Source: a phage. From it: a stretch of 64,000 nucleotides of DNA. How positions within the stretch are numbered: position 1 is the stretch's first letter; every line of letters begins with the position of its first letter. Made by a program: the position numbers and the translations under genes. Shown here piece by piece: positions 1 to 64,000 of this stretch. The stretch lies in the sequence record PZ445524.1; one strand, written 5' to 3'. The notes beneath the pieces are model-generated. The model was given only the letters and a program-made list of their open reading frames with translations, was not told the origin of the DNA and ran no database searches.

Positions 1-32
1 AATATATTAAAGCATATTAAAGAGGATTAAAA

Positions 33-2012
33 ATGACTTTATTATCTCCGGGCATTGAGCTCAAAGAAACTACGGTTCAAAGCACCGTGGTTAATAACTC
101 TACTGGTACAGCAGCTTTGGCCGGTAAATTCCAGTGGGGTCCTGCTTTTCAGATTAAACAGGTTACAAACGAAGTAGATTTAGTTAATACTTTTGGTCAA
201 CCAACCGCTGAAACTGCTGACTATTTTATGTCTGCGATGAATTTCTTGCAGTACGGAAATGACTTACGAGTAGTTCGTGCTGTTGATAGAGATACCGCTA
301 AAAACTCATCTCCGATTGCCGGTAATATTGAATACACAATTTCTACCCCAGGCAGTAACTACGCAGTTGGAGATAAAATCACGGTCAAATATGTTTCAGA
401 TGCTATTGAAACTGAAGGTAAAATTACTGAAGTAGACACAGATGGAAAAATTAAGAAAATTAATATTCCTACCGCAAAAATTATCGCTAAAGCGAAAGAA
501 GTAGGCGAATATCCAGCATTAGGTTCTAACTGGACTGCGGAAATTTCTTCGTCTTCCTCTGGTTTAGCTGCAGTAATAACTCTTGGAAAAATTATTACTG
601 ATTCTGGTATTTTATTAGCTGAAATTGAAAATGCTGAAGCTGCTATGACAGCGGTTGACTTTCAAGCAAATCTCAAAAAATATGGAATTCCAGGAGTAGT
701 AGCTCTTTATCCAGGTGAGTTAGGCGATAAAATTGAAATTGAAATCGTATCTAAAGCTGACTATGCAAAAGGAGCTTCTGCATTACTCCCAATTTATCCA
801 GGTGGTGGTACTCGTGCATCTACTGCCAAAGCAGTGTTTGGATATGGACCGCAAACTGATTCACAGTACGCTATTATAGTTCGTCGTAATGATTCTATTG
901 TTCAAAGCGTTGTTCTTTCAACTAAGCGTGGTGAAAAAGATATTTACGATAGTAACATCTATATCGATGACTTTTTCGCAAAAGGTGGTTCAGAATATAT
1001 TTTTGCAACTGCACAAAACTGGCCAGAAGGCTTCTCTGGAATTTTAACTCTGTCTGGTGGATTATCATCAAATGCTGAAGTAACAGCAGGAGATTTGATG
1101 GAAGCTTGGGACTTCTTTGCTGACCGTGAATCAGTTGATGTTCAACTGTTTATTGCGGGTTCTTGTGCCGGTGAATCTTTAGAAACAGCATCTACTGTCC
1201 AAAAACACGTCGTTTCAATTGGGGATGCTCGCCAAGATTGCTTAGTATTGTGCTCACCACCGCGTGAAACTGTAGTTGGAATTCCTGTAACCCGTGCTGT
1301 TGATAACTTAGTCAATTGGAGAACCGCAGCAGGTTCATACACTGATAATAACTTTAATATCAGTTCAACCTACGCAGCAATTGATGGTAACTATAAGTAT
1401 CAGTATGACAAATATAATGATGTGAATCGTTGGGTTCCATTAGCAGCTGATATTGCGGGTTTATGTGCAAGAACTGATAACGTATCTCAGACTTGGATGT
1501 CTCCAGCTGGTTATAATCGTGGTCAGATTCTTAACGTTATTAAACTTGCTATTGAAACTCGCCAGGCTCAGCGCGACCGTTTATACCAAGAAGCTATCAA
1601 CCCGGTAACCGGTACAGGTGGTGATGGTTACGTATTGTATGGTGATAAAACAGCTACTTCTGTTCCTTCTCCATTTGATCGTATTAACGTTCGTCGTCTG
1701 TTTAATATGTTGAAAACGAATATCGGACGTAGTTCAAAATATCGTTTGTTCGAATTAAACAACGCGTTTACTCGTTCATCATTCCGCACAGAAACTGCCC
1801 AGTACTTACAGGGAATTAAAGCTCTCGGTGGAATTTATGAATATCGTGTAGTTTGCGATACAACAAATAACACTCCGTCAGTAATTGATAGAAATGAGTT
1901 TGTTGCAACATTCTACATCCAACCGGCGCGCAGTATAAATTATATTACTTTGAATTTCGTCGCAACTGCTACTGGTGCAGATTTCGATGAGTTAACTGGT
2001 CTTGCAGGTTAA
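33..2012 (+). CDS. 18: tail sheath protein gp18
   Basis: 659 aa; N-terminus MTLLSPGIELKETTVQSTVVNNSTG matches remembered T4 gp18; followed by gp19 in T4 order. Confidence 0.95.
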   Translation: MTLLSPGIELKETTVQSTVVNNSTGTAALAGKFQWGPAFQIKQVTNEVDLVNTFGQPTAETADYFMSAMNFLQYGNDLRVVRAVDRDTAKNSSPIAGNIEYTISTPGSNYAVGDKITVKYVSDAIETEGKITEVDTDGKIKKINIPTAKIIAKAKEVGEYPALGSNWTAEISSSSSGLAAVITLGKIITDSGILLAEIENAEAAMTAVDFQANLKKYGIPGVVALYPGELGDKIEIEIVSKADYAKGASALLPIYPGGGTRASTAKAVFGYGPQTDSQYAIIVRRNDSIVQSVVLSTKRGEKDIYDSNIYIDDFFAKGGSEYIFATAQNWPEGFSGILTLSGGLSSNAEVTAGDLMEAWDFFADRESVDVQLFIAGSCAGESLETASTVQKHVVSIGDARQDCLVLCSPPRETVVGIPVTRAVDNLVNWRTAAGSYTDNNFNISSTYAAIDGNYKYQYDKYNDVNRWVPLAADIAGLCARTDNVSQTWMSPAGYNRGQILNVIKLAIETRQAQRDRLYQEAINPVTGTGGDGYVLYGDKTATSVPSPFDRINVRRLFNMLKTNIGRSSKYRLFELNNAFTRSSFRTETAQYLQGIKALGGIYEYRVVCDTTNNTPSVIDRNEFVATFYIQPARSINYITLNFVATATGADFDELTGLAG

Positions 2013-2106
2013 TACGGTGCATTCTAAAGGCCTGTTTCGGCAGGCCATATAAATACACTATATCCTTAATTCTTTAATTCTATATGCCCTAGGTTAAACA
2101 TAGGGA

Positions 2107-2114
2107 TATAAATA
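2107..2114 (+). promoter_or_regulatory. T4-type late promoter TATAAATA upstream of gene 19 (second copy at 2048..2055)
   Basis: exact TATAAATA about 15 nt before gene 19 start. Confidence 0.7.
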
Positions 2115-2128
2115 CTACAGAGGCTAAT

Positions 2129-2620
2129 ATGTTTGTAGATGATGTAACACGAGCGTTTGAATCTGGTGATTTTGCTCGACCTAACTTATTCCAAGTAGAA
2201 ATTTCTTATCTTGGACAAAATTTTACGTTCCAATGTAAAGCTACTGCTCTACCAGCTGGTATTGTAGAAAAAATTCCAGTCGGATTTATGAACCGTAAAA
2301 TTAACGTAGCAGGCGATCGTACATTCGATGACTGGACTGTTACAGTAATGAACGATGAAGCTCATGATGCTCGCCAGAAGTTTGTTGATTGGCAAAGCAT
2401 TGCTGCGGGGCAAGGAAACGAAATTACTGGTGGAAAACCTGCAGAGTATAAAAAGAGCGCTATCGTTCGTCAATATGCTCGTGACGCTAAAACAGTAACA
2501 AAAGAAATTGAAATTAAAGGTCTGTGGCCTACTAACGTGGGTGAACTTCAATTAGATTGGGATTCAAACAATGAAATCCAAACATTTGAAGTAACTCTTG
2601 CTCTCGATTATTGGGAATAA
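2129..2620 (+). CDS. 19: tail tube protein gp19
   Basis: 163 aa, same length and position as T4 gp19. Confidence 0.95.
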   Translation: MFVDDVTRAFESGDFARPNLFQVEISYLGQNFTFQCKATALPAGIVEKIPVGFMNRKINVAGDRTFDDWTVTVMNDEAHDARQKFVDWQSIAAGQGNEITGGKPAEYKKSAIVRQYARDAKTVTKEIEIKGLWPTNVGELQLDWDSNNEIQTFEVTLALDYWE

Positions 2621-2626
2621 AATGAA

Positions 2627-2642
2627 TGGGGAGAAATCCCCA
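2627..2642 (+). terminator. hairpin TGGGGA-GAAA-TCCCCA after gene 19
   Basis: inverted repeat immediately after stop; weak T-tract. Confidence 0.4.
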
Positions 2643-2652
2643 TCCTGCTTAA

Positions 2653-4277
<1,625 letters not shown>

Positions 4278-4278
<1 letters not shown>

Positions 4279-4523
4279 TGGAAGGTTTAATTGAAGCTAT
4301 TAAATCAAACGACCTCGTAGCCGCTCGTAAATTATTTGCTGAAGCCATGGCTGCAAGAACGATTGATTTAATTAAAGAAGAAAAAATCGCTATCGCTCGT
4401 AATTTCTTAATCGAAGGTGAAGAACCTGAAGACGAGGATGAAGATGAAGATGATGACGAAGATAGCGATGATAAAGACGACAAAAAAGACAAAGACTCTG
4501 ACGAAGACGAGGATGATGAATAA
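4278..4523 (+). CDS. 67: prohead core protein gp67 with acidic C-terminal tail
   Basis: 81 aa, [20 protein letters not shown] then poly-D/E tail; start overlaps gp20 stop (TAATG). Confidence 0.9.
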
Positions 4524-4948
4524 TGCTTCTGATCCCTGAAACTCATGAATTAGTTCTCGAGAATGTCGAAGCACTTATTCCTGAAGCACAGGGTCGCTTT
4601 GACGAATTGTCTTCTGCTTTAAATAAAGACGATATAAATACAATTGTCGAGAATATGCTTGATGATGAAACTGATTTAGCGGTTGCATTAGCTTCTATTA
4701 ATGAAAATATGCCGTTAAATGAATTCATAGTTAAACATGTTTCTGCCCGTGGTGAAATTACTCGCACTAAAGATCGCAAAACCCGCGAACGAAATGCATT
4801 TCAAACCACTGGGCTGTCTAAAGCAAAACGTAGACAAATTGCTCGTAAAGCTACCAAAACGAAGATTGCCAATCCAGCAGGTCAATCTCGTGCTCAGCGT
4901 AAGCGTAAAAAAGCTCTTAAACGCCGTAAAGCATTAGGATTAAGCTAA
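4523..4948 (+). CDS. 68: prohead core protein gp68
   Basis: 141 aa, basic C-terminus; T4 order 67-68-21. Confidence 0.9.
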
Positions 4949-5586
4949 TGAATGAACCCCAATTACTAATTGAAACTTGGGGTCAACCTGGCGAAATTAT
5001 TGATGGCGTGCCAATGCTTGAATCCCATGATGGAAAAGACTTAGGTTTAAAACCGGGTTTATACATCGAAGGAATATTCATGCAAGCGGAAGTCGTCAAT
5101 AGAAATAAACGTCTTTATCCAAAACGTATATTAGAAAAAGCGGTAAAAGACTATATTAATGAGCAAGTTTTAACTAAACAAGCTCTCGGAGAATTAAATC
5201 ATCCTCCACGCGCTAATGTTGACCCGATGCAAGCCGCTATCATTATAGAAGATATGTGGTGGAAAGGAAATGACGTATACGGACGAGCTCGTGTTATTGA
5301 AGGTGACCATGGTCCTGGAGATAAATTAGCAGCTAATATTCGTGCCGGATGGATTCCAGGAGTTTCTTCTCGTGGATTAGGTTCATTGACTGACACAAAT
5401 AAAGGTTATCGTATCGTAAACGAAGGATTCAAATTAACTGTAGGTGTTGATGCAGTATGGGGTCCAAGTGCTCCAGATGCATGGGTAACTCCTAAGGAAA
5501 TTACCGAATCACAGACGGCGGAAGCCGATACAAGTGCCGATGACGCCTATATGGCTCTCGCAGAGGCCATGAAAAAAGCGTTATAA
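4948..5586 (+). CDS. 21: prohead core scaffold protein and protease gp21
   Basis: 212 aa, same length and position as T4 gp21. Confidence 0.93.
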   Translation: MNEPQLLIETWGQPGEIIDGVPMLESHDGKDLGLKPGLYIEGIFMQAEVVNRNKRLYPKRILEKAVKDYINEQVLTKQALGELNHPPRANVDPMQAAIIIEDMWWKGNDVYGRARVIEGDHGPGDKLAANIRAGWIPGVSSRGLGSLTDTNKGYRIVNEGFKLTVGVDAVWGPSAPDAWVTPKEITESQTAEADTSADDAYMALAEAMKKAL

Positions 5587-5589
5587 ATA
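5582..5589 (+). promoter_or_regulatory. late promoter TATAAATA upstream of gene 22
   Basis: exact TATAAATA about 28 nt upstream of ATG 5617. Confidence 0.7.
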
Positions 5590-5616
5590 TTATTATCTAA
5601 ACAACAGGACTACAAA

Positions 5617-6426
5617 ATGCTTAAAGAACAACTGATTGCCGAAGCGCAGAAAATTGATGCTTCCGTTGCTCTTGATAGTATTTTCGAATCAGTTAATATT
5701 TCTCCGGAAGCAAAAGAAACTTTCGGCACTGTATTCGAAGCTACCGTCAAGCAGCACGCCGTTAAATTAGCTGAATCTCATATCGCTAAAATTGCTGAAA
5801 AAGCAGAAGAAGAAGTAGAAAAAAATAAAGAAGAAGCCGAAGAAAAAGCTGAGAAGAAAATCGCTGAGCAAGCTTCTAAATTCATTGACCATCTTGCAAA
5901 AGAATGGCTCGCTGAAAATAAATTAGCAGTTGATAAAGGCATCAAAGCCGAACTGTTTGAATCCATGCTCGGTGGATTAAAAGAGCTCTTTGTTGAACAC
6001 AACGTTGTTGTTCCAGAAGAATCAGTTGATATTGTAGCTGAAATGGAAGAAGAGCTGCAAGAACATAAAGAAGAATCAGCTCGTCTGTTCGAAGAACTCA
6101 ATATGCGCGACGCATATATCAATTATGTGCAGCGTGAAGTGGCATTGAGCGAAAGTACTAAAGATCTGACTGAGTCTCAAAAAGAAAAAGTCTCTGCTCT
6201 GGTCGAAGGTATGGATTATTCAGATGCATTCTCAAGTAAATTGAGTGCAATCGTAGAAATGGTGAAGAAATCTAATAAAGATGAAAGCACTATTACTGAG
6301 GGTATAAATACTCCTGATACTGAAGCAGCCGGACTGAATTTCGTCACTGAAGCTGTAGAAGATAAAGCTGCACAGGGTGCAGAAGATATTGTAAGTGTAT
6401 ATGCGAAAGTCGCATCTCGTTTCTAA
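5617..6426 (+). CDS. 22: prohead core scaffold protein gp22
   Basis: 269 aa, acidic and coiled-coil rich, T4 gp22 length. Confidence 0.93.
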   Translation: MLKEQLIAEAQKIDASVALDSIFESVNISPEAKETFGTVFEATVKQHAVKLAESHIAKIAEKAEEEVEKNKEEAEEKAEKKIAEQASKFIDHLAKEWLAENKLAVDKGIKAELFESMLGGLKELFVEHNVVVPEESVDIVAEMEEELQEHKEESARLFEELNMRDAYINYVQREVALSESTKDLTESQKEKVSALVEGMDYSDAFSSKLSAIVEMVKKSNKDESTITEGINTPDTEAAGLNFVTEAVEDKAAQGAEDIVSVYAKVASRF

Positions 6427-6444
6427 TTTTAAAGGTTAACACAA

Positions 6445-8010
6445 ATGACTATCAAAACTAAAGCTGAACTTTTGAACAAATGGAAGCCATTACTGGAAGG
6501 TGAAGGTTTACCGGAAATTGCTAATAGCAAACAAGCGATTATCGCTAAAATCTTTGAAAACCAGGAAAAAGATTTCCAGACAGCTCCGGAATATAAAGAC
6601 GAAAAAATTGCTCAGGCATTCGGTTCTTTCTTAACAGAAGCTGAAATCGGTGGTGACCACGGTTACAATGCTACCAACATCGCTGCAGGTCAGACTTCTG
6701 GCGCAGTAACTCAGATTGGTCCAGCTGTTATGGGTATGGTACGTCGTGCTATTCCTAACCTGATTGCTTTCGATATTTGTGGTGTTCAGCCGATGAACAG
6801 CCCGACTGGCCAGGTATTCGCACTGCGCGCAGTATATGGTAAAGACCCGGTCGCTTCCGGTGCTAAAGAAGCATTCCACCCAATGTATGGTCCAGATGCA
6901 ATGTTCTCTGGTCAGGGTGCTGCTAAGAAATTCACTGCTCTGGCTGCTAGCACACAAACCACAGTAGGTGATATCTATACTCACTTCTTCCAGGAAACTG
7001 GTACTGTATATCTGCAAGCTTCTGCTCAAGTAACAATTAGTTCAAGTGCTACTGATGCTGCTAAATTAGATGCTGAAATTAAGAAACAAATGGAAGCTGG
7101 TGCACTGGTAGAAATCGCTGAAGGTATGGCTACTTCTATCGCTGAACTTCAGGAAGGTTTCAATGGTTCTACCGATAACCCATGGAATGAAATGGGCTTC
7201 CGTATCGATAAGCAAGTTATCGAAGCTAAATCTCGTCAGCTGAAAGCTGCTTACTCTATCGAATTAGCACAGGACCTCCGCGCTGTTCACGGTATGGATG
7301 CTGATGCTGAACTGTCTGGCATTCTGGCTACAGAAATTATGCTGGAAATCAACCGTGAAGTTGTTGATTGGATTAACTACTCAGCTCAGGTTGGTAAATC
7401 TGGTATGACCCTGACTCCGGGTTCTAAAGCTGGTGTATTTGACTTCCAGGATCCGATTGATATTCGTGGTGCTCGCTGGGCAGGTGAATCCTTTAAAGCT
7501 CTGTTGTTCCAGATTGACAAAGAAGCAGTTGAAATTGCTCGTCAGACCGGTCGTGGTGAAGGTAACTTCATTATCGCTTCCCGTAACGTAGTTAACGTTC
7601 TGGCTTCAGTTGATACCGGCATTTCTTATGCTGCACAGGGTCTGGCTACCGGCTTTAACACTGATACTACCAAGTCAGTATTTGCTGGTGTTCTGGGTGG
7701 TAAATACCGCGTATATATCGACCAGTATGCTAAACAGGATTATTTCACTGTAGGTTATAAAGGTCCGAACGAAATGGATGCTGGTATTTACTATGCTCCA
7801 TATGTAGCTCTGACTCCGCTGCGTGGTTCCGATCCGAAGAACTTCCAACCAGTAATGGGATTCAAAACTCGTTACGGTATCGGTATCAACCCATTTGCAG
7901 AATCCGCTGCTCAGGCTCCGGCTTCTCGCATCCAGAGCGGTATGCCTTCTATTCTGAATAGCCTTGGTAAAAACGCTTACTTCCGCCGTGTATATGTTAA
8001 AGGTATCTAA
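6445..8010 (+). CDS. 23: major capsid protein gp23
   Basis: 521 aa, T4 gp23 length; strong codon bias typical of a highly expressed late gene. Confidence 0.96.
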   Translation: MTIKTKAELLNKWKPLLEGEGLPEIANSKQAIIAKIFENQEKDFQTAPEYKDEKIAQAFGSFLTEAEIGGDHGYNATNIAAGQTSGAVTQIGPAVMGMVRRAIPNLIAFDICGVQPMNSPTGQVFALRAVYGKDPVASGAKEAFHPMYGPDAMFSGQGAAKKFTALAASTQTTVGDIYTHFFQETGTVYLQASAQVTISSSATDAAKLDAEIKKQMEAGALVEIAEGMATSIAELQEGFNGSTDNPWNEMGFRIDKQVIEAKSRQLKAAYSIELAQDLRAVHGMDADAELSGILATEIMLEINREVVDWINYSAQVGKSGMTLTPGSKAGVFDFQDPIDIRGARWAGESFKALLFQIDKEAVEIARQTGRGEGNFIIASRNVVNVLASVDTGISYAAQGLATGFNTDTTKSVFAGVLGGKYRVYIDQYAKQDYFTVGYKGPNEMDAGIYYAPYVALTPLRGSDPKNFQPVMGFKTRYGIGINPFAESAAQAPASRIQSGMPSILNSLGKNAYFRRVYVKGI

Positions 8011-8025
8011 TCTTTGACGATTTAA

Positions 8026-8054
8026 GGGACCTTCGGGTCCCTTTAGTTGTTTTT
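8026..8054 (+). terminator. intrinsic terminator after gene 23 (GGGACC-TTCG-GGTCCC plus T-tract)
   Basis: perfect 6-bp GC stem with UUCG tetraloop followed by TTTAGTTGTTTTT. Confidence 0.85.
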
Positions 8055-8058
8055 ATGG

Positions 8059-8066
8059 TATAAATA
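8059..8066 (+). promoter_or_regulatory. late promoter TATAAATA upstream of gene 24
   Basis: exact TATAAATA about 28 nt before ATG 8094. Confidence 0.7.
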
Positions 8067-8093
8067 AATCATATAAACCAAAAGGAAAGCGCA

Positions 8094-9377
8094 ATGGCTA
8101 AAATCAACGAACTTCTGCGCGAATCAACCACAACGAATAGCAACTCAATTGGTCGCCCAAATCTCGTTGCTTTGACTCGCGCTACCACTAAATTAATATA
8201 TTCTGACATTGTAGCAACGCAAAGAACTAATCAACCTGTTGCTGCTTTTTATGGTATCAAATACCTTAACCCAGACAACGAATTTACATTTAAAACTGGT
8301 GCTACTTATGCTGGCGAAGCTGGATATGTAGACCGAGAACAAATCACAGAATTAACAGAAGAGTCTAAATTAACTCTTAATAAAGGCGATTTATTCAAAT
8401 ATAATAATATCGTTTATAAAGTATTAGAAGATACTCCATTTGCTACTATCGAAGAAAGTGATTTAGAATTAGCTCTTCAGATTGCAATCGTTCTTTTAAA
8501 GGTTCGTCTATTTTCTGACGCAGCGTCAACAAGCAAATTTGAAAGCTCTGATAGTGAAATTGCGGATGCTAAATTCCAGATTAATAAATGGCAAACCGCG
8601 GTTAAATCTCGTAAACTTAAAACTGGCATCACAGTTGAATTAGCGCAAGATTTAGAAGCAAATGGATTCGATGCTCCTAATTTCTTGGAAGATTTGCTTG
8701 CAACTGAAATGGCAGATGAAATCAATAAAGACATTCTGCAGTCTTTGATTACAGTGTCAAAACGCTATAAAGTTACAGGAATTACTGATAGTGGATTCAT
8801 CGATTTGAGTTATGCATCTGCTCCTGAAGCTGGTCGTTCATTATACCGAATGGTATGTGAAATGGTTTCGCATATCCAAAAAGAATCAACTTATACAGCA
8901 ACGTTCTGTGTTGCTTCTGCTCGTGCCGCTGCGATTCTTGCTGCATCAGGTTGGTTAAAACATAAACCAGAAGATGACAAATATCTTTCACAAAATGCCT
9001 ACGGGTTATTAGCTAATGGTTTACCGCTTTATTGCGATACTAACAGCCCGTTAGATTATGTAATCGTTGGTGTAGTAGAAAATATCGGTGAAAAAGAAAT
9101 TGTTGGATCAATTTTCTATGCTCCGTATACAGAAGGTCTCGACTTAGATGACCCTGAACATGTAGGCGCATTTAAAGTTGTTGTTGATCCAGAAAGCTTA
9201 CAACCGTCTATCAGTTTATTAGTTAGATATGCTTTATCAGCAAATCCTTATACCGTAGCAAAAGATGAAAAAGAAGCAAGAGTAATTGATGGTGGAGACA
9301 TGGATAAAATGGCGGGTCGTTCAGATTTGTCTGTTTTATTAGGTGTTAAATTACCAAAAATTATTATTGATGAATAA
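8094..9377 (+). CDS. 24: head vertex protein gp24 (gp23 paralog)
   Basis: 427 aa, T4 gp24 length and position. Confidence 0.93.
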   Translation: MAKINELLRESTTTNSNSIGRPNLVALTRATTKLIYSDIVATQRTNQPVAAFYGIKYLNPDNEFTFKTGATYAGEAGYVDREQITELTEESKLTLNKGDLFKYNNIVYKVLEDTPFATIEESDLELALQIAIVLLKVRLFSDAASTSKFESSDSEIADAKFQINKWQTAVKSRKLKTGITVELAQDLEANGFDAPNFLEDLLATEMADEINKDILQSLITVSKRYKVTGITDSGFIDLSYASAPEAGRSLYRMVCEMVSHIQKESTYTATFCVASARAAAILAASGWLKHKPEDDKYLSQNAYGLLANGLPLYCDTNSPLDYVIVGVVENIGEKEIVGSIFYAPYTEGLDLDDPEHVGAFKVVVDPESLQPSISLLVRYALSANPYTVAKDEKEARVIDGGDMDKMAGRSDLSVLLGVKLPKIIIDE

Positions 9378-9383
9378 AACAAA

Positions 9384-9409
9384 GGGACCTTTCGGTCCCT
9401 TTTTATTTA
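9384..9409. terminator. bidirectional terminator between convergent genes 24 and rnlB
   Basis: GGGACC-TTTC-GGTCCC hairpin with T-tracts on both strands. Confidence 0.8.
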
Positions 9410-10411
9410 GCTCACCAACTCAATCCAAGCTGGACGAAGTACATCTTGTACCATTTTAACTAATTCCTTCTTAATCAAAGAAGGATTATCCGCTTGAGTT
9501 AGAGTAATACCTTCACGAGAAGTTTCTTCCAAAATATCTTGAACAGTTAGACCCATCACCTTTCCAAAATCCTTTGGACCAATTTCGCCAATTTTAGAAA
9601 TAACGTTATTTACCCGGTTCAGTGTAACGTAACAAGCTAAAATTCCTACCAATTTGTTATCAGCTTCTGATAGCTCAACTTTAGCTTTAATAGGCTTATC
9701 AGATTTTTTCTTTTCACTAAATTTGGAATTCTTGCATTTAATTGCTACACGATTTCCATTACGAAGCCAAGAAGGATAACAAGGTTTCAATACATATCCT
9801 TCAGCGGTAAATACTTCGCCTTTTGCTTCGGCATTCCAAACGCATTTATTTGCATCAACTAATCCAGCATGGTCTACTGTAAAATTATAATCTTGGACGA
9901 CAGAATCTAAATCATTTGGCAATTTAATAAGCTCTTCAAATTTACCGCGACCTAAAAGTGGAGCAATTTTAAATTTAAATGTATTACAGAATGATTCCAT
10001 CATATAATCATCGACATAAGTCACATCACCACTTTCTGTAGTAACAATAATGTCAAATACATAAAAATCTTTATCACCATAATCAACATTCTTCTGAATG
10101 CCAGGTCCAGCGAATTCGCCAAAGACTTGATAAGATACAACTGCTGAAGTTTCCATAATATCTTGTACTGCTTTAATGGAATCAGCGTAATTCTTTAGAA
10201 TAATTTCATACCCAAAGAAATCTTCAGCAGGAAGAATAGGGCCAGTACGTTTAGCGCAAGTTACCTTATCACGCTCAATAATCAATGAGAAATTTGTGCC
10301 GTGAATCTTTTCACGAGCTACCCACTCCCCACCAGTCAATCCCAAGCTATAAAGTTTTTCAATAAATTTAGAGTTGTAATGATTTTCAAGACTGCTATAC
10401 TTTTTAAACAT
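9407..10411 (-). CDS. rnlB: RNA ligase 2 (Rnl2)
   Basis: 334 aa; [16 protein letters not shown]...KIHGTNF with the nucleotidyltransferase motif I lysine; T4 position after gene 24. Confidence 0.92.
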
Positions 10412-10420
10412 AATTAATCC

Positions 10421-10699
10421 TCAAAATGTAATTTCTAACCAATCACCATCACGCTGATCACTATTGACTTTAAAGCTAAATCCTTCTTTTCTCAGCCAAT
10501 CACCAATTTCTTCAGTAATCAATTTATCACGAGCAATACAATAATAATTAAAATGTGTTTTACCTTGTTCAGCTGCTTTATTAGCAAGTTCCGAAAAATC
10601 TTTAATAAAACACTCTAGCTTAAACTGTTTACTTTTTAATGCTTTTTCGCGTAATTGATTAGCAAAAGATTCATTTTCATAAAGATCATACTGTTCCAT
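10421..10699 (-). CDS. hypothetical protein (T4 24.2 position)
   Basis: 92 aa ORF between rnlB and hoc. Confidence 0.7.
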   Translation of the reverse strand: MEQYDLYENESFANQLREKALKSKQFKLECFIKDFSELANKAAEQGKTHFNYYCIARDKLITEEIGDWLRKEGFSFKVNSDQRDGDWLEITF

Positions 10700-10901
10700 T
10701 TTTCACCTTTTTATTGATATGTCTTTTTCTATAGACAACTTTTTCTCGAGTTTCAAATTTATTCTTAGCAGTCATAGCTCGAGCCCATAATACAGCCACT
10801 TCTTTTGCCTGTAAGTTTAATTCACGAGCAATTTCAATGAATGACTTTCCAGACTCATGAAGAGTAAACACCACAACCTCAGTTCTCATAATCAATCTCA
10901 T
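10686..10901 (-). CDS. hypothetical protein (T4 24.3 position), possible helix-turn-helix
   Basis: 71 aa ORF; segment KSFIEIARELNLQAKEV resembles an HTH. Confidence 0.6.
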   Translation of the reverse strand: MRLIMRTEVVVFTLHESGKSFIEIARELNLQAKEVAVLWARAMTAKNKFETREKVVYRKRHINKKVKNGTV

Positions 10902-10960
10902 GTTATCGAGTTGGTGCCATTATATACATCATTTTCTGATTGTGTTTTGTGTGCTTTCAA

Positions 10961-10985
10961 AATGAAGAAAGGGGCCGAAGCCCCT
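10961..10985 (-). terminator. intrinsic terminator after hoc
   Basis: GGGGC-TTCG-GCCCC hairpin followed by T-rich run on minus strand. Confidence 0.75.
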
Positions 10986-10990
10986 TATGA

Positions 10991-12409
10991 TTATGGATAG
11001 GTATAGATGATACCAGTTTCTAAAGCAGTTTTATGAATGATGTATCCATTACGCGATTCTTGGACATCAACTTCTGGATAATCTTTCATCATCTTCTGGA
11101 GAGTGTAACGATGCAAGTAGTACTTACTATCTGGATCGTCAGTTTTCCAATCTTTACCTTCTTCAGTCATTTTTTGGATTTCATCCATAACCCACCAACC
11201 GCACCAGATGTAAGCTGAGCTACGGTGTGGAAGAGGATGAACATAAGGTAATTCACCTTCTGGTTCTGGAGCAACTTTATCAGTTACCTGAACTTGACCT
11301 TCTGCCGTAATAGTTTTGCTATCATAATCAGTTGCTGTAACAGTTGCAGTAACTTCAATAGTTTGACTTCCAATAGATGAGGTATCAACGGTGTATACAT
11401 TAGTTGACCCTTCTACAGGAGAAGAATCTTTCTTCCATGAATACGCAATTTGCGCTTCTTCTGGAGCATTAGTGACATTAGCGGTAAATGTAGCCGAAGC
11501 ATCTTGTTGAACGTTAATAGAAGGAGGAGTCAATGTAACCTGTGGATTCATTGTCTTCTTATTAACCGTTAATGTTACTTCATTAGAAGTAACTTCCTTT
11601 TCATTGTAATTTTCAGCAGTTACTTGAGCTACACACTTGATTTTTTTAACTCCACTTGTAGTTGGAGTATAGCTAAATGTAGAGTTAGTTTCTCCACCAA
11701 CTTGTGAATCATCTACATACCACTGATACGTAGCAGACGCTCCATCAGGTTGAGAAGCTAAGGCAGCAGTAAATTGAACTGGGGTTCCAATTACTCCAGC
11801 TGAAGGACTATTAGGAGTTACTGCCAAGGTAGTCGTCTGTGTCTTTTTATTAACAGTCAGTGACACTTCATTAGAAGTAACTTCCTTTGCATCATAATCT
11901 GTCGCGGTTACTTGAGCCACACACTTAATTCTTTTTACCCCGCTTTCGGCAGGAGTGTAATTGAATGTAGCAGAAGTTGCTTCGCCCACAGGAGAACCGT
12001 CAACGTGCCATTGATACGTAGCAGATGCACCTGATGGCTGCGAAGCTAAAGTAGCGGTAAATTCAACAGCTGTTCCGATTACTCCTTCCGGAGGACTATC
12101 AGGAGTTACAGATAAAGTAGTTGTTTGTGTCTTATTTTGAACTGTGATAGTTGTAGTAGCTTCTGCTGTTTCAGCTTCAGCTTCTGGAACTGTATTTGTT
12201 GCAACTACTTTAATAGTCTTTTGACCGGCAGGTCCTTTTAGTACATAACTAAAAGTTGCTTCAGCTCCATCTTGTGGAACATCATCTACAGTCCAAGCAT
12301 ATGTAATAGGTCCATCTCCAGTTTGACCACTGGGTGTAGCAGTAAACTGCTGAGTCTGATCTATAACTCCAGTAGGTGTTTTAGGAGTTATATCAACTGT
12401 AAAAGCCAT
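10991..12409 (-). CDS. hoc: head outer capsid protein Hoc with four Ig-like domains
   Basis: 472 aa; N-terminus and C-terminal capsid-binding region match remembered T4 Hoc (376 aa), plus one extra 96-aa Ig-like unit. Confidence 0.9.
   Translation of the reverse strand: MAFTVDITPKTPTGVIDQTQQFTATPSGQTGDGPITYAWTVDDVPQDGAEATFSYVLKGPAGQKTIKVVATNTVPEAEAETAEATTTITVQNKTQTTTLSVTPDSPPEGVIGTAVEFTATLASQPSGASATYQWHVDGSPVGEATSATFNYTPAESGVKRIKCVAQVTATDYDAKEVTSNEVSLTVNKKTQTTTLAVTPNSPSAGVIGTPVQFTAALASQPDGASATYQWYVDDSQVGGETNSTFSYTPTTSGVKKIKCVAQVTAENYNEKEVTSNEVTLTVNKKTMNPQVTLTPPSINVQQDASATFTANVTNAPEEAQIAYSWKKDSSPVEGSTNVYTVDTSSIGSQTIEVTATVTATDYDSKTITAEGQVQVTDKVAPEPEGELPYVHPLPHRSSAYIWCGWWVMDEIQKMTEEGKDWKTDDPDSKYYLHRYTLQKMMKDYPEVDVQESRNGYIIHKTALETGIIYTYP
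11558..12133 (-). repeat. tandem duplication of a 288-bp Ig-like domain unit inside hoc
   Basis: aa 93-188 and 189-284 are about 80 percent identical (KTQTTTL...VKCVAQVTA...TLTVNK twice). Confidence 0.85.
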
Positions 12410-12418
12410 AAGTTATCC

Positions 12419-13099
12419 TTATTTTAATGTTACGAAAGAAGAATTGCGTGTTTCACGAATTAAAACTGATCCATCGCGATTAATGTAATAAATTAAGCTA
12501 AATAAAGTTTGGTGTGCTGACGCATGCTCAAAACTTGTTGGGTGAGATTTCCAATCCGGAGTTTCAGCAATCCATTGATAAATCCACCATGGAACAGTGC
12601 AGAATCCTGGATTTTTTCCAATCAGCTGAAGATTTGGGCTAAAGTTTTCCGGAAGAGTAAATACAGACGGCTTTTCAGATTCAATAATCTCAGCTACAGC
12701 CTGTTCAAACTTTTCTTCAACAAAGGGAGTATCTTCAATCAAAACTGAGGTATTTTCAGGAATTTTATCCGTTTCTACTACTTCAATTTTAATATCAGAT
12801 TTAACCGGAGAATCAATCAGAAGTGCTGCTTCTGGATTGACTTCTTCATCGTCATATTTTAATCCCTCTGCGGCATCAGCAGCATCAATTAAGTCTTTAA
12901 TAGATAACCCATCAGTCTCTGGCATAGGTTCACTAGCGAGCTTCTGGAGGGCTTCTTCAATATCAACAACGATATTATCAAAAGATTTATTCTTTTTGAC
13001 CTTTATACCAAACTGTTCAGCATATTCAGCTAATTTAGCTTTAGCTTCTTTGTTATCATCAAGAGCCTTCAGCTCTGCAATATAATCTTTATCTATCAT
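12419..13099 (-). CDS. inh: inhibitor of prohead protease Inh
   Basis: 226 aa, T4 Inh length and position after hoc. Confidence 0.85.
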   Translation of the reverse strand: MIDKDYIAELKALDDNKEAKAKLAEYAEQFGIKVKKNKSFDNIVVDIEEALQKLASEPMPETDGLSIKDLIDAADAAEGLKYDDEEVNPEAALLIDSPVKSDIKIEVVETDKIPENTSVLIEDTPFVEEKFEQAVAEIIESEKPSVFTLPENFSPNLQLIGKNPGFCTVPWWIYQWIAETPDWKSHPTSFEHASAHQTLFSLIYYINRDGSVLIRETRNSSFVTLK

Positions 13100-13112
13100 A
13101 ATATTTCCTCAG

Positions 13113-13120
13113 TATAAATA
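13113..13120 (+). promoter_or_regulatory. late promoter TATAAATA upstream of uvsW
   Basis: exact TATAAATA about 30 nt before ATG 13150. Confidence 0.7.
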
Positions 13121-13149
13121 TAGATATATTTATTACATGGTATTTAGAC

Positions 13150-14661
13150 ATGACTGACATTAAAGTACATTTTTATGATTTTAGTCACGTGAGAATTGAT
13201 TGTGAAGAAAGTACATTTCATGAACTCCGTGATTTCTTTAGCTTTGAAGCTGATGGGTATCGTTTTAATCCGAAATACAGATATGGCAACTGGGATGGAC
13301 GAATCCGTCTTTTAGATTATAATCGTCTTCTTCCATTCGGCTTAGTCGGGCAAATTAAAAAGTTCTGTGATAACTTTGGCTATAAAGCCTGGATTGACCC
13401 ACAAATTAACGAAAAAGAAGAATTATCAAGAAAAGATTTTGATGAATGGCTTTCTAAATTAGAAATCTATTCAGGAAATAAAAGAATTGAACCACACTGG
13501 TATCAAAAAGATGCAGTGTTCGAAGGATTAGTTAATCGTCGTAGAATTCTTAATCTTCCAACATCCGCTGGTAAATCGTTAATTCAAGCTTTGCTTGCGC
13601 GATATTATTTGGAAAATTATGAAGGTAAAATTCTTATCATTGTTCCAACAACTGCTTTAACAACTCAGATGGCTGATGACTTCGTTGACTATCGTTTATT
13701 CAGTCATGCAATGATAAAGAAAATTGGCGGCGGAGCATCAAAAGATGATAAATATAAAAATGATGCACCAGTCGTTGTTGGTACATGGCAAACTGTAGTT
13801 AAACAACCAAAAGAATGGTTCTCACAGTTTGGAATGATGATGAATGATGAATGTCATCTTGCTACAGGAAAAAGTATTTCATCCATCATATCAGGTTTAA
13901 ATAACTGCATGTTCAAATTCGGTTTGTCTGGTTCATTACGTGATGGCAAAGCCAATATCATGCAGTATGTTGGAATGTTTGGTGAAATATTTAAGCCAGT
14001 AACGACTTCTAAGTTAATGGAAGATGGACAAGTAACTGAGCTAAAAATTAATAGTATTTTTCTTCGCTATCCCGATGAGTTCACTACTAAATTAAAGGGA
14101 AAAACTTACCAAGAAGAAATAAAAATTATTACTGGGCTCAGTAAAAGAAATAAATGGATCGCTAAATTAGCTATTAAGCTTGCGCAAAAAGATGAAAACG
14201 CTTTTGTCATGTTTAAACATGTATCGCATGGTAAAGCTATTTTCGATTTAATTAAAAATGAATACGATAAAGTTTATTACGTATCAGGGGAAGTTGATAC
14301 CGAAACCCGCAACGTAATGAAAACCTTAGCTGAAAATGGTAAAGGAATAATTATAGTAGCGAGTTATGGTGTATTTTCTACTGGTATTTCAGTTAAAAAT
14401 CTGCATCATGTTGTTTTAGCGCACGGCGTTAAATCAAAAATCATTGTATTACAAACAATCGGTCGTGTATTACGTAAGCATGGTTCTAAAACAGTCGCAA
14501 CAGTCTGGGACCTCATAGATGATTGTGGTGTTAAGCCAAAATCTGCTAATACGAAAAAGAAATATGTTCATTTGAACTATCTTTTAAAACACGGCATTGA
14601 TCGTATTCAGCGCTACGCAGATGAAAAATTTAATTACGTAATGAAAACAGTTAATTTATAA
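13150..14661 (+). CDS. uvsW: UvsW RNA-DNA and DNA-DNA helicase (SF2)
   Basis: 503 aa; Walker A LPTSAGKS and DECH box; T4 UvsW length. Confidence 0.93.
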   Translation: MTDIKVHFYDFSHVRIDCEESTFHELRDFFSFEADGYRFNPKYRYGNWDGRIRLLDYNRLLPFGLVGQIKKFCDNFGYKAWIDPQINEKEELSRKDFDEWLSKLEIYSGNKRIEPHWYQKDAVFEGLVNRRRILNLPTSAGKSLIQALLARYYLENYEGKILIIVPTTALTTQMADDFVDYRLFSHAMIKKIGGGASKDDKYKNDAPVVVGTWQTVVKQPKEWFSQFGMMMNDECHLATGKSISSIISGLNNCMFKFGLSGSLRDGKANIMQYVGMFGEIFKPVTTSKLMEDGQVTELKINSIFLRYPDEFTTKLKGKTYQEEIKIITGLSKRNKWIAKLAIKLAQKDENAFVMFKHVSHGKAIFDLIKNEYDKVYYVSGEVDTETRNVMKTLAENGKGIIIVASYGVFSTGISVKNLHHVVLAHGVKSKIIVLQTIGRVLRKHGSKTVATVWDLIDDCGVKPKSANTKKKYVHLNYLLKHGIDRIQRYADEKFNYVMKTVNL

Positions 14662-14676
14662 GGGCTTCGGCCCTTT
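14662..14676 (+). terminator. hairpin GGGC-TTCG-GCCC after uvsW
   Basis: short GC stem with UUCG loop and TTT; weak. Confidence 0.4.
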
Positions 14677-14686
14677 GGAGAAAAAG

Positions 14687-14917
14687 ATGTTACTAGGATT
14701 TAAACAATTTCTTTATGAAGCTTCTATTGATGAATTTATGGGTAAAATTGCCTCTTGTCAAACATTAGAAGGTTTAGAAGAACTTGAAGCTTATTATAAG
14801 AAAAGAGTCAAAGAAACTGAATTAAAAGATACTGATGACATCTCTGTGAGAGATGCTTTGGCAGGAAAAAGAGCTGAATTAGAAGATTCAGACGATGAAG
14901 TAGAAGAAAGCTTTTAA
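14687..14917 (+). CDS. uvsW.1: UvsW.1 small protein
   Basis: ORF track starts at TTG 14675; in-frame ATG at 14687 gives 76 aa as in T4 UvsW.1. Confidence 0.8.
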   Translation: MLLGFKQFLYEASIDEFMGKIASCQTLEGLEELEAYYKKRVKETELKDTDDISVRDALAGKRAELEDSDDEVEESF

Positions 14918-14972
14918 ATTAAAAAAGGCCCAACCAAAAAGGAAGGGCCAAAACTATAGACTAAAGGTCACA

Positions 14973-15140
14973 CTATAGCAAAAGTTGTGTTTCATTTAAT
15001 TGTTCTTCCGAACTTTCTGAAACTGGTAGTTCTTTAATGTAATTATAGCAAGGCCCAGGATGTACAGGACCTCTGTCTGTTTCAACAACCAATGCAGAAT
15101 CGATTGGAGTTTTACAGACAACACAAATCTTATCTGACAT
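14973..15140 (-). CDS. small hypothetical protein (T4 uvsY.-2 position), Cys-rich
   Basis: 55-aa ORF below the 60-aa track cutoff, found by translation (MSDKICVVCKTPID...); late promoter at 15164..15171. Confidence 0.55.
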   Translation of the reverse strand: MSDKICVVCKTPIDSALVVETDRGPVHPGPCYNYIKELPVSESSEEQLNETQLLL

Positions 15141-15163
15141 GATTGTCTCCTCTGAATTATATC

Positions 15164-15171
15164 TATTTATA
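15164..15171 (-). promoter_or_regulatory. late promoter TATAAATA (minus strand)
   Basis: reverse complement TATAAATA 24 nt upstream of the 14973..15140 ORF. Confidence 0.6.
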
Positions 15172-15391
15172 CAACTCTCATATGCATATCAATGCCCATA
15201 TCTTTAGAATAAAAATATTCATCAAGATATCCGGCAAATTTTCCTTTAATATAAAGGACATCTTCACCACACGGGTGGTCGGCCAGGATACGAATATCCT
15301 GACGCTTAAGATTATGCTTTTTCATTAAGAATTGAATTTCCGTTTCAAATTCTTCTTCATAATTAAAAGCATCATCAATGCTATATCTCAT
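15167..15391 (-). CDS. hypothetical protein (T4 uvsY.-1 position)
   Basis: 74 aa ORF directly downstream of uvsY. Confidence 0.7.
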   Translation of the reverse strand: MRYSIDDAFNYEEEFETEIQFLMKKHNLKRQDIRILADHPCGEDVLYIKGKFAGYLDEYFYSKDMGIDMHMRVV

Positions 15392-15804
15392 TATTTTCCA
15401 GCCTCAAATGCTCGCATGTCTTGAATATGCTTAATAGCAAATCCACGTGATTTAATAGCATCAAGAGCTCCGCTACAGAAATCTAATAAAATTCCCCAAT
15501 ATTGTAATGAAGTATCAACCTTTAAAACATCCTTATCAGCTGATAGAACTGTCTTCATTTCTGATTTCTCGTAACGATCCATACTAAATTCATCACCATC
15601 TCCTCGTCCCGAGTAGTAGTCTAATTTAGCTTTAAGAGCAACTTTTTTCTGTGCATCAATTCTAAGCATTTCCTTTTTAATACTTGAATGCTTATTAAGC
15701 CATTTACTATATAACATCACATTATTAGCTGCTTCATACTGTAATTTAGTCGAATCTATAAACACATCTTTCTTCAATTCTTCTTGAAGATCTTCTAATC
15801 TCAT
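15391..15804 (-). CDS. uvsY: UvsY recombination mediator
   Basis: 137 aa, MRLEDLQEELKKDVFIDSTKLQYEAANN matches remembered T4 UvsY. Confidence 0.93.
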   Translation of the reverse strand: MRLEDLQEELKKDVFIDSTKLQYEAANNVMLYSKWLNKHSSIKKEMLRIDAQKKVALKAKLDYYSGRGDGDEFSMDRYEKSEMKTVLSADKDVLKVDTSLQYWGILLDFCSGALDAIKSRGFAIKHIQDMRAFEAGK

Positions 15805-15854
15805 ATTGTTCTCTATTCAATTGTTATTGGTTGTTATTGGATGGACTTAGATTC

Positions 15855-15880
15855 ATTATACCACGTTTTAACGTGAAGCA
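15855..15880 (-). promoter_or_regulatory. MotA-dependent middle promoter upstream of uvsY
   Basis: minus strand TGCTTCA, 13-nt spacer, then TATAAT. Confidence 0.65.
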
Positions 15881-16279
15881 TTATACTCTATTACTGGAAG
15901 CCAATTGCAGTTTTATCTGCTCAATATCATCAGGATTATCGATGACCGAAAAGCGTATTTCTACTATCAGAGTATAATCATCATAAACGGGTATCACATT
16001 AACTGATAATTTATCAATACGTGGCTCATAGTTTCTTACTGCGCTTTCGATATTGCGTTCAACCGTGTCAGCAGTAAGAGGAGTCATATTTTCAAAAAGC
16101 TGGTCTGATAAATCACAACCAAATTCAGGGTCAAACGGTCTTGAACCTTTTCTTGTTGTAATAATTCCCAAAAGACTGTTTTTAATTGACCTTAATCCAA
16201 GCGATCTGGAAACGTCTTTGTTCCAATCCATTTTCATTTCCGGGTCAATGTCAGAATAAAGCTTATTAATATTTGACAT
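15881..16279 (-). CDS. 25: baseplate wedge subunit gp25
   Basis: 132 aa, T4 gp25 length. Confidence 0.92.
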   Translation of the reverse strand: MSNINKLYSDIDPEMKMDWNKDVSRSLGLRSIKNSLLGIITTRKGSRPFDPEFGCDLSDQLFENMTPLTADTVERNIESAVRNYEPRIDKLSVNVIPVYDDYTLIVEIRFSVIDNPDDIEQIKLQLASSNRV

Positions 16280-16905
16280 TATAGTAACTCAAAGAACTCT
16301 TTGAGGCCTCTTATTACGTGAGCATGGGTTTTTCCACACTCTGGACACTTAATTGGAACAGCCAAATAAACGGTAGGCTTTAAAAGCATATCTTTTATAG
16401 CTACAATATCTGACTCTGTGATGATAGAATATAAATCTTCCAGTTCTTTTTCATTTAAGTCTTCAACTGGAATGCTTTCACCGTTAGCATGAATCGTTTC
16501 TATGCATGATACTATCATGTGGGCTATATTTTTATCATCAAAAATTTTAGGGTATCGGAATTTAATTTTAATGTCACCCAGTGTATACCAGAGGTCTTCT
16601 GGTGCATCTATTTGTGTATGTAATAGATTTATATGGGTTGGTATTTCAGTTCCACAGGTGCACTTCCAGGAGTTTTCGTGATTAACTTCGCCGAGAGAAT
16701 GTGCCCATAAATGAATCAGCAGTAGTTCTGATTCTTGGCGGTTTAAATCTTTTGCATTTGTGCAGTCTTTGATTAGCTTTTTAACAATTACTTCTACAGA
16801 ACCATTATTTTTGGCAGTAATAAGTTCTAGATATTCTTTAAGCGTGAATGCGCGACAATTGATTATTTTAGAACCAACTCTCACATCAAATTTGTATTCA
16901 TACAT
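16279..16905 (-). CDS. 26: baseplate hub subunit gp26
   Basis: 208 aa, T4 gp26 length and position. Confidence 0.9.
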
Positions 16906-16926
16906 ATTTAGCTCCTTTATTTATCA

Positions 16927-16938
16927 TATTTATAAATA
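16927..16938. promoter_or_regulatory. overlapping divergent late promoters for genes 26 (-) and 51 (+)
   Basis: TATTTATAAATA contains TATAAATA on both strands (minus 16927..16934, plus 16931..16938). Confidence 0.65.
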
Positions 16939-16955
16939 GAATAAAAGGAGCATCT

Positions 16956-17705
16956 ATGGCAAACATTATTCGTTGTAAATTACCAGATGGTGTTCATCGT
17001 TTTAAACCATTTACGGTAGAAGATTATCGAGATTTTTTGTTAGTTCGAAACGATATAGAACATCGGTCACCACAAGAACAAAAAGAAATAATTACTGATT
17101 TAATTGATGATTATTTTGGAGACTATCCGAAGACTTGGCAACCATTTATATTTTTGCAGGTATTTGTAGGGTCGATAGGTAAAACTAAAGTACCGGTCAC
17201 ATTTGTATGTCCAAAATGTAAAAAAGAAAAGACAGTTCCATTTGAAATATATCAAAAAGAATTAAAGGAACCTGTTTTTGATGTAGCTAATGTTAAAATT
17301 AAATTAAAGTTTCCTTCTGAGTTTTATGAAAATAAAGCAAAGATGATTACTGAAAATATTCATTCTGTTCAAGTAGATGAAACTTGGTATGATTGGAAGG
17401 AAATTAGCGAGTCCAGTCAAATAGAACTCGTTGACGCCATCGAGATAGAAACATTAGAAAAAATTCTCGATGCAATGAATCCTATTAATTTAACTCTACA
17501 TATGTCATGCTGTAATAAGTACATTAAAAAATACACTGATATAGTAGACGTGTTTAAGCTATTAGTTAACCCAGATGAGATATTTACTTTTTATCAAATT
17601 AATCACACACTCGTAAAAAGTAATTATAGCTTAAATTCAATAATGAAAATGATTCCTGCTGAGCGCGGATTCGTATTAAAACTGATTGAGAAGGATAAAC
17701 AATAA
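16956..17705 (+). CDS. 51: baseplate hub assembly catalyst gp51
   Basis: 249 aa, T4 gp51 length. Confidence 0.9.
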
Positions 17706-18880
17706 TGAGTATGTTGCAACGCCCCGGATATCCAAATCTCAGCGTTAAATTATTTGATAGCTACGACGCTTGGAGTAATAATAGATTTGTTGAATTAGCT
17801 GCTACTATTACCACATTAACTATGCGGGATTCTCTTTATGGACGAAATGAAGGAATGCTGCAGTTTTATGATTCTAAAAACATCCATACAAAAATGGATG
17901 GAAATGAAATAATTCAGATTTCTGTAGCTAATGCAAATGATATTAATAATGTTAAAACACGAATTTATGGATGTAAACATTTTTCCGTGTCAGTAGATTC
18001 AAAAGGTGATAACATCATTGCTATTGAATTGGGAACTATTCATTCTATAGAAAATCTTAAATTTGGTCGACCATTTTTCCCTGATGCAGGTGAATCTATA
18101 AAAGAAATGCTTGGCGTCATTTATCAAGACCGCACATTATTAACTCCAGCAATAAATGCTATAAATGCTTATGTTCCTGATATTCCATGGACCAGCACAT
18201 TTGAAAACTATTTGTCATATGTAAGAGAAGTTGCTCTAGCTGTAGGAAGCGACAAATTTGTATTTGTATGGCAAGACATCATGGGAGTTAACATGATGGA
18301 CTATGATATGATGATAAATCAAGAACCATATCCAATGATTGTCGGTGAGCCATCTTTAATAGGTCAATTCATCCAAGAATTAAAATATCCATTAGCATAT
18401 GATTTCGTTTGGTTGACTAAATCGAATCCTCACAAACGTGACCCAATGAAAAATGCTACTATCTATGCTCATTCATTTTTAGATTCTTCAATACCAATGA
18501 TTACTACAGGAAAAGGTGAAAACTCTATTGTGGTGTCAAGGTCAGGTGCTTATTCTGAAATGACTTATAGGAATGGATATGAAGAAGCTATTCGTCTTCA
18601 AACTATGGCGCAATACGATGGCTATGCTAAATGTTCTACTGTCGGTAATTTTAACTTGACACCTGGCGTTAAAATTATTTTTAATGATAGTAAAAACCAA
18701 TTTAAAACAGAATTTTACGTTGATGAAGTCATCCATGAATTATCCAATAATAATTCAGTAACTCATCTATATATGTTCACTAATGCAACGAAACTGGAAA
18801 CAATAGACCCAGTTAAGGTTAAAAATGAATTTAAATCTGATACTACCACTGAAGAAAGTAGTTCTTCCAATAAGCAATAA
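17705..18880 (+). CDS. 27: baseplate hub subunit gp27
   Basis: 391 aa, T4 gp27 length. Confidence 0.92.
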
Positions 18881-19358
18881 AGAAGTTTCTATTCCTAAAA
18901 TGGGTCTTAAACACTATAACATTTTAAAAGATGTTAAAGGTCCTGATGAAAATTTAAAACTTCTTATTGATTCTATTTGTCCGAATTTATCACCGGCAGA
19001 AGTTGATTTCGTTTCTATTCATTTATTGGAATTTAATGGAAAGATTAAATCTCATAAAGAAATAGATGGTTATACTTATGACATTAATGATGTCTATGTA
19101 TGCCAAAGATTAGAATTTCAATACCAAGGAAATACATTTTATTTTAGACCTCCTGGAAAATTTGAACAATTTTTAACAGTGAGCGATATGTTATCTAAAT
19201 GCTTGCTTAAGGTCAATGATGAAGTTAAAGAAATTAATTTTCTTGAGATGCCAGCATTCGTTTTAAAATGGGCAAATGATATTTTTACAACTTTAGCAAT
19301 TCCTGGCCCTAATGGTCCAATAACTGGAATTGGCAATATTATTGGATTATTTGAATGA
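18825..19358 (+). CDS. 28: baseplate hub distal subunit gp28
   Basis: 177 aa, overlaps 3' end of gene 27 as in T4. Confidence 0.85.
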
Positions 19359-21127
19359 AAAAGCCACAAGAAATGCAAACGATGCGTAGAAAAGTTATTT
19401 CAGATAATAAACCAACACAGGAAGCGGCTAAATCCGCTTCCAATACTTTATCTGGACTTAATGATATATCTACGAAATTGGATGATGCTCAAGCTGCTTC
19501 TGAATTAATAGCTCAAACTGTTGAAGAAAAATCGAATGAAATAGTTGGAGCAATTGACAACGTAGAAAGCGCAGTGAGTGATACTACTGCCGGTTCTGAG
19601 TTAATTGCTGAAACTGTCGAAATTGGCAACAATATTAATAAAGAAATCGGTGAATCACTCGGAAGCAAATTAGATAAATTAACAAGTTTACTAGAGCAAA
19701 AAATTCAGACAGCTGGAATTCAACAGACTGGGACTAGTTTAGCCACAGTTGAAAGCGCTATTCCTGTTAAAGTCGTTGAGGATGATACTGCTGAATCTGT
19801 GGGTCCTTTATTACCAGCTCCCGAAGCAGTTAATAATGATCCTGACGCTGATTTTTTCCCTACCCCTCAACCAGTTGAACCCAAACAAGAATCACCAGAA
19901 GAAAAACAGAAAAAAGAAGCATTTAACTTAAAATTATCTCAAGCTTTAGATAAATTAACAAAGACAGTTGATTTTGGATTTAAGAAATCTATTTCAATTA
20001 CTGATAAAATATCAAGCATGCTATTTAAGTACACCGTCAGTGCTGCTATTGAAGCTGCTAAAATGACTGCAATGATATTGGCTGTTGTTGTTGGAATAGA
20101 CCTGTTGATGGTTCATTTTAAATACTGGTCAGATAAATTTTCACAAGCCTGGGATTTATTTAATACTGACTTTACTAAATTCTCTAGCGAAACCGGAACA
20201 TGGGGTCCTTTATTACAGAGCATCTTTGGTTCTATTGATAAAATTCAACAATTTTGGGAAAAGGGAGATTGGGGTGGATTGACAGCAGCTATCATAGAAG
20301 GACTCGGAAGTGTTCTTTTTAATTTAGGAGAGCTTATTCAATTAGGTATGGCTAAATTATCTGCTGCAATTCTTCGAGTCATTCCTGGCATGAAAGACAC
20401 TGCTGATGAAGTAGAAGGAAGAGCACTGGAAAATTTCCAAAATACTACTGGAGCATCTCTCAATAAAGAAGACCAGGAAAAAGTTGCAAATTATCAGTAC
20501 AAAAGAATGAATGGAGACCTTGGCCCGATAGCAAAAGGATTAGACAAAATTGCGAACTGGAAAACTCGTGCATCTAACTGGATTCGTGGTGTAGATAATA
20601 AAGAAGCACTAACAACTGATGAAGAGAGAGCAGAGGAAGAAGAAAAATTAAAGCAGCTTTCTCCAGAGGAAGCTAAAATTGCTTTAATGAAAGCTAATGA
20701 AGCTCGTGCTGCTATGAATCGTTTTGAAAAATATGCTGATTCAGCTGATATGAGTAAAGACTCAACGGTTAAATCTGTTGAATCTGCCTATGAAGACCTT
20801 AAAAAACGGATGGATGACCCGGATTTAAACAATTCACCGGCAGTTAAAAAAGAACTTGCTGCTAGATTTTCTAAAATTGATGCTACTTATCAAGAGCTCA
20901 AGAAAAATCAGCCTAATGCCAAACCTGAAACTTCTGCTAAATCGCCAGAAGCGAAACAGGTCCAGGTTATTGAAAAGAACAAAGCACAGCAAGCTCCTGT
21001 TCAGCAAGCATCTCCTTCAATCAGTAATACTAATAATGTTATTAAGAAAAATACTGTCGTTCATAATATGACACCTGTCACAAGCACAACTGCTCCTGGT
21101 GTATTTGATGCGACTGGAGTTAATTAA
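19355..21127 (+). CDS. 29: baseplate hub subunit and tail length determinator gp29
   Basis: 590 aa, T4 gp29 length. Confidence 0.92.
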   Translation: MKKPQEMQTMRRKVISDNKPTQEAAKSASNTLSGLNDISTKLDDAQAASELIAQTVEEKSNEIVGAIDNVESAVSDTTAGSELIAETVEIGNNINKEIGESLGSKLDKLTSLLEQKIQTAGIQQTGTSLATVESAIPVKVVEDDTAESVGPLLPAPEAVNNDPDADFFPTPQPVEPKQESPEEKQKKEAFNLKLSQALDKLTKTVDFGFKKSISITDKISSMLFKYTVSAAIEAAKMTAMILAVVVGIDLLMVHFKYWSDKFSQAWDLFNTDFTKFSSETGTWGPLLQSIFGSIDKIQQFWEKGDWGGLTAAIIEGLGSVLFNLGELIQLGMAKLSAAILRVIPGMKDTADEVEGRALENFQNTTGASLNKEDQEKVANYQYKRMNGDLGPIAKGLDKIANWKTRASNWIRGVDNKEALTTDEERAEEEEKLKQLSPEEAKIALMKANEARAAMNRFEKYADSADMSKDSTVKSVESAYEDLKKRMDDPDLNNSPAVKKELAARFSKIDATYQELKKNQPNAKPETSAKSPEAKQVQVIEKNKAQQAPVQQASPSISNTNNVIKKNTVVHNMTPVTSTTAPGVFDATGVN

Positions 21128-21135
21128 GGAATAAT

Positions 21136-22230
21136 ATGGCAATTGTTAAAGAAATGACTACTGATTTAATTAAAAAGTCCGGTGAGAAAATTTCAGCCGG
21201 ACAGAGCACTAAATCAGAAGTAGTAACTAAAACATACACTGCCCAGTTTCCAACTGGGCGTGCTAGTGGTAATGACACTACAGGGGACTTCCAGGTAACA
21301 GATCTATATAAGAATGGATTATTATTTACTGCATACAATATGTCATCTAGGGATTCTGGAAGTCTTAGATCGATGAGATCTAACTACTCTTCTTCATCTT
21401 CGAGTATTTTAAGTACAGCTAGAAACACTATTAGTAGTACAGTATCAAAACTATCAAATGGATTAATATCAAATAATAATTCAGGAACAATAAGTAAAGC
21501 TCCTGTCGCAAACATTCTTTTACCGAGATCTAAATCTGATGTTGACACATCATCACATAAATTTAATGATGTTCAAGAAAGCCTTATTAGTAGAGGCGGA
21601 GGTACTGCTACTGGTGTGCTAAGTAATATTGCTTCAACCGCAGTATTTGGGGCACTGGAAAGTATAACACAAGGTATAATGGCTGATAATAATGAGCAGA
21701 TTTATACGACAGCCAGAAGTATGTATGGTGGTGCTGAAAATAGAACTAAAGTGTTCACTTGGGATTTGACTCCACGTTCAACAGAAGATTTAATGGCTAT
21801 TATTAATATCTATCAATATTTTAACTATTTTTCTTATGGTGAAACAGGTAAATCTCAATACGCTGCTGAAATAAAGGGGTATTTAGATGATTGGTATCGT
21901 TCTACGTTAATTGAACCTTTATCTCCGGAAGACGCAGCTAAAAATAAAACACTATTTGAGAAAATGACAGCAAGTTTAACGAACGTTCTTGTAGTTTCAA
22001 ACCCGACAATTTGGATGGTGAAAAACTTTGGTGCAACATCTAAGTTTGATGGAAAAACGGAAATATTTGGTCCATGCCAAATACAGAGCATTAGATTTGA
22101 TAAAACACCTAATGGTAACTTTAACGGATTAGCTATTGCTCCAAACCTCCCTAGTACATTTACTCTCGAGATTACTATGAGAGAAATTATCACGTTAAAC
22201 CGTGCTTCTTTATATGCGGGGACTTTTTAA
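21136..22230 (+). CDS. 48: baseplate tail tube cap gp48
   Basis: 364 aa, T4 gp48 length. Confidence 0.9.
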   Translation: MAIVKEMTTDLIKKSGEKISAGQSTKSEVVTKTYTAQFPTGRASGNDTTGDFQVTDLYKNGLLFTAYNMSSRDSGSLRSMRSNYSSSSSSILSTARNTISSTVSKLSNGLISNNNSGTISKAPVANILLPRSKSDVDTSSHKFNDVQESLISRGGGTATGVLSNIASTAVFGALESITQGIMADNNEQIYTTARSMYGGAENRTKVFTWDLTPRSTEDLMAIINIYQYFNYFSYGETGKSQYAAEIKGYLDDWYRSTLIEPLSPEDAAKNKTLFEKMTASLTNVLVVSNPTIWMVKNFGATSKFDGKTEIFGPCQIQSIRFDKTPNGNFNGLAIAPNLPSTFTLEITMREIITLNRASLYAGTF

Positions 22231-23195
22231 TGTATTCTTTAGAGGAATTTAATAATCAAGCAATAAACGCAGATTTCCAACGTAATAATATGTTTAGCTG
22301 CGTTTTTGCAACAACTCCATCAACTAAAAGCTCTTCGTTGATAAGTTCAATTAGCAACTTTTCTTATAATAACTTGGGCCTAAATTCAAATTGGTTAGGA
22401 TTAACTCAAGGTGATATTAATCAGGGAATTACCACGCTAATTACAGCTGGCACACAAAAACTGATAAGAAAATCAGGGGTTAGTAAATATCTTATTGGTG
22501 CCATGAGTCAACGTACAGTTCAAAGTTTATTAGGCTCATTTACAGTTGGTACATATTTAATTGACTTCTTTAACATGGCATATAATTCATCTGGATTGAT
22601 GATATACTCTGTAAAAATGCCAGAGAATAGATTATCCTATGAAACTGACTGGAACTATAATTCTCCTAATATTCGTATAACTGGGAGAGAATTAGACCCT
22701 TTGGTTATTTCATTTAGAATGGATTCAGAAGCTTGTAACTATCGTGCAATGCAAGACTGGGTTAACTCTGTTCAAGACCCAGTAACTGGACTGCGTGCTT
22801 TGCCGCAAGATGTCGAGGCAGATATTCAGGTTAATCTTCATTCTCGCAATGGATTGCCTCATACTGCGGTGATGTTCACCGGATGCATTCCAATATCAGT
22901 GAGCGCTCCTGAGTTATCATATGATGGAGATAACCAAATAACTACATTTGATGTTACTTTTGCGTATAGAGTGATGCAGGCTGGAGCAGTTGATAGGCAA
23001 GCTGCGCTTGAATGGCTTGAATCTGCTGCTATAAATGGTATTCAAAGCTCTTCTGGAAATAGTGGAGGTGTTACTGGACTATCTAATTCGCTTTCACGAC
23101 TTAGTAGATTAGGAGGGACTGCAGGAAGCATTTCAAACATTAATACTATGACAGGAATTGTCAATTCGCAAAGTAAAATATTAGGAGCAATATAA
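22230..23195 (+). CDS. 54: baseplate tail tube initiator gp54
   Basis: 321 aa, T4 gp54 length and order. Confidence 0.9.
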   Translation: MYSLEEFNNQAINADFQRNNMFSCVFATTPSTKSSSLISSISNFSYNNLGLNSNWLGLTQGDINQGITTLITAGTQKLIRKSGVSKYLIGAMSQRTVQSLLGSFTVGTYLIDFFNMAYNSSGLMIYSVKMPENRLSYETDWNYNSPNIRITGRELDPLVISFRMDSEACNYRAMQDWVNSVQDPVTGLRALPQDVEADIQVNLHSRNGLPHTAVMFTGCIPISVSAPELSYDGDNQITTFDVTFAYRVMQAGAVDRQAALEWLESAAINGIQSSSGNSGGVTGLSNSLSRLSRLGGTAGSISNINTMTGIVNSQSKILGAI

Positions 23196-23198
23196 CAA

Positions 23199-23230
23199 TG
23201 GGGACCGAAAGGTCCCCATATTTTTATTTA
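23199..23230. terminator. bidirectional terminator between gene 54 and the convergent minus-strand ORF
   Basis: GGGGACC-GAAA-GGTCCCC hairpin flanked by T-runs. Confidence 0.8.
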
Positions 23231-23514
23231 CGGAATGAAATGAAAGCAGCAACTGAAGCAACTAAACTGTCTTCAATATAAACTTCAATTTTTACAGGAG
23301 CTTCTGACTCAAATTTACCTGTTACTACACCCTGAAAAATACTTTCAGTCTGTTCTGGCTTTGAAAAATTTTCAGAAGGAAAAATTCCGAACTTTTTATC
23401 TGTTCCAAAAATTTTAATAAATTCATCGTAAACTGCTTCATTAAAAGCATTATCAGCAGGAATAACGCCTTCAACTACAAGTTCTTGACCTAAAAAGCGC
23501 AAAGAAGATTTCAT
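23224..23514 (-). CDS. hypothetical early protein (T4 alt.-2 or alt.-3 position)
   Basis: 96 aa ORF with GAGGA RBS, directly downstream of an early promoter. Confidence 0.7.
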   Translation of the reverse strand: MKSSLRFLGQELVVEGVIPADNAFNEAVYDEFIKIFGTDKKFGIFPSENFSKPEQTESIFQGVVTGKFESEAPVKIEVYIEDSLVASVAAFISFRK

Positions 23515-23521
23515 TTTGTGT

Positions 23522-23575
23522 TCCTCATGTTATGTCAGTAAGACTACTATAACACAACACGAGGGACTTGTAAAC
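23522..23575 (-). repeat. 54-bp exact direct repeat, copy A (copy B at 36428..36481)
   Basis: identical 54 nt at both loci spanning -35, -10 and 5' leader. Confidence 0.9.
23546..23575 (-). promoter_or_regulatory. T4-type early promoter (copy A of the 54-bp repeat)
   Basis: minus strand GTTTAC, 18-nt spacer, TGtTATAGT, then GAGGA and ATG. Confidence 0.7.
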
Positions 23576-23931
23576 TACATTTTGAACTTTTTAGTACGCG
23601 GAATAGGCATGCGTCGATTTTATACTGTTTCATTGTTTGAAGAGCAGTATCAAAACAGCATTAATGACACCAATTGGATTTCCACCCAAGTTTCTAAGCT
23701 TAACCAGTGATAATTTCTCATTAACACCTATCATTACGATATGCATCATTTTATCGCCCGGCTTAACGTTTTATTCGTATCACCGCCAGAGGTGTATGTA
23801 CAAAATCTAAATCCAGGAAGCACACTTTCTTCACCGGCTTGAATAGCAAAAATTTGAGGTATTTTATGCTTAGGATTTAAGTTAACAACCGGCGCCGAAG
23901 CGCCGTCAAATAATTCTGTAATAAGTTCCAT
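23576..23931 (-). pseudogene. decayed duplicate of the alt 5' end; intact first 61 codons at 23746..23931
   Basis: 61-aa ORF MELITELFDGASAPVVNLNPKHKIPQIF... parallels Alt residues 2-60; downstream DNA still translates to GDKMMHIV...YKIDACM-like stretches with frame breaks. Confidence 0.75.
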
Positions 23932-23934
23932 GAT

Positions 23935-25986
23935 TTATCCTTGAACGAACTTGTAAGGCATGTTTGCAATATCTATGCAAGACGCAATAATTCCAAGAGA
24001 TGATTCTACTTTCTGTTTAACATTTGACGAAACAAATGATGCAAAGTCAACTCTGTCTTCTATATCACCTGTCATTGTAACCAATTCACCAGTTTCCATT
24101 AAATGGTCTCCGTCATAGATTACCGATTCGGTGAGTTCTTCTGTGGTCATAACTTCAGCTTGAATAAGCTTGTTGTTAGTTCTAACTGTTCCATCATTGT
24201 AAGATGCATCGGTTATTTTATTAACTTTGACCATTAATCCACGTGGCAAAATGACTTCCATTTCATTTGAAGGCGCTAAACTTCCACCGGGTAAAACAAC
24301 ATTGACTTTATCAGCCCCAGTAATAACCCATCCAATTCCAACTAAATTATCGCTAGAATTTACAAGTCCTTCATCAGTTTTATCAATAGAAACGCTTAAA
24401 CGCTTTTCGTCTGGTAAAACACCCACAGATGAATCAGTCATCCAAGTACCAAAAATATTTGGATATAATGATGTTGACACAAAGTTTCTAAAATAAAAAA
24501 CTCGATTTTTTACCATTGCTTCATATATTGAAGGTAACATTCGTTGTGAACGATACAAAGTAATACCTTTTGGTAATCGTTCACCATTTTTAAAGGCTGA
24601 ATCTAAATTATCAATGGCTTGTTCTATTTCAGGTGCTGTTAAAATACTTGTACGCTCATCTGGATTATATAATCCCAAAAGAGCATTATTCATGTCTACA
24701 TATCCTGAACCTACATATTCACGAATTCCGCGTTTTTGCGCTGGTGTGTATTTAGATGAATCTTTATTTTCGACTATAGGATGTAATGACCATCCAGCGG
24801 TAAGAGCATATCCACGTAATTCTCTTCGAATAATCTTTGTTTTTATTGCATTCCAAGAATTTTGTACTAACTCATTTGCAGCATCTTGGTTTAAATGCGA
24901 ATGTTTGTTAATATTTCTTTCAAACCAAGCACCTTTATATTTTTCTAAGGTATCATCGACGATAGAAGCAATAGTTTCTAAAGTTTTTATTGAAGTAATA
25001 GATTCTTTTTTTAATTTTTCTAAAGCTTTATTTTTTATTTCTGCATTAATAATGGATTCTTTATCTTCAGGAATTATAGAAGCTTCTCTGAATGCCATCC
25101 CAGCTGTAACACTACTAAGAGCATTCTCTAATGCAAATCCTGAAGTAGAAATAACAGTTAATTCATTAGCATCAGAAATTAAAGGAGCGTCAGCAGGTTT
25201 ATTTAATTCTGCTGCTGAAGCCTCAAATTTTTGAAACATCGGCGTTTCAAATCTAGAAGATTCCAACGACTGACTTTGTGCAATTGCTCTACGGGAAATT
25301 TTAACTTTAACGATTACAGCTTGGTCAGAACGTTTATCATTTTCTTGTGCAATAGATGCTGCAATTGCCTCATTTTTAGTTACTTGAGCTCCAGTATCTT
25401 TATTGATATAAACATCACCGACCTTCGATTCAACTTTAGTAAAGAGCTCGGTACTAATTTCCGGAACTCCTGGAATGTCTTCTAGTGATACATTTTTGCG
25501 ATGTATAAGAATATATGCATACTTTTTATCATAATCCCAGAGTTCCTTAAGAAGGACGTATCTGCCACCTGAACGACTACGGATAAGTCTATCAGCAATA
25601 ACTTGAATTTGTCGAGCTTGACCAGCAGTTTTAGACTTAAGAATACGAAGCATGCAGGCATCAATTTTATACTGACGCATTGTTTGCATTGCAACAGTAA
25701 AAACCGAATTGATATAATTAATTGGGCTTGGACCAAGACCTTTCAATTTAGCAATTGAACCTTTAGCAGTTAATGTAAAAGGAACAATATGCATCATTTT
25801 ATCGCCCATTTTTAAATCGCGATTAGTATCACCTCCAGATGTATAGGTACATAAACGAAAGCCTGGTTGTTCAATTGCATCATCAACATGAACTGAAAAA
25901 ATTTGCGGTATTTTCTTCTTTGGATGTAAGTTTGTAATTGGAAGAGTAGTATCTTCGTCAAATAATTCTGTAATAAGTTCCATCAT
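23935..25986 (-). CDS. alt: Alt ADP-ribosyltransferase (packaged, modifies host RNA polymerase)
   Basis: 683 aa ORF (682 aa from second Met); T4 Alt length and position; late promoter at 26008. Confidence 0.9.
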   Translation of the reverse strand: MMELITELFDEDTTLPITNLHPKKKIPQIFSVHVDDAIEQPGFRLCTYTSGGDTNRDLKMGDKMMHIVPFTLTAKGSIAKLKGLGPSPINYINSVFTVAMQTMRQYKIDACMLRILKSKTAGQARQIQVIADRLIRSRSGGRYVLLKELWDYDKKYAYILIHRKNVSLEDIPGVPEISTELFTKVESKVGDVYINKDTGAQVTKNEAIAASIAQENDKRSDQAVIVKVKISRRAIAQSQSLESSRFETPMFQKFEASAAELNKPADAPLISDANELTVISTSGFALENALSSVTAGMAFREASIIPEDKESIINAEIKNKALEKLKKESITSIKTLETIASIVDDTLEKYKGAWFERNINKHSHLNQDAANELVQNSWNAIKTKIIRRELRGYALTAGWSLHPIVENKDSSKYTPAQKRGIREYVGSGYVDMNNALLGLYNPDERTSILTAPEIEQAIDNLDSAFKNGERLPKGITLYRSQRMLPSIYEAMVKNRVFYFRNFVSTSLYPNIFGTWMTDSSVGVLPDEKRLSVSIDKTDEGLVNSSDNLVGIGWVITGADKVNVVLPGGSLAPSNEMEVILPRGLMVKVNKITDASYNDGTVRTNNKLIQAEVMTTEELTESVIYDGDHLMETGELVTMTGDIEDRVDFASFVSSNVKQKVESSLGIIASCIDIANMPYKFVQG

Positions 25987-26007
25987 ATCCTCTCTAGTGT
26001 TTATTCT

Positions 26008-26015
26008 ATTTATAA
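26008..26015 (-). promoter_or_regulatory. late promoter TATAAATA upstream of alt
   Basis: minus strand TATAAATA about 22 nt upstream of alt ATG. Confidence 0.7.
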
Positions 26016-26020
26016 AATTA

Positions 26021-26038
26021 AAGGCCCGAAGGCCTTTA
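26021..26038. terminator. hairpin AAAGGCC-CGAA-GGCCTTT between the 62-aa ORF and alt
   Basis: perfect 7-bp inverted repeat. Confidence 0.6.
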
Positions 26039-26224
26039 ATAATCTATTGGTAAGAGAGTACGATATATTTCAAACTTTGGACCTTTTTCATAAGCATCAA
26101 AAGTTTCTGTGAATTTATTATAAGCATATGCATCTATAAATTCAATCATGATTTGTGATACAGAAGTAGAAACATCTCCACCTTCTTTTTGAGCCACGAC
26201 AATTGTTTCTAAGTAAGCTTTCAT
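26036..26224 (-). CDS. hypothetical protein
   Basis: 62 aa ORF between gene 30 and alt; overlaps ligase stop. Confidence 0.55.
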   Translation of the reverse strand: MKAYLETIVVAQKEGGDVSTSVSQIMIEFIDAYAYNKFTETFDAYEKGPKFEIYRTLLPIDY

Positions 26225-27684
26225 AGACCAGTTACCTCATGAAAATCACCAAATACATCCTCGAATGTATTAGCTTTAGTTTTATCTTCACGCAAACGAA
26301 TCGCAATCGGAAGAAATAATTTAACGTAATCAGTGCGGCCATCAGATTTTAACCAACCGTTGCATTCGCACTCTAGAATTTTTCCAATATAATAATTTTG
26401 GTTTTCCATAATGCGAGTACGGTCAAGTTCATGTGATTTTACACCGGCTTTATCTTTTAAGCCTGAACCAGCATTTACTTTAATTTTTCCACACTCTGAC
26501 TCAAGAATAAATCCACCCGCTTTAGTAGGGTCTTTACGGTGAGGATAAATTCCTACAATTTTTAAATCAACATCAATTACTTCTTTAAATTTATAGAGAT
26601 TTTTTGAACGAGCATTTTCCCATAATCCATCGATATTTTTAAGAATAATACCTTCAAGACCTTGGTCAATATACTTTTTATAAATTACCTTAGCTTCATC
26701 TAGGTTATTTACTACCTGGTTTTCAATTAAAATTACTTTATCATAGCCTGATGTCATTTGTTCTAGTTTAGAAAAACGTACATCATATTTCAAACGAAAT
26801 GCAGGAAGACCGTATATTTCTACCAACGGAACATAATCCCAGACCTGAAACTTCATGCATTGAGCTTCTTTTTCAGAAATGGTTCCCTTTAAAGATTTAT
26901 TGGCGATGCCATTAGATGCAGTACGTGATTCAGCTACTTCTGTGAAGTCTTTAACTTTACTGTTTTCAGGATGAGCATCAAAAAGAAAATCTAGGCCTTC
27001 TGGCTCCTTTTTAACTTGCTCATGGTATACCAATTCGCCATCAATTAACACGCCTTCTGGATGAATCTGGCGGGCTTCAGCGGTCATTTTGATTAATTCT
27101 TCCTTAAGAAGATCTAATCCTAGATATTCATTACCGGCTCGTGATAAAAGACGAACATCATCTAATTCATCACCTCTGACTTCGGCAAAGCACCGAGCCC
27201 CATCAGCTTTTAACTGGGCAAAGGCTGGAAATTTGATATTCTTATTAATGCCTTTTTCATCATAAGAACTTGCAAGCATTTGAGGTTGTTCAGGAATTAA
27301 ACCTGGCCAAACTTTGTTCGCAATAGATACTGAAGCACCACATTCAAGGTCTCGCATCATCACTCGACGCAAAACTTCAACATCATCTTTTTTACCATCG
27401 GTGATATATCCAGTTAATTCCTCAATTGCTGCATTTCCAGTCAATTTCCGAGTAGCTAATGTGAATTCAATGAAGTCAAGCATATCGGTAAGAGTCAACA
27501 TTCCAAAACTCTGGGTAGCAATACCAGGTTTAGGCCATTTCTTGATATAATACTGCAACCCACGAGAATAAGTCAGACGATATACTCGTTTAAGCAATTC
27601 ATTATCTTTATTCTTTTCAAGAATTGCTTGCTTCTGCTTAGTTGAACCAATAGATGCTATTTCGTTCAGAATTTTAAGAATCAT
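26221..27684 (-). CDS. 30: ATP-dependent DNA ligase gp30
   Basis: 487 aa; KADGAR adenylation motif; T4 ligase length. Confidence 0.95.
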   Translation of the reverse strand: MILKILNEIASIGSTKQKQAILEKNKDNELLKRVYRLTYSRGLQYYIKKWPKPGIATQSFGMLTLTDMLDFIEFTLATRKLTGNAAIEELTGYITDGKKDDVEVLRRVMMRDLECGASVSIANKVWPGLIPEQPQMLASSYDEKGINKNIKFPAFAQLKADGARCFAEVRGDELDDVRLLSRAGNEYLGLDLLKEELIKMTAEARQIHPEGVLIDGELVYHEQVKKEPEGLDFLFDAHPENSKVKDFTEVAESRTASNGIANKSLKGTISEKEAQCMKFQVWDYVPLVEIYGLPAFRLKYDVRFSKLEQMTSGYDKVILIENQVVNNLDEAKVIYKKYIDQGLEGIILKNIDGLWENARSKNLYKFKEVIDVDLKIVGIYPHRKDPTKAGGFILESECGKIKVNAGSGLKDKAGVKSHELDRTRIMENQNYYIGKILECECNGWLKSDGRTDYVKLFLPIAIRLREDKTKANTFEDVFGDFHEVTGL

Positions 27685-27950
27685 TATTCATCCTTCAGAG
27701 TTTGGTTTACAGCTCTATTATAAATCAATTCATCATTAAGCTCAGTCAAAGACTTATGATATGTGGTTCTAACTTTATTTCCTTGCATCCAGTGCTTGAT
27801 ATAAATGAAACATTGCTCTACGCATTTTTTAAAAATTCGTTCGTCTTTTTGAGCTCGGAATTCTGGATTGCATCTAAAAAATTGATTTACGTGACCGTAA
27901 TCACGTGTAGTATTACCTTCATTTTCATAAATAGTATGAACAACAAACAT
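27684..27950 (-). CDS. hypothetical protein (T4 30.1 position)
   Basis: 88 aa ORF. Confidence 0.7.
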   Translation of the reverse strand: MFVVHTIYENEGNTTRDYGHVNQFFRCNPEFRAQKDERIFKKCVEQCFIYIKHWMQGNKVRTTYHKSLTELNDELIYNRAVNQTLKDE

Positions 27951-28786
27951 TAGAATGCTCCTTGGAAAATATTATCACCACAAGTAGGTCTATTATACAA
28001 ATACTCTATGCCACCGGGTTTAATATAGTTCCATGTCTGAAACGGATGCGTCTGATATGGATGATATAGATTATAAGGATTAAATCCAGGAGTTCTCCAG
28101 GTAGTGTTCCAAGGAAAAGAATCGTTTTTAATCATCTTCTCGATTGCATCTTTTATAGCTTTTTCACGATCAAAACTTTCTTCATTTTCCTTCGGTGAAA
28201 AAAGCTTATTCTCTACATCATTCCATGTATAAACTCGCTGTGCAGTTTTTGGAATACTGTCACGCTCCCCTCGAGCCATCCAATAAACAGGAACACTTAA
28301 TATTTCACTCGCGTGATCGCAGTGGTGAGCGAGATCGTCAATATAACAAATTACGTTATATTTCTCTTTTGCCTTTTTGAACAACTCTTCTTTTGAAGAA
28401 TCATGACCACACATCAGTACTTCTGAGAAGGCACCAGGAAAAAGAGCATTCAAATTAAATTGACGATTCAGCAGAGCGTCAATAGAATCACCCAGTGCTG
28501 TAACAGCTACAAAATTATAATCTTCTTTTAATTTGTTAATTACACACAGAGCATCTTTATATGGAGACAAGTAACGAATAAAATCTGAACGATTGTATTT
28601 TTCAATTAACTTGACGCCAAGTTCTTCATCACAATTAAAAAGTTTACCAGGAGAAATAAATTTTTCATCTTGGATCATTTTTAAAATATGTTCCAACGGA
28701 AGATTATATTTCTGAGCAAAATAAGGAAGGCCTGATTGCCAGCTTAAACATACTCCATCAATATCAGTTAAAATAGTAGGCTTCAT
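27950..28786 (-). CDS. HAD-superfamily hydrolase-like protein (T4 30.2 position)
   Basis: 278 aa; N-terminal DIDGV resembles HAD motif I. Confidence 0.7.
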   Translation of the reverse strand: MKPTILTDIDGVCLSWQSGLPYFAQKYNLPLEHILKMIQDEKFISPGKLFNCDEELGVKLIEKYNRSDFIRYLSPYKDALCVINKLKEDYNFVAVTALGDSIDALLNRQFNLNALFPGAFSEVLMCGHDSSKEELFKKAKEKYNVICYIDDLAHHCDHASEILSVPVYWMARGERDSIPKTAQRVYTWNDVENKLFSPKENEESFDREKAIKDAIEKMIKNDSFPWNTTWRTPGFNPYNLYHPYQTHPFQTWNYIKPGGIEYLYNRPTCGDNIFQGAF

Positions 28787-29247
28787 AGAGAGTCTCTTAA
28801 TAGGTTTAACACATCAATAAATTCAGCTTCGGTTAGTATTGTATCATCTTTTGTTAGACCACTAGCCATGCTGTGCTTCAAAACTTTTCCTTTCGAGGCT
28901 TGTAATGCATCACGAAAGCCCTTGTTTTGGATCGCTGCTTCAAAATATGCATTTGTGTATAATTCTTTCCACGCCGGGGAGTATCTTGAAAACGGAACTC
29001 CAAGCCAGAAGAGGGTCCCACGGTCCTGAGCTCTAGCATAAGACCTTCCAGCTTGTTGAGCGGCAAGCCCGGATAACCCAAATATACGACGTTGTTGTTC
29101 AACGTTTTTCACCTTGCATCCTTGGAGGAATCCTTCAAGACCTCCAAATTGAATACCATCCATAACGAAAGGCCAATGGGCGAAATTACTTAATGCACAT
29201 GATGGCCACCTAAAATTACTTCTAATCTCTAACTCAGACATTTTCAA
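28783..29247 (-). CDS. NADAR/YbiA-like domain protein (T4 30.3 position)
   Basis: 154 aa; SNFAHWPFVMDG and EGFLQGCK resemble the YbiA/NADAR motifs SNFAAWP...DG and EHYFQAQK. Confidence 0.6.
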   Translation of the reverse strand: MKMSELEIRSNFRWPSCALSNFAHWPFVMDGIQFGGLEGFLQGCKVKNVEQQRRIFGLSGLAAQQAGRSYARAQDRGTLFWLGVPFSRYSPAWKELYTNAYFEAAIQNKGFRDALQASKGKVLKHSMASGLTKDDTILTEAEFIDVLNLLRDSL

Positions 29248-29440
29248 TGCTTATAATTTCAACATCAGCCCAATGACCATAGTTTGGTAGACGAAATTCA
29301 ACTGGCCAGTCACTGCCTTTTTCTAATATAATAGACTTAACTTGTGGTTCTTCGTGTTCATCAGTATACGGATTTTTATCTGTTACTTTATATGTGACCT
29401 TAATGTACTGAATTCCAAAAATCTTATTAATTATATTCAT
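29234..29440 (-). CDS. hypothetical protein (30.x cluster)
   Basis: 68 aa ORF. Confidence 0.6.
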   Translation of the reverse strand: MNIINKIFGIQYIKVTYKVTDKNPYTDEHEEPQVKSIILEKGSDWPVEFRLPNYGHWADVEIISIENV

Positions 29441-29634
29441 ACTAATTCCTTTAATCCGTAGATAGGAGATAATTCATCGCCCATACGAAGGTCTTCATTT
29501 CCATCTACCCAGGAAACAATATAAGCCTCTTTTATTTGAATACCACTCCATTTAAATGGAGGTAGAACCTTAGAAATTAATCCAGGTATACCAACTCCCT
29601 TTAATTCAACAGTTTGACCTAAAAAGAATTTCAT
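29437..29634 (-). CDS. hypothetical protein (30.x cluster)
   Basis: 65 aa ORF. Confidence 0.6.
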   Translation of the reverse strand: MKFFLGQTVELKGVGIPGLISKVLPPFKWSGIQIKEAYIVSWVDGNEDLRMGDELSPIYGLKELV

Positions 29635-29921
29635 TAGAACCTCATCTGAAAACCGTGCGATTTAACATTACCGCCGCCAATATCAGAAATGTTAATTTCA
29701 CGCGCAATTGAAGGGTCAATGTCAATTTCGCGATTGAGTTTAGTGATAGCTAAAGTATCACGCCCATTTACTGTACGGAATTCTAAAGGACAAACCACAT
29801 CAACGTAGTTTTTAATCGATTCGCTAGTAGGTTGCAAATGTGCAGGAAGGTCTTTAGGTGCCTTTGAGAAAACAACTTCACAGAAATTTTTGCGGGTATC
29901 AAAATAAGTAGTCATAAACAT
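29634..29921 (-). CDS. hypothetical protein (30.x cluster)
   Basis: 95 aa ORF. Confidence 0.65.
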   Translation of the reverse strand: MFMTTYFDTRKNFCEVVFSKAPKDLPAHLQPTSESIKNYVDVVCPLEFRTVNGRDTLAITKLNREIDIDPSIAREINISDIGGGNVKSHGFQMRF

Positions 29922-29962
29922 AATATTTTCCTCAATAGGGGGCCGAAGCCCCTCATTTTATT

Positions 29963-30340
29963 TTAAATATCAAATTCGTTAAGAACTACATCAAAGATTG
30001 CTTCAAGATGCTCAGGTTTAGCTCTGTTACTCAGAATATGACGAATCCAAGTTTTAACTAAGAGTTTACGATTAGCACCATTCCAGCAAGGATGAGTCCC
30101 TAAATCGCGTTGACGGAAATCATCATCCAGAGCGATTTTGAAGTTGGAACCTTCCATCGTGATTGAAACTGTAATACCGTTTTCAAATCGCATATAAACG
30201 TAATTAGGAGTCATATACTGATCGATTTCGCATACTGATCCGTTTTGATGTTTCCAGAGGCAAATAGTATCAATAGAACCTGCAATACCATTAGAAACAT
30301 ATTTACGTTCAAAGTTAATGTAGTTCATTTTATTCTCCAA
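29963..30340 (-). CDS. hypothetical protein (30.x cluster)
   Basis: 125 aa ORF preceded by early promoter 30365..30393. Confidence 0.7.
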   Translation of the reverse strand: MENKMNYINFERKYVSNGIAGSIDTICLWKHQNGSVCEIDQYMTPNYVYMRFENGITVSITMEGSNFKIALDDDFRQRDLGTHPCWNGANRKLLVKTWIRHILSNRAKPEHLEAIFDVVLNEFDI

Positions 30341-30364
30341 GATGTTTAATTGCGGTATAGGTAT

Positions 30365-30393
30365 ATAATATCATGTCCTGTACCAAAGTAAAC
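30365..30393 (-). promoter_or_regulatory. T4-type early promoter
   Basis: GTTTAC, 17-nt spacer, TGaTATTAT, then GGAGAATAAAATG. Confidence 0.65.
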
Positions 30394-30395
30394 AA

Positions 30396-30728
30396 TTATT
30401 TTACTACTTTCCAATGCTGCATGTCAAGTTTACCAACTTTTTTCATCTTCTCAATTAAGCGTTCGGCACGTTGGCGAGCTGTAACATAATGCCATTCGCC
30501 TAATTCATTTTGTTCAATTTTTCCAACGATTACTGTATTCAATTCATAAATCCAACTAGTAAAGAAATTATGAACTTGAATTGTAAAGGTGAAATCTGTT
30601 CCCATACCTTCTGTTGTTTCTACTTCAATGATATCACCTTCAACTGCCATTAAGAACCACATAGTTTCATTATATTTACCATTGAAGCATTTAGTTTTAA
30701 CTGTAGCGTTCAGATTAATCGTTTTCAT
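30396..30728 (-). CDS. hypothetical protein (30.x cluster)
   Basis: 110 aa ORF preceded by early promoter 30756..30785. Confidence 0.7.
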   Translation of the reverse strand: MKTINLNATVKTKCFNGKYNETMWFLMAVEGDIIEVETTEGMGTDFTFTIQVHNFFTSWIYELNTVIVGKIEQNELGEWHYVTARQRAERLIEKMKKVGKLDMQHWKVVK

Positions 30729-30755
30729 TTTATTCTCCTTTGTTTGTGTAAGATA

Positions 30756-30785
30756 ATACTATCACAAAGGAGCTATACTGTAAAC
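30756..30785 (-). promoter_or_regulatory. T4-type early promoter
   Basis: GTTTAC, 18-nt spacer, TGaTAGTAT, then AAAGGAGAATAAAATG. Confidence 0.65.
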
Positions 30786-30802
30786 AACTTTGTGCAATCT
30801 TT

Positions 30803-30833
30803 GGAAAATAAAAAAGGACTCCCGAAGGAGTCC
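30803..30833 (-). terminator. intrinsic terminator after the basic small protein gene
   Basis: GGACTCC-TTCG-GGAGTCC perfect 7-bp stem followed by TTTTTTATTTT. Confidence 0.85.
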
Positions 30834-30838
30834 TCAAC

Positions 30839-31057
30839 TTATGCTTTCTGCTTACCAAAACGAGAAGCATCATCTCGAAGAACCGCACGTGCTCGGCGCA
30901 TGATCTTCTCAACAGTTTGATTGATACGAGAGTTCGACCCACGCTTGTAACCAGCGCGTTTAGAATCACCAACTTTCTTTTCAACTGCTTTCTTTGCTTT
31001 AGCTTGTTTTGCCATTATAAATTCTCTTTTAAACGAAAATGCAGGACTTATTGGCAT
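30839..31057 (-). CDS. small highly basic protein (T4 30.9 position); alternative start at 31015 gives 58 aa
   Basis: listed as + in the ORF track, but the plus strand at 30839 reads ATGCTTTCT (not the listed protein); the listed protein is the reverse-complement translation from 31057. Confidence 0.7.
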   Translation of the reverse strand: MPISPAFSFKREFIMAKQAKAKKAVEKKVGDSKRAGYKRGSNSRINQTVEKIMRRARAVLRDDASRFGKQKA

Positions 31058-31260
31058 TGCCTGCGCAAGCCCTCAAGGGGAACATAGGTTTTTGGATATT
31101 TAACGACCAGGATAACCATAAACCCGTCATCATTCACATTCAAGAGGTACACCATAAAACTGCCGGGGTCTTAAAACTATAATGATTCGCAAATCATTAA
31201 TCAGACAGTTCGATGGCTCCTCGATTTTAGCTCACACTAAGGCAGTGAATCTCCAATAAA

Positions 31261-31509
31261 TTACTTCAATGTTACCACAAAGTGACGAACTGCTTTTCGT
31301 GCAGCAGAAGCCAAAGGCTTAGCATATTTAAGTTCATCTTTTTCCTGAAGCTCAGCAGCTAATGCAGTTTGAGCAGGATTCAGATGTTTGAAATAACGCA
31401 GGATTTCAAGAGCTTCGGCTTCAACATCAATAGATGCGCCATAGTTTTCGTGACCATTATTCCATGCGTTTCGTTGCAGTTCAAGAGCGTGTTGTAATTG
31501 TTTAATCAT
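31261..31509 (-). CDS. rIII: rIII lysis inhibition accessory protein
   Basis: 82 aa, T4 rIII length and position upstream of 30.x. Confidence 0.85.
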   Translation of the reverse strand: MIKQLQHALELQRNAWNNGHENYGASIDVEAEALEILRYFKHLNPAQTALAAELQEKDELKYAKPLASAARKAVRHFVVTLK

Positions 31510-31648
31510 TTAAAAATTCTCGTTAGAGATTAAAACTCGGTAGTCACGTTCTTCTGAATTTCATCTTCTTTCGACAGATCTCTCAGTTGTAGACTACCAC
31601 ATAGAATTGTTCGGTTAACTTATTATTCCGACACCCAATTCATATTAT

Positions 31649-31656
31649 TATTTATA
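31649..31656 (-). promoter_or_regulatory. late promoter TATAAATA upstream of rIII
   Basis: minus strand TATAAATA immediately after gene 31 stop. Confidence 0.6.
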
Positions 31657-31992
31657 TCACTTATAAAGACACGGAATAGCTTTATAGTGACAGGTAACAA
31701 ATTTTTGTTTAATTTCTTTTGGCTGCTTAAGACCCAGAGCTACAAAAGGATGCGGAACATTTCGAATTTGACCAACTGGAAGAGAAGTCAAATCACCAAC
31801 TTCGCAGAAACCTTCAGGAACATCAGGACCGACAGAGTGAACTACACACAGTTCAGGAACTTCACCTTGAACACGTTTACCGATAATAAGTCCTGATTCT
31901 GTAACTTCTTCATCACCGGCTTGTGCAGGTTCAGAAACTAAAATAACATATTCACCGACAGCACGAATTGGTAGCTGTTGTACTTCAGACAT
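31657..31992 (-). CDS. 31: co-chaperonin gp31 (GroES analog)
   Basis: 111 aa, [19 protein letters not shown]; T4 gp31 length. Confidence 0.93.
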
Positions 31993-32022
31993 CGTTTTTC
32001 CTTTTTGTTAACAGATGAATTA

Positions 32023-32047
32023 ATAATAACAAATAATTCTTAAAGCA
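32023..32047 (-). promoter_or_regulatory. MotA-dependent middle promoter upstream of gene 31
   Basis: minus strand TGCTTTA, 12-nt spacer, then TATTAT. Confidence 0.65.
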
Positions 32048-32048
32048 T

Positions 32049-32357
32049 TTATTTACCAATAAATTGAAGCAAATGCTCAACTTTCATACCATTAACAGAA
32101 ATCAATTTGTCAATAGAAAAACCTCGCCATGCACCAAGCTCAACATCAAATACTGGAATCATGTCAGTAGATTCTTTCCGAGTAGATTCAGTCAATTTAC
32201 CAGTTTGCATGGTTGGCATAAAGTCTGCATCACGAGTACCTTTCATAGTACGAATAGTACCATCAGACTTTTCAAAAACTACGTTTGAAACACCCATGGA
32301 CAATTTAGTTTTCAAAATTTCACGAATTGCTACTTTCTGCTCAGTTGTTAGTTTCAT
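32049..32357 (-). CDS. hypothetical protein (T4 31.1 position)
   Basis: 102 aa ORF. Confidence 0.7.
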   Translation of the reverse strand: MKLTTEQKVAIREILKTKLSMGVSNVVFEKSDGTIRTMKGTRDADFMPTMQTGKLTESTRKESTDMIPVFDVELGAWRGFSIDKLISVNGMKVEHLLQFIGK

Positions 32358-32594
32358 TTATTTACCTATTACAGTTTTAATATGAGTTGTTCCACGTTCT
32401 TTAAGGGTGGAAAGTAATTTTTGGCATTTTTCTAAATCAGATTTCCAACTATATGGTTTATCAATACAAACCCAATTTGTCTTATAATACTGTTTCCATT
32501 TAGAGAAAAAATATTTCTTATACTCTACAGCAAACGAGATGTTCTCATTAGAATAAGAACTAATTGCTGTGAGCTTTACCAAACGAAATTTCAT
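32358..32594 (-). CDS. hypothetical protein (T4 31.2 position)
   Basis: 78 aa ORF. Confidence 0.65.
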   Translation of the reverse strand: MKFRLVKLTAISSYSNENISFAVEYKKYFFSKWKQYYKTNWVCIDKPYSWKSDLEKCQKLLSTLKERGTTHIKTVIGK

Positions 32595-33175
32595 TATTCA
32601 CCACAGAATTCGTTGATATTTTCCCAATTTAACTTATTCAAGTTTTTCTTAGGAACATTGAACACTTCAATACCCGCATTTCGCAGAATATCATCCCAGC
32701 CAGGTTTATTTTTATCATATGTTTCGCAATAAACCAGCTTTTTAATTCCAGATTGAGCTATCGCTTTTGCGCAATCCGGACATGGAGAAAGTGTTACATA
32801 CATAGTAGCACCTTCAATTGAAGAACCGTTTCGTGCAGCAAACAAAATTGCATTTAGTTCAGCATGAATTTCATTTTTAGATGACCATTCCGAGTGAGCG
32901 CTGCGGTGTTCTTTCGCCAAAACAAAACGATCAGTTGAACCAAATGATACGCATTCAGGCTTATGACCTTGAATGATAGTATGTTTAGGCTTATTCAACA
33001 ACCAACCTTGCTCAGCAGCATAATCACAACAGTTCACTCCCCCTGCGGGTGAACCATTATACCCAGTAGAAATAATACGTCCATTCTTTTCAATTACTGC
33101 TCCTACCTTCCAGGAGCAACATTTTGATTCCTGCGATACTAAATATGCAATTTGAAGTACTGTACTCGCTTTCAT
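32594..33175 (-). CDS. cd: dCMP deaminase
   Basis: 193 aa; zinc-binding HAE and PCxxC motifs. Confidence 0.92.
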   Translation of the reverse strand: MKASTVLQIAYLVSQESKCCSWKVGAVIEKNGRIISTGYNGSPAGGVNCCDYAAEQGWLLNKPKHTIIQGHKPECVSFGSTDRFVLAKEHRSAHSEWSSKNEIHAELNAILFAARNGSSIEGATMYVTLSPCPDCAKAIAQSGIKKLVYCETYDKNKPGWDDILRNAGIEVFNVPKKNLNKLNWENINEFCGE

Positions 33176-33510
33176 TTCATAATCACCAGATAAGCAGATT
33201 TAGCAGTTTCAACACGATAAATTTCGTGACGAAGTTTAGTTATACTTTTAATAACAGAACTAATTATATTCTGCCCATCTTTAAAGCGGTTTTTCTTATC
33301 AATAAAAACTGCGCCAGTCATCTTTTTGTGAAGCTCAATTGGATACTTCGTCACAATAATAGCATCATACACAGAAGGATGAATACTATTCACCAGAGTA
33401 TCATTCATTAAAGTTATTCTAATGAACTTTGCTGTTTCAGAGTCAAGCGCTCTATGATCACCAGTATCATTTTTAAGACAATTATCAATTATATCAGTTA
33501 AATTCATCAT
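33172..33510 (-). CDS. hypothetical protein (cd.x cluster)
   Basis: 112 aa ORF. Confidence 0.65.
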   Translation of the reverse strand: MMNLTDIIDNCLKNDTGDHRALDSETAKFIRITLMNDTLVNSIHPSVYDAIIVTKYPIELHKKMTGAVFIDKKNRFKDGQNIISSVIKSITKLRHEIYRVETAKSAYLVIMK

Positions 33511-33746
33511 AGTACGCCATACACCCTTTGTGCTTCAACTAATCCATCAAAATCCAATTTAAGATGCGATATTTGATCGCCATCGCCTGGATTCACAATT
33601 ACTAATACTGAACGAGGAGTTTCGGTAATAACACGAACCGATGTTTCAGGAAATCGTTCAGAAACCTTATTTACCAATTCCTGTGCAAATAGCTTAACTT
33701 TTTCTTGGAATTCTTTAACAGTAATCGGTTTTTCACTTAGCAGCAT
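33507..33746 (-). CDS. hypothetical protein (cd.x cluster)
   Basis: 79 aa ORF preceded by early promoter 33776..33805. Confidence 0.65.
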   Translation of the reverse strand: MLLSEKPITVKEFQEKVKLFAQELVNKVSERFPETSVRVITETPRSVLVIVNPGDGDQISHLKLDFDGLVEAQRVYGVL

Positions 33747-33775
33747 TTTGTTTTCCTCATTTGTTTGGTAGAGCT

Positions 33776-33805
33776 ATAATATCACAACTCTACCGTAAAG
33801 TAAAC
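33776..33805 (-). promoter_or_regulatory. T4-type early promoter
   Basis: GTTTAC, 18-nt spacer, TGaTATTAT, then TGAGGAAAACAAAATG; inverted repeat GGTAGAG/CTCTACC flanks the -10. Confidence 0.65.
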
Positions 33806-33807
33806 TA

Positions 33808-34083
33808 TTAAATTGCTTTGAATTCTGCTGTCTGCGATTCAAAACGAATATCGCCTTTGATGACTAGCTCAGCATCAAGACCGAATACAACAATGATATG
33901 CGCGGAACCTGGATACAGCGTAATGGCAACAGAATCCACCTGGTCTGGAAGCAAAGTGTTCAATACATGAGTCACTTGAGCATGGATTCGAAGCTCAGCT
34001 GCGTTATCAAGTTTTTCAAACATATTATTAGCGATAATTTGGCTAAACACTACTTCTACGATTTTAGAGTAAGTCGGAAACAT
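33808..34083 (-). CDS. hypothetical protein (cd.x cluster)
   Basis: 91 aa ORF. Confidence 0.65.
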   Translation of the reverse strand: MFPTYSKIVEVVFSQIIANNMFEKLDNAAELRIHAQVTHVLNTLLPDQVDSVAITLYPGSAHIIVVFGLDAELVIKGDIRFESQTAEFKAI

Positions 34084-34147
34084 ATTTACCTCACATAATT
34101 TTCTTCAAGCCAATTAATAATATCCCAAGTTTTATGATGCAAAGCCA

Positions 34148-35276
<1,129 letters not shown>

Positions 35277-35280
<4 letters not shown>

Positions 35281-35576
35281 TTACATTTATCCTCTTTTAA
35301 CTCTTGACGATAATAACATATCATAGTTTTCTGGTCATGTACATATCGTTTTACATCATTAAGCCAAATACGAAATTCCTGAGAATCTTCAAATGGCATA
35401 CCGACCCAAGCTTTACCATCGATAACTTTAACTTGCCAAGATAGTTTAGCTTCATCATATGACTTTATTTGTACAGGCCAATTAGGATGAACTGTTTCTT
35501 TCTTTACTTCTAGAGGCTTTGTCGAACAACCAACTAGAAGACCAATAGATAATATTACTGCTGATAGTTTAATCAT
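35277..35576 (-). CDS. outer-membrane spanin lipoprotein (T4 pseT.2 position)
   Basis: 99 aa; signal peptide with lipobox LVGC; overlaps upstream TM/coiled-coil partner. Confidence 0.75.
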
Positions 35577-35926
35577 TTAGAAAGGTCCTGGATGTCTTCT
35601 GCGAACTTGTTGAAGGAGTTGTTGATTTGTTTTTCAACCAATCCTGGCTTATGAGCCACCACATCCGCCTTCTTTGCATCTTTGCGCAGTTTTTCATTTT
35701 CACGCTCAATAGCAGCAATTGCCTCACGATTTTTAGTATTCATCGCATCAATATAATTATACTGAATTCGCAAATTATTTAATGCTAAGGCGTTTTCATT
35801 GGCCGTTTTTGTAATTTCTACAACAGACGTTTCTAATCTTTCAATTTTATTTTTTAAAATTAAAGAAGTTCCGCCTAATGCAATTACAATTAATAGCAAA
35901 CCTGCTGTCGTATTACTTAATTGCAT
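35573..35926 (-). CDS. inner-membrane spanin (T4 pseT.3 position)
   Basis: 117 aa; N-terminal transmembrane helix followed by coiled-coil region. Confidence 0.75.
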   Translation of the reverse strand: MQLSNTTAGLLLIVIALGGTSLILKNKIERLETSVVEITKTANENALALNNLRIQYNYIDAMNTKNREAIAAIERENEKLRKDAKKADVVAHKPGLVEKQINNSFNKFAEDIQDLSK

Positions 35927-36423
35927 AAAGTTTTAATAACCTCTATAATATCGTCTTGAGAAAGACCGTTAATTAAAATATGATGTTCAGCTGGAGATTT
36001 AGAAATTTTAAAGCATGCCGCAACATCTTCTGCCATATCTGATGCACTACGATTTGGATTACTAATTCCAAGACGATGCTTTCCAGTCAAAGGATTGACG
36101 ATGATATAGCATTTGCAGCTATTGATATGAACATTAGGTTGAGTCTGATTAATGAATACTTCGCACTCATACTTAGCGAGTTGATTTTCTAAAAAGACTT
36201 TCATCTCTTCAACCGCATCAGGAAGCATATCACGGGCTTGCTCAAGACGACGATTTCGATATTCTTTAATGGTCGTTTTCCGCTTGACTTGCTTAGCTAA
36301 ATCTTTCTTAAGATCAGTGATATATCCAACTCGACGATTTCCTTTGAATACAGAAATCCCATCTGTAGTATCACCGTATGCTTCAACGACCATTTCAGTA
36401 GTAATAAGTTGTAAATCCATCAT
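35917..36423 (-). CDS. alc: Alc host transcription shutoff protein
   Basis: 168 aa ORF (167 from second Met); T4 position between pseT.3 and rnlA. Confidence 0.8.
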   Translation of the reverse strand: MMDLQLITTEMVVEAYGDTTDGISVFKGNRRVGYITDLKKDLAKQVKRKTTIKEYRNRRLEQARDMLPDAVEEMKVFLENQLAKYECEVFINQTQPNVHINSCKCYIIVNPLTGKHRLGISNPNRSASDMAEDVAACFKISKSPAEHHILINGLSQDDIIEVIKTLCN

Positions 36424-36427
36424 AAAG

Positions 36428-36481
36428 TCCTCATGTTATGTCAGTAAGACTACTATAACACAACACGAGGGACTTGTAAAC
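36428..36481 (-). repeat. 54-bp exact direct repeat, copy B
   Basis: identical to 23522..23575. Confidence 0.9.
36452..36481 (-). promoter_or_regulatory. T4-type early promoter upstream of alc (copy B of the 54-bp repeat)
   Basis: identical to 23546..23575. Confidence 0.7.
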
Positions 36482-36484
36482 AGC

Positions 36485-38072
<1,588 letters not shown>

Positions 38073-38094
38073 AATAAAATGGGCCTTGCGGCCC
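38073..38094 (-). terminator. hairpin GGGCC-GCAA-GGCCC plus T-run between nrdB and denA
   Basis: perfect 5-bp GC stem followed by ATTTTATT on minus strand. Confidence 0.65.
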
Positions 38095-38099
38095 ACTCC

Positions 38100-38602
38100 T
38101 TAAAAGTATTTTTTAAAACTCATCATAACTTTATCATCAACATCATTATCAATCTGTGCAACAAGGTAAGATGACAGTTCTACTTCTTGTGGCGCGGATT
38201 GAACATTATCAGAATTAAGATATTCACGAATCCAAGGATATGGATGTTTAACCGGAGCATCGGTAATTGGGCATGGAAGACCACACTGTTTCATACGAGA
38301 TACAGTTAAGTAATCAATAAAGCTCCACATGCTATTTGTATTTAATCCAGGAACATCGCCATCTTTAAATAAATGAACTGCCCAATCTTTTTCTTGGCGG
38401 TTAACTTCCATGAAAATATCAACTGCTTCTTGTTCACACTCTTGAGCAATTTTAACCCATTCATCGCCATCAGTACCGGATTGAAGTTGACGAATAATAT
38501 ATTGAGTGCCTTTAAGGTGAAGCTGCTCATCACGTGCAATGAACTTCATAATCTTGGCATTACCTTCCATGATTTCCATGTTCTTATGGAAGTTAAAGGT
38601 AC
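38100..38602 (-). CDS. nrdB: ribonucleotide reductase beta subunit NrdB, exon 2
   Basis: splice inferred from protein continuity: exon 1 T plus GT gives Cys, yielding FYVSFA-C-TFNF...MEGNAK, the conserved R2 motif; intron ends in G. Confidence 0.75.
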
Positions 38603-39691
38603 CGTATGTTCGATTGAGCTCGCTAATTCTCAACCCGTTCTCTTATGAACTGCTGCATGTTACCATGCAGTCCAGACTATATCACAATCCCGGAGGGATT
38701 CTCCCCATTTCGAGTCGCTTGACCCTACGTCCGAAGACTAGTCGTTGAACCTTGCTTTGCAATTGTCGCCGTGCCATCGTTTATATGTTGATGGTGATAA
38801 ATCTTTCTTACCACAATATGGACAATTCAATTGAATTCTATTTGGATTTAATTTACATCTGTCATTATGTTTTAGATAAAATCCAGGACCTTTACCAATG
38901 TGACCACAGAAATCACATGTGATTTCTTTTTGTGCAGGATGGGTCCCGTTCTTAACCATTTCTAATGTTTTTGCTGATGTTCTTTTCTTATGGTCTTCTG
39001 ATAAGAAATGATGTGAACCGTCATTTACCCGTTTTGATTGAGTTTCTGACTGCATTTTACCACCGCAAAATACATGAGTACCTTCTTTTATAGCTGCAAT
39101 ATTGCGTTCTTTAACTTTTGCAATATGCTCAGCTTGTTGAAAATTATGTATACCTAATGCAACTCTATTTAAATTAGATTTACGCTGTATTTCACCATCT
39201 AAAAGATGAAATGTACCATTTTCTATCTTAGATTTAATAGAGGCAATATTTTTAGCTCGTACTTCAGGGATATTAAAAATCTGGATTTCTCTAGATTTTG
39301 CGGCTTTAGAAGCTAATTCAGAAATTTCTTCAGGAGAATATTTCATTCTAAGCTTTATAGCATGACAAGCCTGGTAATCTTTTTGAGCTAAATGTATATC
39401 ATAATGTTCCTGTATAGAAAGGCACATCAAATTATCTAAATCATTATTTTCACGGTTACCGTCTTTATGATGGATTTCGTATGTTCTTCCATCAGAATCT
39501 TTAGGTATAGGTCCGTTAGCATCTATCCAAATTTTTCTATAGTTCAATTGTGCATCCTCTTAAAAGTATAATCATATTTATATTATACTAATTAAAGGTG
39601 CAAGCAAAACCTTGGCTGCTAGTTTTCCATAAAGGACTTTCCAGCAATTAAAGGAGTTTTCGATAAACGTTACCGTTTAAAGGCGCATTTT
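38603..39691 (-). mobile_element. group I intron in nrdB (about 1089 nt) carrying the I-TevIII ORF
   Basis: interrupts conserved NrdB motif; 5' exon ends in U; P1-type pairing of exon GCGU with intron GCGC; 3' core resembles the td intron. Confidence 0.8.
38738..39547 (-). CDS. I-TevIII: I-TevIII HNH homing endonuclease, full length
   Basis: 269 aa; HNH motif EIHHKDGNRENNDLDNL...H and C-terminal Cys-rich zinc-finger region; apparent TTG start, exact start uncertain. Confidence 0.85.
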   Translation of the reverse strand: MNYRKIWIDANGPIPKDSDGRTYEIHHKDGNRENNDLDNLMCLSIQEHYDIHLAQKDYQACHAIKLRMKYSPEEISELASKAAKSREIQIFNIPEVRAKNIASIKSKIENGTFHLLDGEIQRKSNLNRVALGIHNFQQAEHIAKVKERNIAAIKEGTHVFCGGKMQSETQSKRVNDGSHHFLSEDHKKRTSAKTLEMVKNGTHPAQKEITCDFCGHIGKGPGFYLKHNDRCKLNPNRIQLNCPYCGKKDLSPSTYKRWHGDNCKARFND

Positions 39692-40367
39692 ACGCAAAAG
39701 ATACATAAAAACGAATAGCTTCCAATGCGTTGATTACATGGAGGCAAAGGTAAAGAGATTTCATTAAAGCACGTTTAGCTTCGGCTTCTTGTTTAATAGC
39801 TCGGTTTAAACGAAAGACGGCATCAGGAGATTCTTTAGCTAGTTCTACAAATTCTTTAGCATTTTCCCATTCACGGGTTTTAATCAGAACATCATCATAA
39901 TAACGCCCAATGGATTCAGCACGTTTCATAATAGCTTCATCTAATACAATCTCATCAAATACCTTCGATGGATCAGTATAAAGATTTCGCATGATATGTG
40001 TATATGAACGGCTGTGAATAGTTTCACTAAAAGTCCACGTAGCAACCCATGTATCAAGACTTGGGTCTGAAATTAATGACATAAGTACAGCAGATGGCGC
40101 ACGACCCTGAATGCTATCCAAAAGTGATTGATACTTCAGGTTGTTAGTAAAAATATTTTGCTGATACTGAGGAAGCTTATTAAACTGTGCAGCATCCATC
40201 ATTAAGTTTACTTCTTCCGGGCGCCAGAAAAATGATAATTGCTTTTCGGTCAAATCTTCAAAAACTTTATGGCGTTGAATGTCATAACGCGCAATACCAA
40301 GACCTGAACCAAAAAACATAGGTTCTTTTAAAACATCAACTGGATTTGTATTAAAAACTGTAGACAT
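39692..40367 (-). CDS. nrdB: ribonucleotide reductase beta subunit NrdB, exon 1
   Basis: 225 codons ending ...EAIRFYVSFA; next in-frame codon is TAA inside the intron. Confidence 0.8.
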
Positions 40368-40401
40368 ATTATTCTCGCTTATTATAGGTTTAAATATTTA
40401 A

Positions 40402-41205
40402 TCACATATTATGTATAAGCACTTCAGTCTGAAATGATGCACCTTTCTTTTGCTTCCTATACATGGTTTCAAAATATTCAATTTTGAAATTATTAGAAAG
40501 GGCCCAATCTTTTAAAATATAATTATTAATATCGTCCGATAGATTATTAGTGATAATAAATTTAGACTTTGACCGTTTAATTTTATCTAATAATTCTAAT
40601 TCATCCTTTTCTTCCCATCCTGAATATTTAAATTTAGTAGAAAGATAAGGCGGGTCAATGAATAAATTTTTGTTTTCAAAATCTAAATCTCTGAATGATT
40701 TATTACTAAATGTAAATCGGTGTTGTCTATTTTTAAATTCAGAAAATTTATCCTGTTGAGACTTATTAAAAGAAGTTCTGGAATACTTGGCTCTGTTGGC
40801 GAAAGCCGCGTTATAGTTCCCATTACTAGAAAATCGGATTAATGAACTGAATGAAAATAAATGTAGAACATAAAGATATAGTCCGTTTTTGGTTTTATCG
40901 TATTCTTTTGACAGATTATAAAAAGGTGCTGAATCTTTGTCATTCAAATTGAAGTCTTCAATAATTTTAACTATATCATTAATTGAAGATGATTTCATCT
41001 TTTTATACATGTCTATAAGAGGAGTATTAATATCATTACATATAACATTTCTTTGACAATTCATAGAAAATCCAAGACCGCCACAAAAAGCATCCAAAAC
41101 GGGCTTATCATCAAAGCAGTTTGAAAATTGTCTAATAAATGGCATATACTTATGCTTTGCACCTGGATATGTTATGGCAGGTAGGTCTTTCATATTATTT
41201 CTCAT
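40402..41205 (-). CDS. Dam-family DNA N6-adenine methyltransferase (diverged paralog)
   Basis: 267 aa; motif I DAFCGGLG, NDINTPLIDMYKKM, motif IV FIDPPY; same motif order as E. coli and T4 Dam. Confidence 0.8.
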   Translation of the reverse strand: MRNNMKDLPAITYPGAKHKYMPFIRQFSNCFDDKPVLDAFCGGLGFSMNCQRNVICNDINTPLIDMYKKMKSSSINDIVKIIEDFNLNDKDSAPFYNLSKEYDKTKNGLYLYVLHLFSFSSLIRFSSNGNYNAAFANRAKYSRTSFNKSQQDKFSEFKNRQHRFTFSNKSFRDLDFENKNLFIDPPYLSTKFKYSGWEEKDELELLDKIKRSKSKFIITNNLSDDINNYILKDWALSNNFKIEYFETMYRKQKKGASFQTEVLIHNM

Positions 41206-41212
41206 TTGTTAG

Positions 41213-41230
41213 TGACTCGTCCGTGAGTCA
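41213..41230 (-). other. hairpin TGACTC-loop-GAGTCA between nrdA and the methyltransferase gene
   Basis: 6-bp inverted repeat just downstream of nrdA stop. Confidence 0.4.
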
Positions 41231-41237
41231 AATTATA

Positions 41238-43502
41238 TCATAATTTACAGGATGAACAATCTTCAGCTTTTGGAGTTTCTATTTCATAATCATCAGTACC
41301 AGAACCATCACGGGTATTATGATAATAGAAATTTTTAATGCCATAATACCATCCGTATAGCATGTCATCAATCATTATTGACATTGGAACCTTTCCCTTT
41401 GGAAAAATCTGCGGGTCATAGTATGTATTCGCTGAAGCTGATTGACATACCCATTTCAGCATAATAGCTACCTGCGTAAGATAAGGTTTATTACCTTTCT
41501 TAGCTAATTTCCATGTATAATCATATAGGTCTATGTTATGCTCAATATTGGGCACGACTTGATTAAAGGAGCCCTCTTTTGATTCTTTAACAGAGACTGG
41601 TCCACGTGGAGGCTCGATGCCGTTTGTACTGTTAGAAACTTGGGAAGATGACTCACATGGCATAAGTGCTGATAATGTGCTATTACGGATGCCAAATAGC
41701 TTAAGGTCTTCCCGCAGCGACGACCAGTCACAAACGTATTTTGGAGCTGCGATTTGGTCAATCTTTTTATTGTACCAGTCGATAGGTAATTCGCCTCGAG
41801 ACCAACGAGTGTCTGAATAATATTCGCAAGGTCCTTTTTCTTTGGCGAGCTTAATGGATGCTTTAATGAGTCCATACTGTAATCTCTCAAATAGTTCATG
41901 TGTTAAATCGTTAGCATCTTCATAAGAAGCAAAGTTACTTGCCAGCCAAGCTGCATAGTTAGTAACACCTACACCAAGGTTACGACGCTTTTTAGCTTTT
42001 TCTGCTTCAGGAACTGGATATCCTTGGTAATCCAACAGATTATCAAGAGCACGAACTTGAACTTCTGCCAATTCATTAATTTTATCTTGGTCTTGCCAGT
42101 CAAAATTATCCAGTACGAAGGCAGAGAGAGTACACAACCCAATTTCAGCATCAGGACTATTCACATCATTTGTTGGAATAGCAATTTCACAGCACAAGTT
42201 ACTCTGACGAATAGGTGCCTTTTCACGAATAAACGGAGTATAGTTATTCGTATTATCAATGAACTGTACATAAATCCTTGCTGTTCCTGAACGTTCAGTC
42301 ATGAGCAATTCAAATAGTTCACGGGCTTTAATACGCTTTTTACGAATATTAGGGTCTTTTTCTGCTGCTTCGTATAATTCACGGAAACGGTCTTGGTCTT
42401 TAAAATAAGAATAATAAAGCTCTCCACCCATTTCATGCGGACTGAACAAAGTAATGTAATCGTTCTTTCCAAAACGTTCCATCATCAAATCATTCAGTTG
42501 AACGCCATAATCCATATGACGAATGCGGTTTTCTTCTACGCCTTTGTTATTTTTCAAAACGAGAAGATTTTCAACTTCCAAATGCCAAATAGGATAATAA
42601 GCAGTAGCAGCGCCGCCACGAATTCCACCCTGTGAGCATGATTTAACTGCAGTCTGAAAATGTTTCCAAAAAGGAATAACACCGGTATGGCGTACTTCAC
42701 CCATGCCAATCTTAGAACCTTCGGCACGAATCATACCAACGTTAATACCAATTCCAGCGCGTTTAGAGATATATTCAACAATTGAAGCGGAAGCCTTATT
42801 GATAGACTTCAGCGAATCACCTGCCTCAATAACAACACATGAACTAAACTGTCGAGTCGGAGTACGACAACCAGCCATAATAGGAGTTGGCAATGAAATC
42901 TGTCGAGTAGATACTGCTTCATAAAAACGAATAACATGTTTTAATCTATCAACAGGTTCATCTTGATGCAATGCCATTCCAATAGTCATAAATGCAAACT
43001 GTGGAGTTTCATAAATTTGACCAGTGGTTTTATCTTTAACTAGATATTTTTCTTTTAATTGCATCGCCCCGGAATAAGTAAATTCCATATCCCGCTCGTG
43101 CTTAATTTTTGATTCTAAAAATGTAATTTCTTCTGCTGAATATTTTGACAATAATTCAGGGTCATATTTACCTTCATTTACACAGTAAGAAATATGGTCA
43201 ATAAATGAACGTGGTTCATACTGCCCATAAACATGCTTACGAAGAGCGAACATTAAACAGCGTGCAGCTACATATTGATAATCAGGTTCTTCAACCGAAA
43301 TAGAATTCGCAGCAGCCTTAATGACAATAGTCTGAATATCATCAGTTGTCATTCCATCACGGAGATAAGATTTAATATTTTCATATAATTCATAAGGATC
43401 TACTGATGTTCCTTCAGCTGCCCAAGATAAAACTTTAATAATTTTTTGTGGGTCAAAGCTCTGAGAAACACCACTACTTTTGATAACATTAATTAATTGC
43501 AT
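41238..43502 (-). CDS. nrdA: ribonucleotide reductase alpha subunit NrdA
   Basis: 754 aa, T4 NrdA length; class Ia RNR large subunit. Confidence 0.95.
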   Translation of the reverse strand: MQLINVIKSSGVSQSFDPQKIIKVLSWAAEGTSVDPYELYENIKSYLRDGMTTDDIQTIVIKAAANSISVEEPDYQYVAARCLMFALRKHVYGQYEPRSFIDHISYCVNEGKYDPELLSKYSAEEITFLESKIKHERDMEFTYSGAMQLKEKYLVKDKTTGQIYETPQFAFMTIGMALHQDEPVDRLKHVIRFYEAVSTRQISLPTPIMAGCRTPTRQFSSCVVIEAGDSLKSINKASASIVEYISKRAGIGINVGMIRAEGSKIGMGEVRHTGVIPFWKHFQTAVKSCSQGGIRGGAATAYYPIWHLEVENLLVLKNNKGVEENRIRHMDYGVQLNDLMMERFGKNDYITLFSPHEMGGELYYSYFKDQDRFRELYEAAEKDPNIRKKRIKARELFELLMTERSGTARIYVQFIDNTNNYTPFIREKAPIRQSNLCCEIAIPTNDVNSPDAEIGLCTLSAFVLDNFDWQDQDKINELAEVQVRALDNLLDYQGYPVPEAEKAKKRRNLGVGVTNYAAWLASNFASYEDANDLTHELFERLQYGLIKASIKLAKEKGPCEYYSDTRWSRGELPIDWYNKKIDQIAAPKYVCDWSSLREDLKLFGIRNSTLSALMPCESSSQVSNSTNGIEPPRGPVSVKESKEGSFNQVVPNIEHNIDLYDYTWKLAKKGNKPYLTQVAIMLKWVCQSASANTYYDPQIFPKGKVPMSIMIDDMLYGWYYGIKNFYYHNTRDGSGTDDYEIETPKAEDCSSCKL

Positions 43503-43819
43503 AAGTCCTCAACTTGAAAATCGTCTTTAAACAATCGGTTAACTATATGAGCTATTATATCACCATGACACGGCTTTGGTTTACATGTGCATCCTAGCCT
43601 CATTCCACGTAAAGGCTCTAAATGTGCTTTAGTTATTTCTCCGGATTTAATTCGACGTATAAAATCTTTTTTGAATAATTCAATGGCAGCCGGGAGGCTG
43701 CCAGCATCTTTACCGACGTAATTTCCCCAAAATGTACCGCGGTGAATATTAACATCAAAGTCGGATTTGTATTTATTCACTACCCGGCATAGACGGCCCA
43801 CGCTGGAATAATTCGTCAT
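43493..43819 (-). CDS. small Cys/His-motif protein (WGN...CxCxPxPCHGD, DUF4326-like)
   Basis: 108 aa; motifs FWGNYV and [15 protein letters not shown]. Confidence 0.6.
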
Positions 43820-44036
43820 ATTGTTTTTCCGTTAATACAGTAATATCGTAGTAACAGTCAGAAGAAGTTTTAACTGTGGAAATTTTATTATCAAAATACT
43901 CACGAGTCATTTTATGAGTATAGTATTTTTTACCATAAATGGTAATAGGCTGTTCTGGTCCTGGAACTTCTAACTCGCTCGGGTTAGGAAGTGTAAAAAG
44001 AACTACACCAGAAGTATCTTTAAATCGTAAAATCAT
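43773..44036 (-). CDS. hypothetical protein
   Basis: 87 aa ORF between td exon 2 and nrdA. Confidence 0.55.
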
Positions 44037-44055
44037 ATATCCTCACAATTAATAA

Positions 44056-44367
44056 TTACACCGCCATCTTTCCTTTAATAGGAGGGTGTGATACATAGTT
44101 GTTAAGAACGAAATCTTTAGGCCTAAGTTTAAGAACATATTTTAATTGTTCTTTAGTAGAAAGATATCGGAATTTATAAGGTAGACCACTTATTACCAGC
44201 TCACAAAGCTCTTTAGGTTCACGCCTCAAAATTTCTTTACATTGTTCTACGTGATTCATATAGATATGAGTATTACCACCAGAAAATATCAAATCCCCTG
44301 GAATAAGATTACACATCTTAGCTACAATATGAACTAACGTAGCATATGATGCAATATTAAACGGTAG
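44056..44367 (-). CDS. td: thymidylate synthase, exon 2
   Basis: 103 codons LPFNIASYATLVHIV...; intron ends ...ATAATG with terminal G at 44368. Confidence 0.9.
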   Translation of the reverse strand, partial: LPFNIASYATLVHIVAKMCNLIPGDLIFSGGNTHIYMNHVEQCKEILRREPKELCELVISGLPYKFRYLSTKEQLKYVLKLRPKDFVLNNYVSHPPIKGKMAV

Positions 44368-45383
44368 CATTATGTTCAGATAAGGTCGTTAATCTTACCC
44401 CGGAATTATATCCAGCTGCATGTCACCATGCAGAGCAGACTATATCTCCAACTTGTTAAAGCAAGTTGTCTATCGTTTCGAGTCACTTGACCCTACTCCC
44501 CAAAGGGATAGTCGTTAGGCATTTATGTAGAACCAATTCCATTTATCAGATTTTACACGATAAGTAACTAATCCAGACGAAATTTTAAAATGTCTAGCTG
44601 CATCTGCTGCACATTCAAAAATAACCCCATCACATGAAATCTTTTTAATATTACTAGGCTTTTTACCTTTCATCTTTTCTGATATTTTAGATTTAGTTAT
44701 GTCTGAATGCTTATGATTAAAGAATGAATTATTTTCACCTGAACGATTTCTGCATTTACTACAAGTATAAGCAGAAGTTTGTATGCGAACACCGCACTTA
44801 CAAAACTTATGGGTTTCTGGATTCCAACGCCCATTTTTACTTCCGGGTTTACTGTAAAGAGCTTTCCGACCATCAGGTCCAAGTTTAAGCATCTTAGCTT
44901 TAACAGTTTTAGAACGTTTCTTAATAATTTCTTCTTTTAATGGATGCGTAGAACATGTATCACCAAACGTTGCATCAGCAATATTGTATCCATTAATTTT
45001 AGAATTAAGCTCTTTAATCCAAAAATTTTCTCGTTCAATAATCAAATCTTTCTCATATGGAATTTCTTCCAAAATAGAACATTCAAACACATTACCGTGT
45101 TTGTTAAAAGACCTCTGAAGTTTTATAGAAGAATGGCATCCTTTTTCTAAATCTTTAAAATGCCTCTTCCATCTCTTTTCAAAATCTTTAGCACTTCCTA
45201 CATATACTTTATTGTTTAAAGTATTTTTAATCTGATAAATTCCGCTTTTCATAAATACCTCTTTGAATATAGAAGTATTTATTAAAGGGCAGTCCTACAA
45301 TTTAGCACGGGATTGTCTACTAGAGAGTTTCCCCGTTTAGATAGATTACAAGTATAAGTCACCTTATACTCAGGCCTCAATTA
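44368..45383 (-). mobile_element. group I intron in td (1016 nt) carrying I-TevI
   Basis: 5' splice after ...CTTGGGT; intron begins TAATTGAGGCCTGAGTATAAGG; length equals the T4 td intron. Confidence 0.9.
44515..45252 (-). CDS. I-TevI: I-TevI GIY-YIG homing endonuclease
   Basis: 245 aa; GIYQIKNTLNNKVYVGSA GIY-YIG motif; zinc finger and C-terminal DNA-binding region. Confidence 0.93.
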   Translation of the reverse strand: MKSGIYQIKNTLNNKVYVGSAKDFEKRWKRHFKDLEKGCHSSIKLQRSFNKHGNVFECSILEEIPYEKDLIIERENFWIKELNSKINGYNIADATFGDTCSTHPLKEEIIKKRSKTVKAKMLKLGPDGRKALYSKPGSKNGRWNPETHKFCKCGVRIQTSAYTCSKCRNRSGENNSFFNHKHSDITKSKISEKMKGKKPSNIKKISCDGVIFECAADAARHFKISSGLVTYRVKSDKWNWFYINA

Positions 45384-45932
45384 ACCCAAGAAAACATCTA
45401 CCGAACGTTGATACCACTGCAAATCCAAATAGCCATTACGAACATTAAATTGATAAAACATATGACAAGGCGGTAATGCCATCTGCTTGAGTTCAGCTGG
45501 ATTCCATGCTGAAACAATTTGACGCCTATCATTTGGCAGTTTTTTAATACGATCAATAACTTCTATAATTTGGTCTACACCACCAAAATCACGCCACTGT
45601 TTTCCATAAATTGGACCAAGTTCACCGCTATGGTATCCTAAATCTTTTGCTTGATTTTCGTAATTTTCATCCCAAACTGTTTTGCCTTGGATTAACGAAT
45701 CATGCTGAATTAATCGTAAATCATTGACATTTGTGCTTCCTGATAAAAACCATATTAACTCGGCAATGCAAGCTTTCCAGGCGAGCTTTTTAGTTGTTAC
45801 TGCAGGAAAACCTTTGGTTAAATCCCAACGCAATTTAGTACCGAACAAAGCAATTGTTCCTGTGCCTGTTCGGTCATCGGTTTCATAACCATTTTCAAAA
45901 ATGTCTTTAATTAAATCTTGGTATTGTTTCAT
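45384..45932 (-). CDS. td: thymidylate synthase, exon 1
   Basis: 183 codons MKQYQDLIKDIFENGYE...; catalytic PCH; exons total 286 aa. Confidence 0.92.
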
Positions 45933-45977
45933 TTAGTACCTTATATAAATTATAATACATTTTATGAAGCTAAATAA

Positions 45978-46325
45978 TCAATACGGTTTAGCATCAAATT
46001 TTCTCTCAATTTCAGGTGTGAAATATAATTCTTTACCACGTTTGGAAAAGCGACCAATAATATGATAATTATTCTCATCAAACGTGATATTACCAATATC
46101 CATAGCTTTCAACCAAATATCGATATTTCTATCCAGCTTTATGTCAAAATTCCAATACGGAGAACTATTACCGAAAATACTGCAAGCGGATTCAGTGAAA
46201 CAACTGCTATAAATCTTGTCTTTAGGAACTACTAATTGATAGACACCTTTAATAAACTGAGGACCTTGCCATTTTGGCTGTTTCGCGTCTTTTTCTAATA
46301 GAATAGGGTAATAATTAAAATTCAT
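45978..46325 (-). CDS. hypothetical protein inserted between frd and td
   Basis: 115 aa from ATG 46325 (track starts at GTG 46337); no recognisable motif. Confidence 0.6.
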   Translation of the reverse strand: MNFNYYPILLEKDAKQPKWQGPQFIKGVYQLVVPKDKIYSSCFTESACSIFGNSSPYWNFDIKLDRNIDIWLKAMDIGNITFDENNYHIIGRFSKRGKELYFTPEIERKFDAKPY

Positions 46326-46345
46326 ATTTTCAGCCACGCGTTATT

Positions 46346-47172
<827 letters not shown>

Positions 47173-47182
47173 ATTATTTTCC

Positions 47183-47425
47183 TTAAACAGACTTTTTCAC
47201 AATTTTCCAATCAGCTTTAAACTGCTCGACGTCAGAATGGTAAATCCAAAATCCTGCGCTTTCTCCGTCTTCATAAAGAGGACATCCATCGCATTCATCT
47301 TCCCATCCCATATCGCGTAAAAGATGTTCAGCTTTTTCAACAAGTTCAGAATCTTTACCGATGATATTAAAATACCATTTACCTCTAACTTCCGAATCTT
47401 TGATGCTCTGACGTTGTAATCTCAT
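47183..47425 (-). CDS. hypothetical protein (frd.x cluster)
   Basis: 80 aa from ATG 47425 preceded by GAGGAGAATAAA; track N-terminal extension overlaps the early promoter. Confidence 0.65.
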   Translation of the reverse strand: MRLQRQSIKDSEVRGKWYFNIIGKDSELVEKAEHLLRDMGWEDECDGCPLYEDGESAGFWIYHSDVEQFKADWKIVKKSV

Positions 47426-47453
47426 TTTATTCTCCTCAGTAGTTGATAAGGCT

Positions 47454-47483
47454 ATAGTATCATTACCATAGCCTGTTGTAAAC
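47454..47483 (-). promoter_or_regulatory. T4-type early promoter
   Basis: GTTTAC, 18-nt spacer, TGaTACTAT, then TATCAACTACTGAGGAGAATAAAATG; inverted repeat AGGCTAT/ATAGCCT around the -10. Confidence 0.65.
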
Positions 47484-47485
47484 AT

Positions 47486-47713
47486 TTATTTTTGGATTAA
47501 GCCCATATAAAATTTAGCATCTTCAGGATACATGCCATCACAATACTCATTGGTCATAAAACTAATAAGGTCTTCAAGAGGACCTTGGACTTCAATTTGA
47601 ATACTAAAGAATTGGGTGTCTTTAATGTAAGCCATACTCAAAGAAGGATAACGATTGCGGATAACTTCGTAAGTGTATTCAAAATCAACAATATCAATAT
47701 TAACCTTAGCCAT
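47486..47713 (-). CDS. small protein, paralog of 48197..48424
   Basis: 75 aa from ATG 47713 ([13 protein letters not shown]...NEYCDGM), about 50 percent identical to the other copy. Confidence 0.7.
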
Positions 47714-47742
47714 TTTATTTTCCTCATGTAGTTGATAGGGTA

Positions 47743-47772
47743 ATAGTATCACACTACTACCCTACTGTAAAC
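47743..47772 (-). promoter_or_regulatory. T4-type early promoter
   Basis: GTTTAC, 18-nt spacer, TGaTACTAT, then TATCAACTACATGAGGAAAATAAAATG. Confidence 0.65.
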
Positions 47773-48152
47773 TACTTTTTGAAAGTTTTTCGCAAAAGTT
47801 CAATGATTTCGTCTACATTGTTTTCGTCTACAATGCAGTGAATTTTTGTTACGCCAGAAACCAGGTCTTTGACTTCATCTTTTTCAGAAGTCGGTTCTTT
47901 ATACTCACGAAAACAATGAAATTCGTCTTCGCAAATTTCTAAAAGTCTATCTTTGAGGTAAAAATGCTTTCCATTTGCGCATTCAATGTGTTTTACTGCT
48001 TTATATCCATTAGCGACGGAAACTTCTTTAACTTCAAACCATCCGCCATTATCTCGAATGGCTTTAACTATTGATGAATTAGAACGTGGGCTATAATTAA
48101 TAAATGTATCAATAAGTCTTGGAACAAGTTCATACTTTTTACCGGTATACAT
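47772..48152 (-). CDS. hypothetical protein (frd.x cluster)
   Basis: 126 aa ORF. Confidence 0.65.
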   Translation of the reverse strand: MYTGKKYELVPRLIDTFINYSPRSNSSIVKAIRDNGGWFEVKEVSVANGYKAVKHIECANGKHFYLKDRLLEICEDEFHCFREYKEPTSEKDEVKDLVSGVTKIHCIVDENNVDEIIELLRKTFKK

Positions 48153-48196
48153 TACGTTTTCCTCATTTTAATAGGGGCTTGATAGCCCCTTGATAA

Positions 48197-48424
48197 TTAC
48201 TGTTCAATAAATCCTGTGTAAAATTCTACATCTTCAGCATCCATACCGTCGCAGTATTCATTAACCATAAACTGTTTAAGACGATTTAAAGGACCTTCAA
48301 TAACAACTGAAACATTACAATTAGGATCATTTAGTGCGCTTATGATACTAAGTTCAGGATAACGATTACGAATAATTTCTTCAATATATTCAAAATCAAC
48401 AACATCAATATCAATTTTAGCCAT
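48197..48424 (-). CDS. small protein, paralog of 47486..47713
   Basis: 75 aa ([13 protein letters not shown]...NEYCDGM). Confidence 0.7.
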
Positions 48425-48467
48425 ATTATTTTCCTCTTTAATTATCAGCAGTATTGCCGATAGTTGT

Positions 48468-48497
48468 ATATTACCACAGTATGCTTTGGTTGTAAAC
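48468..48497 (-). promoter_or_regulatory. T4-type early promoter
   Basis: GTTTAC, 18-nt spacer, TGgTAATAT, then AAGAGGAAAATAATATG. Confidence 0.6.
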
Positions 48498-48518
48498 AGT
48501 TTTGTGAAAAATTTTTAA

Positions 48519-48547
48519 AATAAAAAAAGGGGACCCTAGAGGTCCCC
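48519..48547 (-). terminator. intrinsic terminator after gene 32
   Basis: GGGGACC-loop-GGTCCCC hairpin followed by TTTTTTTATTTT on minus strand. Confidence 0.85.
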
Positions 48548-48569
48548 AATTAATTAGTAATATAATCTA

Positions 48570-49478
48570 TTAAAGGTCATTCAAAAGGTCATCCAGGTCC
48601 GTGTCATCAGCACTAGATGAACTGCTAGAGCTTGAGCTCATAAAATCATCTTCAGTTTTTGTATTGAAGTCATCAACATTGAATGCATCCAAATCATCAG
48701 CAACTTTATCAGCTTTCTTAGCGGCAGTTGCTGCGGCACCGCCCATCACAGCAGTTCCCATAACTTGACCGAATTTAGTGCTCAGTTCTTCAAACGATTT
48801 GAATTTATCTTTAGAAGTCATTTCAGAAAGGTCAACCATTTGTTCGAACAGTTCTTTCTGGAAAGATTCATCATCAATGTTTGGAATCGCAGATTGATTC
48901 AGGAATTTAGATTCATCGTAGTTACTAAATCCAGAAACCTGTTTAACTTTCAGTACAAAGTTAGCACCTTCCCACGGACAAGTTACATCAACCGGAGTTT
49001 CACCCATTTCAACATCAACTGCAATCATTGCATTGATTTTATCCCAGATTTTCTTACCGAAACGGTATTTAAATACTTTACCTTCATTTTCTGGAGCAGC
49101 TGGGTCTTTTACAACAAGAATATTAGCCCAGTAAGAAGTTTTACGTTTAACAAGACTGTACTCTTTATTGTCAGTGTTGTACAGATCATTTTTACTGATG
49201 TACTGACATACTGGGCAAGAATCGTAATCACCGTGGGTAGATGAACATGTTTCAATATACCATTTACCATTTTTCTTGAAACCGTGATTTACAAGAATTG
49301 CGAATGGTGCTTGTTCATCATTTTTAGACGGAAGAAAACGAATTACTGCTTGACCGTTACCCGCATTGTCGAGTTTCAGTTTCCACTCGCCTTTATCTTC
49401 AGAAGAAAAACCACCTTTATTTCCAGCCAGTTTAGCCATTTGCGCAGCGAGTTCAGCAGTAGATTTACGTTTAAACAT
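48570..49478 (-). CDS. 32: single-stranded DNA-binding protein gp32
   Basis: 302 aa; [17 protein letters not shown]...; zinc-binding Cys/His; acidic poly-Ser C-terminus. Confidence 0.96.
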
Positions 49479-49545
49479 TTTTATTTCCTTTTTAATTTAA
49501 TTAACAGTTGGTGCTATGACGATGTATGACCTCATAGCTGGTCAG
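49479..49545 (-). promoter_or_regulatory. gene 32 translational operator (5' pseudoknot-forming segment plus A/U-rich gp32-binding leader)
   Basis: leader reads ...GCUAUGAGGUCAUACAUCGUCAUAGCACCAACUGUUAAUUAAAUUAAAAAGGAAAUAAAAAUG, matching the remembered T4 gene 32 autoregulatory site. Confidence 0.75.
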
Positions 49546-49561
49546 TGAGATAATTATAATC

Positions 49562-49569
49562 TATTTATA
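49562..49569 (-). promoter_or_regulatory. late promoter TATAAATA upstream of gene 32
   Basis: minus strand TATAAATA about 85 nt upstream of the gene 32 ATG. Confidence 0.6.
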
Positions 49570-49577
49570 ATAAGCAA

Positions 49578-50231
49578 TTAATACTTGCAAGATTTCACAG
49601 TTTCAATAAAAACACTTTTAGCTTTCTGTGAATCAATATTTAAAATTTTTCTATAAGCCTTTAACTTTATAGAATAATTATTCCAGACTAAATTATCAGT
49701 CTGTTCATCATGTTTATCAATTATATTTAAAAACGAATCAAGCAAGATAAACGTCTCAAACGAAATTATGTTCGATTGCAGAAGTTTAAAAATATAACTT
49801 GATTGAACTTTTGGATTATACTCAAAAATTTCTTTAAAAGCAGAAACTTCAACTTTTTTACTAAAATAATAAATGTTGCGAATATCTTCTTCAAACTTAA
49901 ATTTAATTTGCTTTAAGCGTCCGATATATTCACGATAAAACACAAGTGCATCAGCGTCAGAGATGTCACCAATCCAAGCATCTTGGTTAGCAACCAAATT
50001 GCTTATAAAGATTAAAGCAAGTTCCTTTAATTTATATTTTTCTGATAACTTCTGGAAAAAATACTTATCCCTTCGCTTTTGATAAGCGGCATCAGACACC
50101 CGCATGCACCAATTATACTTAATAACATCATACTTTCCATTCATATGCTGTTTTATCATTAAGTATAATTTATAAACTGATTTACCATCAATGTATCTTT
50201 CACCACCAGCAGGCATGCGGAGTTTAATCAT
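49578..50231 (-). CDS. 59: helicase loader gp59
   Basis: 217 aa, T4 gp59 length and position. Confidence 0.92.
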   Translation of the reverse strand: MIKLRMPAGGERYIDGKSVYKLYLMIKQHMNGKYDVIKYNWCMRVSDAAYQKRRDKYFFQKLSEKYKLKELALIFISNLVANQDAWIGDISDADALVFYREYIGRLKQIKFKFEEDIRNIYYFSKKVEVSAFKEIFEYNPKVQSSYIFKLLQSNIISFETFILLDSFLNIIDKHDEQTDNLVWNNYSIKLKAYRKILNIDSQKAKSVFIETVKSCKY

Positions 50232-50566
50232 AGTAGAAAATCTAATGTATTAGTTTTTTCACAGCGAACAACAGAAGGACGTAAAAGATTTTCGTCAATA
50301 GCTTCTGACTGAATTTTTTCAATTATACCCGAAGGAATAAATTTAGCAAATTGAGTTTCAGGAATAGAGTTTTCTTCCAAGAATGCTGTCGTAGCTTCAA
50401 GATAACTCATTCCAAACTCTTCTACCATTTTTTCAATAATAAATCCATTTTCTTGACGATCAAGAAGCTTTGCTATTTCATCCTTTTCTTTCTTGATTGA
50501 GAGTTCTTTTTCTGAAAGACCGGTCTCATCGACCGGACGAATATCATTTAGAGAAAACTGTGTCAT
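50228..50566 (-). CDS. 33: late transcription co-activator gp33
   Basis: 112 aa from ATG 50566 (MTQFSLNDIRPVDETGLSEKEL...). Confidence 0.9.
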   Translation of the reverse strand: MTQFSLNDIRPVDETGLSEKELSIKKEKDEIAKLLDRQENGFIIEKMVEEFGMSYLEATTAFLEENSIPETQFAKFIPSGIIEKIQSEAIDENLLRPSVVRCEKTNTLDFLL

Positions 50567-50813
50567 AAAGTTCAACTACCTCTTCAGTTTCAGCTTCAAA
50601 CACATCACGGTTATCTTTATGATACAAAGCTAATAGACGATTAAACATCTTACCATCAACACCAAGTTCATCTTTAGCACGAATTCGAATATCTTTAATC
50701 AGTTCATTATAACCGGAAATTTTCAGTTTATGATCAGATGCTTCTTTAATAAATTTAGCCAAGTCTTCGCCATGGATAGCTTCATCAAATTCAACCATTT
50801 CTTTTTTAGCCAT
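50544..50813 (-). CDS. dsbA: double-stranded DNA-binding protein DsbA
   Basis: 89 aa, T4 DsbA length and position. Confidence 0.88.
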   Translation of the reverse strand: MAKKEMVEFDEAIHGEDLAKFIKEASDHKLKISGYNELIKDIRIRAKDELGVDGKMFNRLLALYHKDNRDVFEAETEEVVELYDTVFSK

Positions 50814-50821
50814 TATTCACC

Positions 50822-51739
50822 TCAAAATTCATTAATGCTATTAGTTAATTTAGAAAGACCCGCTTTTACAAAATATGAATAAATTTTGCCACGCGGTGGT
50901 AATTTATATGAATTATAGTAATTCACAATGTTTGAAGCAATATTATCAGGAATATAATCAAAATCAATTAGAACTAAATTTTCTTTATATCGATTATATT
51001 CAGATTCAGTGAGAAGCACCTTAGCTTGCTCACGGTCATTAGCAATAGCTTCAACGATTGAAGTTTTCATTGAAGGAGTTCGTTCACCTTCAACTCTGGT
51101 AAACCAAAAGTCAGATCGTACTTTAACTGAAGCAACGTTATCCTTTTTGTCGCCTTTAAGGATTTTAGTCATACAGTCAATTTCAGCAGAACCGCTTTTA
51201 ATTTTAACCCATTTCTTGTGCATCGGTGACCATTGCTTAACATTTGGGTATTTGTGAAGTTGAGTAAAGTCACCATCCGACGAAATGATTAAAATCTTAT
51301 GTCCTTCTAAAGAGAACTTTTTAACAAGAACAGCAATGTGGTCATCTGCTTCATACTTATCAATATCCATAACAATGTATGGCATATAAGCTTTCAATTC
51401 ATCTATAACTTTATGGCTGGATTCAAAATAACCTTCCCAGTCCCAAGTAGATTCTTCTCGTGCTTTTCCACGGTTTTTCTTGTAATAATACGCGAAATCA
51501 CGACGCCAGTATCCAGATTTCGCGTTATCAATACACAGTACAATTTTAGTGTATCCAAGCGTTTTTGCTTTTTTGACATTAAACTTAATTGAGTTCAATA
51601 TCAAATGACGAACCATTGATAAATTAATTTTTTCTTTATCTGGGAAGTTTACCAGAGCAGTTGAAAGCGCAATTTGACTAAAGTCAATTAAGCAGATTCC
51701 TTCTTTGTAATCTTCATCCAACATCATTTCTAAATCCAT
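50822..51739 (-). CDS. rnh: RNase H (5'-3' exonuclease, FEN-1 family)
   Basis: 305 aa from ATG 51739 (MDLEMMLDEDYKEGICLIDF...). Confidence 0.92.
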   Translation of the reverse strand: MDLEMMLDEDYKEGICLIDFSQIALSTALVNFPDKEKINLSMVRHLILNSIKFNVKKAKTLGYTKIVLCIDNAKSGYWRRDFAYYYKKNRGKAREESTWDWEGYFESSHKVIDELKAYMPYIVMDIDKYEADDHIAVLVKKFSLEGHKILIISSDGDFTQLHKYPNVKQWSPMHKKWVKIKSGSAEIDCMTKILKGDKKDNVASVKVRSDFWFTRVEGERTPSMKTSIVEAIANDREQAKVLLTESEYNRYKENLVLIDFDYIPDNIASNIVNYYNSYKLPPRGKIYSYFVKAGLSKLTNSINEF

Positions 51740-51801
51740 ATGAACCTCGTTCAATTAGTGAGATTTCTATTATATACCATCCAAATCTTAAAGTAAACAA
51801 G

Positions 51802-51809
51802 TATAAATA
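51802..51809 (+). promoter_or_regulatory. late promoter TATAAATA upstream of gene 34
   Basis: exact TATAAATA about 35 nt before ATG 51844. Confidence 0.7.
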
Positions 51810-51843
51810 CTTATTATTGAAAACACAATAGGAGCCCGGGAGA

Positions 51844-54800
51844 ATGGCCGAGATTAAAAGAAAGTTCAGAGCAGAAGATGGTCTGGACGCAGGTGGTGAT
51901 AAAATAATCAACGTAGCTTTAGCTGATCGTACCGTAGGAACTGACGGTGTTAACGTTGATTACTTAATTCAAGAAAACACAGTTCAACAATATGATCCAA
52001 CTCGTGGATATTTAAAAGATTTTGTAATCATTTATGATAACCGCTTTTGGGCTGCTATAAATGATATTCCAAAGCCAGCAGGAGCTTTTAATAGCGGACG
52101 CTGGAGAGCATTACGTACCGATGCTAACTGGATTACGGTTTCATCTGGTTCATATCAATTAAAATCTGGTGAAGCAATTTCGGTTAACACCGCAGCTGGA
52201 AATGACATCACGTTTACTTTACCATCTTCTCCAATTGATGGTGATACTATCGTTCTCCAAGATATTGGAGGAAAACCTGGAGTTAACCAAGTTTTAATTG
52301 TAGCTCCAGTGCAAAGTATTGTAAACTTTAGAGGTGAACAGGTACGTTCAGTACTAATGACTCATCCAAAGTCACAGCTAGTTTTAATTTTTAGTAATCG
52401 TCTGTGGCAAATGTATGTTGCTGATTATAGTAGAGAAGCTATAGTTGTAACACCAGCGAATACTTATCAAGCGCAATCCAACGATTTTATCGTACGTAGA
52501 TTTACTTCTGCTGCACCAATTAATGTTAAACTTCCAAGATTTGCTAATCATGGCGATATTATTAATTTCGTAGATTTAGATAAACTAAATCCGCTTTATC
52601 ATACAATTGTTACTACATACGATGAAACGACTTCAATACAAGAAGTTGGAACTCATTCCATTGAAGGCCGTACAACGATTGACGGTTTCTTGATGTTTGA
52701 TGATAATGAGAAATTGTGGAGATTGTTTGACGGGGATAGTAAAGCGCGTTTACGCATTATAACGACTAATTCTAATATTCGTCCAAATGAAGAAGTTATG
52801 GTATTTGGTGCGAATAACGGAACAGCTCAGACAATTGAACTTCAGCTTCCGACTGATATTTCTGTTGGTGATACTGTTAAAATTTCCATGAATTACATGA
52901 GAAAAGGACAAACAGTTAAAATCAAAGCTGCCGGTGAAGATAAAATTGCTTCTTCAGTTCAATTGCTGCAATTCCCAAAACGTTCAGAGTATCCGCCTGA
53001 AACTAAATGGGTTACAGTCCAAGAATTAGTTTTTAATGGTGAAACTAATTATGTACCAGTTTTAGAGCTTGCTTATATTGAAGATTCTGATGGAAAATAC
53101 TGGGTTGTACAGCAAAACGTTCCAACTGTCGAAAGAGTAGATTCTTTAAATGATTCTACTAGAGCAAGATTAGGCGTAATTGCTTTAGCTACACAAGCTC
53201 AAGCTAACGTCGATTTAGAAAATTCTCCACAAAAAGAATTAGCAATTACTCCAGAAACATTAGCTAACCGTACTGCTACAGAAACTCGTAGAGGTATCGC
53301 AAGAATAGCAACTACTGCTCAAGTGAATCAGAACACCACATTCTCTTTTGCAGATGACCTTATCATTACTCCTAAAAAGCTGAATGAAAGAACTGCTACA
53401 GAAACTCGCAGAGGTGTTGCTGAAATTGCTACGCAGCAAGAAACTAATGCAGGTACTGATGATACTACAATCGTCACTCCTAAAAAGCTTCAAGCTCGTC
53501 AAGGTTCTGAATCATTATCTGGTATTGTAACCTTTGTATCTACTGCAGGTGCTACTCCAGCTTCTAGCCGTGAATTAAATGGTACGAATGTTTATAATAA
53601 AAACACTAATAATTTAGTTGTTTCACCTAAAGCTTTGGATCAGTATAAAGCTACGCCTACTCAACAGGGTGCAGTAATTTTAGCAGTTGAAAGTGAAGTA
53701 ATTGCTGGACAAAGTCAGCAAGGATGGGCAAATGCTGTTGTAACGCCAGAAACGTTACATAAAAAGACATCAACTGATGGAAGAATTGGTTTAATTGAAA
53801 TTGCTACGCAAAGTGAAGTTAATACAGGAACTGATTATACTCGTGCAGTCACTCCTAAAACTTTAAATGGTCGTAAAGCAACTGAAAGTTTAAGTGGTAT
53901 AGCTGAAATTGCTACGCAAGTTGAATTCGACGCAGGCGTCGACGATACTCGTATCTCTACACCATTAAAAATTAAAACTAGATTTAATAGTACTGATCGT
54001 ACTTCTGTTGTTGCTCTATCTGGATTAGTTGAATCAGGAACTCTCTGGGACCATTATACCCTTAATATTCTTGAAGCAAATGAGACACAGCGTGGTACAC
54101 TTCGCGTAGCTACACAAGTTGAAGCTGCTGCAGGAAAATTAGATAATGTTTTAATAACTCCTAAAAAGCTTTTAGGTACTAAATCTACTGAAGCACAGGA
54201 AGGTGTTATTAAAGTTGCAACTCAGTCTGAAACTGTGACTGGAACATCAGCAAATACTGCTGTATCTCCAAAAAATTTAAAGTGGATTGTGCAGAGTGAA
54301 CCTACCTGGGCAGCTACTACTGCGGTAAGAGGTTTTGTTAAAACTTCATCTGGTTCAATTACATTCGTTGGTAATGATACGGTAGGTTCAACACAGCCAT
54401 TAGAATCATATGAGAAAAATAGCTATGCGGTATCACCATATGAATTAAACCGTGTATTAGCAAATTATTTGCCGTTAAAAGCAAAAGCTGCTGATACAAA
54501 TTTATTGGATGGTCTAGATTCATCTCAGTTCATTCGTAGGGATATTGCACAGACGGTTAATGGTTCACTAACCTTAACCCAACAAACGAATCTGAGTGCC
54601 CCTCTTGTATCATCTAGTACTGGTGAATTTGGTGGTTCATTGGCCGCTAACTCAACATTTACTATCCGTAACACAGGAACTATGACGCCCCGTATCGTTT
54701 TCGAAAAAGGTCCTGCATCTGGTGCAAACCCGGCACAGTCAATGAGTATTCGTGTATGGGGTAACCAATTTGGTGGCGGTAGTGATACGACTCGTTCGAC

Positions 54801-55719
54801 AGTGTTTGAAGTTGGCGATGATACATCTTATCACTTTTATTCTCAACGTAATAAAGACGGGAATATAACGTTTAGCATTAATGGTACTGTGATGCCAAAA
54901 AATGTTAACGCTTCAGGCACGTTGAATGCGAATGGCGTAGCAACATTTGGTAGTTCAGTTACAGCCAATGGTGAATTCATTAGCAAGTCTGCAAATGCCT
55001 TTAGAGCAATAAATGGTAATTATGGATTCTTTATCAGGAATGATGGCGGCAGCACATATTTTATGCTTACTGCATCGGGTGATCAGACTGGCGGATTTAA
55101 TGGATTACGTCCATTATCAATTAATAATCAATCTGGACAGGTTATAATTGGTGAAAGCTTAATCATTGCTAAAGGTGCTACTATAAATTCAGGCGGTTTG
55201 ACTGTTGTTAACTCGAGAATTCGTTCTCAGGGTACTAAAACATCTGATTTATACACCCGTGCACCAACATCTGATACTGTAGGATTCTGGTCAATCGATA
55301 TTAATGATTCAGCTACTTATAACCAATTCCCGGGTTATTTTAAAATGGTTGAAAAAACTAATGAAGTGACTGGGCTTCCATACTTAGAACGTGGCGAAGA
55401 AGTTAAATCTCCTGGTACACTGACTCAGTTTGGTAATACACTTGATTCGCTTTACCAAGATTGGATTACTTATCCAACGACGCCAGAAGCGCGTACCACT
55501 CGCTGGACACGTACATGGCAGAAAACCAAAAACTCTTGGTCAAGTTTTGTTCAGGTATTTGACGGAGGTAACCCTCCTCAACCATCTGATATCGGTGCTT
55601 TACCATCTGATAATGCTACAATGGGGAATCTTACTATTCGTGATTTCTTGCGAATTGGTAATGTTCGCATTGTTCCTGACCCAGTGAATAAAACGGTTAA
55701 ATTTGAATGGGTTGAATAA
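51844..55719 (+). CDS. 34: long tail fiber proximal subunit gp34
   Basis: 1291 aa; internal beta-repeat motifs; T4 gp34 length about 1289. Confidence 0.93.
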   Translation: MAEIKRKFRAEDGLDAGGDKIINVALADRTVGTDGVNVDYLIQENTVQQYDPTRGYLKDFVIIYDNRFWAAINDIPKPAGAFNSGRWRALRTDANWITVSSGSYQLKSGEAISVNTAAGNDITFTLPSSPIDGDTIVLQDIGGKPGVNQVLIVAPVQSIVNFRGEQVRSVLMTHPKSQLVLIFSNRLWQMYVADYSREAIVVTPANTYQAQSNDFIVRRFTSAAPINVKLPRFANHGDIINFVDLDKLNPLYHTIVTTYDETTSIQEVGTHSIEGRTTIDGFLMFDDNEKLWRLFDGDSKARLRIITTNSNIRPNEEVMVFGANNGTAQTIELQLPTDISVGDTVKISMNYMRKGQTVKIKAAGEDKIASSVQLLQFPKRSEYPPETKWVTVQELVFNGETNYVPVLELAYIEDSDGKYWVVQQNVPTVERVDSLNDSTRARLGVIALATQAQANVDLENSPQKELAITPETLANRTATETRRGIARIATTAQVNQNTTFSFADDLIITPKKLNERTATETRRGVAEIATQQETNAGTDDTTIVTPKKLQARQGSESLSGIVTFVSTAGATPASSRELNGTNVYNKNTNNLVVSPKALDQYKATPTQQGAVILAVESEVIAGQSQQGWANAVVTPETLHKKTSTDGRIGLIEIATQSEVNTGTDYTRAVTPKTLNGRKATESLSGIAEIATQVEFDAGVDDTRISTPLKIKTRFNSTDRTSVVALSGLVESGTLWDHYTLNILEANETQRGTLRVATQVEAAAGKLDNVLITPKKLLGTKSTEAQEGVIKVATQSETVTGTSANTAVSPKNLKWIVQSEPTWAATTAVRGFVKTSSGSITFVGNDTVGSTQPLESYEKNSYAVSPYELNRVLANYLPLKAKAADTNLLDGLDSSQFIRRDIAQTVNGSLTLTQQTNLSAPLVSSSTGEFGGSLAANSTFTIRNTGTMTPRIVFEKGPASGANPAQSMSIRVWGNQFGGGSDTTRSTVFEVGDDTSYHFYSQRNKDGNITFSINGTVMPKNVNASGTLNANGVATFGSSVTANGEFISKSANAFRAINGNYGFFIRNDGGSTYFMLTASGDQTGGFNGLRPLSINNQSGQVIIGESLIIAKGATINSGGLTVVNSRIRSQGTKTSDLYTRAPTSDTVGFWSIDINDSATYNQFPGYFKMVEKTNEVTGLPYLERGEEVKSPGTLTQFGNTLDSLYQDWITYPTTPEARTTRWTRTWQKTKNSWSSFVQVFDGGNPPQPSDIGALPSDNATMGNLTIRDFLRIGNVRIVPDPVNKTVKFEWVE

Positions 55720-55727
55720 GAGGTATT

Positions 55728-56843
55728 ATGGAAAAATTTATGGCAAAGTTTGGACAAGGATATGTCCAAACGCCATTTTTATCGGAAAGTAATTCAGTAA
55801 GATATAAAATAAGTATAGCGGGTTCTTGCCCGCTTTCTACAGCAGGACCATACGTTAAATTTCAGGATAATCCTGTAGGAAGTCAAACATTTAGCGCAGG
55901 CCTTCATTTAAGAGTTTTTGATCCTTCCACCGGAGCATTAGTTGATAGTAAGTCATATGCTTTTTCGACTTCAAATGATACAACATCAGCTGCTTTTGTT
56001 AGTTTCATGAATTCTTTGACGAATAATCGAATTGTTGCTATATTAACTAGCGGAAAGGTTAATTTTCCTCCTGAAGTAGTATCTTGGTTAAGAACCGCCG
56101 GAACGTCTGCTTTTCCATCTGACTCTATATTGTCAAGATTCGACGTATCATATGCTGCTTTTTATACTTCTTCTAAAAGAGCTATCGCATTAGAGCATGT
56201 TAAACTGAGTAATAGAAAAAGTACAGATGACTATCAAACTATTTTAGATGTTGTATTTGACAGTTTAGAAGATGTTGGAGCTACCGGGTTTCCAAGAAGA
56301 ACGTATGAAAGCGTTGAGCAATTCATGTCAGCGGTTGGTGGAACTAATAACGAAATTGCGAGATTGCCAACTTCAGCTGCTATAAGTAAATTATCTGATT
56401 ATAATTTAATTCCTGGAGATGTTCTTTATCTTAAAACACAGCTATACGCCGATGCTGATTTACTTGCTCTTGGAACTACGAATATATCCATTCGATTTTA
56501 TAATGCATCTAACGGATATATTTCTTCAACACAGACTGAATTTACCGGGCAAGCTGGGTCATGGGAATTAAAGGAAGATTATGTAGTTGTTCCAGAAAAC
56601 GCTGTAGGATTTACGATATACGCACAGAGAACTGCACAAGCTGGCCAAGGCGGCATGAGAAATTTAAGCTTTTCTGAAGTATCAAGAAACGGCGGCATTT
56701 CGAAACCTGCTGAATTTGGCGTCAATGGTATTCGTGTTAATTATATCTGTGAATCCGCTTCACCTCCGGATATAATGGTACTTCCTACACAAGCATCGTC
56801 TAAAACTGGTAAAGTGTTTGGGCAAGAATTTAGAGAAGTATAA
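55728..56843 (+). CDS. 35: long tail fiber hinge connector gp35
   Basis: 371 aa, MEKFMAKFGQGYVQTPFLSESNSVRYK close to remembered T4 gp35. Confidence 0.92.
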   Translation: MEKFMAKFGQGYVQTPFLSESNSVRYKISIAGSCPLSTAGPYVKFQDNPVGSQTFSAGLHLRVFDPSTGALVDSKSYAFSTSNDTTSAAFVSFMNSLTNNRIVAILTSGKVNFPPEVVSWLRTAGTSAFPSDSILSRFDVSYAAFYTSSKRAIALEHVKLSNRKSTDDYQTILDVVFDSLEDVGATGFPRRTYESVEQFMSAVGGTNNEIARLPTSAAISKLSDYNLIPGDVLYLKTQLYADADLLALGTTNISIRFYNASNGYISSTQTEFTGQAGSWELKEDYVVVPENAVGFTIYAQRTAQAGQGGMRNLSFSEVSRNGGISKPAEFGVNGIRVNYICESASPPDIMVLPTQASSKTGKVFGQEFREV

Positions 56844-56848
56844 ATTGA

Positions 56849-56875
56849 GGGAGCCTTCGGGTTCCCTTTTTCTTT
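56849..56875 (+). terminator. hairpin GGGAGCC-TTCG-GGTTCCC plus T-tract after gene 35
   Basis: 7-bp stem (one G-U) with UUCG loop and TTTTTCTTT. Confidence 0.7.
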
Positions 56876-56882
56876 ATAAATA
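56875..56882 (+). promoter_or_regulatory. late promoter TATAAATA upstream of gene 36
   Basis: exact TATAAATA about 24 nt before ATG 56906. Confidence 0.7.
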
Positions 56883-56905
56883 CTATTAAAATAAAGGGGC
56901 ATACA

Positions 56906-57565
56906 ATGGCTGATTTAAAAGTAGGTTCAACAACCGGAGGCTCTGTCATTTGGCATCAAGGAAATTTTCCATTGAATCCGGCCGGTGACGATGTACTCTA
57001 TAAATCATTTAAAATATATTCAGAATATAATAAACCACAAGCTGCTGATAACGATTTCGTTTCTAAAGCTAATGGCGGTACTTATCTAAACCGAGTTACC
57101 TTTAACCGGGGTATTCAAGTCCCGGGAGCCGGCAATGGTCTGACCGGGATGTTTGTTGGGCCAGGTGATGGAGCAACTTATGATAATGTTAACCTTGATA
57201 TAATATCTTGGTATGGTATCGGATTTAAATCATCTCAAGGAACAGGACCCAGGACAATTGTTTTTAACGTTCGTGATGGTGAAATTTCGGCCCGTGGTAA
57301 TATAAATTCACAGCGTCAGGTGCGAGCCGAAGCCGCAGCGCCCATTGCCGCAAATGACCTTACTAGAAAGGACTATGTTGATGGAGCAATAAATACTGTT
57401 ACAGCAAATGCGAACTCTAGAGTGTTACGATCTGGCGACACTATGACGGGTAACTTAACCGCACCAAACTTTTTTTCGCAGAATCCTGCATCTCAACCTT
57501 CACATGTTCCACGATTTGACCAAATCGTAATTAAGGATTCTGTTCAAGATTTCGGCTATTATTAA
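56906..57565 (+). CDS. 36: long tail fiber distal connector gp36
   Basis: 219 aa, T4 gp36 length. Confidence 0.9.
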   Translation: MADLKVGSTTGGSVIWHQGNFPLNPAGDDVLYKSFKIYSEYNKPQAADNDFVSKANGGTYLNRVTFNRGIQVPGAGNGLTGMFVGPGDGATYDNVNLDIISWYGIGFKSSQGTGPRTIVFNVRDGEISARGNINSQRQVRAEAAAPIAANDLTRKDYVDGAINTVTANANSRVLRSGDTMTGNLTAPNFFSQNPASQPSHVPRFDQIVIKDSVQDFGYY

Positions 57566-57573
57566 GAGGACTT

Positions 57574-60500
57574 ATGGCTACTTTAAAACAAATACAATTT
57601 AAAAGAAGCAAAACCGCAGGTGCACGTCCTGCTGCTTCAGTATTAGCCGAAGGTGAATTGGCTATAAACTTAAAAGATAGAACACTTTTTACTAAAGATG
57701 ATTCAGGAAATATCATTGATTTAAGCATTTCCGCTGGCGGTAATATCAGTGGAAATATCACTCAAACTGGTGATTATACACAGACTGGAAAATTTAATTT
57801 AATTGGTCCGCAAATTGTAGCAAGCGGTGGATATATTGAGTTTAATTATCGTACTACTGGAAGTGGGGCTTGGTCCGGTCAACATACTGCGAAAGCTCCA
57901 ATTTTTGTAGATTTAAGCTCAGCTACTTCCACATCTGAATATAATCCTATAATTAAACAGCGCTTTAAAGATGGAACTTTTTCTGTTGGTACGTTAGTAA
58001 ATGAAGGAAGTTTTAAGATTCATTATATCAATGAAACTGGGGATTCGAAATATTGGACTTTTAATCGTAATGGTAATTTCCAAGTTGTCACGGGCGATTT
58101 ATTTGTCAGCAACGGTAATATTTCCGCTTCAGGCAATATTAACTCGGCAACTGGATTTGTTTCTGCACCGCAGATTAATACAAAAACCATAGTTTTTGAT
58201 ACAAAAGCATTCGGACAATACGATTCGCAGTCATTAGTTCAATATGTTTATCCTGGAACCGGTGAAACAAACGGAATCAATTACCTTCGTAAAGTTCGAG
58301 CTAAATCAGGCGGAACCATTTACCATGAAATCGCTTCTGCGCAGACCGGTAAGAATGATGAAATTTCTTGGTGGACCGGAAATACACTTACTACTAAATT
58401 AATGGGTCTTCGTAATGATGGCGCAATGGTATTACGTCGTTCACTTGCTATTGGCACAATTACCACCGATGAAAATACTAACAACTATGGTTCTCCTACT
58501 CCAATGGGAGAAAGATATATTGCTTTGGGCGATGCTGCCACTGGTTTAAAATACATTAAGCAGGGTGTTTATGATTTAGTAGGTAATTGGAATTCTGTTG
58601 CTTCTATTACTCCTGATAGTTTCCGTAGTACTCGTAAAGCATTATTTGGACGTTCCGAGGACCAAGGCGGAACGTGGATTATGCCTGGAACGAACGCTGC
58701 TCTCTTGTCTGTTCAAACCCAGGCAGATGTGAATAACGCAGGTGATGGTCAAACCCACATTGGATATAATTCTGGCGGTAAAATGTCCCACTATTTCCGC
58801 GGTAAAGGCCAAACTAATATTAATACTCAAGAAGGCATGGAAGTTAACCCTGGTATTTTGAAATTGGTAACTGGCTCTAATAACGTACAGTTTTATGCCG
58901 ACGGAACAGTATCTTCAATACAAAGAATTAAATTTGATAACGGATTAGTTCTTACTGGTGCTAGACCCGACGGTATTCAACTTGACGCTCCTACAACAAC
59001 AGATGGCACTAAAACTATATTGTGGGCCGGCGGTACTCGCCCAGGTCAGAATAAAAGTTATCTATCTATCAAAGCATGGGGTAATGCCTTTAATGCATCT
59101 GGCGATCGTGCTCGTGAAACGGTTTTTGAGGTAGGTGATGGACAAGGTTACCATTTTTATTCTCAACGAGTTGCTCCCGGATCAGGTTCTACCGTCGGAC
59201 CTATTCAATTTCGAGTTAATGGTGGTTTATTAACTGCAGGTAGTATTGTTGCTTCTGGTTCTATTACAACTGAATCTTCTTTGAGTGTTAATAATGGCAT
59301 GTCAGTAATCGGTGAATTAAAGGTTGGTGGTACCGCAGATAACTTCCGTATTTGGAACGCTAAATACGGCGCTATTTTCCGTCGTTCAGAAGATTCCTTG
59401 TATATAATTCCTACAGCCATTAACCAAGGCGAAAGCGGTGGAATAAGCGATATAAGACCGTTCAGTATTAACCTTGGCACTGGCTCTGTTGCAATGGGTA
59501 ACCATACTCAAGCGGGTAAAAACCTTTTCACGGTTGATAACGTTTCTAAATTAGTACAAACTGATGTTCGTTTCCGTGTTAACATGGATTCCGACGGTAT
59601 TGTTTTGAATGCTTCTTCTCAAGCAGCGTCTAACTTTATCCAAGGACGTAAAGCAGATGCTCCGAAATGGTATCTCGGTATTGGCGACGGTGGTAACGTT
59701 GTTCGTTTACATAACTATACCTATTCCCACGGTATTGCATTAAACTCTGATACTGTAGATATTACTAAGCCTCTTAAAATTAATAATATTCGAATTGGTA
59801 CAGATGGCAACATCACAGGTGGTACTGATAATTTTGCCAATTTAAATACAACGTTAAACAATAAAGTCAATGTTGGTGGTTGGTCAGGCGGAGCTACAAC
59901 TGGGTGGTATAAGTTTGCGACAGTTAATATTCCTCAATCTACTGGAACAGTATCATTTAAAATATATGGTGGTTCAGGATTTAATTTTAAAAGTTATGGG
60001 CAAGCTTCTGTCGCAGAAATAATTCTTAGAACTGGAAATAATAATCCTAAAGGACTTAACGCTACATTATGGAACAGAACTTCTGAAGCATTTTCACAAA
60101 TTGCTACAGTTAACACAAGCAATGATACATATGACGTTTATGTTTATGTGGGAGGATATTCAAATGCTTTAGTCGTCGAATATTCATGTACCAGTAATAG
60201 TACAGTAACTGTGGTTGGTGTTAATGGAGGAATTCAACCTATTGTTGAAACACTTCCAGAAGGTCATGTAGTAGGTAAAACTGTAAAATTATTGAATAAC
60301 ATTGATGGAATGTTTTCAGCTGGTGAATCTGATATTATTACTCGCGGTGAATTTGTTACCAATAACCAAAAAGGTTTACGCATTAAATCTAGAGGCAACG
60401 ATATTGATTCTAATGCTGTTATTATTCGAAATGATGGTGGAAGTTTTTATATTCTAGCTACAGATAAGAATACATCATCAAATCCTGATGCTGCATCAGG

Positions 60501-61467
60501 TAATTGGAATAATTTAAGACCTTTCTCCATTAATATGGCTGATGGTCGCGTTGGTATGAACCATGGTCTAAATATTACCGGCGGTGGCTTGAATGTTACT
60601 GGTGGCTTGAATGTTACTAGTGGTAATACTAGTTTAGGTAATATCTCGTCTCGTGTAGTAGCAGGTTGGCGAGGAGCGTCTGGTTGGGCTGATAACTCGG
60701 ATACAATGAAATCTAAAATCACCTTTATGGCAGACCATGGGGATTTATCTAATTCAGGCAGTTATTATCCTATTGTAGGTGCATACAGCAACTATGGTTC
60801 AGCGGGTTATCGTCAAACCTTTGAATTTGGATGGGTCGGCTCTGGTACCACCGCTGGATGGCGAGAAGGTATTATTCGTATTCGCGGAGATAGTTCTAGC
60901 GGCCAGCAAGCAAGATGGCGATTTACAATGGATGGTATTTTAGATTGCCCGGGTAAAGTACAGATGCCACAAACAAGTGCATTTGGTGTCAATACAACAA
61001 ACGCACTTGGTGGAAACAGTATAACATTTGGTGATAGCGATACTGGTATTAAGCAAAATGGCGATGGATTATTAGACATATATGCGAACAACGTACAAGT
61101 ATTCCGTTTCCAAAACGGTGATTTGTACTCATACAAAAATATAAATGCTCCAAACGTTTATATTCGTTCTGATATTCGTTTAAAATCCAACTTTAAGCCT
61201 ATCGAAAATGCACTTGATAAAGTTGAAAAACTTAACGGTGTCATTTACGATAAAGCTGAATACATCGGTGGAGAGGCAATTGAAACTGAAGCAGGTATTG
61301 TGGCTCAAACGTTACAAGACGTTTTACCAGAAGCTGTCCGTGAAACAGAAGATAGCAAGGGTAATAAAATACTCACTGTTTCTTCTCAAGCCCAGATTGC
61401 TCTTCTAGTTGAAGCTGTGAAAACACTTTCTTCTCGTGTAAAAGAACTTGAATCTAAACTTATGTAA
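57574..61467 (+). CDS. 37: long tail fiber distal subunit gp37 with C-terminal intramolecular chaperone domain (T2-type)
   Basis: 1297 aa; shares FEVGDxxxYHFYSQR block with gp34; last about 100 aa (SDIRLKSNFKPIE...VKELESKLM) resemble the self-cleaving chaperone domain of endosialidase/T5 fiber type. Confidence 0.9.
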   Translation: MATLKQIQFKRSKTAGARPAASVLAEGELAINLKDRTLFTKDDSGNIIDLSISAGGNISGNITQTGDYTQTGKFNLIGPQIVASGGYIEFNYRTTGSGAWSGQHTAKAPIFVDLSSATSTSEYNPIIKQRFKDGTFSVGTLVNEGSFKIHYINETGDSKYWTFNRNGNFQVVTGDLFVSNGNISASGNINSATGFVSAPQINTKTIVFDTKAFGQYDSQSLVQYVYPGTGETNGINYLRKVRAKSGGTIYHEIASAQTGKNDEISWWTGNTLTTKLMGLRNDGAMVLRRSLAIGTITTDENTNNYGSPTPMGERYIALGDAATGLKYIKQGVYDLVGNWNSVASITPDSFRSTRKALFGRSEDQGGTWIMPGTNAALLSVQTQADVNNAGDGQTHIGYNSGGKMSHYFRGKGQTNINTQEGMEVNPGILKLVTGSNNVQFYADGTVSSIQRIKFDNGLVLTGARPDGIQLDAPTTTDGTKTILWAGGTRPGQNKSYLSIKAWGNAFNASGDRARETVFEVGDGQGYHFYSQRVAPGSGSTVGPIQFRVNGGLLTAGSIVASGSITTESSLSVNNGMSVIGELKVGGTADNFRIWNAKYGAIFRRSEDSLYIIPTAINQGESGGISDIRPFSINLGTGSVAMGNHTQAGKNLFTVDNVSKLVQTDVRFRVNMDSDGIVLNASSQAASNFIQGRKADAPKWYLGIGDGGNVVRLHNYTYSHGIALNSDTVDITKPLKINNIRIGTDGNITGGTDNFANLNTTLNNKVNVGGWSGGATTGWYKFATVNIPQSTGTVSFKIYGGSGFNFKSYGQASVAEIILRTGNNNPKGLNATLWNRTSEAFSQIATVNTSNDTYDVYVYVGGYSNALVVEYSCTSNSTVTVVGVNGGIQPIVETLPEGHVVGKTVKLLNNIDGMFSAGESDIITRGEFVTNNQKGLRIKSRGNDIDSNAVIIRNDGGSFYILATDKNTSSNPDAASGNWNNLRPFSINMADGRVGMNHGLNITGGGLNVTGGLNVTSGNTSLGNISSRVVAGWRGASGWADNSDTMKSKITFMADHGDLSNSGSYYPIVGAYSNYGSAGYRQTFEFGWVGSGTTAGWREGIIRIRGDSSSGQQARWRFTMDGILDCPGKVQMPQTSAFGVNTTNALGGNSITFGDSDTGIKQNGDGLLDIYANNVQVFRFQNGDLYSYKNINAPNVYIRSDIRLKSNFKPIENALDKVEKLNGVIYDKAEYIGGEAIETEAGIVAQTLQDVLPEAVRETEDSKGNKILTVSSQAQIALLVEAVKTLSSRVKELESKLM

Positions 61468-61469
61468 AA

Positions 61470-61497
61470 GAGGGCTTCGGCCCTCTAAGGATTTTTA
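61470..61497 (+). terminator. hairpin GAGGGC-TTCG-GCCCTC after gene 37
   Basis: perfect 6-bp GC stem with UUCG loop; modest T-run; gene 38 ATG follows. Confidence 0.55.
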
Positions 61498-62283
61498 ATG
61501 GCAATTGTAGGTGTTCCTGGCTGGATTGGTGAATCTGCCGTGAATGAAACTGGACAACGTTGGATGGATGCTGCGATGAAAGCTGTTCGTGTTTCAGTTC
61601 CCGGCTGGATGAGCTCAATGGCTGGGCAATCTAAAGAAGTATATTATAGCGTTGGTGCTAGTAATTCTTATAATAAAGACACACTAATAAATTGGATAAA
61701 AGCCCAAGGTAGTACTCCTGTTGTTATTACAATTACAGGAAATATTGTTTCTCAATCTACAGGTGTTCCATGCTTAGATTTTCCTAGCTCATTAACTAAT
61801 GCATACGTGACACTTAATATCAATTCAGGCGTGTATGTTTGGGGTCGCGGCGGTAATGGTGGAAATAACTCTGCTGGTGGAGCAGGAGGAACTGCAATAA
61901 ATAACGGAATTGGAACTAGATTACGTATTAACAACAATGGTGTTATCGCAGGCGGTGGCGGCGGTGGCGGTGGTGGGTATTATTCTCCTATGTCACAAAT
62001 GAAATTAACCTTTGGCGGTGGCGGCGGTCGTCCGTTTGGTGCTGCTGGTGGATCTGCCAACATGCAATCAGGCGCAACTGCTGGTACTATTTCCGCGCCA
62101 GGTAAAGGGTCTGTCAACGGTGTCTATAATGGCGGAAACGGCGGTGATGCTGGTGCCGCAGGTGGTAAATGTAATATTCGTGGTCAAGGATCAGAATATA
62201 ACGGCGGTGCTGCGGGTAAAGCTGTTACTGGTAATGCTCCAACTTGGACTAAAGTTGGTACAATATACGGTTCAAGAGTATAA
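61498..62283 (+). CDS. 38: gp38 receptor-recognising adhesin with glycine-rich motifs (T2/K3-type, not the T4 183-aa chaperone type)
   Basis: 261 aa; conserved N-terminus then poly-Gly motifs (GGGGGGGGG, GGGGG) separated by variable segments. Confidence 0.88.
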   Translation: MAIVGVPGWIGESAVNETGQRWMDAAMKAVRVSVPGWMSSMAGQSKEVYYSVGASNSYNKDTLINWIKAQGSTPVVITITGNIVSQSTGVPCLDFPSSLTNAYVTLNINSGVYVWGRGGNGGNNSAGGAGGTAINNGIGTRLRINNNGVIAGGGGGGGGGYYSPMSQMKLTFGGGGGRPFGAAGGSANMQSGATAGTISAPGKGSVNGVYNGGNGGDAGAAGGKCNIRGQGSEYNGGAAGKAVTGNAPTWTKVGTIYGSRV

Positions 62284-62313
62284 TTTGAATAAATATCCTT
62301 AAAAGGAGGGTCT

Positions 62314-62970
62314 ATGGCAGCACCTAGAATATCATTTTCGCCCTCTGATATTCTGTTTGGTGTTCTAGATCGCTTGTTCAAAGATAACGCTACCGGGAAG
62401 GTTCTTGCTTCCCGGGTAGCTGTCGTAATTCTTTTATTTATGATGGCGATTGTTTGGTATAGGGGAGATAGTTTCTTTGAGTACTATAAGCAATCAAAGT
62501 ATGAAACATACCGTGAAATTATTGAAAAGGAAAGAACTGCACGCTTTGAATCTGTCGCCCTGGAACAACTCCAGATAGTTCATATATCATCTGAGGCAGA
62601 CTTTAGTGCGGTGTATTCTTTCCGCCCTAAAAACTTAAACTATTTTGTTGATATTATAGCATACGAAGGAAGATTACCTTCAACAATAACTGAAAAATCA
62701 CTTGGAGGATATCCTGTTGATAAAACTATGGATGAATATACAGTTCATTTAAATGGACGTCATTATTATTCCAACTCAAAATTTGCTTTTTTACCAACTA
62801 AAAAGCCTACTCCCGAAATAAACTACATGTACAGTTGTCCATATTTTAATTTGGATAATATCTATGCTGGAACGATAACCATGTACTGGTATAGAAATGA
62901 TCATATAAGTAATGACCGCCTTGAATCAATATGTGCTCAGGCGGCCAGAATATTAGGAAGGGCTAAATAA
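62314..62970 (+). CDS. t: holin T
   Basis: 218 aa; N-terminal transmembrane segment, large periplasmic domain; T4 T length. Confidence 0.92.
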   Translation: MAAPRISFSPSDILFGVLDRLFKDNATGKVLASRVAVVILLFMMAIVWYRGDSFFEYYKQSKYETYREIIEKERTARFESVALEQLQIVHISSEADFSAVYSFRPKNLNYFVDIIAYEGRLPSTITEKSLGGYPVDKTMDEYTVHLNGRHYYSNSKFAFLPTKKPTPEINYMYSCPYFNLDNIYAGTITMYWYRNDHISNDRLESICAQAARILGRAK

Positions 62971-63243
62971 TTATTTGTTCGTATACATCTCTAGATATCG
63001 ATATACACCCTCAAAACCCTCGTTGAATTCGTCGATGAGGGTTTTCTTATCTTCCTGAGTTAATTCAGAAACAATTTTACGGAATGAATTCTGATTTAAT
63101 TTTCTACCTTCATGCGTTACTCCAATCTCATTCAGAAATGCAATAAAATTAGCACGATTCTCAACAATATCTTCTCTGGAAAATTTAATCAAAATAGACG
63201 CAACAGTAATAATTTCACGAACTGTATCAATATTTTTATTCAT
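62971..63243 (-). CDS. asiA: anti-sigma70 factor AsiA
   Basis: 90 aa, MNKNIDTVREIITVASILIKFSREDIVENRANFIAFLNEIG. Confidence 0.92.
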   Translation of the reverse strand: MNKNIDTVREIITVASILIKFSREDIVENRANFIAFLNEIGVTHEGRKLNQNSFRKIVSELTQEDKKTLIDEFNEGFEGVYRYLEMYTNK

Positions 63244-63255
63244 TAACTATACCAC

Positions 63256-63408
63256 TCAATTAGTTGACTTTGTTATAATATCATCAGACGCTTGATTTGT
63301 AAACTGGTCTGTGTTATTTTCTTTAAAAATTTTTTCTACGAATTCCTTGAACGACTCACGTTCCTGAGCTACATTATGCTCGATTACCTTTTCAAGATTA
63401 TGACTCAT
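63256..63408 (-). CDS. small hypothetical protein between arn and asiA
   Basis: 50-aa ORF below track cutoff (MSHNLEKVIEHNVAQERESFKEF...); ATG overlaps arn stop (ATGA). Confidence 0.45.
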   Translation of the reverse strand: MSHNLEKVIEHNVAQERESFKEFVEKIFKENNTDQFTNQASDDIITKSTN

Positions 63409-63683
63409 TCGAAATAATCTTCAATTTCGTAATCATGGACATAAATCATTATAGTTTTTAATACATCATCGATACTTTTTCCTGGTGCTGGAATTACGTA
63501 AAAATACCCTGCTTTTGAGAGGTCTTTATAAGTTCCAATCAAGAAATCATTATTCTCAAGATGTAGTTCTTCAACTAATTCATTGACAATTGAGTGGTAT
63601 AAATTTGGTAGAAACTTATATAGCTTTTCTAGAATATCAATTTTGATTGTATATTGAACCACGGACTGAGAATCAATAATCAT
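63405..63683 (-). CDS. arn: Arn anti-restriction protein (McrBC inhibitor)
   Basis: 92 aa, acidic; T4 position next to asiA. Confidence 0.8.
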   Translation of the reverse strand: MIIDSQSVVQYTIKIDILEKLYKFLPNLYHSIVNELVEELHLENNDFLIGTYKDLSKAGYFYVIPAPGKSIDDVLKTIMIYVHDYEIEDYFE

Positions 63684-63766
63684 AGACCTTCCCCTTATGT
63701 TTCTGTTTGCGATTAGATTCTTTAAACGCTTTCTTCTTATCCTTATGAACAGAAGCTTTATTAAAA

Positions 63767-63985
63767 TTATGCTTTGCGACTAAATTGTTCATAGTGCTGA
63801 ATTACCTCTCTCAAACATTTGCATGTGAATGAAAACTTTTTAGCTACACCACATTCAAATATATGTTCTCTTAAATCGTGTGTATCGGTATATCCCATCT
63901 CAACAATAAAATGCCGTATTAGATTTTTATCTTTATCATTGAGAGAATTAAAATAATCAGATTTTGAATTAATTTCCCTGGCCAA
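63767..63985 (-). CDS. hypothetical protein (T4 arn.1 position)
   Basis: 72 aa ORF with several Cys/His residues. Confidence 0.55.
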   Translation of the reverse strand: MAREINSKSDYFNSLNDKDKNLIRHFIVEMGYTDTHDLREHIFECGVAKKFSFTCKCLREVIQHYEQFSRKA

Positions 63986-64000
63986 ATTGAATCACCTTCA

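Follow-up and report, generated by a model that had tools for sequence, protein, structure and literature searches.

A diverged Dam-family adenine methyltransferase gene in the nrdA-nrdB slot of T4-like phages

In phage T4, the slot between nrdA and nrdB holds nrdB.1 and mobE, which encodes an HNH homing endonuclease, while dam lies at 16.8 to 17.6 kb between genes 56 and 61. The phage DNA analyzed here (64,000 nucleotides of record PZ445524.1, hereafter the window) maps onto T4 coordinates 98.5 to 161.9 kb and carries in the same slot an intact 267-aa open reading frame (ORF) at 40402..41205 on the minus strand. The initial annotation, made from the sequence alone, described the T4 layout correctly and proposed that the ORF encodes a diverged Dam-family adenine methyltransferase (MTase), either a second orphan enzyme or a relocated one. 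The locus raises the question of whether this gene is a displaced T4 dam or a separate enzyme, and of what it would methylate. Its upstream neighbor is nrdA (41238..43502, minus strand; 98.4% identical to T4 nrdA), and its downstream neighbor is nrdB (38100..40367, minus strand), with exon 1 at 39690 to 40367, an intron with an intact I-TevIII (38738 to 39547), and exon 2 within an ORF at 38100 to 38633. The slot had been placed between two intron-containing genes; this holds for nrdB, interrupted by the I-TevIII intron, whereas nrdA is intron-free. An Rfam scan for group I introns gave no match at the gathering score, which we take as a limit of the models for ORF-bearing introns and not as a sign that the introns are absent. 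A td intron is located ~3 kb further upstream, beyond nrdA.

Translation of the MTase probably starts at the second ATG (M5, 41191 to 41193) rather than the first, since T4_ev240 has ACG in place of the first ATG and the Klebsiella phage copy lacks it altogether; the alleles are conserved from MKDL onward. The probable coding sequence of this Dam-family (D12 class) N6-adenine DNA methyltransferase thus spans 40402..41193 on the minus strand and encodes 263 aa, within the longest ORF of 267 aa that reaches 41205. The ORF was described as very AT-rich, and its measured GC content is 28.5%, compared with 36 to 38% for the neighboring genes. T4 dam is much the same at 27.7%, so the composition appears typical of phage dam genes, and AT-richness was discarded as a sign of foreign origin.

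The family assignment was supported by several profiles. The protein matched Pfam PF02086 (D12 N6-adenine MTase) with 84.4 bits against a cutoff of 22 (E 1.4e-23) over profile positions 1 to 251 of 253, and PHROG_56, "DNA methyltransferase," with an E value of 1.6e-36. Among solved structures, the best matches were the T4 Dam entries (E 3.5e-37, residues 8 to 256), followed by DpnM and Escherichia coli Dam (EcoDam) at about 1e-5 to 1e-4. A tblastn search of the whole window with T4 Dam returned this ORF as its sole match, and identity to T4 Dam was 33 to 34% by both BLASTP and tblastn, in line with the distant kinship first suggested. The match to NCBIfam TIGR00571 ("Dam family site-specific DNA-(adenine-N6)-methyltransferase") was full-length (E 3.9e-26) and scored 92.3 bits, below the curated cutoff of 114.85; the MTase is a relative of the curated TIGR00571 Dam subfamily, outside it by NCBI's rule. 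Against the EcoDam equivalog model, it reached 30.7 bits versus a cutoff of 441. No HNH family was among the Pfam or PHROG matches, and no similarity to mobE was detected. Since an MTase fold is matched and a mobE-type endonuclease is not, both sequence-level objections named with the initial annotation fall away, and its core reading holds.

An AlphaFold2 model built from a 62-sequence alignment was of high confidence (pLDDT 91.5, pTM 0.89), and Foldseek superposed it on T4 Dam at TM 0.83 to 0.91, on EcoDam at 0.74 to 0.80, and on DpnM at 0.70. The ordered Dam motifs reported for the ORF (PGAKHKY, DAFCGGLG, NDINTPLIDMYKKM, and FIDPPY) are all present in the translation. The order DAFCGGLG, CNDI, IDPPY is that of the D12 class, with columns invariant or at least 90% conserved across 40 to 68 homologues. 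In motif I, DAFCGGLG (AdoMet-binding FxGxG; 41071..41094, minus strand), the residues D, F, G, and G show little or no variation across the 40- and 62-sequence alignments. In motif IV, DPPY (catalytic, adenine-binding; 40645..40656, minus strand), D, P, P, and Y occur in 65 to 68 of 68 aligned homologues. Altogether, the AdoMet-binding and catalytic residues of YxGxK, DxFxGG, ND, and DPPY are all kept, in columns near-invariant across 40 to 68 homologues. Pairwise dN/dS among six MTase alleles was 0.05 to 0.18, with dS of 0.8 to 2 between subtypes; on the basis of these values, the gene appears to be functional and to have been under constraint for a long time.

The MTase gene sits in a compact cassette. 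The footprint without a T4 counterpart by blastn spans 40363..41241, as placed by junction alignments against Pu-Krd-SF4, T4_ev240, BGP, and T4, and it has no blastn match at all to the nrdB.1-mobE insert of T4. In Pu-Krd-SF4 and the other closest backbone relatives, whose slot is empty, the nrdA-nrdB spacer is 51 bp, and the cassette of ~0.83 kb is inserted precisely in this spacer. At the left junction, the window shares the first ~30 bp of the spacer, up to ...GAGTCACTAAC. This stretch includes a small hairpin, TGACTC-N6-GAGTCA, just past the nrdA stop codon (41213..41230, minus strand); it belongs to the backbone spacer, being present in empty-slot Pu-Krd-SF4 as well, and its predicted fold (−7.5 kcal/mol, z −1.5) is not significant. 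The right junction lies before TAATAAGCG and the nrdB ribosome-binding site, and the last ~17 bp of the spacer, from TAAGCG to the nrdB start, are common to the window and the empty-slot phages. Apart from the ORF, the cassette consists of a few bases on the upstream side and ~20 bp on the downstream side. The 34-bp spacer from the MTase stop to the nrdB start (40368..40401, minus strand), which contains the nrdB ribosome-binding region, is kept in all carriers.

We then considered how the gene might be expressed. Neither a T4 late promoter (TATAAATA) nor a MotA box was found within the cassette or just upstream of it, including the gap between nrdA and the MTase gene. Sigma-70-like matches numbered 31 versus 19 expected from shuffling, a modest excess; one 11/12 match lies inside the MTase ORF and is not conserved between the two subtypes described below. 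Two terminator-like sites were detected, neither of them near the MTase gene, and none flanks the cassette. The simplest reading of this absence of promoter motifs is that the MTase would be expressed from a transcript running from nrdA, its presumed source, to nrdB.

Homologues at 77% identity or more were present in nine phage records across three genera. Five Tequatroviruses (ECO07P2, NR1, T4_ev240, 236Ecol005PP, and EP02SG) encode proteins 97 to 99% identical to the MTase, and four phages, BGP (Tequatrovirus), CF-SP2 (Gelderlandvirus), fDHCT2, and PhiKpNIH-6 (Marfavirus), encode proteins 77 to 80% identical. The gene is always immediately 3' of nrdA in the carriers. It fills the nrdA-nrdB slot in 8 of about 700 records matching the region; the ninth carrier record, PhiKpNIH-6, begins within the gene, which there too follows nrdA directly. 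By contrast, mobE of the T4 type (at least 90% identity) is present in ~21 records and a band of mobE-like genes at 60 to 80% identity in ~112, and the slot is empty in most relatives. A 99%-identical protein in the same gene order was also found on at least nine metagenome-assembled T4-like contigs. The nearest allele (P0001) occurs only on contigs with an intron-less nrdB, which indicates that it comes from a phage other than that of the window. Exact look-ups of the 267-aa and 263-aa proteins, like a 32-mer scan of viral contigs, returned no match.

The alleles fall into two subtypes by their target-recognition hairpin, which reads ...FSSLIRFS...NAAF (or NASF) in the window's subtype and ...FSSMLKFS...IASF in the other (subtype B). 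Compared with the BGP copy, the MTase gene is 97% identical at its 3' end, with identity falling to 73% at the 5' end, inside BGP flanks, intron, and I-TevIII that are 97 to 100% identical to the window. This mosaic identity within near-identical flanks indicates that homologous exchange has occurred repeatedly, both through the cassette and inside it.

To place the MTase relative to T4 dam, we combined database scans with a rough NJ tree of 68 sequences and 60 bootstraps. A HMMER scan of 1.84 billion cluster representatives returned only the MTase's own cluster below 1e-30; the next match, a T4-Dam-like protein, was 35% identical to the MTase and 52% identical to T4 Dam. No relatives between 40% and 77% identity were found in phage records or among the 1.84 billion representatives. 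The nrd-slot proteins were monophyletic in 60/60 bootstraps, on a long branch, and T4 Dam was their sister in none of the 60; in some bootstraps, that place was taken by the Dam of Alcaligenes phage Afa-NA1 (40% identity). By the two marks of a T4 dam orthologue, synteny between genes 56 and 61 and a sister position to T4 Dam, the MTase fails on both counts. The nrd-slot MTase thus represents a Dam-family lineage separate from canonical T4 dam.

In seven carriers, the nrd-slot MTase is the single Dam-like place per genome. In T4_ev240, for example, genes 56 and 61 are separated by only ~270 bp, and a T4 Dam query of its genome retrieved nothing besides the nrd-slot MTase. BGP has both genes at two separate loci, its canonical dam (259 aa) lying between 61 and 56. 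A 2026 paper on the Durham phages reports that NR1 is without a T4-like Dam gene and that BGP, Geo, and EL have one (PMC13390438). In the checked carrier genomes, BGP excepted, the nrd-slot MTase stands in place of canonical dam, which is itself optional, being found at 90% identity or more in ~182 records. Pu-Krd-SF4, the best overall match to the nrd part of the window, is without it. The window combines a BGP-like nrd backbone with an MTase subtype otherwise found only in dam-less genomes; its 56-61 locus lies beyond the window.

These data bear on the proposal that the MTase gene is a recently relocated T4 dam, or a decaying, nonfunctional remnant of one. Such an origin would fit the 56-61 locus of the carriers, which usually is without dam, and the rank of T4 Dam as the top-scoring solved structure. 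Nonetheless, many noncarriers, such as Pu-Krd-SF4, also are without canonical dam, and the flanking nrd genes are 95 to 99% identical to those of T4 and its relatives, versus 33 to 34% for the MTase and T4 Dam; this disparity excludes a recent transposition, and the sister relationship that relocation implies was never recovered in the tree. Decay is excluded by the strong purifying selection and the intact motifs. We regard relocation or decay as scarcely credible, and of the two options first offered for the gene, a relocated T4 dam is set aside; the MTase may be either a second or the sole Dam of its phage.

We next examined the residues that would determine the target site. In EcoDam, the main discriminator is R124, through its contact with the Gua of the fourth base pair, whereas Y119 is the intercalating residue (PMC4417163). 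L122 and P134 touch the inner base pair, N120 forms a hydrogen bond to a base, and the first base pair is contacted by K9 and Y138, an interaction that the family does not conserve; discrimination is altered when single contact residues are replaced, as in R124A (PMC4417163). EcoDam R124, Y119, L122, P134, N120, K9, and Y138 align with R116, F111, M114, P126, S112, K11, and R130 of T4 Dam and, in that order, with R124, F119, L122, A134, S120, K17, and R138 of the MTase. Five of the seven base-contact residues of T4 Dam are thus kept (K17, F119, S120, R124, and R138, corresponding to K11, F111, S112, R116, and R130), and L122 is the residue of EcoDam. The target-recognition beta-hairpin, F119 to R138 in the 267-aa numbering (40792..40851, minus strand), was delimited by mapping its columns to T4 Dam F111, S112, M114, R116, P126, and R130, and it is followed by a clade-specific loop extension, AKYSRT. 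This 6-aa insertion was considered as a unique feature and rejected, because loop length there varies across the family.

The remaining differences from T4 Dam are A134 in place of P126 (P134 in EcoDam), where subtype B has Ser, and a Ser at N118. The P126 column among 68 homologues contains P in 28, S in 15, and A in 13, and it varies also in T4-Dam-like proteins such as P0005 (52% identity to T4 Dam); loss of the Pro is thus not diagnostic of specificity. The relaxed-specificity dam-h mutation of T4 is presumably P126S. On these alignments, we predict, with rather more confidence than doubt, that the MTase targets GATC or a near variant. Subtype B, with Lys at the position of the Gua-contacting Arg and Ser at the Pro position, appears to be a better candidate for altered specificity than the window's subtype. 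For two carrier phages, the modifications reported in the literature are cytosine only (PMC13390438).

An active enzyme with a different or relaxed target compared to T4 Dam (GAxC, GAT, or another short site) would extend protection beyond the systems covered by GATC methylation, and it would explain why BGP keeps both genes, a coexistence that speaks against the two being fully redundant, at least where subtype B is concerned. The substitutions at the P126/P134-equivalent and N118 positions, the loop extension, the Lys of subtype B, the score below the TIGR00571 cutoff (92.3 versus 114.85), and the finding that first-base-pair contacts are unconserved and that R124A shifts discrimination (PMC4417163) are all consistent with such a change. 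However, the window's subtype matches T4 Dam at five of seven contacts and EcoDam at a sixth, the P126 column varies among T4-Dam-like homologues, P0005 included, and the confinement of this subtype to genomes without canonical dam fits functional equivalence. A different target is therefore possible, but we consider it unlikely. The MTase could also be the protective half of a phage nuclease/methylase pair, or it could guard against a homing endonuclease or a restriction-like enzyme that the phage encodes at another locus. In favor of this view, the slot is the homing-endonuclease locus (mobE) of T4, an intact I-TevIII lies ~0.9 kb away, and BGP has a restriction-enzyme-like ORF with a weak DpnII match (E 0.0045, below cutoff; see also PMC13390438). 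Yet that ORF is beside canonical dam, and would be the partner of that gene and not of the nrd-slot MTase. Moreover, nrdA and nrdB adjoin the MTase directly in the window and in every carrier, so that no restriction endonuclease gene is adjacent and the cassette is without a nuclease gene, and in most carriers nrdB lacks an intron and mobE is absent, which leaves no consistent nuclease partner. Such a pairing seems improbable. The initial suggestions that an extra methyltransferase could widen anti-restriction protection or mark DNA for an unknown partner are speculative.

Hia5, Hin1523, and Nma1821, in turn, are sequence-nonspecific adenine MTases that would give blanket protection against restriction. 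They resemble the MTase in being Dam-related, phage- or prophage-borne orphans with DPPY and FxGxG, presumably of anti-restriction function, and in replacing another anti-restriction gene at a fixed slot; their recognition region, however, is highly divergent (PMC3299994). The recognition region of the MTase aligns residue by residue with that of T4 Dam, with contacts kept, and the model superposes on T4 Dam at the TM values given above. This T4-Dam-like recognition domain argues against an enzyme of the Hia5 type, which we hold to be very improbable.

Taken together, we consider it likely that the MTase is an active orphan D12 alpha-class enzyme of a distinct lineage, carried in a promoter-less nrd cassette that confers an anti-restriction benefit and spreads through its flanks. 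Under this model, the MTase would most likely be translated off the early/middle transcript from nrdA to nrdB and would therefore be produced while phage DNA replicates. Its substrate would be phage DNA and its target a short site with an adenine, of which GATC or a close variant is the most probable, and the methylation would protect against restriction sensitive to adenine methylation, the usual accessory gain of phage Dam enzymes. The cassette would spread among T4-like phages by homologous recombination via the conserved nrdA and nrdB flanks, and this spread may be aided by double-strand breaks from mobE and I-TevIII, the homing endonucleases that use the locus. A bolder combination, in which the specificity of nrd-slot Dam differs from GATC, at least for the Lys/Ser-hairpin subtype of BGP, and the anti-restriction cassette crosses genera as passive cargo of mobE/I-TevIII homing breaks, strikes us as doubtful.

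Compared to known systems, the MTase is closest to T4 Dam (M.EcoT4Dam; PDB 1Q0S, 1YF3, 1YFJ, and 1YFL), with which it shares the fold, the domain order, the motifs, and a near-equal length, as well as an orphan status in T4-like phages and an AT-rich, non-core gene of patchy occurrence. It differs in its locus, its separate clade, and the residues described above (Ala at P126, Ser at N118, Leu at M114, and six residues after R130). EcoDam (PDB 2G1P and 4RTJ, among others) and DpnM (2DPM) share the D12 fold, the hairpin Arg, the intercalating aromatic residue, and the N-terminal Lys, but their identity to the MTase in structural alignment is only 16 to 18%, at TM 0.70 to 0.80. T4 mobE/nrdB.1 occupies the identical slot directly after the nrdA stop and is similarly optional and patchy; unlike the MTase cassette, which has no nuclease, mobE is an HNH homing endonuclease gene that promotes its own spread. 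The MTase is thus of the same functional kind as T4 Dam, an orphan phage Dam-family enzyme; the point is comparative, and the mechanism is not new. In the literature searched, we found no description of the separate lineage, of a cross-genus, promoter-less nrdA-nrdB cassette, or of a replacement of canonical dam.

These comparisons suggest that T4-like coliphages exchange Dam methylation as an accessory trait and draw it from at least two gene lineages, unrelated to each other and located at different loci; many T4-like phages have neither dam lineage, and few have both. For a T4-like phage in therapeutic use, this bears on predicting which restriction systems and which methylation-dependent defenses, DpnI-like or otherwise 6mA-sensing, it will face. 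It is also relevant to annotation: GenBank and JGI label near-identical proteins "DNA adenine methylase" or "Dam" and at times hypothetical, and pipelines name the MTase gene "dam," "hypothetical protein," or "FokI methylase."

The window encodes a full-length I-TevIII of 269 aa within the nrdB intron (38738 to 39547, minus strand), whereas the copy in T4 is truncated and defective. On the T4 map, positions 38999 to 39474, which lie inside the I-TevIII region, have no T4 counterpart. Besides the window, only Escherichia phage vB_Eco_BGP combines the nrdB intron with the methyltransferase cassette, the Dam-family adenine methyltransferase gene in the nrdA-nrdB slot; in all other carriers examined, nrdB is intron-less. 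A search of the whole 64-kb window against Rfam at gathering thresholds returned zero RNA families, including no match to a group I intron model for either the td or the nrdB intron, both of which are apparent from the interrupted open reading frames (ORFs).

Phage vB_Eco_BGP is also the single phage with both Dam genes, the nrd-slot methyltransferase and a canonical dam of the T4 type. Directly before this canonical dam, and overlapping it, is a 186-aa ORF (OZ035849.1, 33403 to 33963), which gave a weak, subthreshold match to the DpnII restriction endonuclease family PF04556 (E value of 0.0045; 16.8 bits, with a cutoff of 23). DpnII is a restriction endonuclease that cuts GATC. The 186-aa ORF and canonical dam may constitute a phage-borne GATC pair resembling a restriction-modification system.

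Within the methyltransferase ORF of the window, a σ70-like promoter sequence matching at 11 of 12 positions (ATGACA-17-TATAAT; 40915 to 40943, minus strand) is directed toward nrdB. The protein segment encoded at this site differs in the subtype B alleles, those of the vB_Eco_BGP and CF-SP2 kind; thus, its resemblance to a promoter is probably coincidental in such AT-rich DNA.

Across the whole 64-kb window, GATC is strongly depleted, with 65 sites observed against 218 ± 13 expected from dinucleotide-preserving shuffles of the window. T4 carries segD, segE, and segG as free-standing homing endonuclease genes; on the T4 map, all three are absent from this phage at their T4 positions (window positions ~8021 to 8082, ~13136 to 13156, and ~49541 to 49577). 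Between td and frd lies a 119-aa ORF (45978 to 46337, minus strand) that has no T4 counterpart (T4-map gap, 45936 to 46340), and a similar small gene annotated as "phage protein" occupies the same interval in T4_ev240 and vB_Eco_BGP. The distal tail-fiber region, the usual variable region for host range, comprises the gene 37 C terminus and gene 38 (57724 to 58196 and 59169 to 62288), and its nucleotide similarity to T4 is either none or ~74%.

Follow-up and report, generated by a model that had tools for sequence, protein, structure and literature searches.

The locus between td and nrdA in this phage raises the question of what is encoded by a 108-codon open reading frame (ORF) with a tight cluster of cysteines and a histidine, and whether that cluster is likely to be catalytic. 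Its features in the window, by which we mean the whole 64,000-nt stretch of DNA analyzed, are collected in Table 1. The original prediction had described this ORF and its Cys/His signature, had compared it to DUF4326 as a widely distributed, uncharacterized family, and had noted a 47-nt overlap with an 87-aa ORF upstream. The ORF and the overlap are present exactly as described, and the family assignment was confirmed via a Pfam profile search, in which the protein matched DUF4326 (PF14216) with E=3e-20 and 73.1 bits, compared to a gathering cut-off of 25 bits. PHROG 464 (phrog_464) was matched with E=3e-46. The family is indeed widespread, given that it comprises 10,873 representatives (~11,000 clusters at 50% identity) and is found in 1,907 of 50,697 phage records (~4% of sequenced phages); its range extends to giant viruses, viruses of archaea, and bacteria of hundreds of species. 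By its identity to the T4 protein and its location, flanked by nrdA.2/td and nrdA and sharing their strand, the ORF is the orthologue of T4 nrdA.1; it is an expressed, conserved gene of a T4-type phage that encodes a stand-alone DUF4326 domain. Both the gene name and the domain assignment are already present in public annotation, and the genome scan adds nothing beyond them.

Table 1. Positions of nrdA.1, its neighbors, and its internal features in the window
Feature	Position	Strand	Basis or remark
nrdA, ribonucleotide reductase large subunit	41238..43502	-	Downstream gene
nrdA.1 orthologue, 108 aa, ATG start	43493..43819	-	ORF list; T4 NP_049846 identity 98%; T4 annotation
nrdA.2 orthologue, 87 aa, DUF5496	43773..44036	-	Pfam PF17600, E=2e-63; upstream neighbor
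Overlap of nrdA.1 stop region and nrdA start, 10 nt, ATGCAATTAA	43493..43502	-	ORF list and sequence
Overlap of nrdA.2 3' end and nrdA.1 5' end, 47 nt, out-of-frame	43773..43819	-	Also in T4 NC_000866 and Sa45lw
DUF4326 domain, residues 11-90	43550..43789	-	Pfam PF14216, profile positions 1-81 of 82
Signature loop C77-T-C79-K-P81-K-P-C84-H85-G86-D87	43559..43591	-	Flanked by strand 74-77 and helix 85-96
N-terminal conserved block, residues 15-34 (N15, D22, I25, R27, G28, W31-G32-N33)	43718..43777	-	Conservation tables
8-bp GC-rich hairpin TGGCAGCC-GGGA-GGCTGCCA within nrdA.1	43684..43703		stem_loop annotated in J03968; RNA folds

The 1988 T4 record J03968 annotates only stem-loops and promoters in the nrdA.1 region and no CDS, as would be expected if the ORF were a product of chance or a mere carrier of regulatory RNA or DNA elements (hairpins, promoters) 5' of nrdA. 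We see practically no chance of this, given that the non-gene reading is refuted by the Pfam match, by thousands of homologues, by purifying selection (dN/dS of 0.07-0.25 between genera, computed over 84 core codons outside the gene overlaps), and by detection of the protein in T4 infection. There, mass spectrometry identified NrdA.1 (supplementary files 4 and 6 of PMC9697503), and the protein falls into one expression class with NrdA and NrdB (PMC9697503). A weak Shine-Dalgarno sequence, GGA, lies 8 nt 5' of the ATG. We set aside the name "NrdA-like ribonucleotide reductase" of phrog_24867, along with DUF4326 records labeled "NrdA-like", as a name that spread from "NrdA.1" without homology to ribonucleotide reductase (RNR). 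Our literature search found no functional study for nrdA.1, nrdA.2, T4p235, PF14216, or DUF5496, nor does nrdA.1 appear in the main text of the CRISPRi-ART T4 study.

The gene order at the locus is frd-td-nrdA.2-nrdA.1-nrdA, and the I-TevI intron ORF splits td. The Shine-Dalgarno sequence of nrdA (GAGGA) is located within nrdA.1, and the short overlap of the two genes suggests translational coupling. The position of nrdA.1 5' of nrdA is shared by several Straboviridae genera, one of them without nrdA.2. Given that no nrdA.2 lies between td and the DUF4326 gene in Kanagawavirus Entb_45, nrdA.2 is not a conserved partner of nrdA.1. The long overlap between the two genes prompted us to consider a programmed frameshift joining them, which we rejected because nrdA.2 is absent in Kanagawavirus and the homologues start independently. 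As for the nucleotide-metabolism setting in the original prediction, the position within that block was reproduced, but the linkage is restricted to Straboviridae, and elsewhere the DUF4326 gene is found among clustered small early genes or adjoins recombination or NAD genes. On metagenomic and phage contigs, the neighbors of stand-alone homologues were mostly anonymous small ORFs, and the neighbors of stand-alone phage and cellular copies were uninformative.

Conservation across the family marks out the cysteine loop and an N-terminal block. The DUF4326 motif LGCxCxPxxCHGD is complete in the protein and G32-N33 is present, with Tyr in place of Pro34; this position is Pro in 139 of 153 distant relatives and Tyr in the T4 clade, where "GNP" becomes GNY. 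In the same 153 domains C77 and C84 were found without exception, H85 in 152, and C79 in 151, and these four, together with N15, D22, R27, N33, and D87, were invariant or at least 90% conserved both there and in alignments A1, A4, and A5. G32 is also near-invariant alongside N33. Given that ~15 positions in a domain of ~80 residues are near-invariant polar or Cys/His/Gly residues, an enzyme is favored over a regulator on sequence grounds.

The T4 protein (NP_049846 / UniProt P32279) is identical at 106 of 108 residues (98%), and T4 NC_000866 is alike in gene length, start, 47-nt and 10-nt overlaps, and frd-td(I-TevI)-nrdA.2-nrdA.1-nrdA synteny. Residues 42-43 are L-P in the window allele compared to R-E in T4, and this exchange occurred because the 4-nt loop of the internal hairpin is inverted relative to T4, as seen in both the DNA alignment and the protein comparison. 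A single synonymous change falls in a late-promoter-like TATAAAT motif. The conserved Arg42 is lost in the window allele, which could reflect either tolerance at position 42 or lowered function.

Two AlphaFold models (pLDDT 85.3 and 89.6) agree on the placement of the loop, with C77 ending strand 74-77, a loop at 78-84, and a helix at 85-96. The presumed active-site Cys is thus placed on a strand-helix loop in both models, as in the rhodanese-phosphatase superfamily. This position corresponds to the site of the catalytic loop in rhodanese and PTP enzymes, which supports an enzyme, and the loop was treated as a rhodanese-phosphatase-type catalytic loop in comparative-genomic work (PMC9503650). 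In a Foldseek search of the PDB, neither model had a significant neighbor or a fold similar to the known structures of rhodaneses, PTPs, or RapZ-C, and a PDB sequence search with two profiles returned nothing meaningful. The top Foldseek match, AfhF (9iqw), a HAD-fold, Mg-dependent sugar-bisphosphate phosphatase of a phage, was dismissed as noise (TM 0.18, rmsd 15 Angstrom), and the marginal PTP matches of the first model (E=3.3), like those to PTPN21 and a Klosneuvirus PTP (E=2-3), were gone with the better model. The C-X5-R(S/T) signature of classical Cys phosphatases was absent, given that the protein has C79-X5-H85 with no Arg in the loop.

A weak link was seen to DUF488. Of 91 diverse DUF4326 members, 18 weakly matched Pfam DUF488-N3a (PF22751), with a best E of 0.0017 and all under the gathering score, and no other family was matched by more than 2 of the 91. 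These matches were collinear and lay in the C-terminal half. An hhalign comparison of DUF4326 with 43 genome-derived DUF488 proteins gave P=0.003 and Prob 10.7% over 52 columns, pairing LGCxCKPxxCHGD with LLCSEhkPHhCHRR, and the single E. coli YeaO sequence was not significant against the DUF4326 profile. Collectively, the profile comparisons suggest a collinear, weak relationship between the two families.

Fusions and operons offered a further view of the family; the related-locus search was based on alignment A5 because alignment A4 was too diverse. Among 46 multi-domain relatives, DUF4326 was joined to mSLOG (7), YAcAr-SLOG (6), NADAR (4), DprA-like (4), Macro (1), and TIR (1) domains, and further to PolA, RNase H, and RNA polymerase (RNAP). 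In 40 of 79 cellular loci, a collinear operon ran DuOB -> DUF488 -> mSLOG::DUF4326. NCBIfam and PADLOC gave no match, placing NrdA.1 in no named defense or anti-defense family; the one link in the literature is to amoeba viruses, whose homologues of the anti-Avs protein ORF83 have DUF4326 at their C-terminus.

Our best reading, which follows Aravind-group predictions for DUF4326, is that NrdA.1 is a putative Cys-dependent, phospho-ribose-processing enzyme acting on nucleotide- or NAD-derived molecules or on nucleic-acid ends, a proposal that we put forward tentatively and at somewhat below even confidence. Its catalysis, nucleophilic Cys, substrate, and biological role are points that we only infer. 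The active site would be formed by the strand-loop-helix G76-C77-x-C79-K-P81-x-x-C84-H85-G86-D87, with help from N15, D22, R27, and W31-G32-N33 on adjacent loops. A Cys, together with H85, would attack a phosphate on a ribose, and the phosphoryl group would be removed or transferred; the substrate would be a molecule derived from a nucleotide or from NAD/ADP-ribose, or else the end of a nucleic acid. The nrdA.1 gene of T4-type phages would be transcribed early with td and nrdA and its translation coupled to that of nrdA. The protein would probably be active in the DNA-replication and nucleotide-supply phase, possibly tidying phospho-ribosyl by-products or neutralizing host nucleotide- or NAD-based interference.

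The same loop is open to other interpretations. Four near-invariant metal-type ligands (three Cys and one His) in nine residues are equally typical of a metal site, and C77, C79, C84, and H85 could coordinate zinc (or Fe) as a Cys3His site in a metalloenzyme of other chemistry or in a non-catalytic adaptor or regulator that binds nucleotides or nucleic acids. The small size of the protein and the lack of a CX5R arginine fit such a site, as does the DUF488 residue aligned near C79, a Glu and thus another possible metal ligand. RapZ-C, a reported relative (RapZ-C-DUF488-DUF4326 clade), binds a ligand and RNA. We nevertheless consider a metal site unlikely, given that neighboring residues such as C84 and H85 seldom ligate one ion, that C79 is missing from two divergent relatives that retain C77, C84, and H85, and that the further invariant polar residues N15, D22, R27, N33, and D87 suggest a substrate pocket; nor is it the reading favored by comparative-genomic work (PMC9503650). 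Alternatively, the chemistry could be as we propose and the substrate not a diffusible nucleotide but a terminal phosphate of DNA or RNA, or an ADP-ribosyl or phospho-ribosyl adduct on replicating phage DNA. Several associations point this way, including the fusions to RNase H, RNA polymerase, and PolA (in the last, an inserted DUF4326 separates the exonuclease part from the polymerase part), the dual-OB-fold DuOB as operon partner, the adjoining gp46/47 recombination nuclease gene in Vi01-like phages, and the adjoining Thg1 and RlaP genes on one metagenomic contig. The NADAR and Macro fusion partners are also suggestive, since these domains reverse ADP-ribosylation of DNA bases. We give this substrate a rather low probability, given that the stand-alone 108-aa protein has no recognizable nucleic-acid-binding module, that SLOG and TIR partners indicate small nucleotides, and that no DuOB, DUF488, or SLOG partner gene is encoded in the window.

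The setting of the gene immediately 5' of nrdA, with apparent translational coupling and an expression class shared with NrdA and NrdB in T4, would also suit a thiol-redox role, in which the three clustered, invariant cysteines form a disulfide relay like that of the arsenate reductases, which belong to this superfamily, and serve RNR or some other redox reaction in dNTP synthesis. This is very unlikely in our estimation. The nrdA linkage is found only in Straboviridae, the protein has neither a CxxC nor a thioredoxin or glutaredoxin signature or Pfam match, the fusion partners of DUF4326 are non-redox proteins, and T4 has an RNR reductant of its own in nrdC. For the phospho-ribose-processing enzyme, the observations on the other side are the loss of Pro34 in the T4 clade and of Arg42 in the window allele, together with the lack of a significant PDB neighbor and of C-X5-R, the weak DUF488 link, the uninformative neighbors, and the restriction of the nrdA linkage to a single phage family.

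A bolder extension of the phospho-ribose-processing proposal, which we regard as quite improbable, is that NrdA.1 could found a new enzyme class, with a Cys-x-Cys...Cys-His catalytic loop in a fold without a solved structure, that destroys or remodels phospho-ribosyl or ADP-ribose-derived molecules or adducts of host immunity (TIR, Thoeris, SIR2, or DarT-type). If true, this would be an unrecognized counter-defense activity in the best-studied phage, and the R42E43 -> L42P43 hairpin-flip allele would be a natural hypomorph. DUF4326 is among the larger protein families without an assigned function, and its partners (SLOG, NADAR, Macro, TIR, DUF488, OB-fold proteins, and polymerases) put it where NAD/ADP-ribose chemistry meets DNA replication, a central topic of present phage-defense research. 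Given that the T4 copy is minimal, stand-alone, expressed, and easily deleted, the nrdA.1 locus is a convenient entry point to the activity of the family.

Compared to known systems, NrdA.1 shares a proposed principle with the Cys phosphatases and rhodaneses (PTP, DSP, Cdc25, and arsenate reductase), namely a nucleophilic Cys on a strand-helix loop in a small alpha/beta domain. However, DUF4326 is a far smaller domain of only three short strands, with three Cys where those enzymes have one, and the position of the Arg in their C-X5-R is taken by His85. DUF488 (PF04343 / PF22751, "active DUF488-N3a") is alike in its C-terminal strand-C-x-(C/E)-x-P-x-x-C-H-helix motif and differs in having CHRR for CHGD and Glu for C79; the N-terminal halves of the two families were not alignable by the profile comparisons, and DUF488 is itself functionally uncharacterized. 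Within DUF4326, all family-wide invariants (N15, D22, R27, G32, N33, L70, G76, C77, C79, P81, C84, H85, G86, and D87) are present here, while the T4 clade is set apart by Tyr34 for Pro34, by Cys11 as a further conserved cysteine, and by ten extra N-terminal residues from which the gene overlap arises. The bacterial mSLOG::DUF4326 fusions carry the same DUF4326 domain, with invariant residues identical to those of the phage protein, and combine it with an N-terminal nucleotide-binding SLOG and two dedicated partners, whereas the phage protein stands alone.

We conclude that nrdA.1 is a real gene, and its reading as a non-gene is refuted by three lines of evidence, namely homologues, dN/dS values, and proteomic detection of the T4 protein. 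Homologues were found by tblastn in 1,907 of 50,697 phage records, and a profile search (E≤0.001) returned 10,873 cluster representatives, in keeping with the proposal that the family is widely distributed. Over the 84 codons free of overlap with any other gene, dN/dS was 0.07 to 0.25 among Tequatrovirus, Kanagawavirus, and one Klebsiella phage (Nei-Gojobori). The conservation in related phages on which the original prediction turned was found. The T4 NrdA.1 protein was seen in a time-resolved proteome, where it falls in the class "early RNA, late protein," as do NrdA, NrdB, and NrdB.1 (PMC9697503, supplementary files 4 and 6). In Klebsiella phage R3_1 (locus L022, 380-697), the homologue is annotated with a shortened start (CDS 464-697), and the conserved N-terminus (M)KICRVVNKY starts at an upstream GTG.

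The region has 98.9% DNA identity to phage T4 and close relatives, and the protein shares 106 of 108 residues with T4 NrdA.1; its nearest record is Escherichia phage Pu-Krd-SF4 (99.1%). The window is from a close T4 relative with an exact counterpart in none of the listed T4 records. The family named in the original prediction, DUF4326, was reproduced by Pfam (PF14216; E=3e-20; 73 bits, cut-off 25; whole domain model covered). PHROGs assigned the protein to phrog_464, of unknown function, and neither NCBIfam nor PADLOC gave a match. Several public T4 records label the gene "DUF4326 domain-containing protein," and the gene, its family membership, and the comparative-genomic functional prediction are all public already. 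The label "NrdA-like ribonucleotide reductase" (phages vB_EcoM_ZYD and ETEC-TG, matches H63 and H64; phrog_24867) was rejected as a spread of the name "NrdA.1," with no RNR homology.

The ORF list bore out the 108-residue ORF, with FWGNY at residues 30-34 and the Cys/His signature stretch at residues 75-89, as well as its 47-nt overlap with the preceding 87-codon ORF, which is nrdA.2. The setting between td and nrdA among nucleotide-metabolism genes also held, by the ORF list and T4 annotation; upstream of nrdA.2 lie thymidylate synthase, interrupted by a GIY-YIG intron ORF (I-TevI), and then dihydrofolate reductase. The start of nrdA.1 has a weak GGA 8 nt upstream, while the nrdA ATG lies 10 nt within the 3' end of nrdA.1 and its Shine-Dalgarno sequence (GAGGA) lies inside the final nrdA.1 codons. 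Compared with T4, the td/nrdA.2 spacer (44037-44055) shows a substitution cluster and one 1-nt indel, and the flanking coding DNA is near-identical.

Features of nrdA.1, its neighbors, its predicted fold, and the related bacterial operon
Feature	Position	Strand	Source or comparison
nrdA.1 ORF, 108 codons, ATG start	43493..43819	-	ORF list
nrdA.2 ORF, 87 codons, precedes nrdA.1	43773..44036	-	ORF list
nrdA, ribonucleotide reductase alpha, 754 codons, follows nrdA.1	41238..43502	-	ORF list
Quasi-palindrome TGGCAGCC-GGGA-GGCTGCCA	43684-43703	read on +	T4 loop TCCC
Strand	residues 12-15		AlphaFold2 models
Short strands	around residues 23-28		AlphaFold2 models
Helices	residues 42-59, 64-70		AlphaFold2 models
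Strand	residues 74-77		AlphaFold2 models
Seven-residue loop	residues 78-84		AlphaFold2 models
Helix	residues 85-96		AlphaFold2 models
Short helix	C-terminal		AlphaFold2 models
Operon examples, bacterial loci	L081 2486-4234; L037 2440-4288

The two residue differences from T4, R42E43 to L42P43, trace to a GC-rich 8-bp hairpin whose 4-nt loop is inverted; at the mRNA level, the inversion replaces the GGGA (GNRA-type) tetraloop of T4 with UCCC. In the 1988 T4 record J03968, this hairpin is an annotated stem_loop that precedes a putative nrdA promoter, and nrdA.1 is not recognized as a gene. RNA folds of the two alleles are equally good. The inverted allele is natural and rare, occurring in about 6 of 492 phage records (including ECML-134, T4_ev151, SP21535, and Pu-Krd-SF3/SF4) and in a 184-member protein cluster; exact 24-mers in IMG/VR gave 0 matches for it versus 6 for the T4 allele. 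Given that Arg42 is widely conserved (83% across DUF4326, at least 90% in alignment A5, a DUF4326 alignment), the L42P43 allele would be either tolerated or a hypomorph. The "promoter, late" motif of J03968, AATAAATATAAATC, which contains TATAAAT, reads AATAAATACAAATC at 43764-43777. The variant base at 43769 is synonymous (Tyr17, TAT to TAC), and with the motif changed there, this phage may be without that late promoter inside nrdA.1.

For stand-alone phage copies, the neighborhood was informative only within Straboviridae, where nrdA directly follows DUF4326 in Tequatrovirus, Kanagawavirus, and T4-like phages of Klebsiella and Acinetobacter. One of these, Enterobacter phage Entb_45 (L021 1-1094), lacks nrdA.2, and its DUF4326 gene meets td and nrdA through 1-nt start/stop overlaps, so NrdA.2 (DUF5496) is not an obligatory partner. 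Outside Straboviridae, DUF4326 occurs in blocks of small early ORFs or, in Vi01-like phages, beside gp46. In a T5-like Vibrio phage, the genes close to it include those for a nucleoside deoxyribosyltransferase, a PnuC-like transporter, and a dNMP kinase. On one phage-like metagenomic contig (k141_50485, L003 5249-6315), a stand-alone copy immediately follows a Thg1-family gene (3'-5' nucleotidyltransferase), with an RlaP-family gene close by, an arrangement that hints at RNA repair as the context there. In Aeromonas phage avDM2, the match (H48, 105724-106041) is covered by a CDS labeled "TD: thymidylate synthase," possibly a td::DUF4326 fusion or else a mis-annotation.

Invariant among T4-like relatives are C11, V14, N15, D22, I25, R27, G28, G32, N33, and I46 in the N-terminal half and I62, L70, R74, G76, C77, C79, P81, C84, H85, G86, D87, and V93 in the C-terminal half. 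In a wider set of 153 domains, taken from the 150 best distant representatives, V14, N15, D22, I25, R27, G32, N33, P34, L70, L75, G76, C77, C79, P81, C84, H85, G86, and D87 are conserved in at least 90%; C77 and C84 occur in all 153, H85 in 152, and C79 in 151. C11 is limited to the T4 clade, which has Tyr in place of the family's Pro34. Structure prediction, a check proposed for the ORF, gave a compact alpha/beta domain in both AlphaFold2 models (32 sequences, pLDDT 85.3; 100 sequences, pLDDT 89.6, pTM 0.82, five of five models at least 88). The order of elements makes the Cys/His signature a strand-loop-helix element, with C77 at the strand end and C84-H85 at the helix N-terminus.

The fusion partners in 46 multi-domain relatives included mSLOG (7), YAcAr-SLOG (6), NADAR (4), DprA-like SLOG (4), Macro (1), and TIR (1), along with T7-type RNA polymerase, RNase H, and family-A DNA polymerase, in which DUF4326 sits between the exonuclease and polymerase parts. 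Scanning one genome per prokaryotic species yielded 517 loci; 80 were fetched, and 79 had a callable DUF4326 ORF. A collinear same-strand operon of DuOB (PF22557), DUF488 (PF04343/PF22751), and mSLOG::DUF4326 or a similar fusion some 200 aa long was present in 40 of these 79, spread across Proteobacteria (within L025-L100), and is probably the system of Burroughs & Aravind 2023. DuOB, DUF488, and mSLOG neighbors were absent at all 21 stand-alone copies in the genomes of these 79 loci, and the window encodes none of the three, nrdA.1 being its only DUF4326 gene.

Many invariant polar, Gly, and Cys/His positions crowded into about 80 residues speak for an enzyme. We tentatively favor a Cys-dependent enzyme that would take off or transfer a ribose-bound phosphate, either in a molecule derived from nucleotides/ADPr or at the end of a nucleic acid. 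This published prediction is supported by the placement of the Cys loop between strand and helix, by the weak link to DUF488, and by repeated pairings both with nucleotide-, NAD-, or ADP-ribose-binding or -cleaving domains (SLOG, NADAR, Macro, TIR) and with nucleic-acid proteins (DuOB, PolA, RNase H). Candidate nucleophiles are C77, by position, and C84-H85, by the CH dyad in common with DUF488; the enzyme's substrate and its T4 role are likewise inferred. The near-universal three Cys and one His could instead form a putative Cys3His metal site and serve some other or non-catalytic function, which we consider unlikely. The same chemistry might be aimed at DNA or RNA ends or adducts, given the nucleic-acid protein partners DuOB, PolA, and RNase H, a doubtful reading in our view. 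A thiol-redox relay serving RNR, whose alpha gene follows nrdA.1, seems very improbable. In T4, NrdA.1 is a minimal, expressed, and easily deleted member of a very large, structurally unsolved, and probably enzymatic family.

Foldseek and HMM searches of the PDB found no solved structure recognizably related to DUF4326: neither model had a significant Foldseek match (best E=1.9 and 3.8), and HMM searches of PDB sequences were empty. AfhF, a HAD phosphatase and the top PDB match of model 1, was noise (TM 0.18), and a PTPN21 match (model 1, E=3.3) was absent with the better model. Against BFVD, Foldseek recovered about 45 viral DUF4326 proteins, encoded by phages, giant viruses, and viruses of archaea; the matches outside the family, to a DUF488 protein at E=1.5 and to a protein-tyrosine phosphatase at E=2.1, were not significant. 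The profile link to DUF488 is weak and recurrent. PF22751 ("active DUF488-N3 subclade") was matched by 18 of 91 diverse stand-alone members (best E=0.0017), collinearly over the C-terminal half, and any other family by at most 2. Burroughs and Aravind reportedly placed RapZ-C, DUF488, and DUF4326 in one group in 2023, and this sequence-level link agrees with the Aravind group's view. Against 43 DUF488 proteins from bacterial loci, hhalign aligned 52 columns of the DUF4326 alignment (P=0.003, Prob 10.7%), pairing LGC-x-CKP-xx-CHGD-helix of DUF4326 with LLC-S-EhkP-Hh-CHRR-helix of DUF488. The classical C-X5-R signature is absent from NrdA.1, in which the equivalent spacing is C79-X5-H85.

Follow-up and report, generated by a model that had tools for sequence, protein, structure and literature searches.

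A common small gene of the PHROG 1928 family occupies the frd-td junction of most T-even phages and is missing from T4

The open reading frame (ORF) of 115 codons that lies between frd and td in the window, i.e., the whole 64,000-nucleotide stretch of phage DNA analyzed here, is best explained as a genuine and common gene, the one that normally fills the frd-td slot in the Tevenvirinae, which T4 lacks and whose product is most likely a non-enzymatic binder; we assign this overall reading a probability of roughly 0.8. The gene is already known as a common annotated hypothetical gene of T-even phages. It appears as RB32ORF229c, hypothetical protein, in the annotations of T6 and RB51, and annotations of it have accumulated in hundreds of T-even genomes from the RB-phage sequencing projects onward, which leaves it little value as a discovery. 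The window represents another Tequatrovirus isolate, with a best nucleotide identity of 96.8% to Pu-Krd-SF4 over 18 kb, and there is no difference of substance from the phages that carry RB32ORF229c (T2, T6, RB14, RB32, RB51, AR1, and others), in which an identical or near-identical protein is encoded in the same slot with the same 9-bp repeat.

The features of the junction are collected in Table 1. The gap between frd and td measures 413 nt and is composed of a 20-nt spacer, the 348 nt of the ORF including its stop codon, and a 45-nt spacer. These observations bear out the preliminary description of this DNA, which had placed about 420 bp with a 115-aa ORF between the two genes, had stated that frd and td overlap in T4 (by 4 nt, ATGA, in NC_000866, where frd spans 145109..145690 and td ends at 145112), and had judged the ribosome binding site of the ORF to be weak. 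The Shine-Dalgarno-like GGCTGA of the window reads GGCGGA in T6 and OLB35. The list of ORFs gave a longer version (45978..46337, minus strand) of 119 aa from a GTG at 46337, which is unlikely as an alternative start; the protein read from the ATG begins MNFNYYPILLEK, in agreement with the T6 annotation and with the conserved N termini of the homologues.

Table 1. Coordinates of the features at and around the frd-td junction of the window
Feature	Position	Strand	Remarks
frd (dihydrofolate reductase), upstream neighbor	46346..46927	minus	stop TGA 46348..46346
Left direct-repeat copy, TAAATGAAATAA	46341..46352	minus	covers the frd stop codon
Spacer frd/ORF, 20 nt, AATAACGCGTGGCTGAAAAT	46326..46345	minus	holds the weak SD-like GGCTGA, 46335..46330
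115-aa ORF (RB32ORF229c; PHROG 1928)	45978..46325	minus	ATG at 46325; stop TGA 45980..45978
Spacer ORF/td, 45 nt	45933..45977	minus	td SD TAAGGT, 45943..45938; promoter-like elements
Right direct-repeat copy, TAAATGAAACAA	45924..45935	minus	covers the td start codon
td exon 1 (thymidylate synthase), downstream neighbor	45381..45932	minus	coordinates run to the first in-frame stop codon within the intron
I-TevI ORF in the td intron	44515..45252	minus	
td exon-2 ORF	44056..44370	minus	

We assessed the constraint on the gene by comparing it with its relatives. The window and T2 differ in the ORF by 14 synonymous and no non-synonymous substitutions, the window and T6 by seven synonymous and no non-synonymous substitutions, and every difference from AugustSocin is synonymous as well. 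At greater distance, 29 synonymous and nine non-synonymous differences separate it from its counterpart in the Mosigvirus OLB35 (omega of 0.05), and two uncultured relatives whose proteins are 63-66% identical gave omega values of 0.09-0.15. Across all comparisons with a non-zero dN, dN/dS lay between 0.03 and 0.15, a substitution pattern which indicates that the 115-aa ORF is under strong purifying selection.

A profile match assigned the product to PHROG 1928 (E=8.4e-36, residues 4-111). Scans of the protein and of 23 members of its family against Pfam, NCBIfam, and PADLOC yielded nothing credible, so the earlier statement that the ORF belongs to no recognizable family is right for Pfam and NCBIfam and fails on account of the PHROG match. 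A word-indexed search for homologues gave just three proteins; HMMER, run exhaustively against 1.84 billion representatives, gave 22 matches at E<=0.001, 20 of them full-length proteins of 95-116 aa. Two longer HMMER matches (P0021 and P0023) were rejected as spurious. Using tblastn, the protein was located in 555 phage records, 363 of them at >=90% amino acid identity and the remaining 192, mostly phages of Klebsiella, Enterobacter, Erwinia, and Citrobacter, at <60%. The product is 100% identical at the amino acid level in T2, T6, RB14, and RB6, and its exact sequence is present on 341 contigs, always under the name "hypothetical." PHROG 1928 appears to be a small family that is confined to T4-like phages.

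Among all loci fetched for the tblastn map, a PHROG 1928 member sits between frd and td in 26 of the 26 member-bearing loci that include both flanks, and at least five further genera of the Tevenvirinae carry the family in this slot. The slot holders that we checked include Jiaodavirus Mineola, Kanagawavirus Q7622, Roskildevirus Cronus, and Moonvirus CF1, and further ones were found in Pectobacterium phage PM2, uncultured relatives, and IMG/VR contigs. In Jiaodavirus, Kanagawavirus, Roskildevirus, Moonvirus, and the uncultured relative L010, the start and stop codons of the gene overlap those of frd and td. The distance from frd to td is about 305 bp around a single copy and about 415 bp for the Tequatrovirus allele; it is 656-736 bp with two copies and 886-889 bp when two copies are accompanied by another small ORF. 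Where the slot holds a second ORF, it is a distant paralogue of the first (hhalign probabilities of 98.1%, 97.6%, and 90.2%; PHROG 1928 E=1e-16 to 1e-38).

It is the gene-less arrangement of T4 and RB69 that is the rare allele, with T4 as the exception. We surveyed the junction with a 311-nt probe across that of T4, which matched 515 records, and sampled 60 of these at even steps. The one-piece T4-type junction was present in only four of the 60 (two T4 records, vB_EcoM_112, and HY03); about 40 had the span of approximately 727 bp that corresponds to the allele of the window, and 11 had a span of approximately 517 bp. Both of the first two states occur in Mosigvirus, where RB69 has the T4-type overlap and OLB35 carries the PHROG 1928 gene. 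The third, the 517-bp allele, encodes a 68-aa protein of PHROG 9550, as seen in Escherichia phage fHoEco02 (L030:758-964); the start and stop of this gene overlap frd and td, and 135 phage records, JS98 among them, contain it at >=90% identity. Phages with the PHROG 9550 allele (fHoEco02, pSs-1, JS98, and others) have otherwise similar Tequatrovirus genomes and likewise hold a small ORF in the same slot, but its product is unrelated to the 115-aa PHROG 1928 protein. It is 81% identical to the product of the ORF that precedes td in L010 (L010:4670-4879), in which the order of the slot is frd-1928-1928-9550-td. As empty, PHROG 1928, and PHROG 9550 states are all found, the space between frd and td can be regarded as a small cassette site that is polymorphic, and T4 is a poor reference for the frd/td junction because its overlap is a rare allele.

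The preliminary description had treated the ORF as extra to the T-even arrangement; it is instead the majority T-even allele, with the 363 records at >=90% identity, and stands at the junction in most T-even phages, although not in T4 itself, an outcome close to the one which that description had named as refuting it. The proposal that it is an accessory gene is supported: the ORF is absent from T4, dispensable, and polymorphic, and it is therefore an accessory gene, albeit neither an unusual one nor one linked to the td intron.

At this junction the T4 allele differs from that of the window by exactly one 417-bp segment, which is bounded by the 9-bp direct repeat TAAATGAAA; TATAAATGAAA stands at both ends of the insert, and the flanking frd and td products are 97-99% identical as proteins. 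The two repeat copies of the window have a spacing of 417 and are identical at 11 of 12 nt, the first nine of them exactly. Removal of one repeat together with the intervening 405 nt yields the exact T4 and RB69 junction, TATAAATGAAACAATACC, and the GenBank record of RB51 already carries the note "flanked by 9 bp repeat." With the repeat at both ends of the segment, the two states are able to interconvert by short-repeat recombination. The T4 junction could equally be derived from the PHROG 9550 allele, via the shorter repeat AATGA, and slot alleles that are linked by short repeats at ATGA-type junctions make a neat case of modular gene gain and loss. In T4, without the 417-bp segment, there is neither a spacer nor a separate SD for td, which depends on the overlap with frd.

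With regard to the direction of the change, deep synteny across genera and the nesting of T4 frd among ORF-bearing phages (T4 Frd is 97% identical to that of the window, inside the 86-99% range of ORF-bearing phages) argue that presence of the gene is ancestral and that T4 would represent a loss. Three other features hint at a re-acquisition into a fused junction. The first is a td-start-like fragment on the left, a mini-ORF of two codons (ATG AAA TAA, 46349..46341, minus strand) that overlaps the frd stop and resembles the start of td; it has the appearance of a relic, either of a td start or of a gene that formerly overlapped frd. The second is a possible remnant of a frd 3' end, the spacer stretch GGCTGAAAATATG, which resembles the frd 3' end GGTGAAAAGCGATG of the uncultured relatives L010 and L011. 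The third is an excess of identity to these same relatives, whose proteins are 63-66% identical to the ORF product although their Frd is just 48% identical; for comparison, the respective values for Kanagawavirus are 44-46% and 48%. Both directions could have operated together, with an insertion that makes the repeat and a repeat that then permits precise excision.

A separate change was observed at the junction of OLB35 (L012, 94-711). Its frd has two additional A residues ahead of the usual stop; Frd is thereby 12 codons longer, ends ...KNEIATGGKYEF, and reaches into the beginning of the PHROG 1928 gene. In this phage, classified as a Mosigvirus, the ORF and td are Tequatrovirus-like, as is the 3' end of frd, which suggests an exchange between genera.

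A promoter and terminator scan gave only generic sigma-70-like matches, with no convincing promoter directly 5' of the ORF, and placed no terminator in the interval that separates the ORF from frd, which makes co-transcription with frd the simplest inference. The ORF is probably transcribed together with frd, td, and nrdA in the early nucleotide-metabolism unit, and its translation would probably start either from the weak SD or by re-initiation past the frd stop 20 nt upstream. The spacer on the other side of the ORF, ahead of td, contains, besides the good SD of td, a MotA-box-like element (TTTAGCTTCA, 45974..45965) and a TATAAT (45954..45949), and the scan placed a sigma-70-like site at 45981..45952; this spacer may hold a candidate independent promoter of td that is absent in T4. 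In OLB35 the spacer before td is only 13 nt, i.e., about 32 nt shorter than in the window.

We then turned to the predicted structure of the product. AlphaFold supplied with four sequences gave a pLDDT of 61.5, and with the 23-sequence alignment it gave a model with a pLDDT of 92 and a pTM of 0.84. The model is a small beta-barrel with strands at residues 6-12, 27-34, 38-40, 48-50, and 62-64, a helix at 68-76, and further strands at 80-82, 86-96, and 99-104. With the helix placed between main strands 3 and 4, the predicted order beta1-beta2-beta3-helix-beta4-beta5 would match that of OB folds (SSB, RPA, S1, HIN, and others), as would the conserved aromatic and basic residues in the strand 1-2 loop and in the beta4-beta5 hairpin; the topology of the model may be called OB-like at best. 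Structural matches were weak, most of them OB folds, and included no significant solved relative. Matches in BFVD were uncharacterized proteins of T4-like phages only, and sequence-profile searches of the PDB with two alignments gave noise (E>=0.04).

Six residues (Q16, W19, G27, G91, K95, and G97) are invariant across both paralogue groups and three more (L9, Y29, and F93) are nearly so. Q16 and W19 lie in the loop after strand 1, in the motif QKKW, and G91, K95, and G97 in the last hairpin, in the motif GRFxKxG; in the model, this loop and hairpin would correspond to the usual ligand face of an OB fold. We found no conserved catalytic-type residues, no metal-binding Cys/His clusters, and no nuclease or enzyme motifs in the protein. 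The lack of catalytic motifs and the location of the invariant residues on the loop and hairpin favor a non-enzymatic binding role, and we infer that the product most likely serves as a binding module without enzymatic activity and is not required for growth. Its ligand might possibly be a single-stranded nucleic acid or nucleotide-type molecule, although nucleic-acid binding is not evident from a net charge of just about +2, or, with the same degree of reservation, a host or defense protein; the Frd/Td enzyme complex seems a less probable partner.

It is tempting to speculate, as a rather improbable extension of the model, that PHROG 1928 is a new small fold family, a distant OB-like barrel of T4-like phages, that acts with DHFR-thymidylate synthase or soaks up a nucleotide or nucleic-acid ligand such as a host immune signal. 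If true, this would explain why PHROG 1928 is locked between frd and td, is duplicated in tandem, and is under strong purifying selection. A literature search found no experiment or functional data on the 115-aa ORF. Predicted to be well folded, constrained, and without a solved relative, PHROG 1928 is a low-cost target for functional work in T2 and T6.

Two more specific roles can be weighed against this general one. The product could tentatively be seen as a small early protein that neutralizes host immunity or a host housekeeping factor and is kept or lost depending on the host range met. Many non-essential early proteins of T4 have anti-defense or host-takeover roles. In favor of such a role, the ORF is dispensable, belongs to a slot that is polymorphic for three alleles, is frequently duplicated in tandem between frd and td, has small uncharacterized early ORFs as neighbors, and encodes a product without enzyme motifs. 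Typical arms-race genes, however, do not present the substitution pattern seen against T2, and neither PADLOC nor a comparison with the solved anti-defense proteins in the PDB gave a match to the product; moreover, its position is fixed between two metabolic genes across genera and no phenotype has been reported.

The fixed position is what would commend the second role, that of an accessory subunit or regulator of phage thymidylate and dNTP synthesis made together with Frd and Td through translational coupling, which we regard as doubtful. The complete frd-td synteny, the codon overlaps with frd and td in four genera and L010, and purifying selection at the level of a housekeeping gene are all consistent with it. 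However, T4-like genomes generally keep their gene order, so the synteny with frd and td does not prove that the genes are functionally linked; functional Frd and Td are made without PHROG 1928 in T4, in RB69, and in phages that carry the PHROG 9550 allele, the copy number of the gene varies from 0 to 2, and no folate- or nucleotide-binding motif was detected in the product.

The preliminary description had also considered the ORF as cargo left by a homing event, in view of the intron-bearing td next to it. That it is a homing endonuclease gene itself, or cargo of td-intron homing, is very unlikely, although its presence is patchy among close relatives, a short direct repeat flanks it, the I-TevI target site lies about 600 bp away, and some BASEL GenBank records name it "putative homing endonuclease." We found the ORF together with an intron-containing td in the window, T6, and FL33, and beside an intron-less td of 861 nt in five phages (T2, RB51, AugustSocin, PhiZZ6, and OLB35), whereas T4 has the intron without the ORF and RB69 has neither. 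As all four combinations exist, the ORF occurs independently of the td intron and the homing-cargo proposal is not supported; the slot is, in addition, conserved in genera whose td is annotated as a single uninterrupted ORF. As for an endonuclease, the protein has just 115 aa, no GIY-YIG, HNH, LAGLIDADG, or PD-(D/E)XK domain was detected by Pfam or NCBIfam in it or in the 23 family members, and no nuclease was present among its structural matches, so we rejected the BASEL label. A scan of positions 43500..47500 of the window at the Rfam gathering threshold returned no match, despite the td group I intron in this region, which is probably explained by the large I-TevI ORF inside the intron.

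Finally, a spurious ORF within a non-coding spacer, as might be imagined from the weak RBS, the absence of a Pfam family, and the lack of an annotation in the T2 fragment record AY310907.2, is refuted by the substitution pattern, with only synonymous differences from T2, T6, and AugustSocin and low omega at greater distance, and is further opposed by homologues of 26-66% identity that keep the invariant residues and by the confidently predicted fold.

Two further features lie upstream of frd. A second Phage_FRD3 (PF05798) paralogue is encoded at 47486..47752 (minus strand), between frd.2 (47772..48152) and frd.1/DUF5417 (47183..47485), in addition to the usual frd.3 at 48197..48424; the annotations of T4 and T6 give a single frd.3. 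An ORF of 81 aa without a Pfam family (46927..47172, minus strand) ends where frd begins and is apparently, by its position and length, the counterpart of T6 RB32ORF231c, and the corresponding region of T4 consists of a 71-nt gap alone between frd.1 and frd.

Follow-up and report, generated by a model that had tools for sequence, protein, structure and literature searches.

A predicted T2-type long tail fibre tip with a Tsx-class gp38 adhesin on a mosaic T2/G8-like gp37 shaft

Textbooks present the gp37/gp38 module as what sets the host range of T-even phages. Genetic studies of it began in the 1980s, its structure is known from phages S16 (2018) and PP01 (2026), and it now serves for sequence-based receptor prediction. 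The T2-type tip is the predominant architecture among these phages and the form given in textbooks (Trojet 2011; Dunne 2018). The fibre genes in a 64,000-nucleotide stretch of phage DNA (record PZ445524.1; the whole stretch is hereafter called the window) raise the question of which kind of tip this phage carries, from which relatives its parts derive, and which receptor it would recognise. An initial annotation had read positions 61168-62283 as a T2-type adhesin module on a T4-type fibre shaft. Our analysis establishes how the genes are arranged, which domains and motifs they encode, where the mosaic boundaries lie and how nearly gp38 matches adhesins of known receptor. Judged by its sequence, the tip is a standard T2-type tip on the long tail fibre of a T2/T6-like coliphage. 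We consider it highly probable, for the explanation as a whole, that this tip combines a self-cleaving gp37, a gp38 cap directed at Tsx and an exchanged adhesin body.

Among the open reading frames of the window, genes 34, 35, 36, 37, 38 and t follow one another in the order of the Tequatrovirus late region (Table 1), with gene 38 lying directly 3' of gene 37 (stop at 61467) and 5' of the holin gene t. Genes 36-37-38 of T2 (NC_054931 / X04442) share this order and architecture, and in T4 genes 37 and 38 are likewise located between 36 and t. An exact-match scan for the T4-type late promoter consensus TATAAATA found, besides the copy upstream of gene 36, a second copy ahead of gene 34 (51802-51809), and no exact copy between gene 36 and gene t; the copy upstream of gene 36 likely starts a 36-37-38 late transcript. 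The hairpin in the spacer between genes 37 and 38 (RNA fold -13.4 kcal/mol, z = -2.1) is located where a stem-loop or putative terminator is annotated in T2 (X04442) and G8, and it is followed by a ribosome binding site (AAGGA) and then by the ATG of gene 38. Scans of the whole window gave zero matches in Rfam (gathering scan) and zero in the tRNA scan. Sigma-70 promoter-like sites between 57000 and 63100 were disregarded because their count lies within the shuffle expectation (23 vs 19.3 +/- 3.9, no excess). Four short open reading frames (61208-61408 and 62012-62302 on the plus strand, 61752-61937 and 62184-62381 on the minus strand) were dismissed as by-products of G-rich glycine codon runs within two genes that themselves have strong homologues.

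Table 1. Positions of the long tail fibre genes and of features within and around genes 37 and 38, numbered from the first nucleotide of the window.
Feature	Position (strand)	Extent or product	Basis or remark
Gene 34	51844-55719	1291 aa	ORF
Gene 35	55728-56843	371 aa	ORF
T4-type late promoter consensus TATAAATA	56875..56882 (+)		Upstream of gene 36; exact-match scan
Gene 36, distal hinge connector, T2-type allele	56906..57565 (+)	219 aa	Pfam Phage_T4_gp36, E 2e-33
Gene 37	57574-61467 (+)	1297 aa	ORF
Gene 37 part predicted to be kept in the mature fibre	57574..61167 (+)	gp37 aa 1-1198	Up to NVYIR
18-bp tandem repeat, unit GGTGGCTTGAATGTTACT	60583-60623 (+)	x2.3	In gene 37; Tandem Repeats Finder score 75
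Predicted autoproteolytic site, Arg1198/Ser1199	61165..61170 (+)	NVYIR/SDIRLK	S-D-x-R-x-K motif at aa 1199
Intramolecular chaperone domain, Peptidase_S74 type	61168..61467 (+)	gp37 aa 1199-1297, 99 aa + stop	Pfam PF13884
Hairpin, 37-38 spacer	61469..61486 (+)	Perfect 7-bp GC-rich stem, TTCG loop	Terminator-like scan
Gene 38, predicted glycine-rich tail-fibre tip adhesin	61498..62283 (+)	261 aa	ORF, Pfam
gp38 N-terminal attachment domain, T2-type	61498..61632 (+)	aa 1-45	Trp9, Trp22, Trp37
gp38 specificity region	61843..62217 (+)	aa 116-240	Five GRMs, four HVSs
GRM1	61843-61863 (+)		gp38
HVS1	61864-61947 (+)		gp38
GRM2	61948-61977 (+)		gp38; includes G9 run
HVS2	61978-62013 (+)		gp38
GRM3	62014-62052 (+)		gp38
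HVS3	62053-62130 (+)		gp38
GRM4	62131-62166 (+)		gp38
HVS4	62167-62202 (+)		gp38
GRM5	62203-62217 (+)		gp38
Gene t, holin	62314-62970		Phage_holin_T, E 7e-117

The end of gp37 is of the T2 kind. A chaperone-like end of roughly 100 residues had been proposed at 61168, and its start proved exact: SDIRLKSNFKPIE begins at gp37 residue 1199, 99 residues from the C-terminus, and Peptidase_S74 matches aa 1199-1256 over its full profile (1-58/58; E 3.2e-15; 56.6 bits, cut-off 22). The domain also matches the tip and chaperone domain of S16 gp37 (6F45_A, E 1.8e-12) and the autoprocessing domain of MYRF (7DC3), and it is 99% identical to that of T2 and 100% identical to that of phage FriedrichMiescher. 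The junction serine opens a run of Ser1199-Asp-Ile-Arg-Leu-Lys1204 with the lysine five residues on, as in the pattern S-D-x-x-x-K. It aligns with DLNVS/SDRRIKK of S16 (a shared S/SDxRxK junction); T2 has the identical NVYIR/SDIRLK junction, and the 22-mer flanking the site is identical in T2, G8 and FriedrichMiescher. In endosialidase chaperone domains such a Ser/Lys pair is reportedly catalytic. Other members of the family differ in detail: the T6 gp37 (994 aa) has a 113-aa C-terminal domain and the pre-cleavage sequence SFSDVYIR, unlike NVYIR here, and in S16 the chaperone domain spans 113 aa as opposed to 99 aa (PMC7917993). The cleavage site and mechanism have been stated for S16 (PMC7917993), the gp37 of T2 and T6 is cleaved and then capped by gp38 (PMC3157838), and release of the T2 domain was demonstrated by Drexler 1986, as cited in PMC3157838. 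Taken with the conserved junction, this suggests that gp37 cleaves itself between Arg1198 and Ser1199.

Gene 38 encodes the 261-residue glycine-rich adhesin that the initial annotation had described. Its glycine content is 23.0%, as compared to 22.5% in T2 gp38 and 5.5% in T4 gp38, and it matches Pfam Gp38_N (PF21721; aa 1-42, E 7.2e-18, 64.8 bits, cut-off 25), Pfam GP38 (PF05268; aa 47-261, profile 1-218/218, E 6.6e-71, 239 bits, cut-off 25) and phrog_2056 (aa 1-261, E 4.8e-104). AlphaFold2, run on the gp38 sequence by itself, gave a model too poor to use (mean pLDDT 29.6, pTM 0.25), so that a putative polyglycine-II sandwich fold is supported indirectly, through sequence homology to two solved structures, S16 gp38 (6F45_D; aa 8-259, E 1.1e-49) and PP01 gp38 (9V85; E 1e-33). 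The structural template is the S16 gp37-gp38 complex described by Dunne et al. 2018 (PDB 6F45), and both its glycine-rich motifs and its three tryptophans align with those of the window: Trp9, Trp22 and Trp37 are invariant in the gp38 alignment and correspond to tryptophans of S16 gp38, for which PMC7917993, citing Dunne 2018, describes docking on the gp37 tip. The gp38 of the window would likewise dock on gp37. Borders within the specificity region were drawn from the invariant glycine columns of the gp38 alignment according to Trojet 2011, where five glycine-rich motifs (GRMs) separate four hypervariable segments (HVSs) in the C-terminal half; they delimit the variable segments between glycine-rich motifs that had been noticed previously, including a G9 run (aa 152-160, nt 61951-61977) where a poly-Gly motif had been placed at about 61950..61980, and a shorter G5 run that occupies nt 62014-62028. 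The same layout is found in T6 gp38, which Trojet et al. 2011 treat as the prototype of Tsx adhesins, with GRM1, GRM2 and GRM5 100% identical to those of the window. Among approximately 15 billion proteins in public collections, the exact gp37 and gp38 sequences were both absent, and we therefore regard them as new alleles of a very well known kind. The module is a common one, with gp38 matches in 763 phage records, of which 32 show 95-99% identity.

The shaft of gp37, which contains Pfam gp37_trimer and Gp34_trimer domains, was compared with T2, G8 and T4 by 50-aa sliding identity. Residues 1-150 are 94-100% identical to T2, residues 651-1000 are 90-100% identical to G8 and 16-82% to T2, and residues 1001-1198 are 82-100% identical to T2 and G8 alike; at aa 601-750, which are G8-like, identity to T2 is only 16-52%. 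Overall identity is 83% to T2, whose gp37 is 44 aa longer, and 91.5% to G8. By these profiles gp37 forms a mosaic shaft of T2/G8 type in the distal half-fibre. At the DNA level, sliding identity to T2 and G8 remains at 87-100% to nt ~61620 and is then 45-71% until ~62220. The profile for phages JoYop and FriedrichMiescher is 29-45% at 60574-61023, 71-98% at 61024-61473 and 86-99% through gene 38. These profiles locate the actual swap, as read from sequence, within gene 38, where a T2-type attachment domain (96% identical to T2 and G8, 67% to T6) is joined to T6-like HVS2-4. T6 gp38 itself carries a T6-type attachment domain and is 34% identical at aa 46-115. We infer that homologous recombination between conserved flanks exchanged the adhesin body, approximately gp38 aa 46-235. 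The left flank would comprise the end of gp37, the spacer and the gp38 attachment domain, the right flank GRM5, the gp38 C-terminus and gene t, and the outcome would be a T2/G8-like fibre with a Tsx-class adhesin.

Which receptor this adhesin binds is suggested by its loops and by its closest relatives. HVS1, 2, 3 and 4 are 64, 75, 77 and 83% identical to T6, and 62, 0, 27 and 20% to T2. Across T2, T6 and G8 the GRMs keep 67-100% identity, while that of HVS2-4 is only 0-27% to T2 and G8. The receptor-determining loops are therefore, on sequence, of the T6/Tsx class and not of the T2 class, and the FadL/OmpF specificity of T2 should not apply. In consequence, 'T2-type' is not supported as a statement of specificity, and alignment to T2 gp37-gp38 bears out the earlier assignment for the chaperone and attachment domains but fails in the gp38 specificity region. 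Over 261 aa and at equal length, gp38 is 97.3-98.5% identical to the proteins of the Escherichia phages JoYop (98.5%), FriedrichMiescher/Bas39 (97.3%), JK38 (97.3%), slur02/04 and teqsoen, from which it differs by 4-7 substitutions, HVS2 residue 165 among them. These phages have the Tsx-class gp38 allele on a T2-type attachment domain and a gp37 chaperone domain 86-100% identical to that of the window, but their gp37 shafts are quite unlike it (JoYop 55%, FriedrichMiescher 68%). The receptor of Bas39 is Tsx, as is that of TadeuszReichstein/Bas43, whose gp38 is 84.8% identical (BASEL supplementary table), and an RB-TnSeq study gives Tsx/Kdo for JK38; the Tsx dependence of Bas39 and JK38 was determined by experiment. 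That close relatives among gp38 proteins share a receptor is reported both by Lutz 2025, which names none of the nearest relatives found here, and by Trojet 2011, and Tsx binders have essentially one common set of four HVSs (Trojet 2011). Given the T6-class loops and the 97-98.5% identity to adhesins of Tsx phages, the primary receptor is most likely the E. coli nucleoside channel Tsx, which was missing from the candidates listed previously (OmpC, OmpF, FadL and LPS). The loops are likewise unlike those of S16, which binds Salmonella OmpC.

A different history would have a T2 cassette, made up of the gp37 C-terminus and a gp38 of FadL/OmpF-like specificity, recombined onto T4-type gp34-36 and a T4-type gp37 shaft. 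Consistent with this, the backbone matches T4 at 95-99% identity away from the fibre genes, the chaperone and attachment domains are T2-type, and gp34 is slightly closer to T4 (96.5%) than to T2 (92.5%). Of the other two proteins that had been called T4-like, gp35 is about as close to T4 (98.7%) as to T2 (98.1%), and gp36 is not especially T4-like, being 82.2% identical to T4 and 99.5% to T2. Residues 51-200 of gp37 are 14-36% identical to T4 and 60-100% to T2, homology to T4 gp37 is confined to approximately the first 800 aa (48% identity over the aligning part), and gp38 is 67% identical to T2 overall, falling to the low values given above in HVS2-4. Since gp36 and early gp37 are T2-like, the T2-like stretch begins at gene 36 and not at the tip, and since T2 carries the same gp34-36 homologues, nothing has been grafted on a T4 shaft beyond the state of T2 itself. 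We thus regard this history as very unlikely, and the mosaic on a T4-type shaft proposed by the initial annotation is not supported. Its distinction between tip architectures is supported: by domain matches the tip is that of T2, with an S74-ended gp37 and a separate gp38, and not that of T4, where gp37 forms its own needle and gp38 is a chaperone. It could also be argued that gp38 is a T4-like assembly chaperone absent from the virion, with the gp37 tip binding the receptor, as some records name the homologue 'distal long tail fiber assembly catalyst' or 'tail assembly protein'; these labels arise because annotation has been transferred from T4. However, T4 gp38 is an unrelated chaperone of 183 aa without similarity to the gp38 of the window (BLASTP E = 19) and belongs to phrog_105, which the latter does not match, in agreement with the earlier view. 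In addition, homology runs over the full length to S16 gp38, a protein whose crystal structure was obtained in complex with the tip of gp37 (6F45), and the gp37 of the window has no homology to the T4 needle tip, T4 gp37 having its own receptor-binding tip and no S74 domain. The probability of a chaperone-only gp38 is close to nil, and we predict gp38 to be the receptor-determining tip protein of the virion.

Substitutions in HVS2 and HVS3 might instead have moved or broadened receptor use beyond Tsx, to OmpA/LPS as in PST or to a new porin as in RB68. One HVS2 and three HVS3 residues differ from Bas39 and JK38, with Met165 in HVS2 being specific to the window (relatives carry Phe or Thr). Cases have been published in which one to three changes in the HVSs shifted the receptor: few changes in HVS2/HVS3 alter or widen the specificity of PST relative to T6 (Trojet 2011), and Q206L switches RB68 from OmpF to OmpW. 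Nevertheless, identity is 100% to JoYop in HVS3 and HVS4 and 100% to the Tsx-typed Bas39 and JK38 in HVS1 and HVS4, and Bas43 is Tsx-dependent despite its more distant gp38. A shifted receptor is therefore unlikely. We also find it quite unlikely that Met165 and the HVS3 differences, on a new T2/G8-mosaic gp37, give a host range or receptor unlike that of the Tsx-only relatives, a departure that would resemble the single-residue switch of RB68.

Under the preferred reading of a standard T2-type tip directed at Tsx, the gp37 trimer would fold with the help of the 99-residue intramolecular chaperone domain at its own C-terminus. After trimerisation this domain would cleave itself off at Arg1198/Ser1199 via the Ser1199/Lys1204 pair, baring the NVYIR strands as the docking surface for gp38. 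A single gp38, docked through aa 1-45 with Trp9/22/37, would then cap the fibre, and its polyglycine core of five GRMs would display four variable loops to a host outer-membrane protein.

The gain lies mainly in annotation, as the product of gene 38 would be named a gp38 adhesin and not an 'assembly catalyst', with Tsx as its predicted primary receptor. The fibre would add a further case in which an adhesin body has recombined at its conserved flanks. Beyond that its importance is small, this being a real but ordinary fibre tip. The 18-bp tandem repeat that had been noticed in gene 37 near 60585..60625 is present as exact GGTGGCTTGAATGTTACT copies starting at 60583 and 60601. The 18-mer copies are absent in JoYop, FriedrichMiescher, T6 and T4, but gene 37 of both T2 and G8 holds the same two exact 18-mers; a local expansion was rejected for this reason, and the repeat, which translates as GGLNVT-GGLNVT, has been inherited and did not arise locally.

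Six genes lie one after another at the 3' end of the window, and their Pfam matches mark them as the long-tail-fibre genes of a T-even phage and, last in the row, the T holin gene, t. By megablast the window is from a Tequatrovirus: several Escherichia phages match its backbone at 94-96% identity, and T4 matches it at 95-99% across most of its length. The gene 35 product additionally matches the Pfam family ILEI (interleukin-like EMT inducer, PF15711) at aa 58-126 (E 1e-08, 36 bits, cut-off 27).

Tail-fibre genes, holin gene and three further open reading frames (ORFs) of the window, with protein identities to comparison phages
Feature	Coordinates	Strand	ORF (aa)	Pfam or description	T4	T2	Other
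gene 34	51844-55719	+	1291		96.5%	92.5%	
gene 35	55728-56843	+	371		98.7%	98.1%	
gene 36	56906-57565	+	219	Phage_T4_gp36	82.2%	99.5%	
gene 37	57574-61467	+	1297	gp37_trimer, Gp34_trimer, Peptidase_S74	48% (aligned part only)	83%	G8 91.5%
gene 38	61498-62283	+	261	GP38, Gp38_N	none	67%	JoYop 98.5%
gene t	62314-62970	+	218	Phage_holin_T			
HNH endonuclease	38738-39547	-	269	HNH_3, E 6e-13			
D12-class N6-adenine DNA methyltransferase	40402-41205	-	267	PF02086, E 1.4e-23			
ORF in td-frd insert	45978-46337	-	119	no Pfam family; GTG start			

In the predominant arrangement of the T4 superfamily, the gp37 C-terminus is proteolytically processed and a gp38 of ~260 aa caps the fibre, with an N-terminal domain for fibre attachment and a C-terminal domain in which five glycine-rich motifs (GRMs) hold four hypervariable segments (HVSs) (Trojet et al. 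2011, PMC3157838). The initial annotation had described a chaperone-like end and an 18-bp tandem repeat in gp37, together with a glycine-rich gp38 unlike the T4 chaperone, and these descriptions are borne out. The chaperone-like sequence SDIRLKSNFKPIE begins at gp37 residue 1199 (nt 61168), leaving 99 residues, and the repeat (unit GGTGGCTTGAATGTTACT, 2.3 copies) lies at 60583-60623. Over its final 155 residues, gp37 matches the tip and intramolecular chaperone of Salmonella phage S16 gp37 (6F45_A), and the chaperone part by itself also matches the MYRF autoprocessing domain. The junction NVYIR/SDIRLK aligns to the S16 autocleavage site DLNVS/SDRRIKK (PMC7917993) and is letter-for-letter identical in T2, G8 and FriedrichMiescher (Bas39).

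Glycine makes up 23% of gp38, with nine consecutive glycines encoded at nt 61951-61977 and five at 62014-62028, and the protein is unrelated to the 183-aa T4 gp38 (BLASTP E = 19; separate PHROG families). Residues 8-259 match the solved S16 adhesin (6F45_D, E 1.1e-49), whose glycine motifs build a polyglycine-II sandwich (PMC12892980), and the receptor-binding domain of PP01 gp38 is a further match (9V85, E 1e-33). Since single-sequence structure prediction was unusable (pLDDT 29.6), the predicted fold is drawn solely from homology to solved structures. When gp38 was aligned with its counterparts in T2, T6, G8, JoYop, FriedrichMiescher and JK38, the five-GRM/four-HVS layout was visible at aa 116-240, with boundaries delimited in the present analysis, and the attachment domain (aa 1-45) kept Trp9, Trp22 and Trp37 in every sequence.

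The label of a T2-type module on a T4-type shaft, also proposed initially, does not fit, because the T2-like tract starts at gene 36 and T2 has the same gp34-36. Within gp37, residues 1-150 are 94-100% identical to T2 by segment, residues 651-1000 are 90-100% identical to G8 but just 16-82% to T2, and residues 1001-1297 are near both. DNA identity to T2 and G8 is 87-100% from 60574 to ~61620 and drops to 45-71% until ~62220; identity to JoYop and FriedrichMiescher is 29-45% at 60574-61023, 71-98% at 61024-61473 and 86-99% across gene 38. These profiles show that 61024-61620, which runs from the end of the gp37 tip through the chaperone domain and the spacer into the gp38 attachment domain, is conserved in all four phages; the GRM5/C-terminal stretch of gp38, from ~62203, is likewise conserved. 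The adhesin body between these flanks clearly appears to differ in ancestry from the fibre. This mosaic is the pattern of recombination between conserved flanks described for the gene 37-38 locus (Trojet et al. 2011). Under the lock-and-key rule, the gp37 C-terminal and gp38 N-terminal subtypes move jointly (PMC3157838), and the rule is evidently obeyed here, as both the chaperone domain (99% identity to T2 versus 42% to T6) and the attachment domain (96% versus 67%) classify as T2-type. In two 150-nt stretches of the gene 37 shaft, 58024-58173 and 59374-59523, identity to each of T2, G8, JoYop and FriedrichMiescher is just 59-79%, and by this measure these would be additional patches of differing ancestry.

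Exact T4 late-promoter consensus sequences occur at 51802, ahead of gene 34, and at 56875, ahead of gene 36, and an exact-match scan found none from gene 36 through to gene t, which is consistent with a 36-37-38 late transcript. In the 30-nt spacer between genes 37 and 38, a perfect 7-bp GC stem carries a TTCG loop (61469-61486, -13.4 kcal/mol), and AAGGA and the gene 38 ATG come after it; the same hairpin element is annotated in the T2 and G8 records.

HVS2, HVS3 and HVS4 are 75, 77 and 83% identical to those of T6, versus 0, 27 and 20% for T2. Over the whole protein, gp38 is 97.3% identical to that of FriedrichMiescher, whose primary receptor is listed as Tsx (BASEL supplementary table), and equally close to that of JK38, assigned to Tsx/Kdo by RB-TnSeq; identity to the gp38 of TadeuszReichstein (Bas43), which also uses Tsx, is 84.8%. 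Two independent studies concluded that closely related gp38 proteins share a receptor, and given this near-identity to Tsx-typed adhesins, Tsx is the likely predicted receptor. It should be noted that in HVS2 the allele carries a residue of its own, Met165, that in HVS3 it differs from Bas39 and JK38 at three positions, and that one to three substitutions within HVS2/HVS3 are known to be enough to change specificity.

Matches to gp38 occur in 763 phage records, 32 of them at 95-99% identity, and the gp37-gp38 tip architecture is abundant and already thoroughly known. The exact gp37 and gp38 sequences were not found in a 15-billion-protein collection, and none of the deposited phages spans the 4.7-kb 37-38 segment at >90% identity; hence the window carries a new allele combination within a known architecture, and no new mechanism is called for. 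Several deposited genomes call adhesin-type gp38 a "distal long tail fiber assembly catalyst" or "tail assembly protein"; both labels carry the T4 gp38 function over to a protein that shares the gene name but is unrelated.

Elsewhere in the window, the HNH endonuclease ORF lies within the nrdB intron region, where T4 lacks 476 nt present at 38999-39474. This ORF appears to be a full-length I-TevIII of the kind found in wild T-even isolates, T4 having only a truncated, defective form; the ORF also matches Pfam FlgM, barely over the cut-off (26.2 versus 25 bits). The td intron with I-TevI appears to be present, since 41242-45935 aligns without a break to T4 140420-145115 (98.1%). An Rfam search of the whole window at gathering score gave zero matches, though the td and nrdB group I introns both seem present; one possible cause is that intron-encoded ORFs break the covariance-model match. 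Relative to T4, the homing endonuclease genes segD, segE and segG (T4 106561-107232, 112057-112674 and 147909-148541) are missing at ~8021-8082, 13136-13156 and 49541-49577, respectively. In the td-frd interval, ~405 nt (45936-46340) without a T4 counterpart contain the 119-aa ORF. The methyltransferase ORF occupies the nrdB-nrdA interval, which in T4 contains nrdB.1 and the homing endonuclease gene mobE. This methyltransferase is rare in deposited phages, with 5 records at 95-99% identity, 4 at 77-80% and the remaining 446 below 60%; several of the closer matches (95-99% or 77-80%) are annotated as DNA adenine methylase (Dam).
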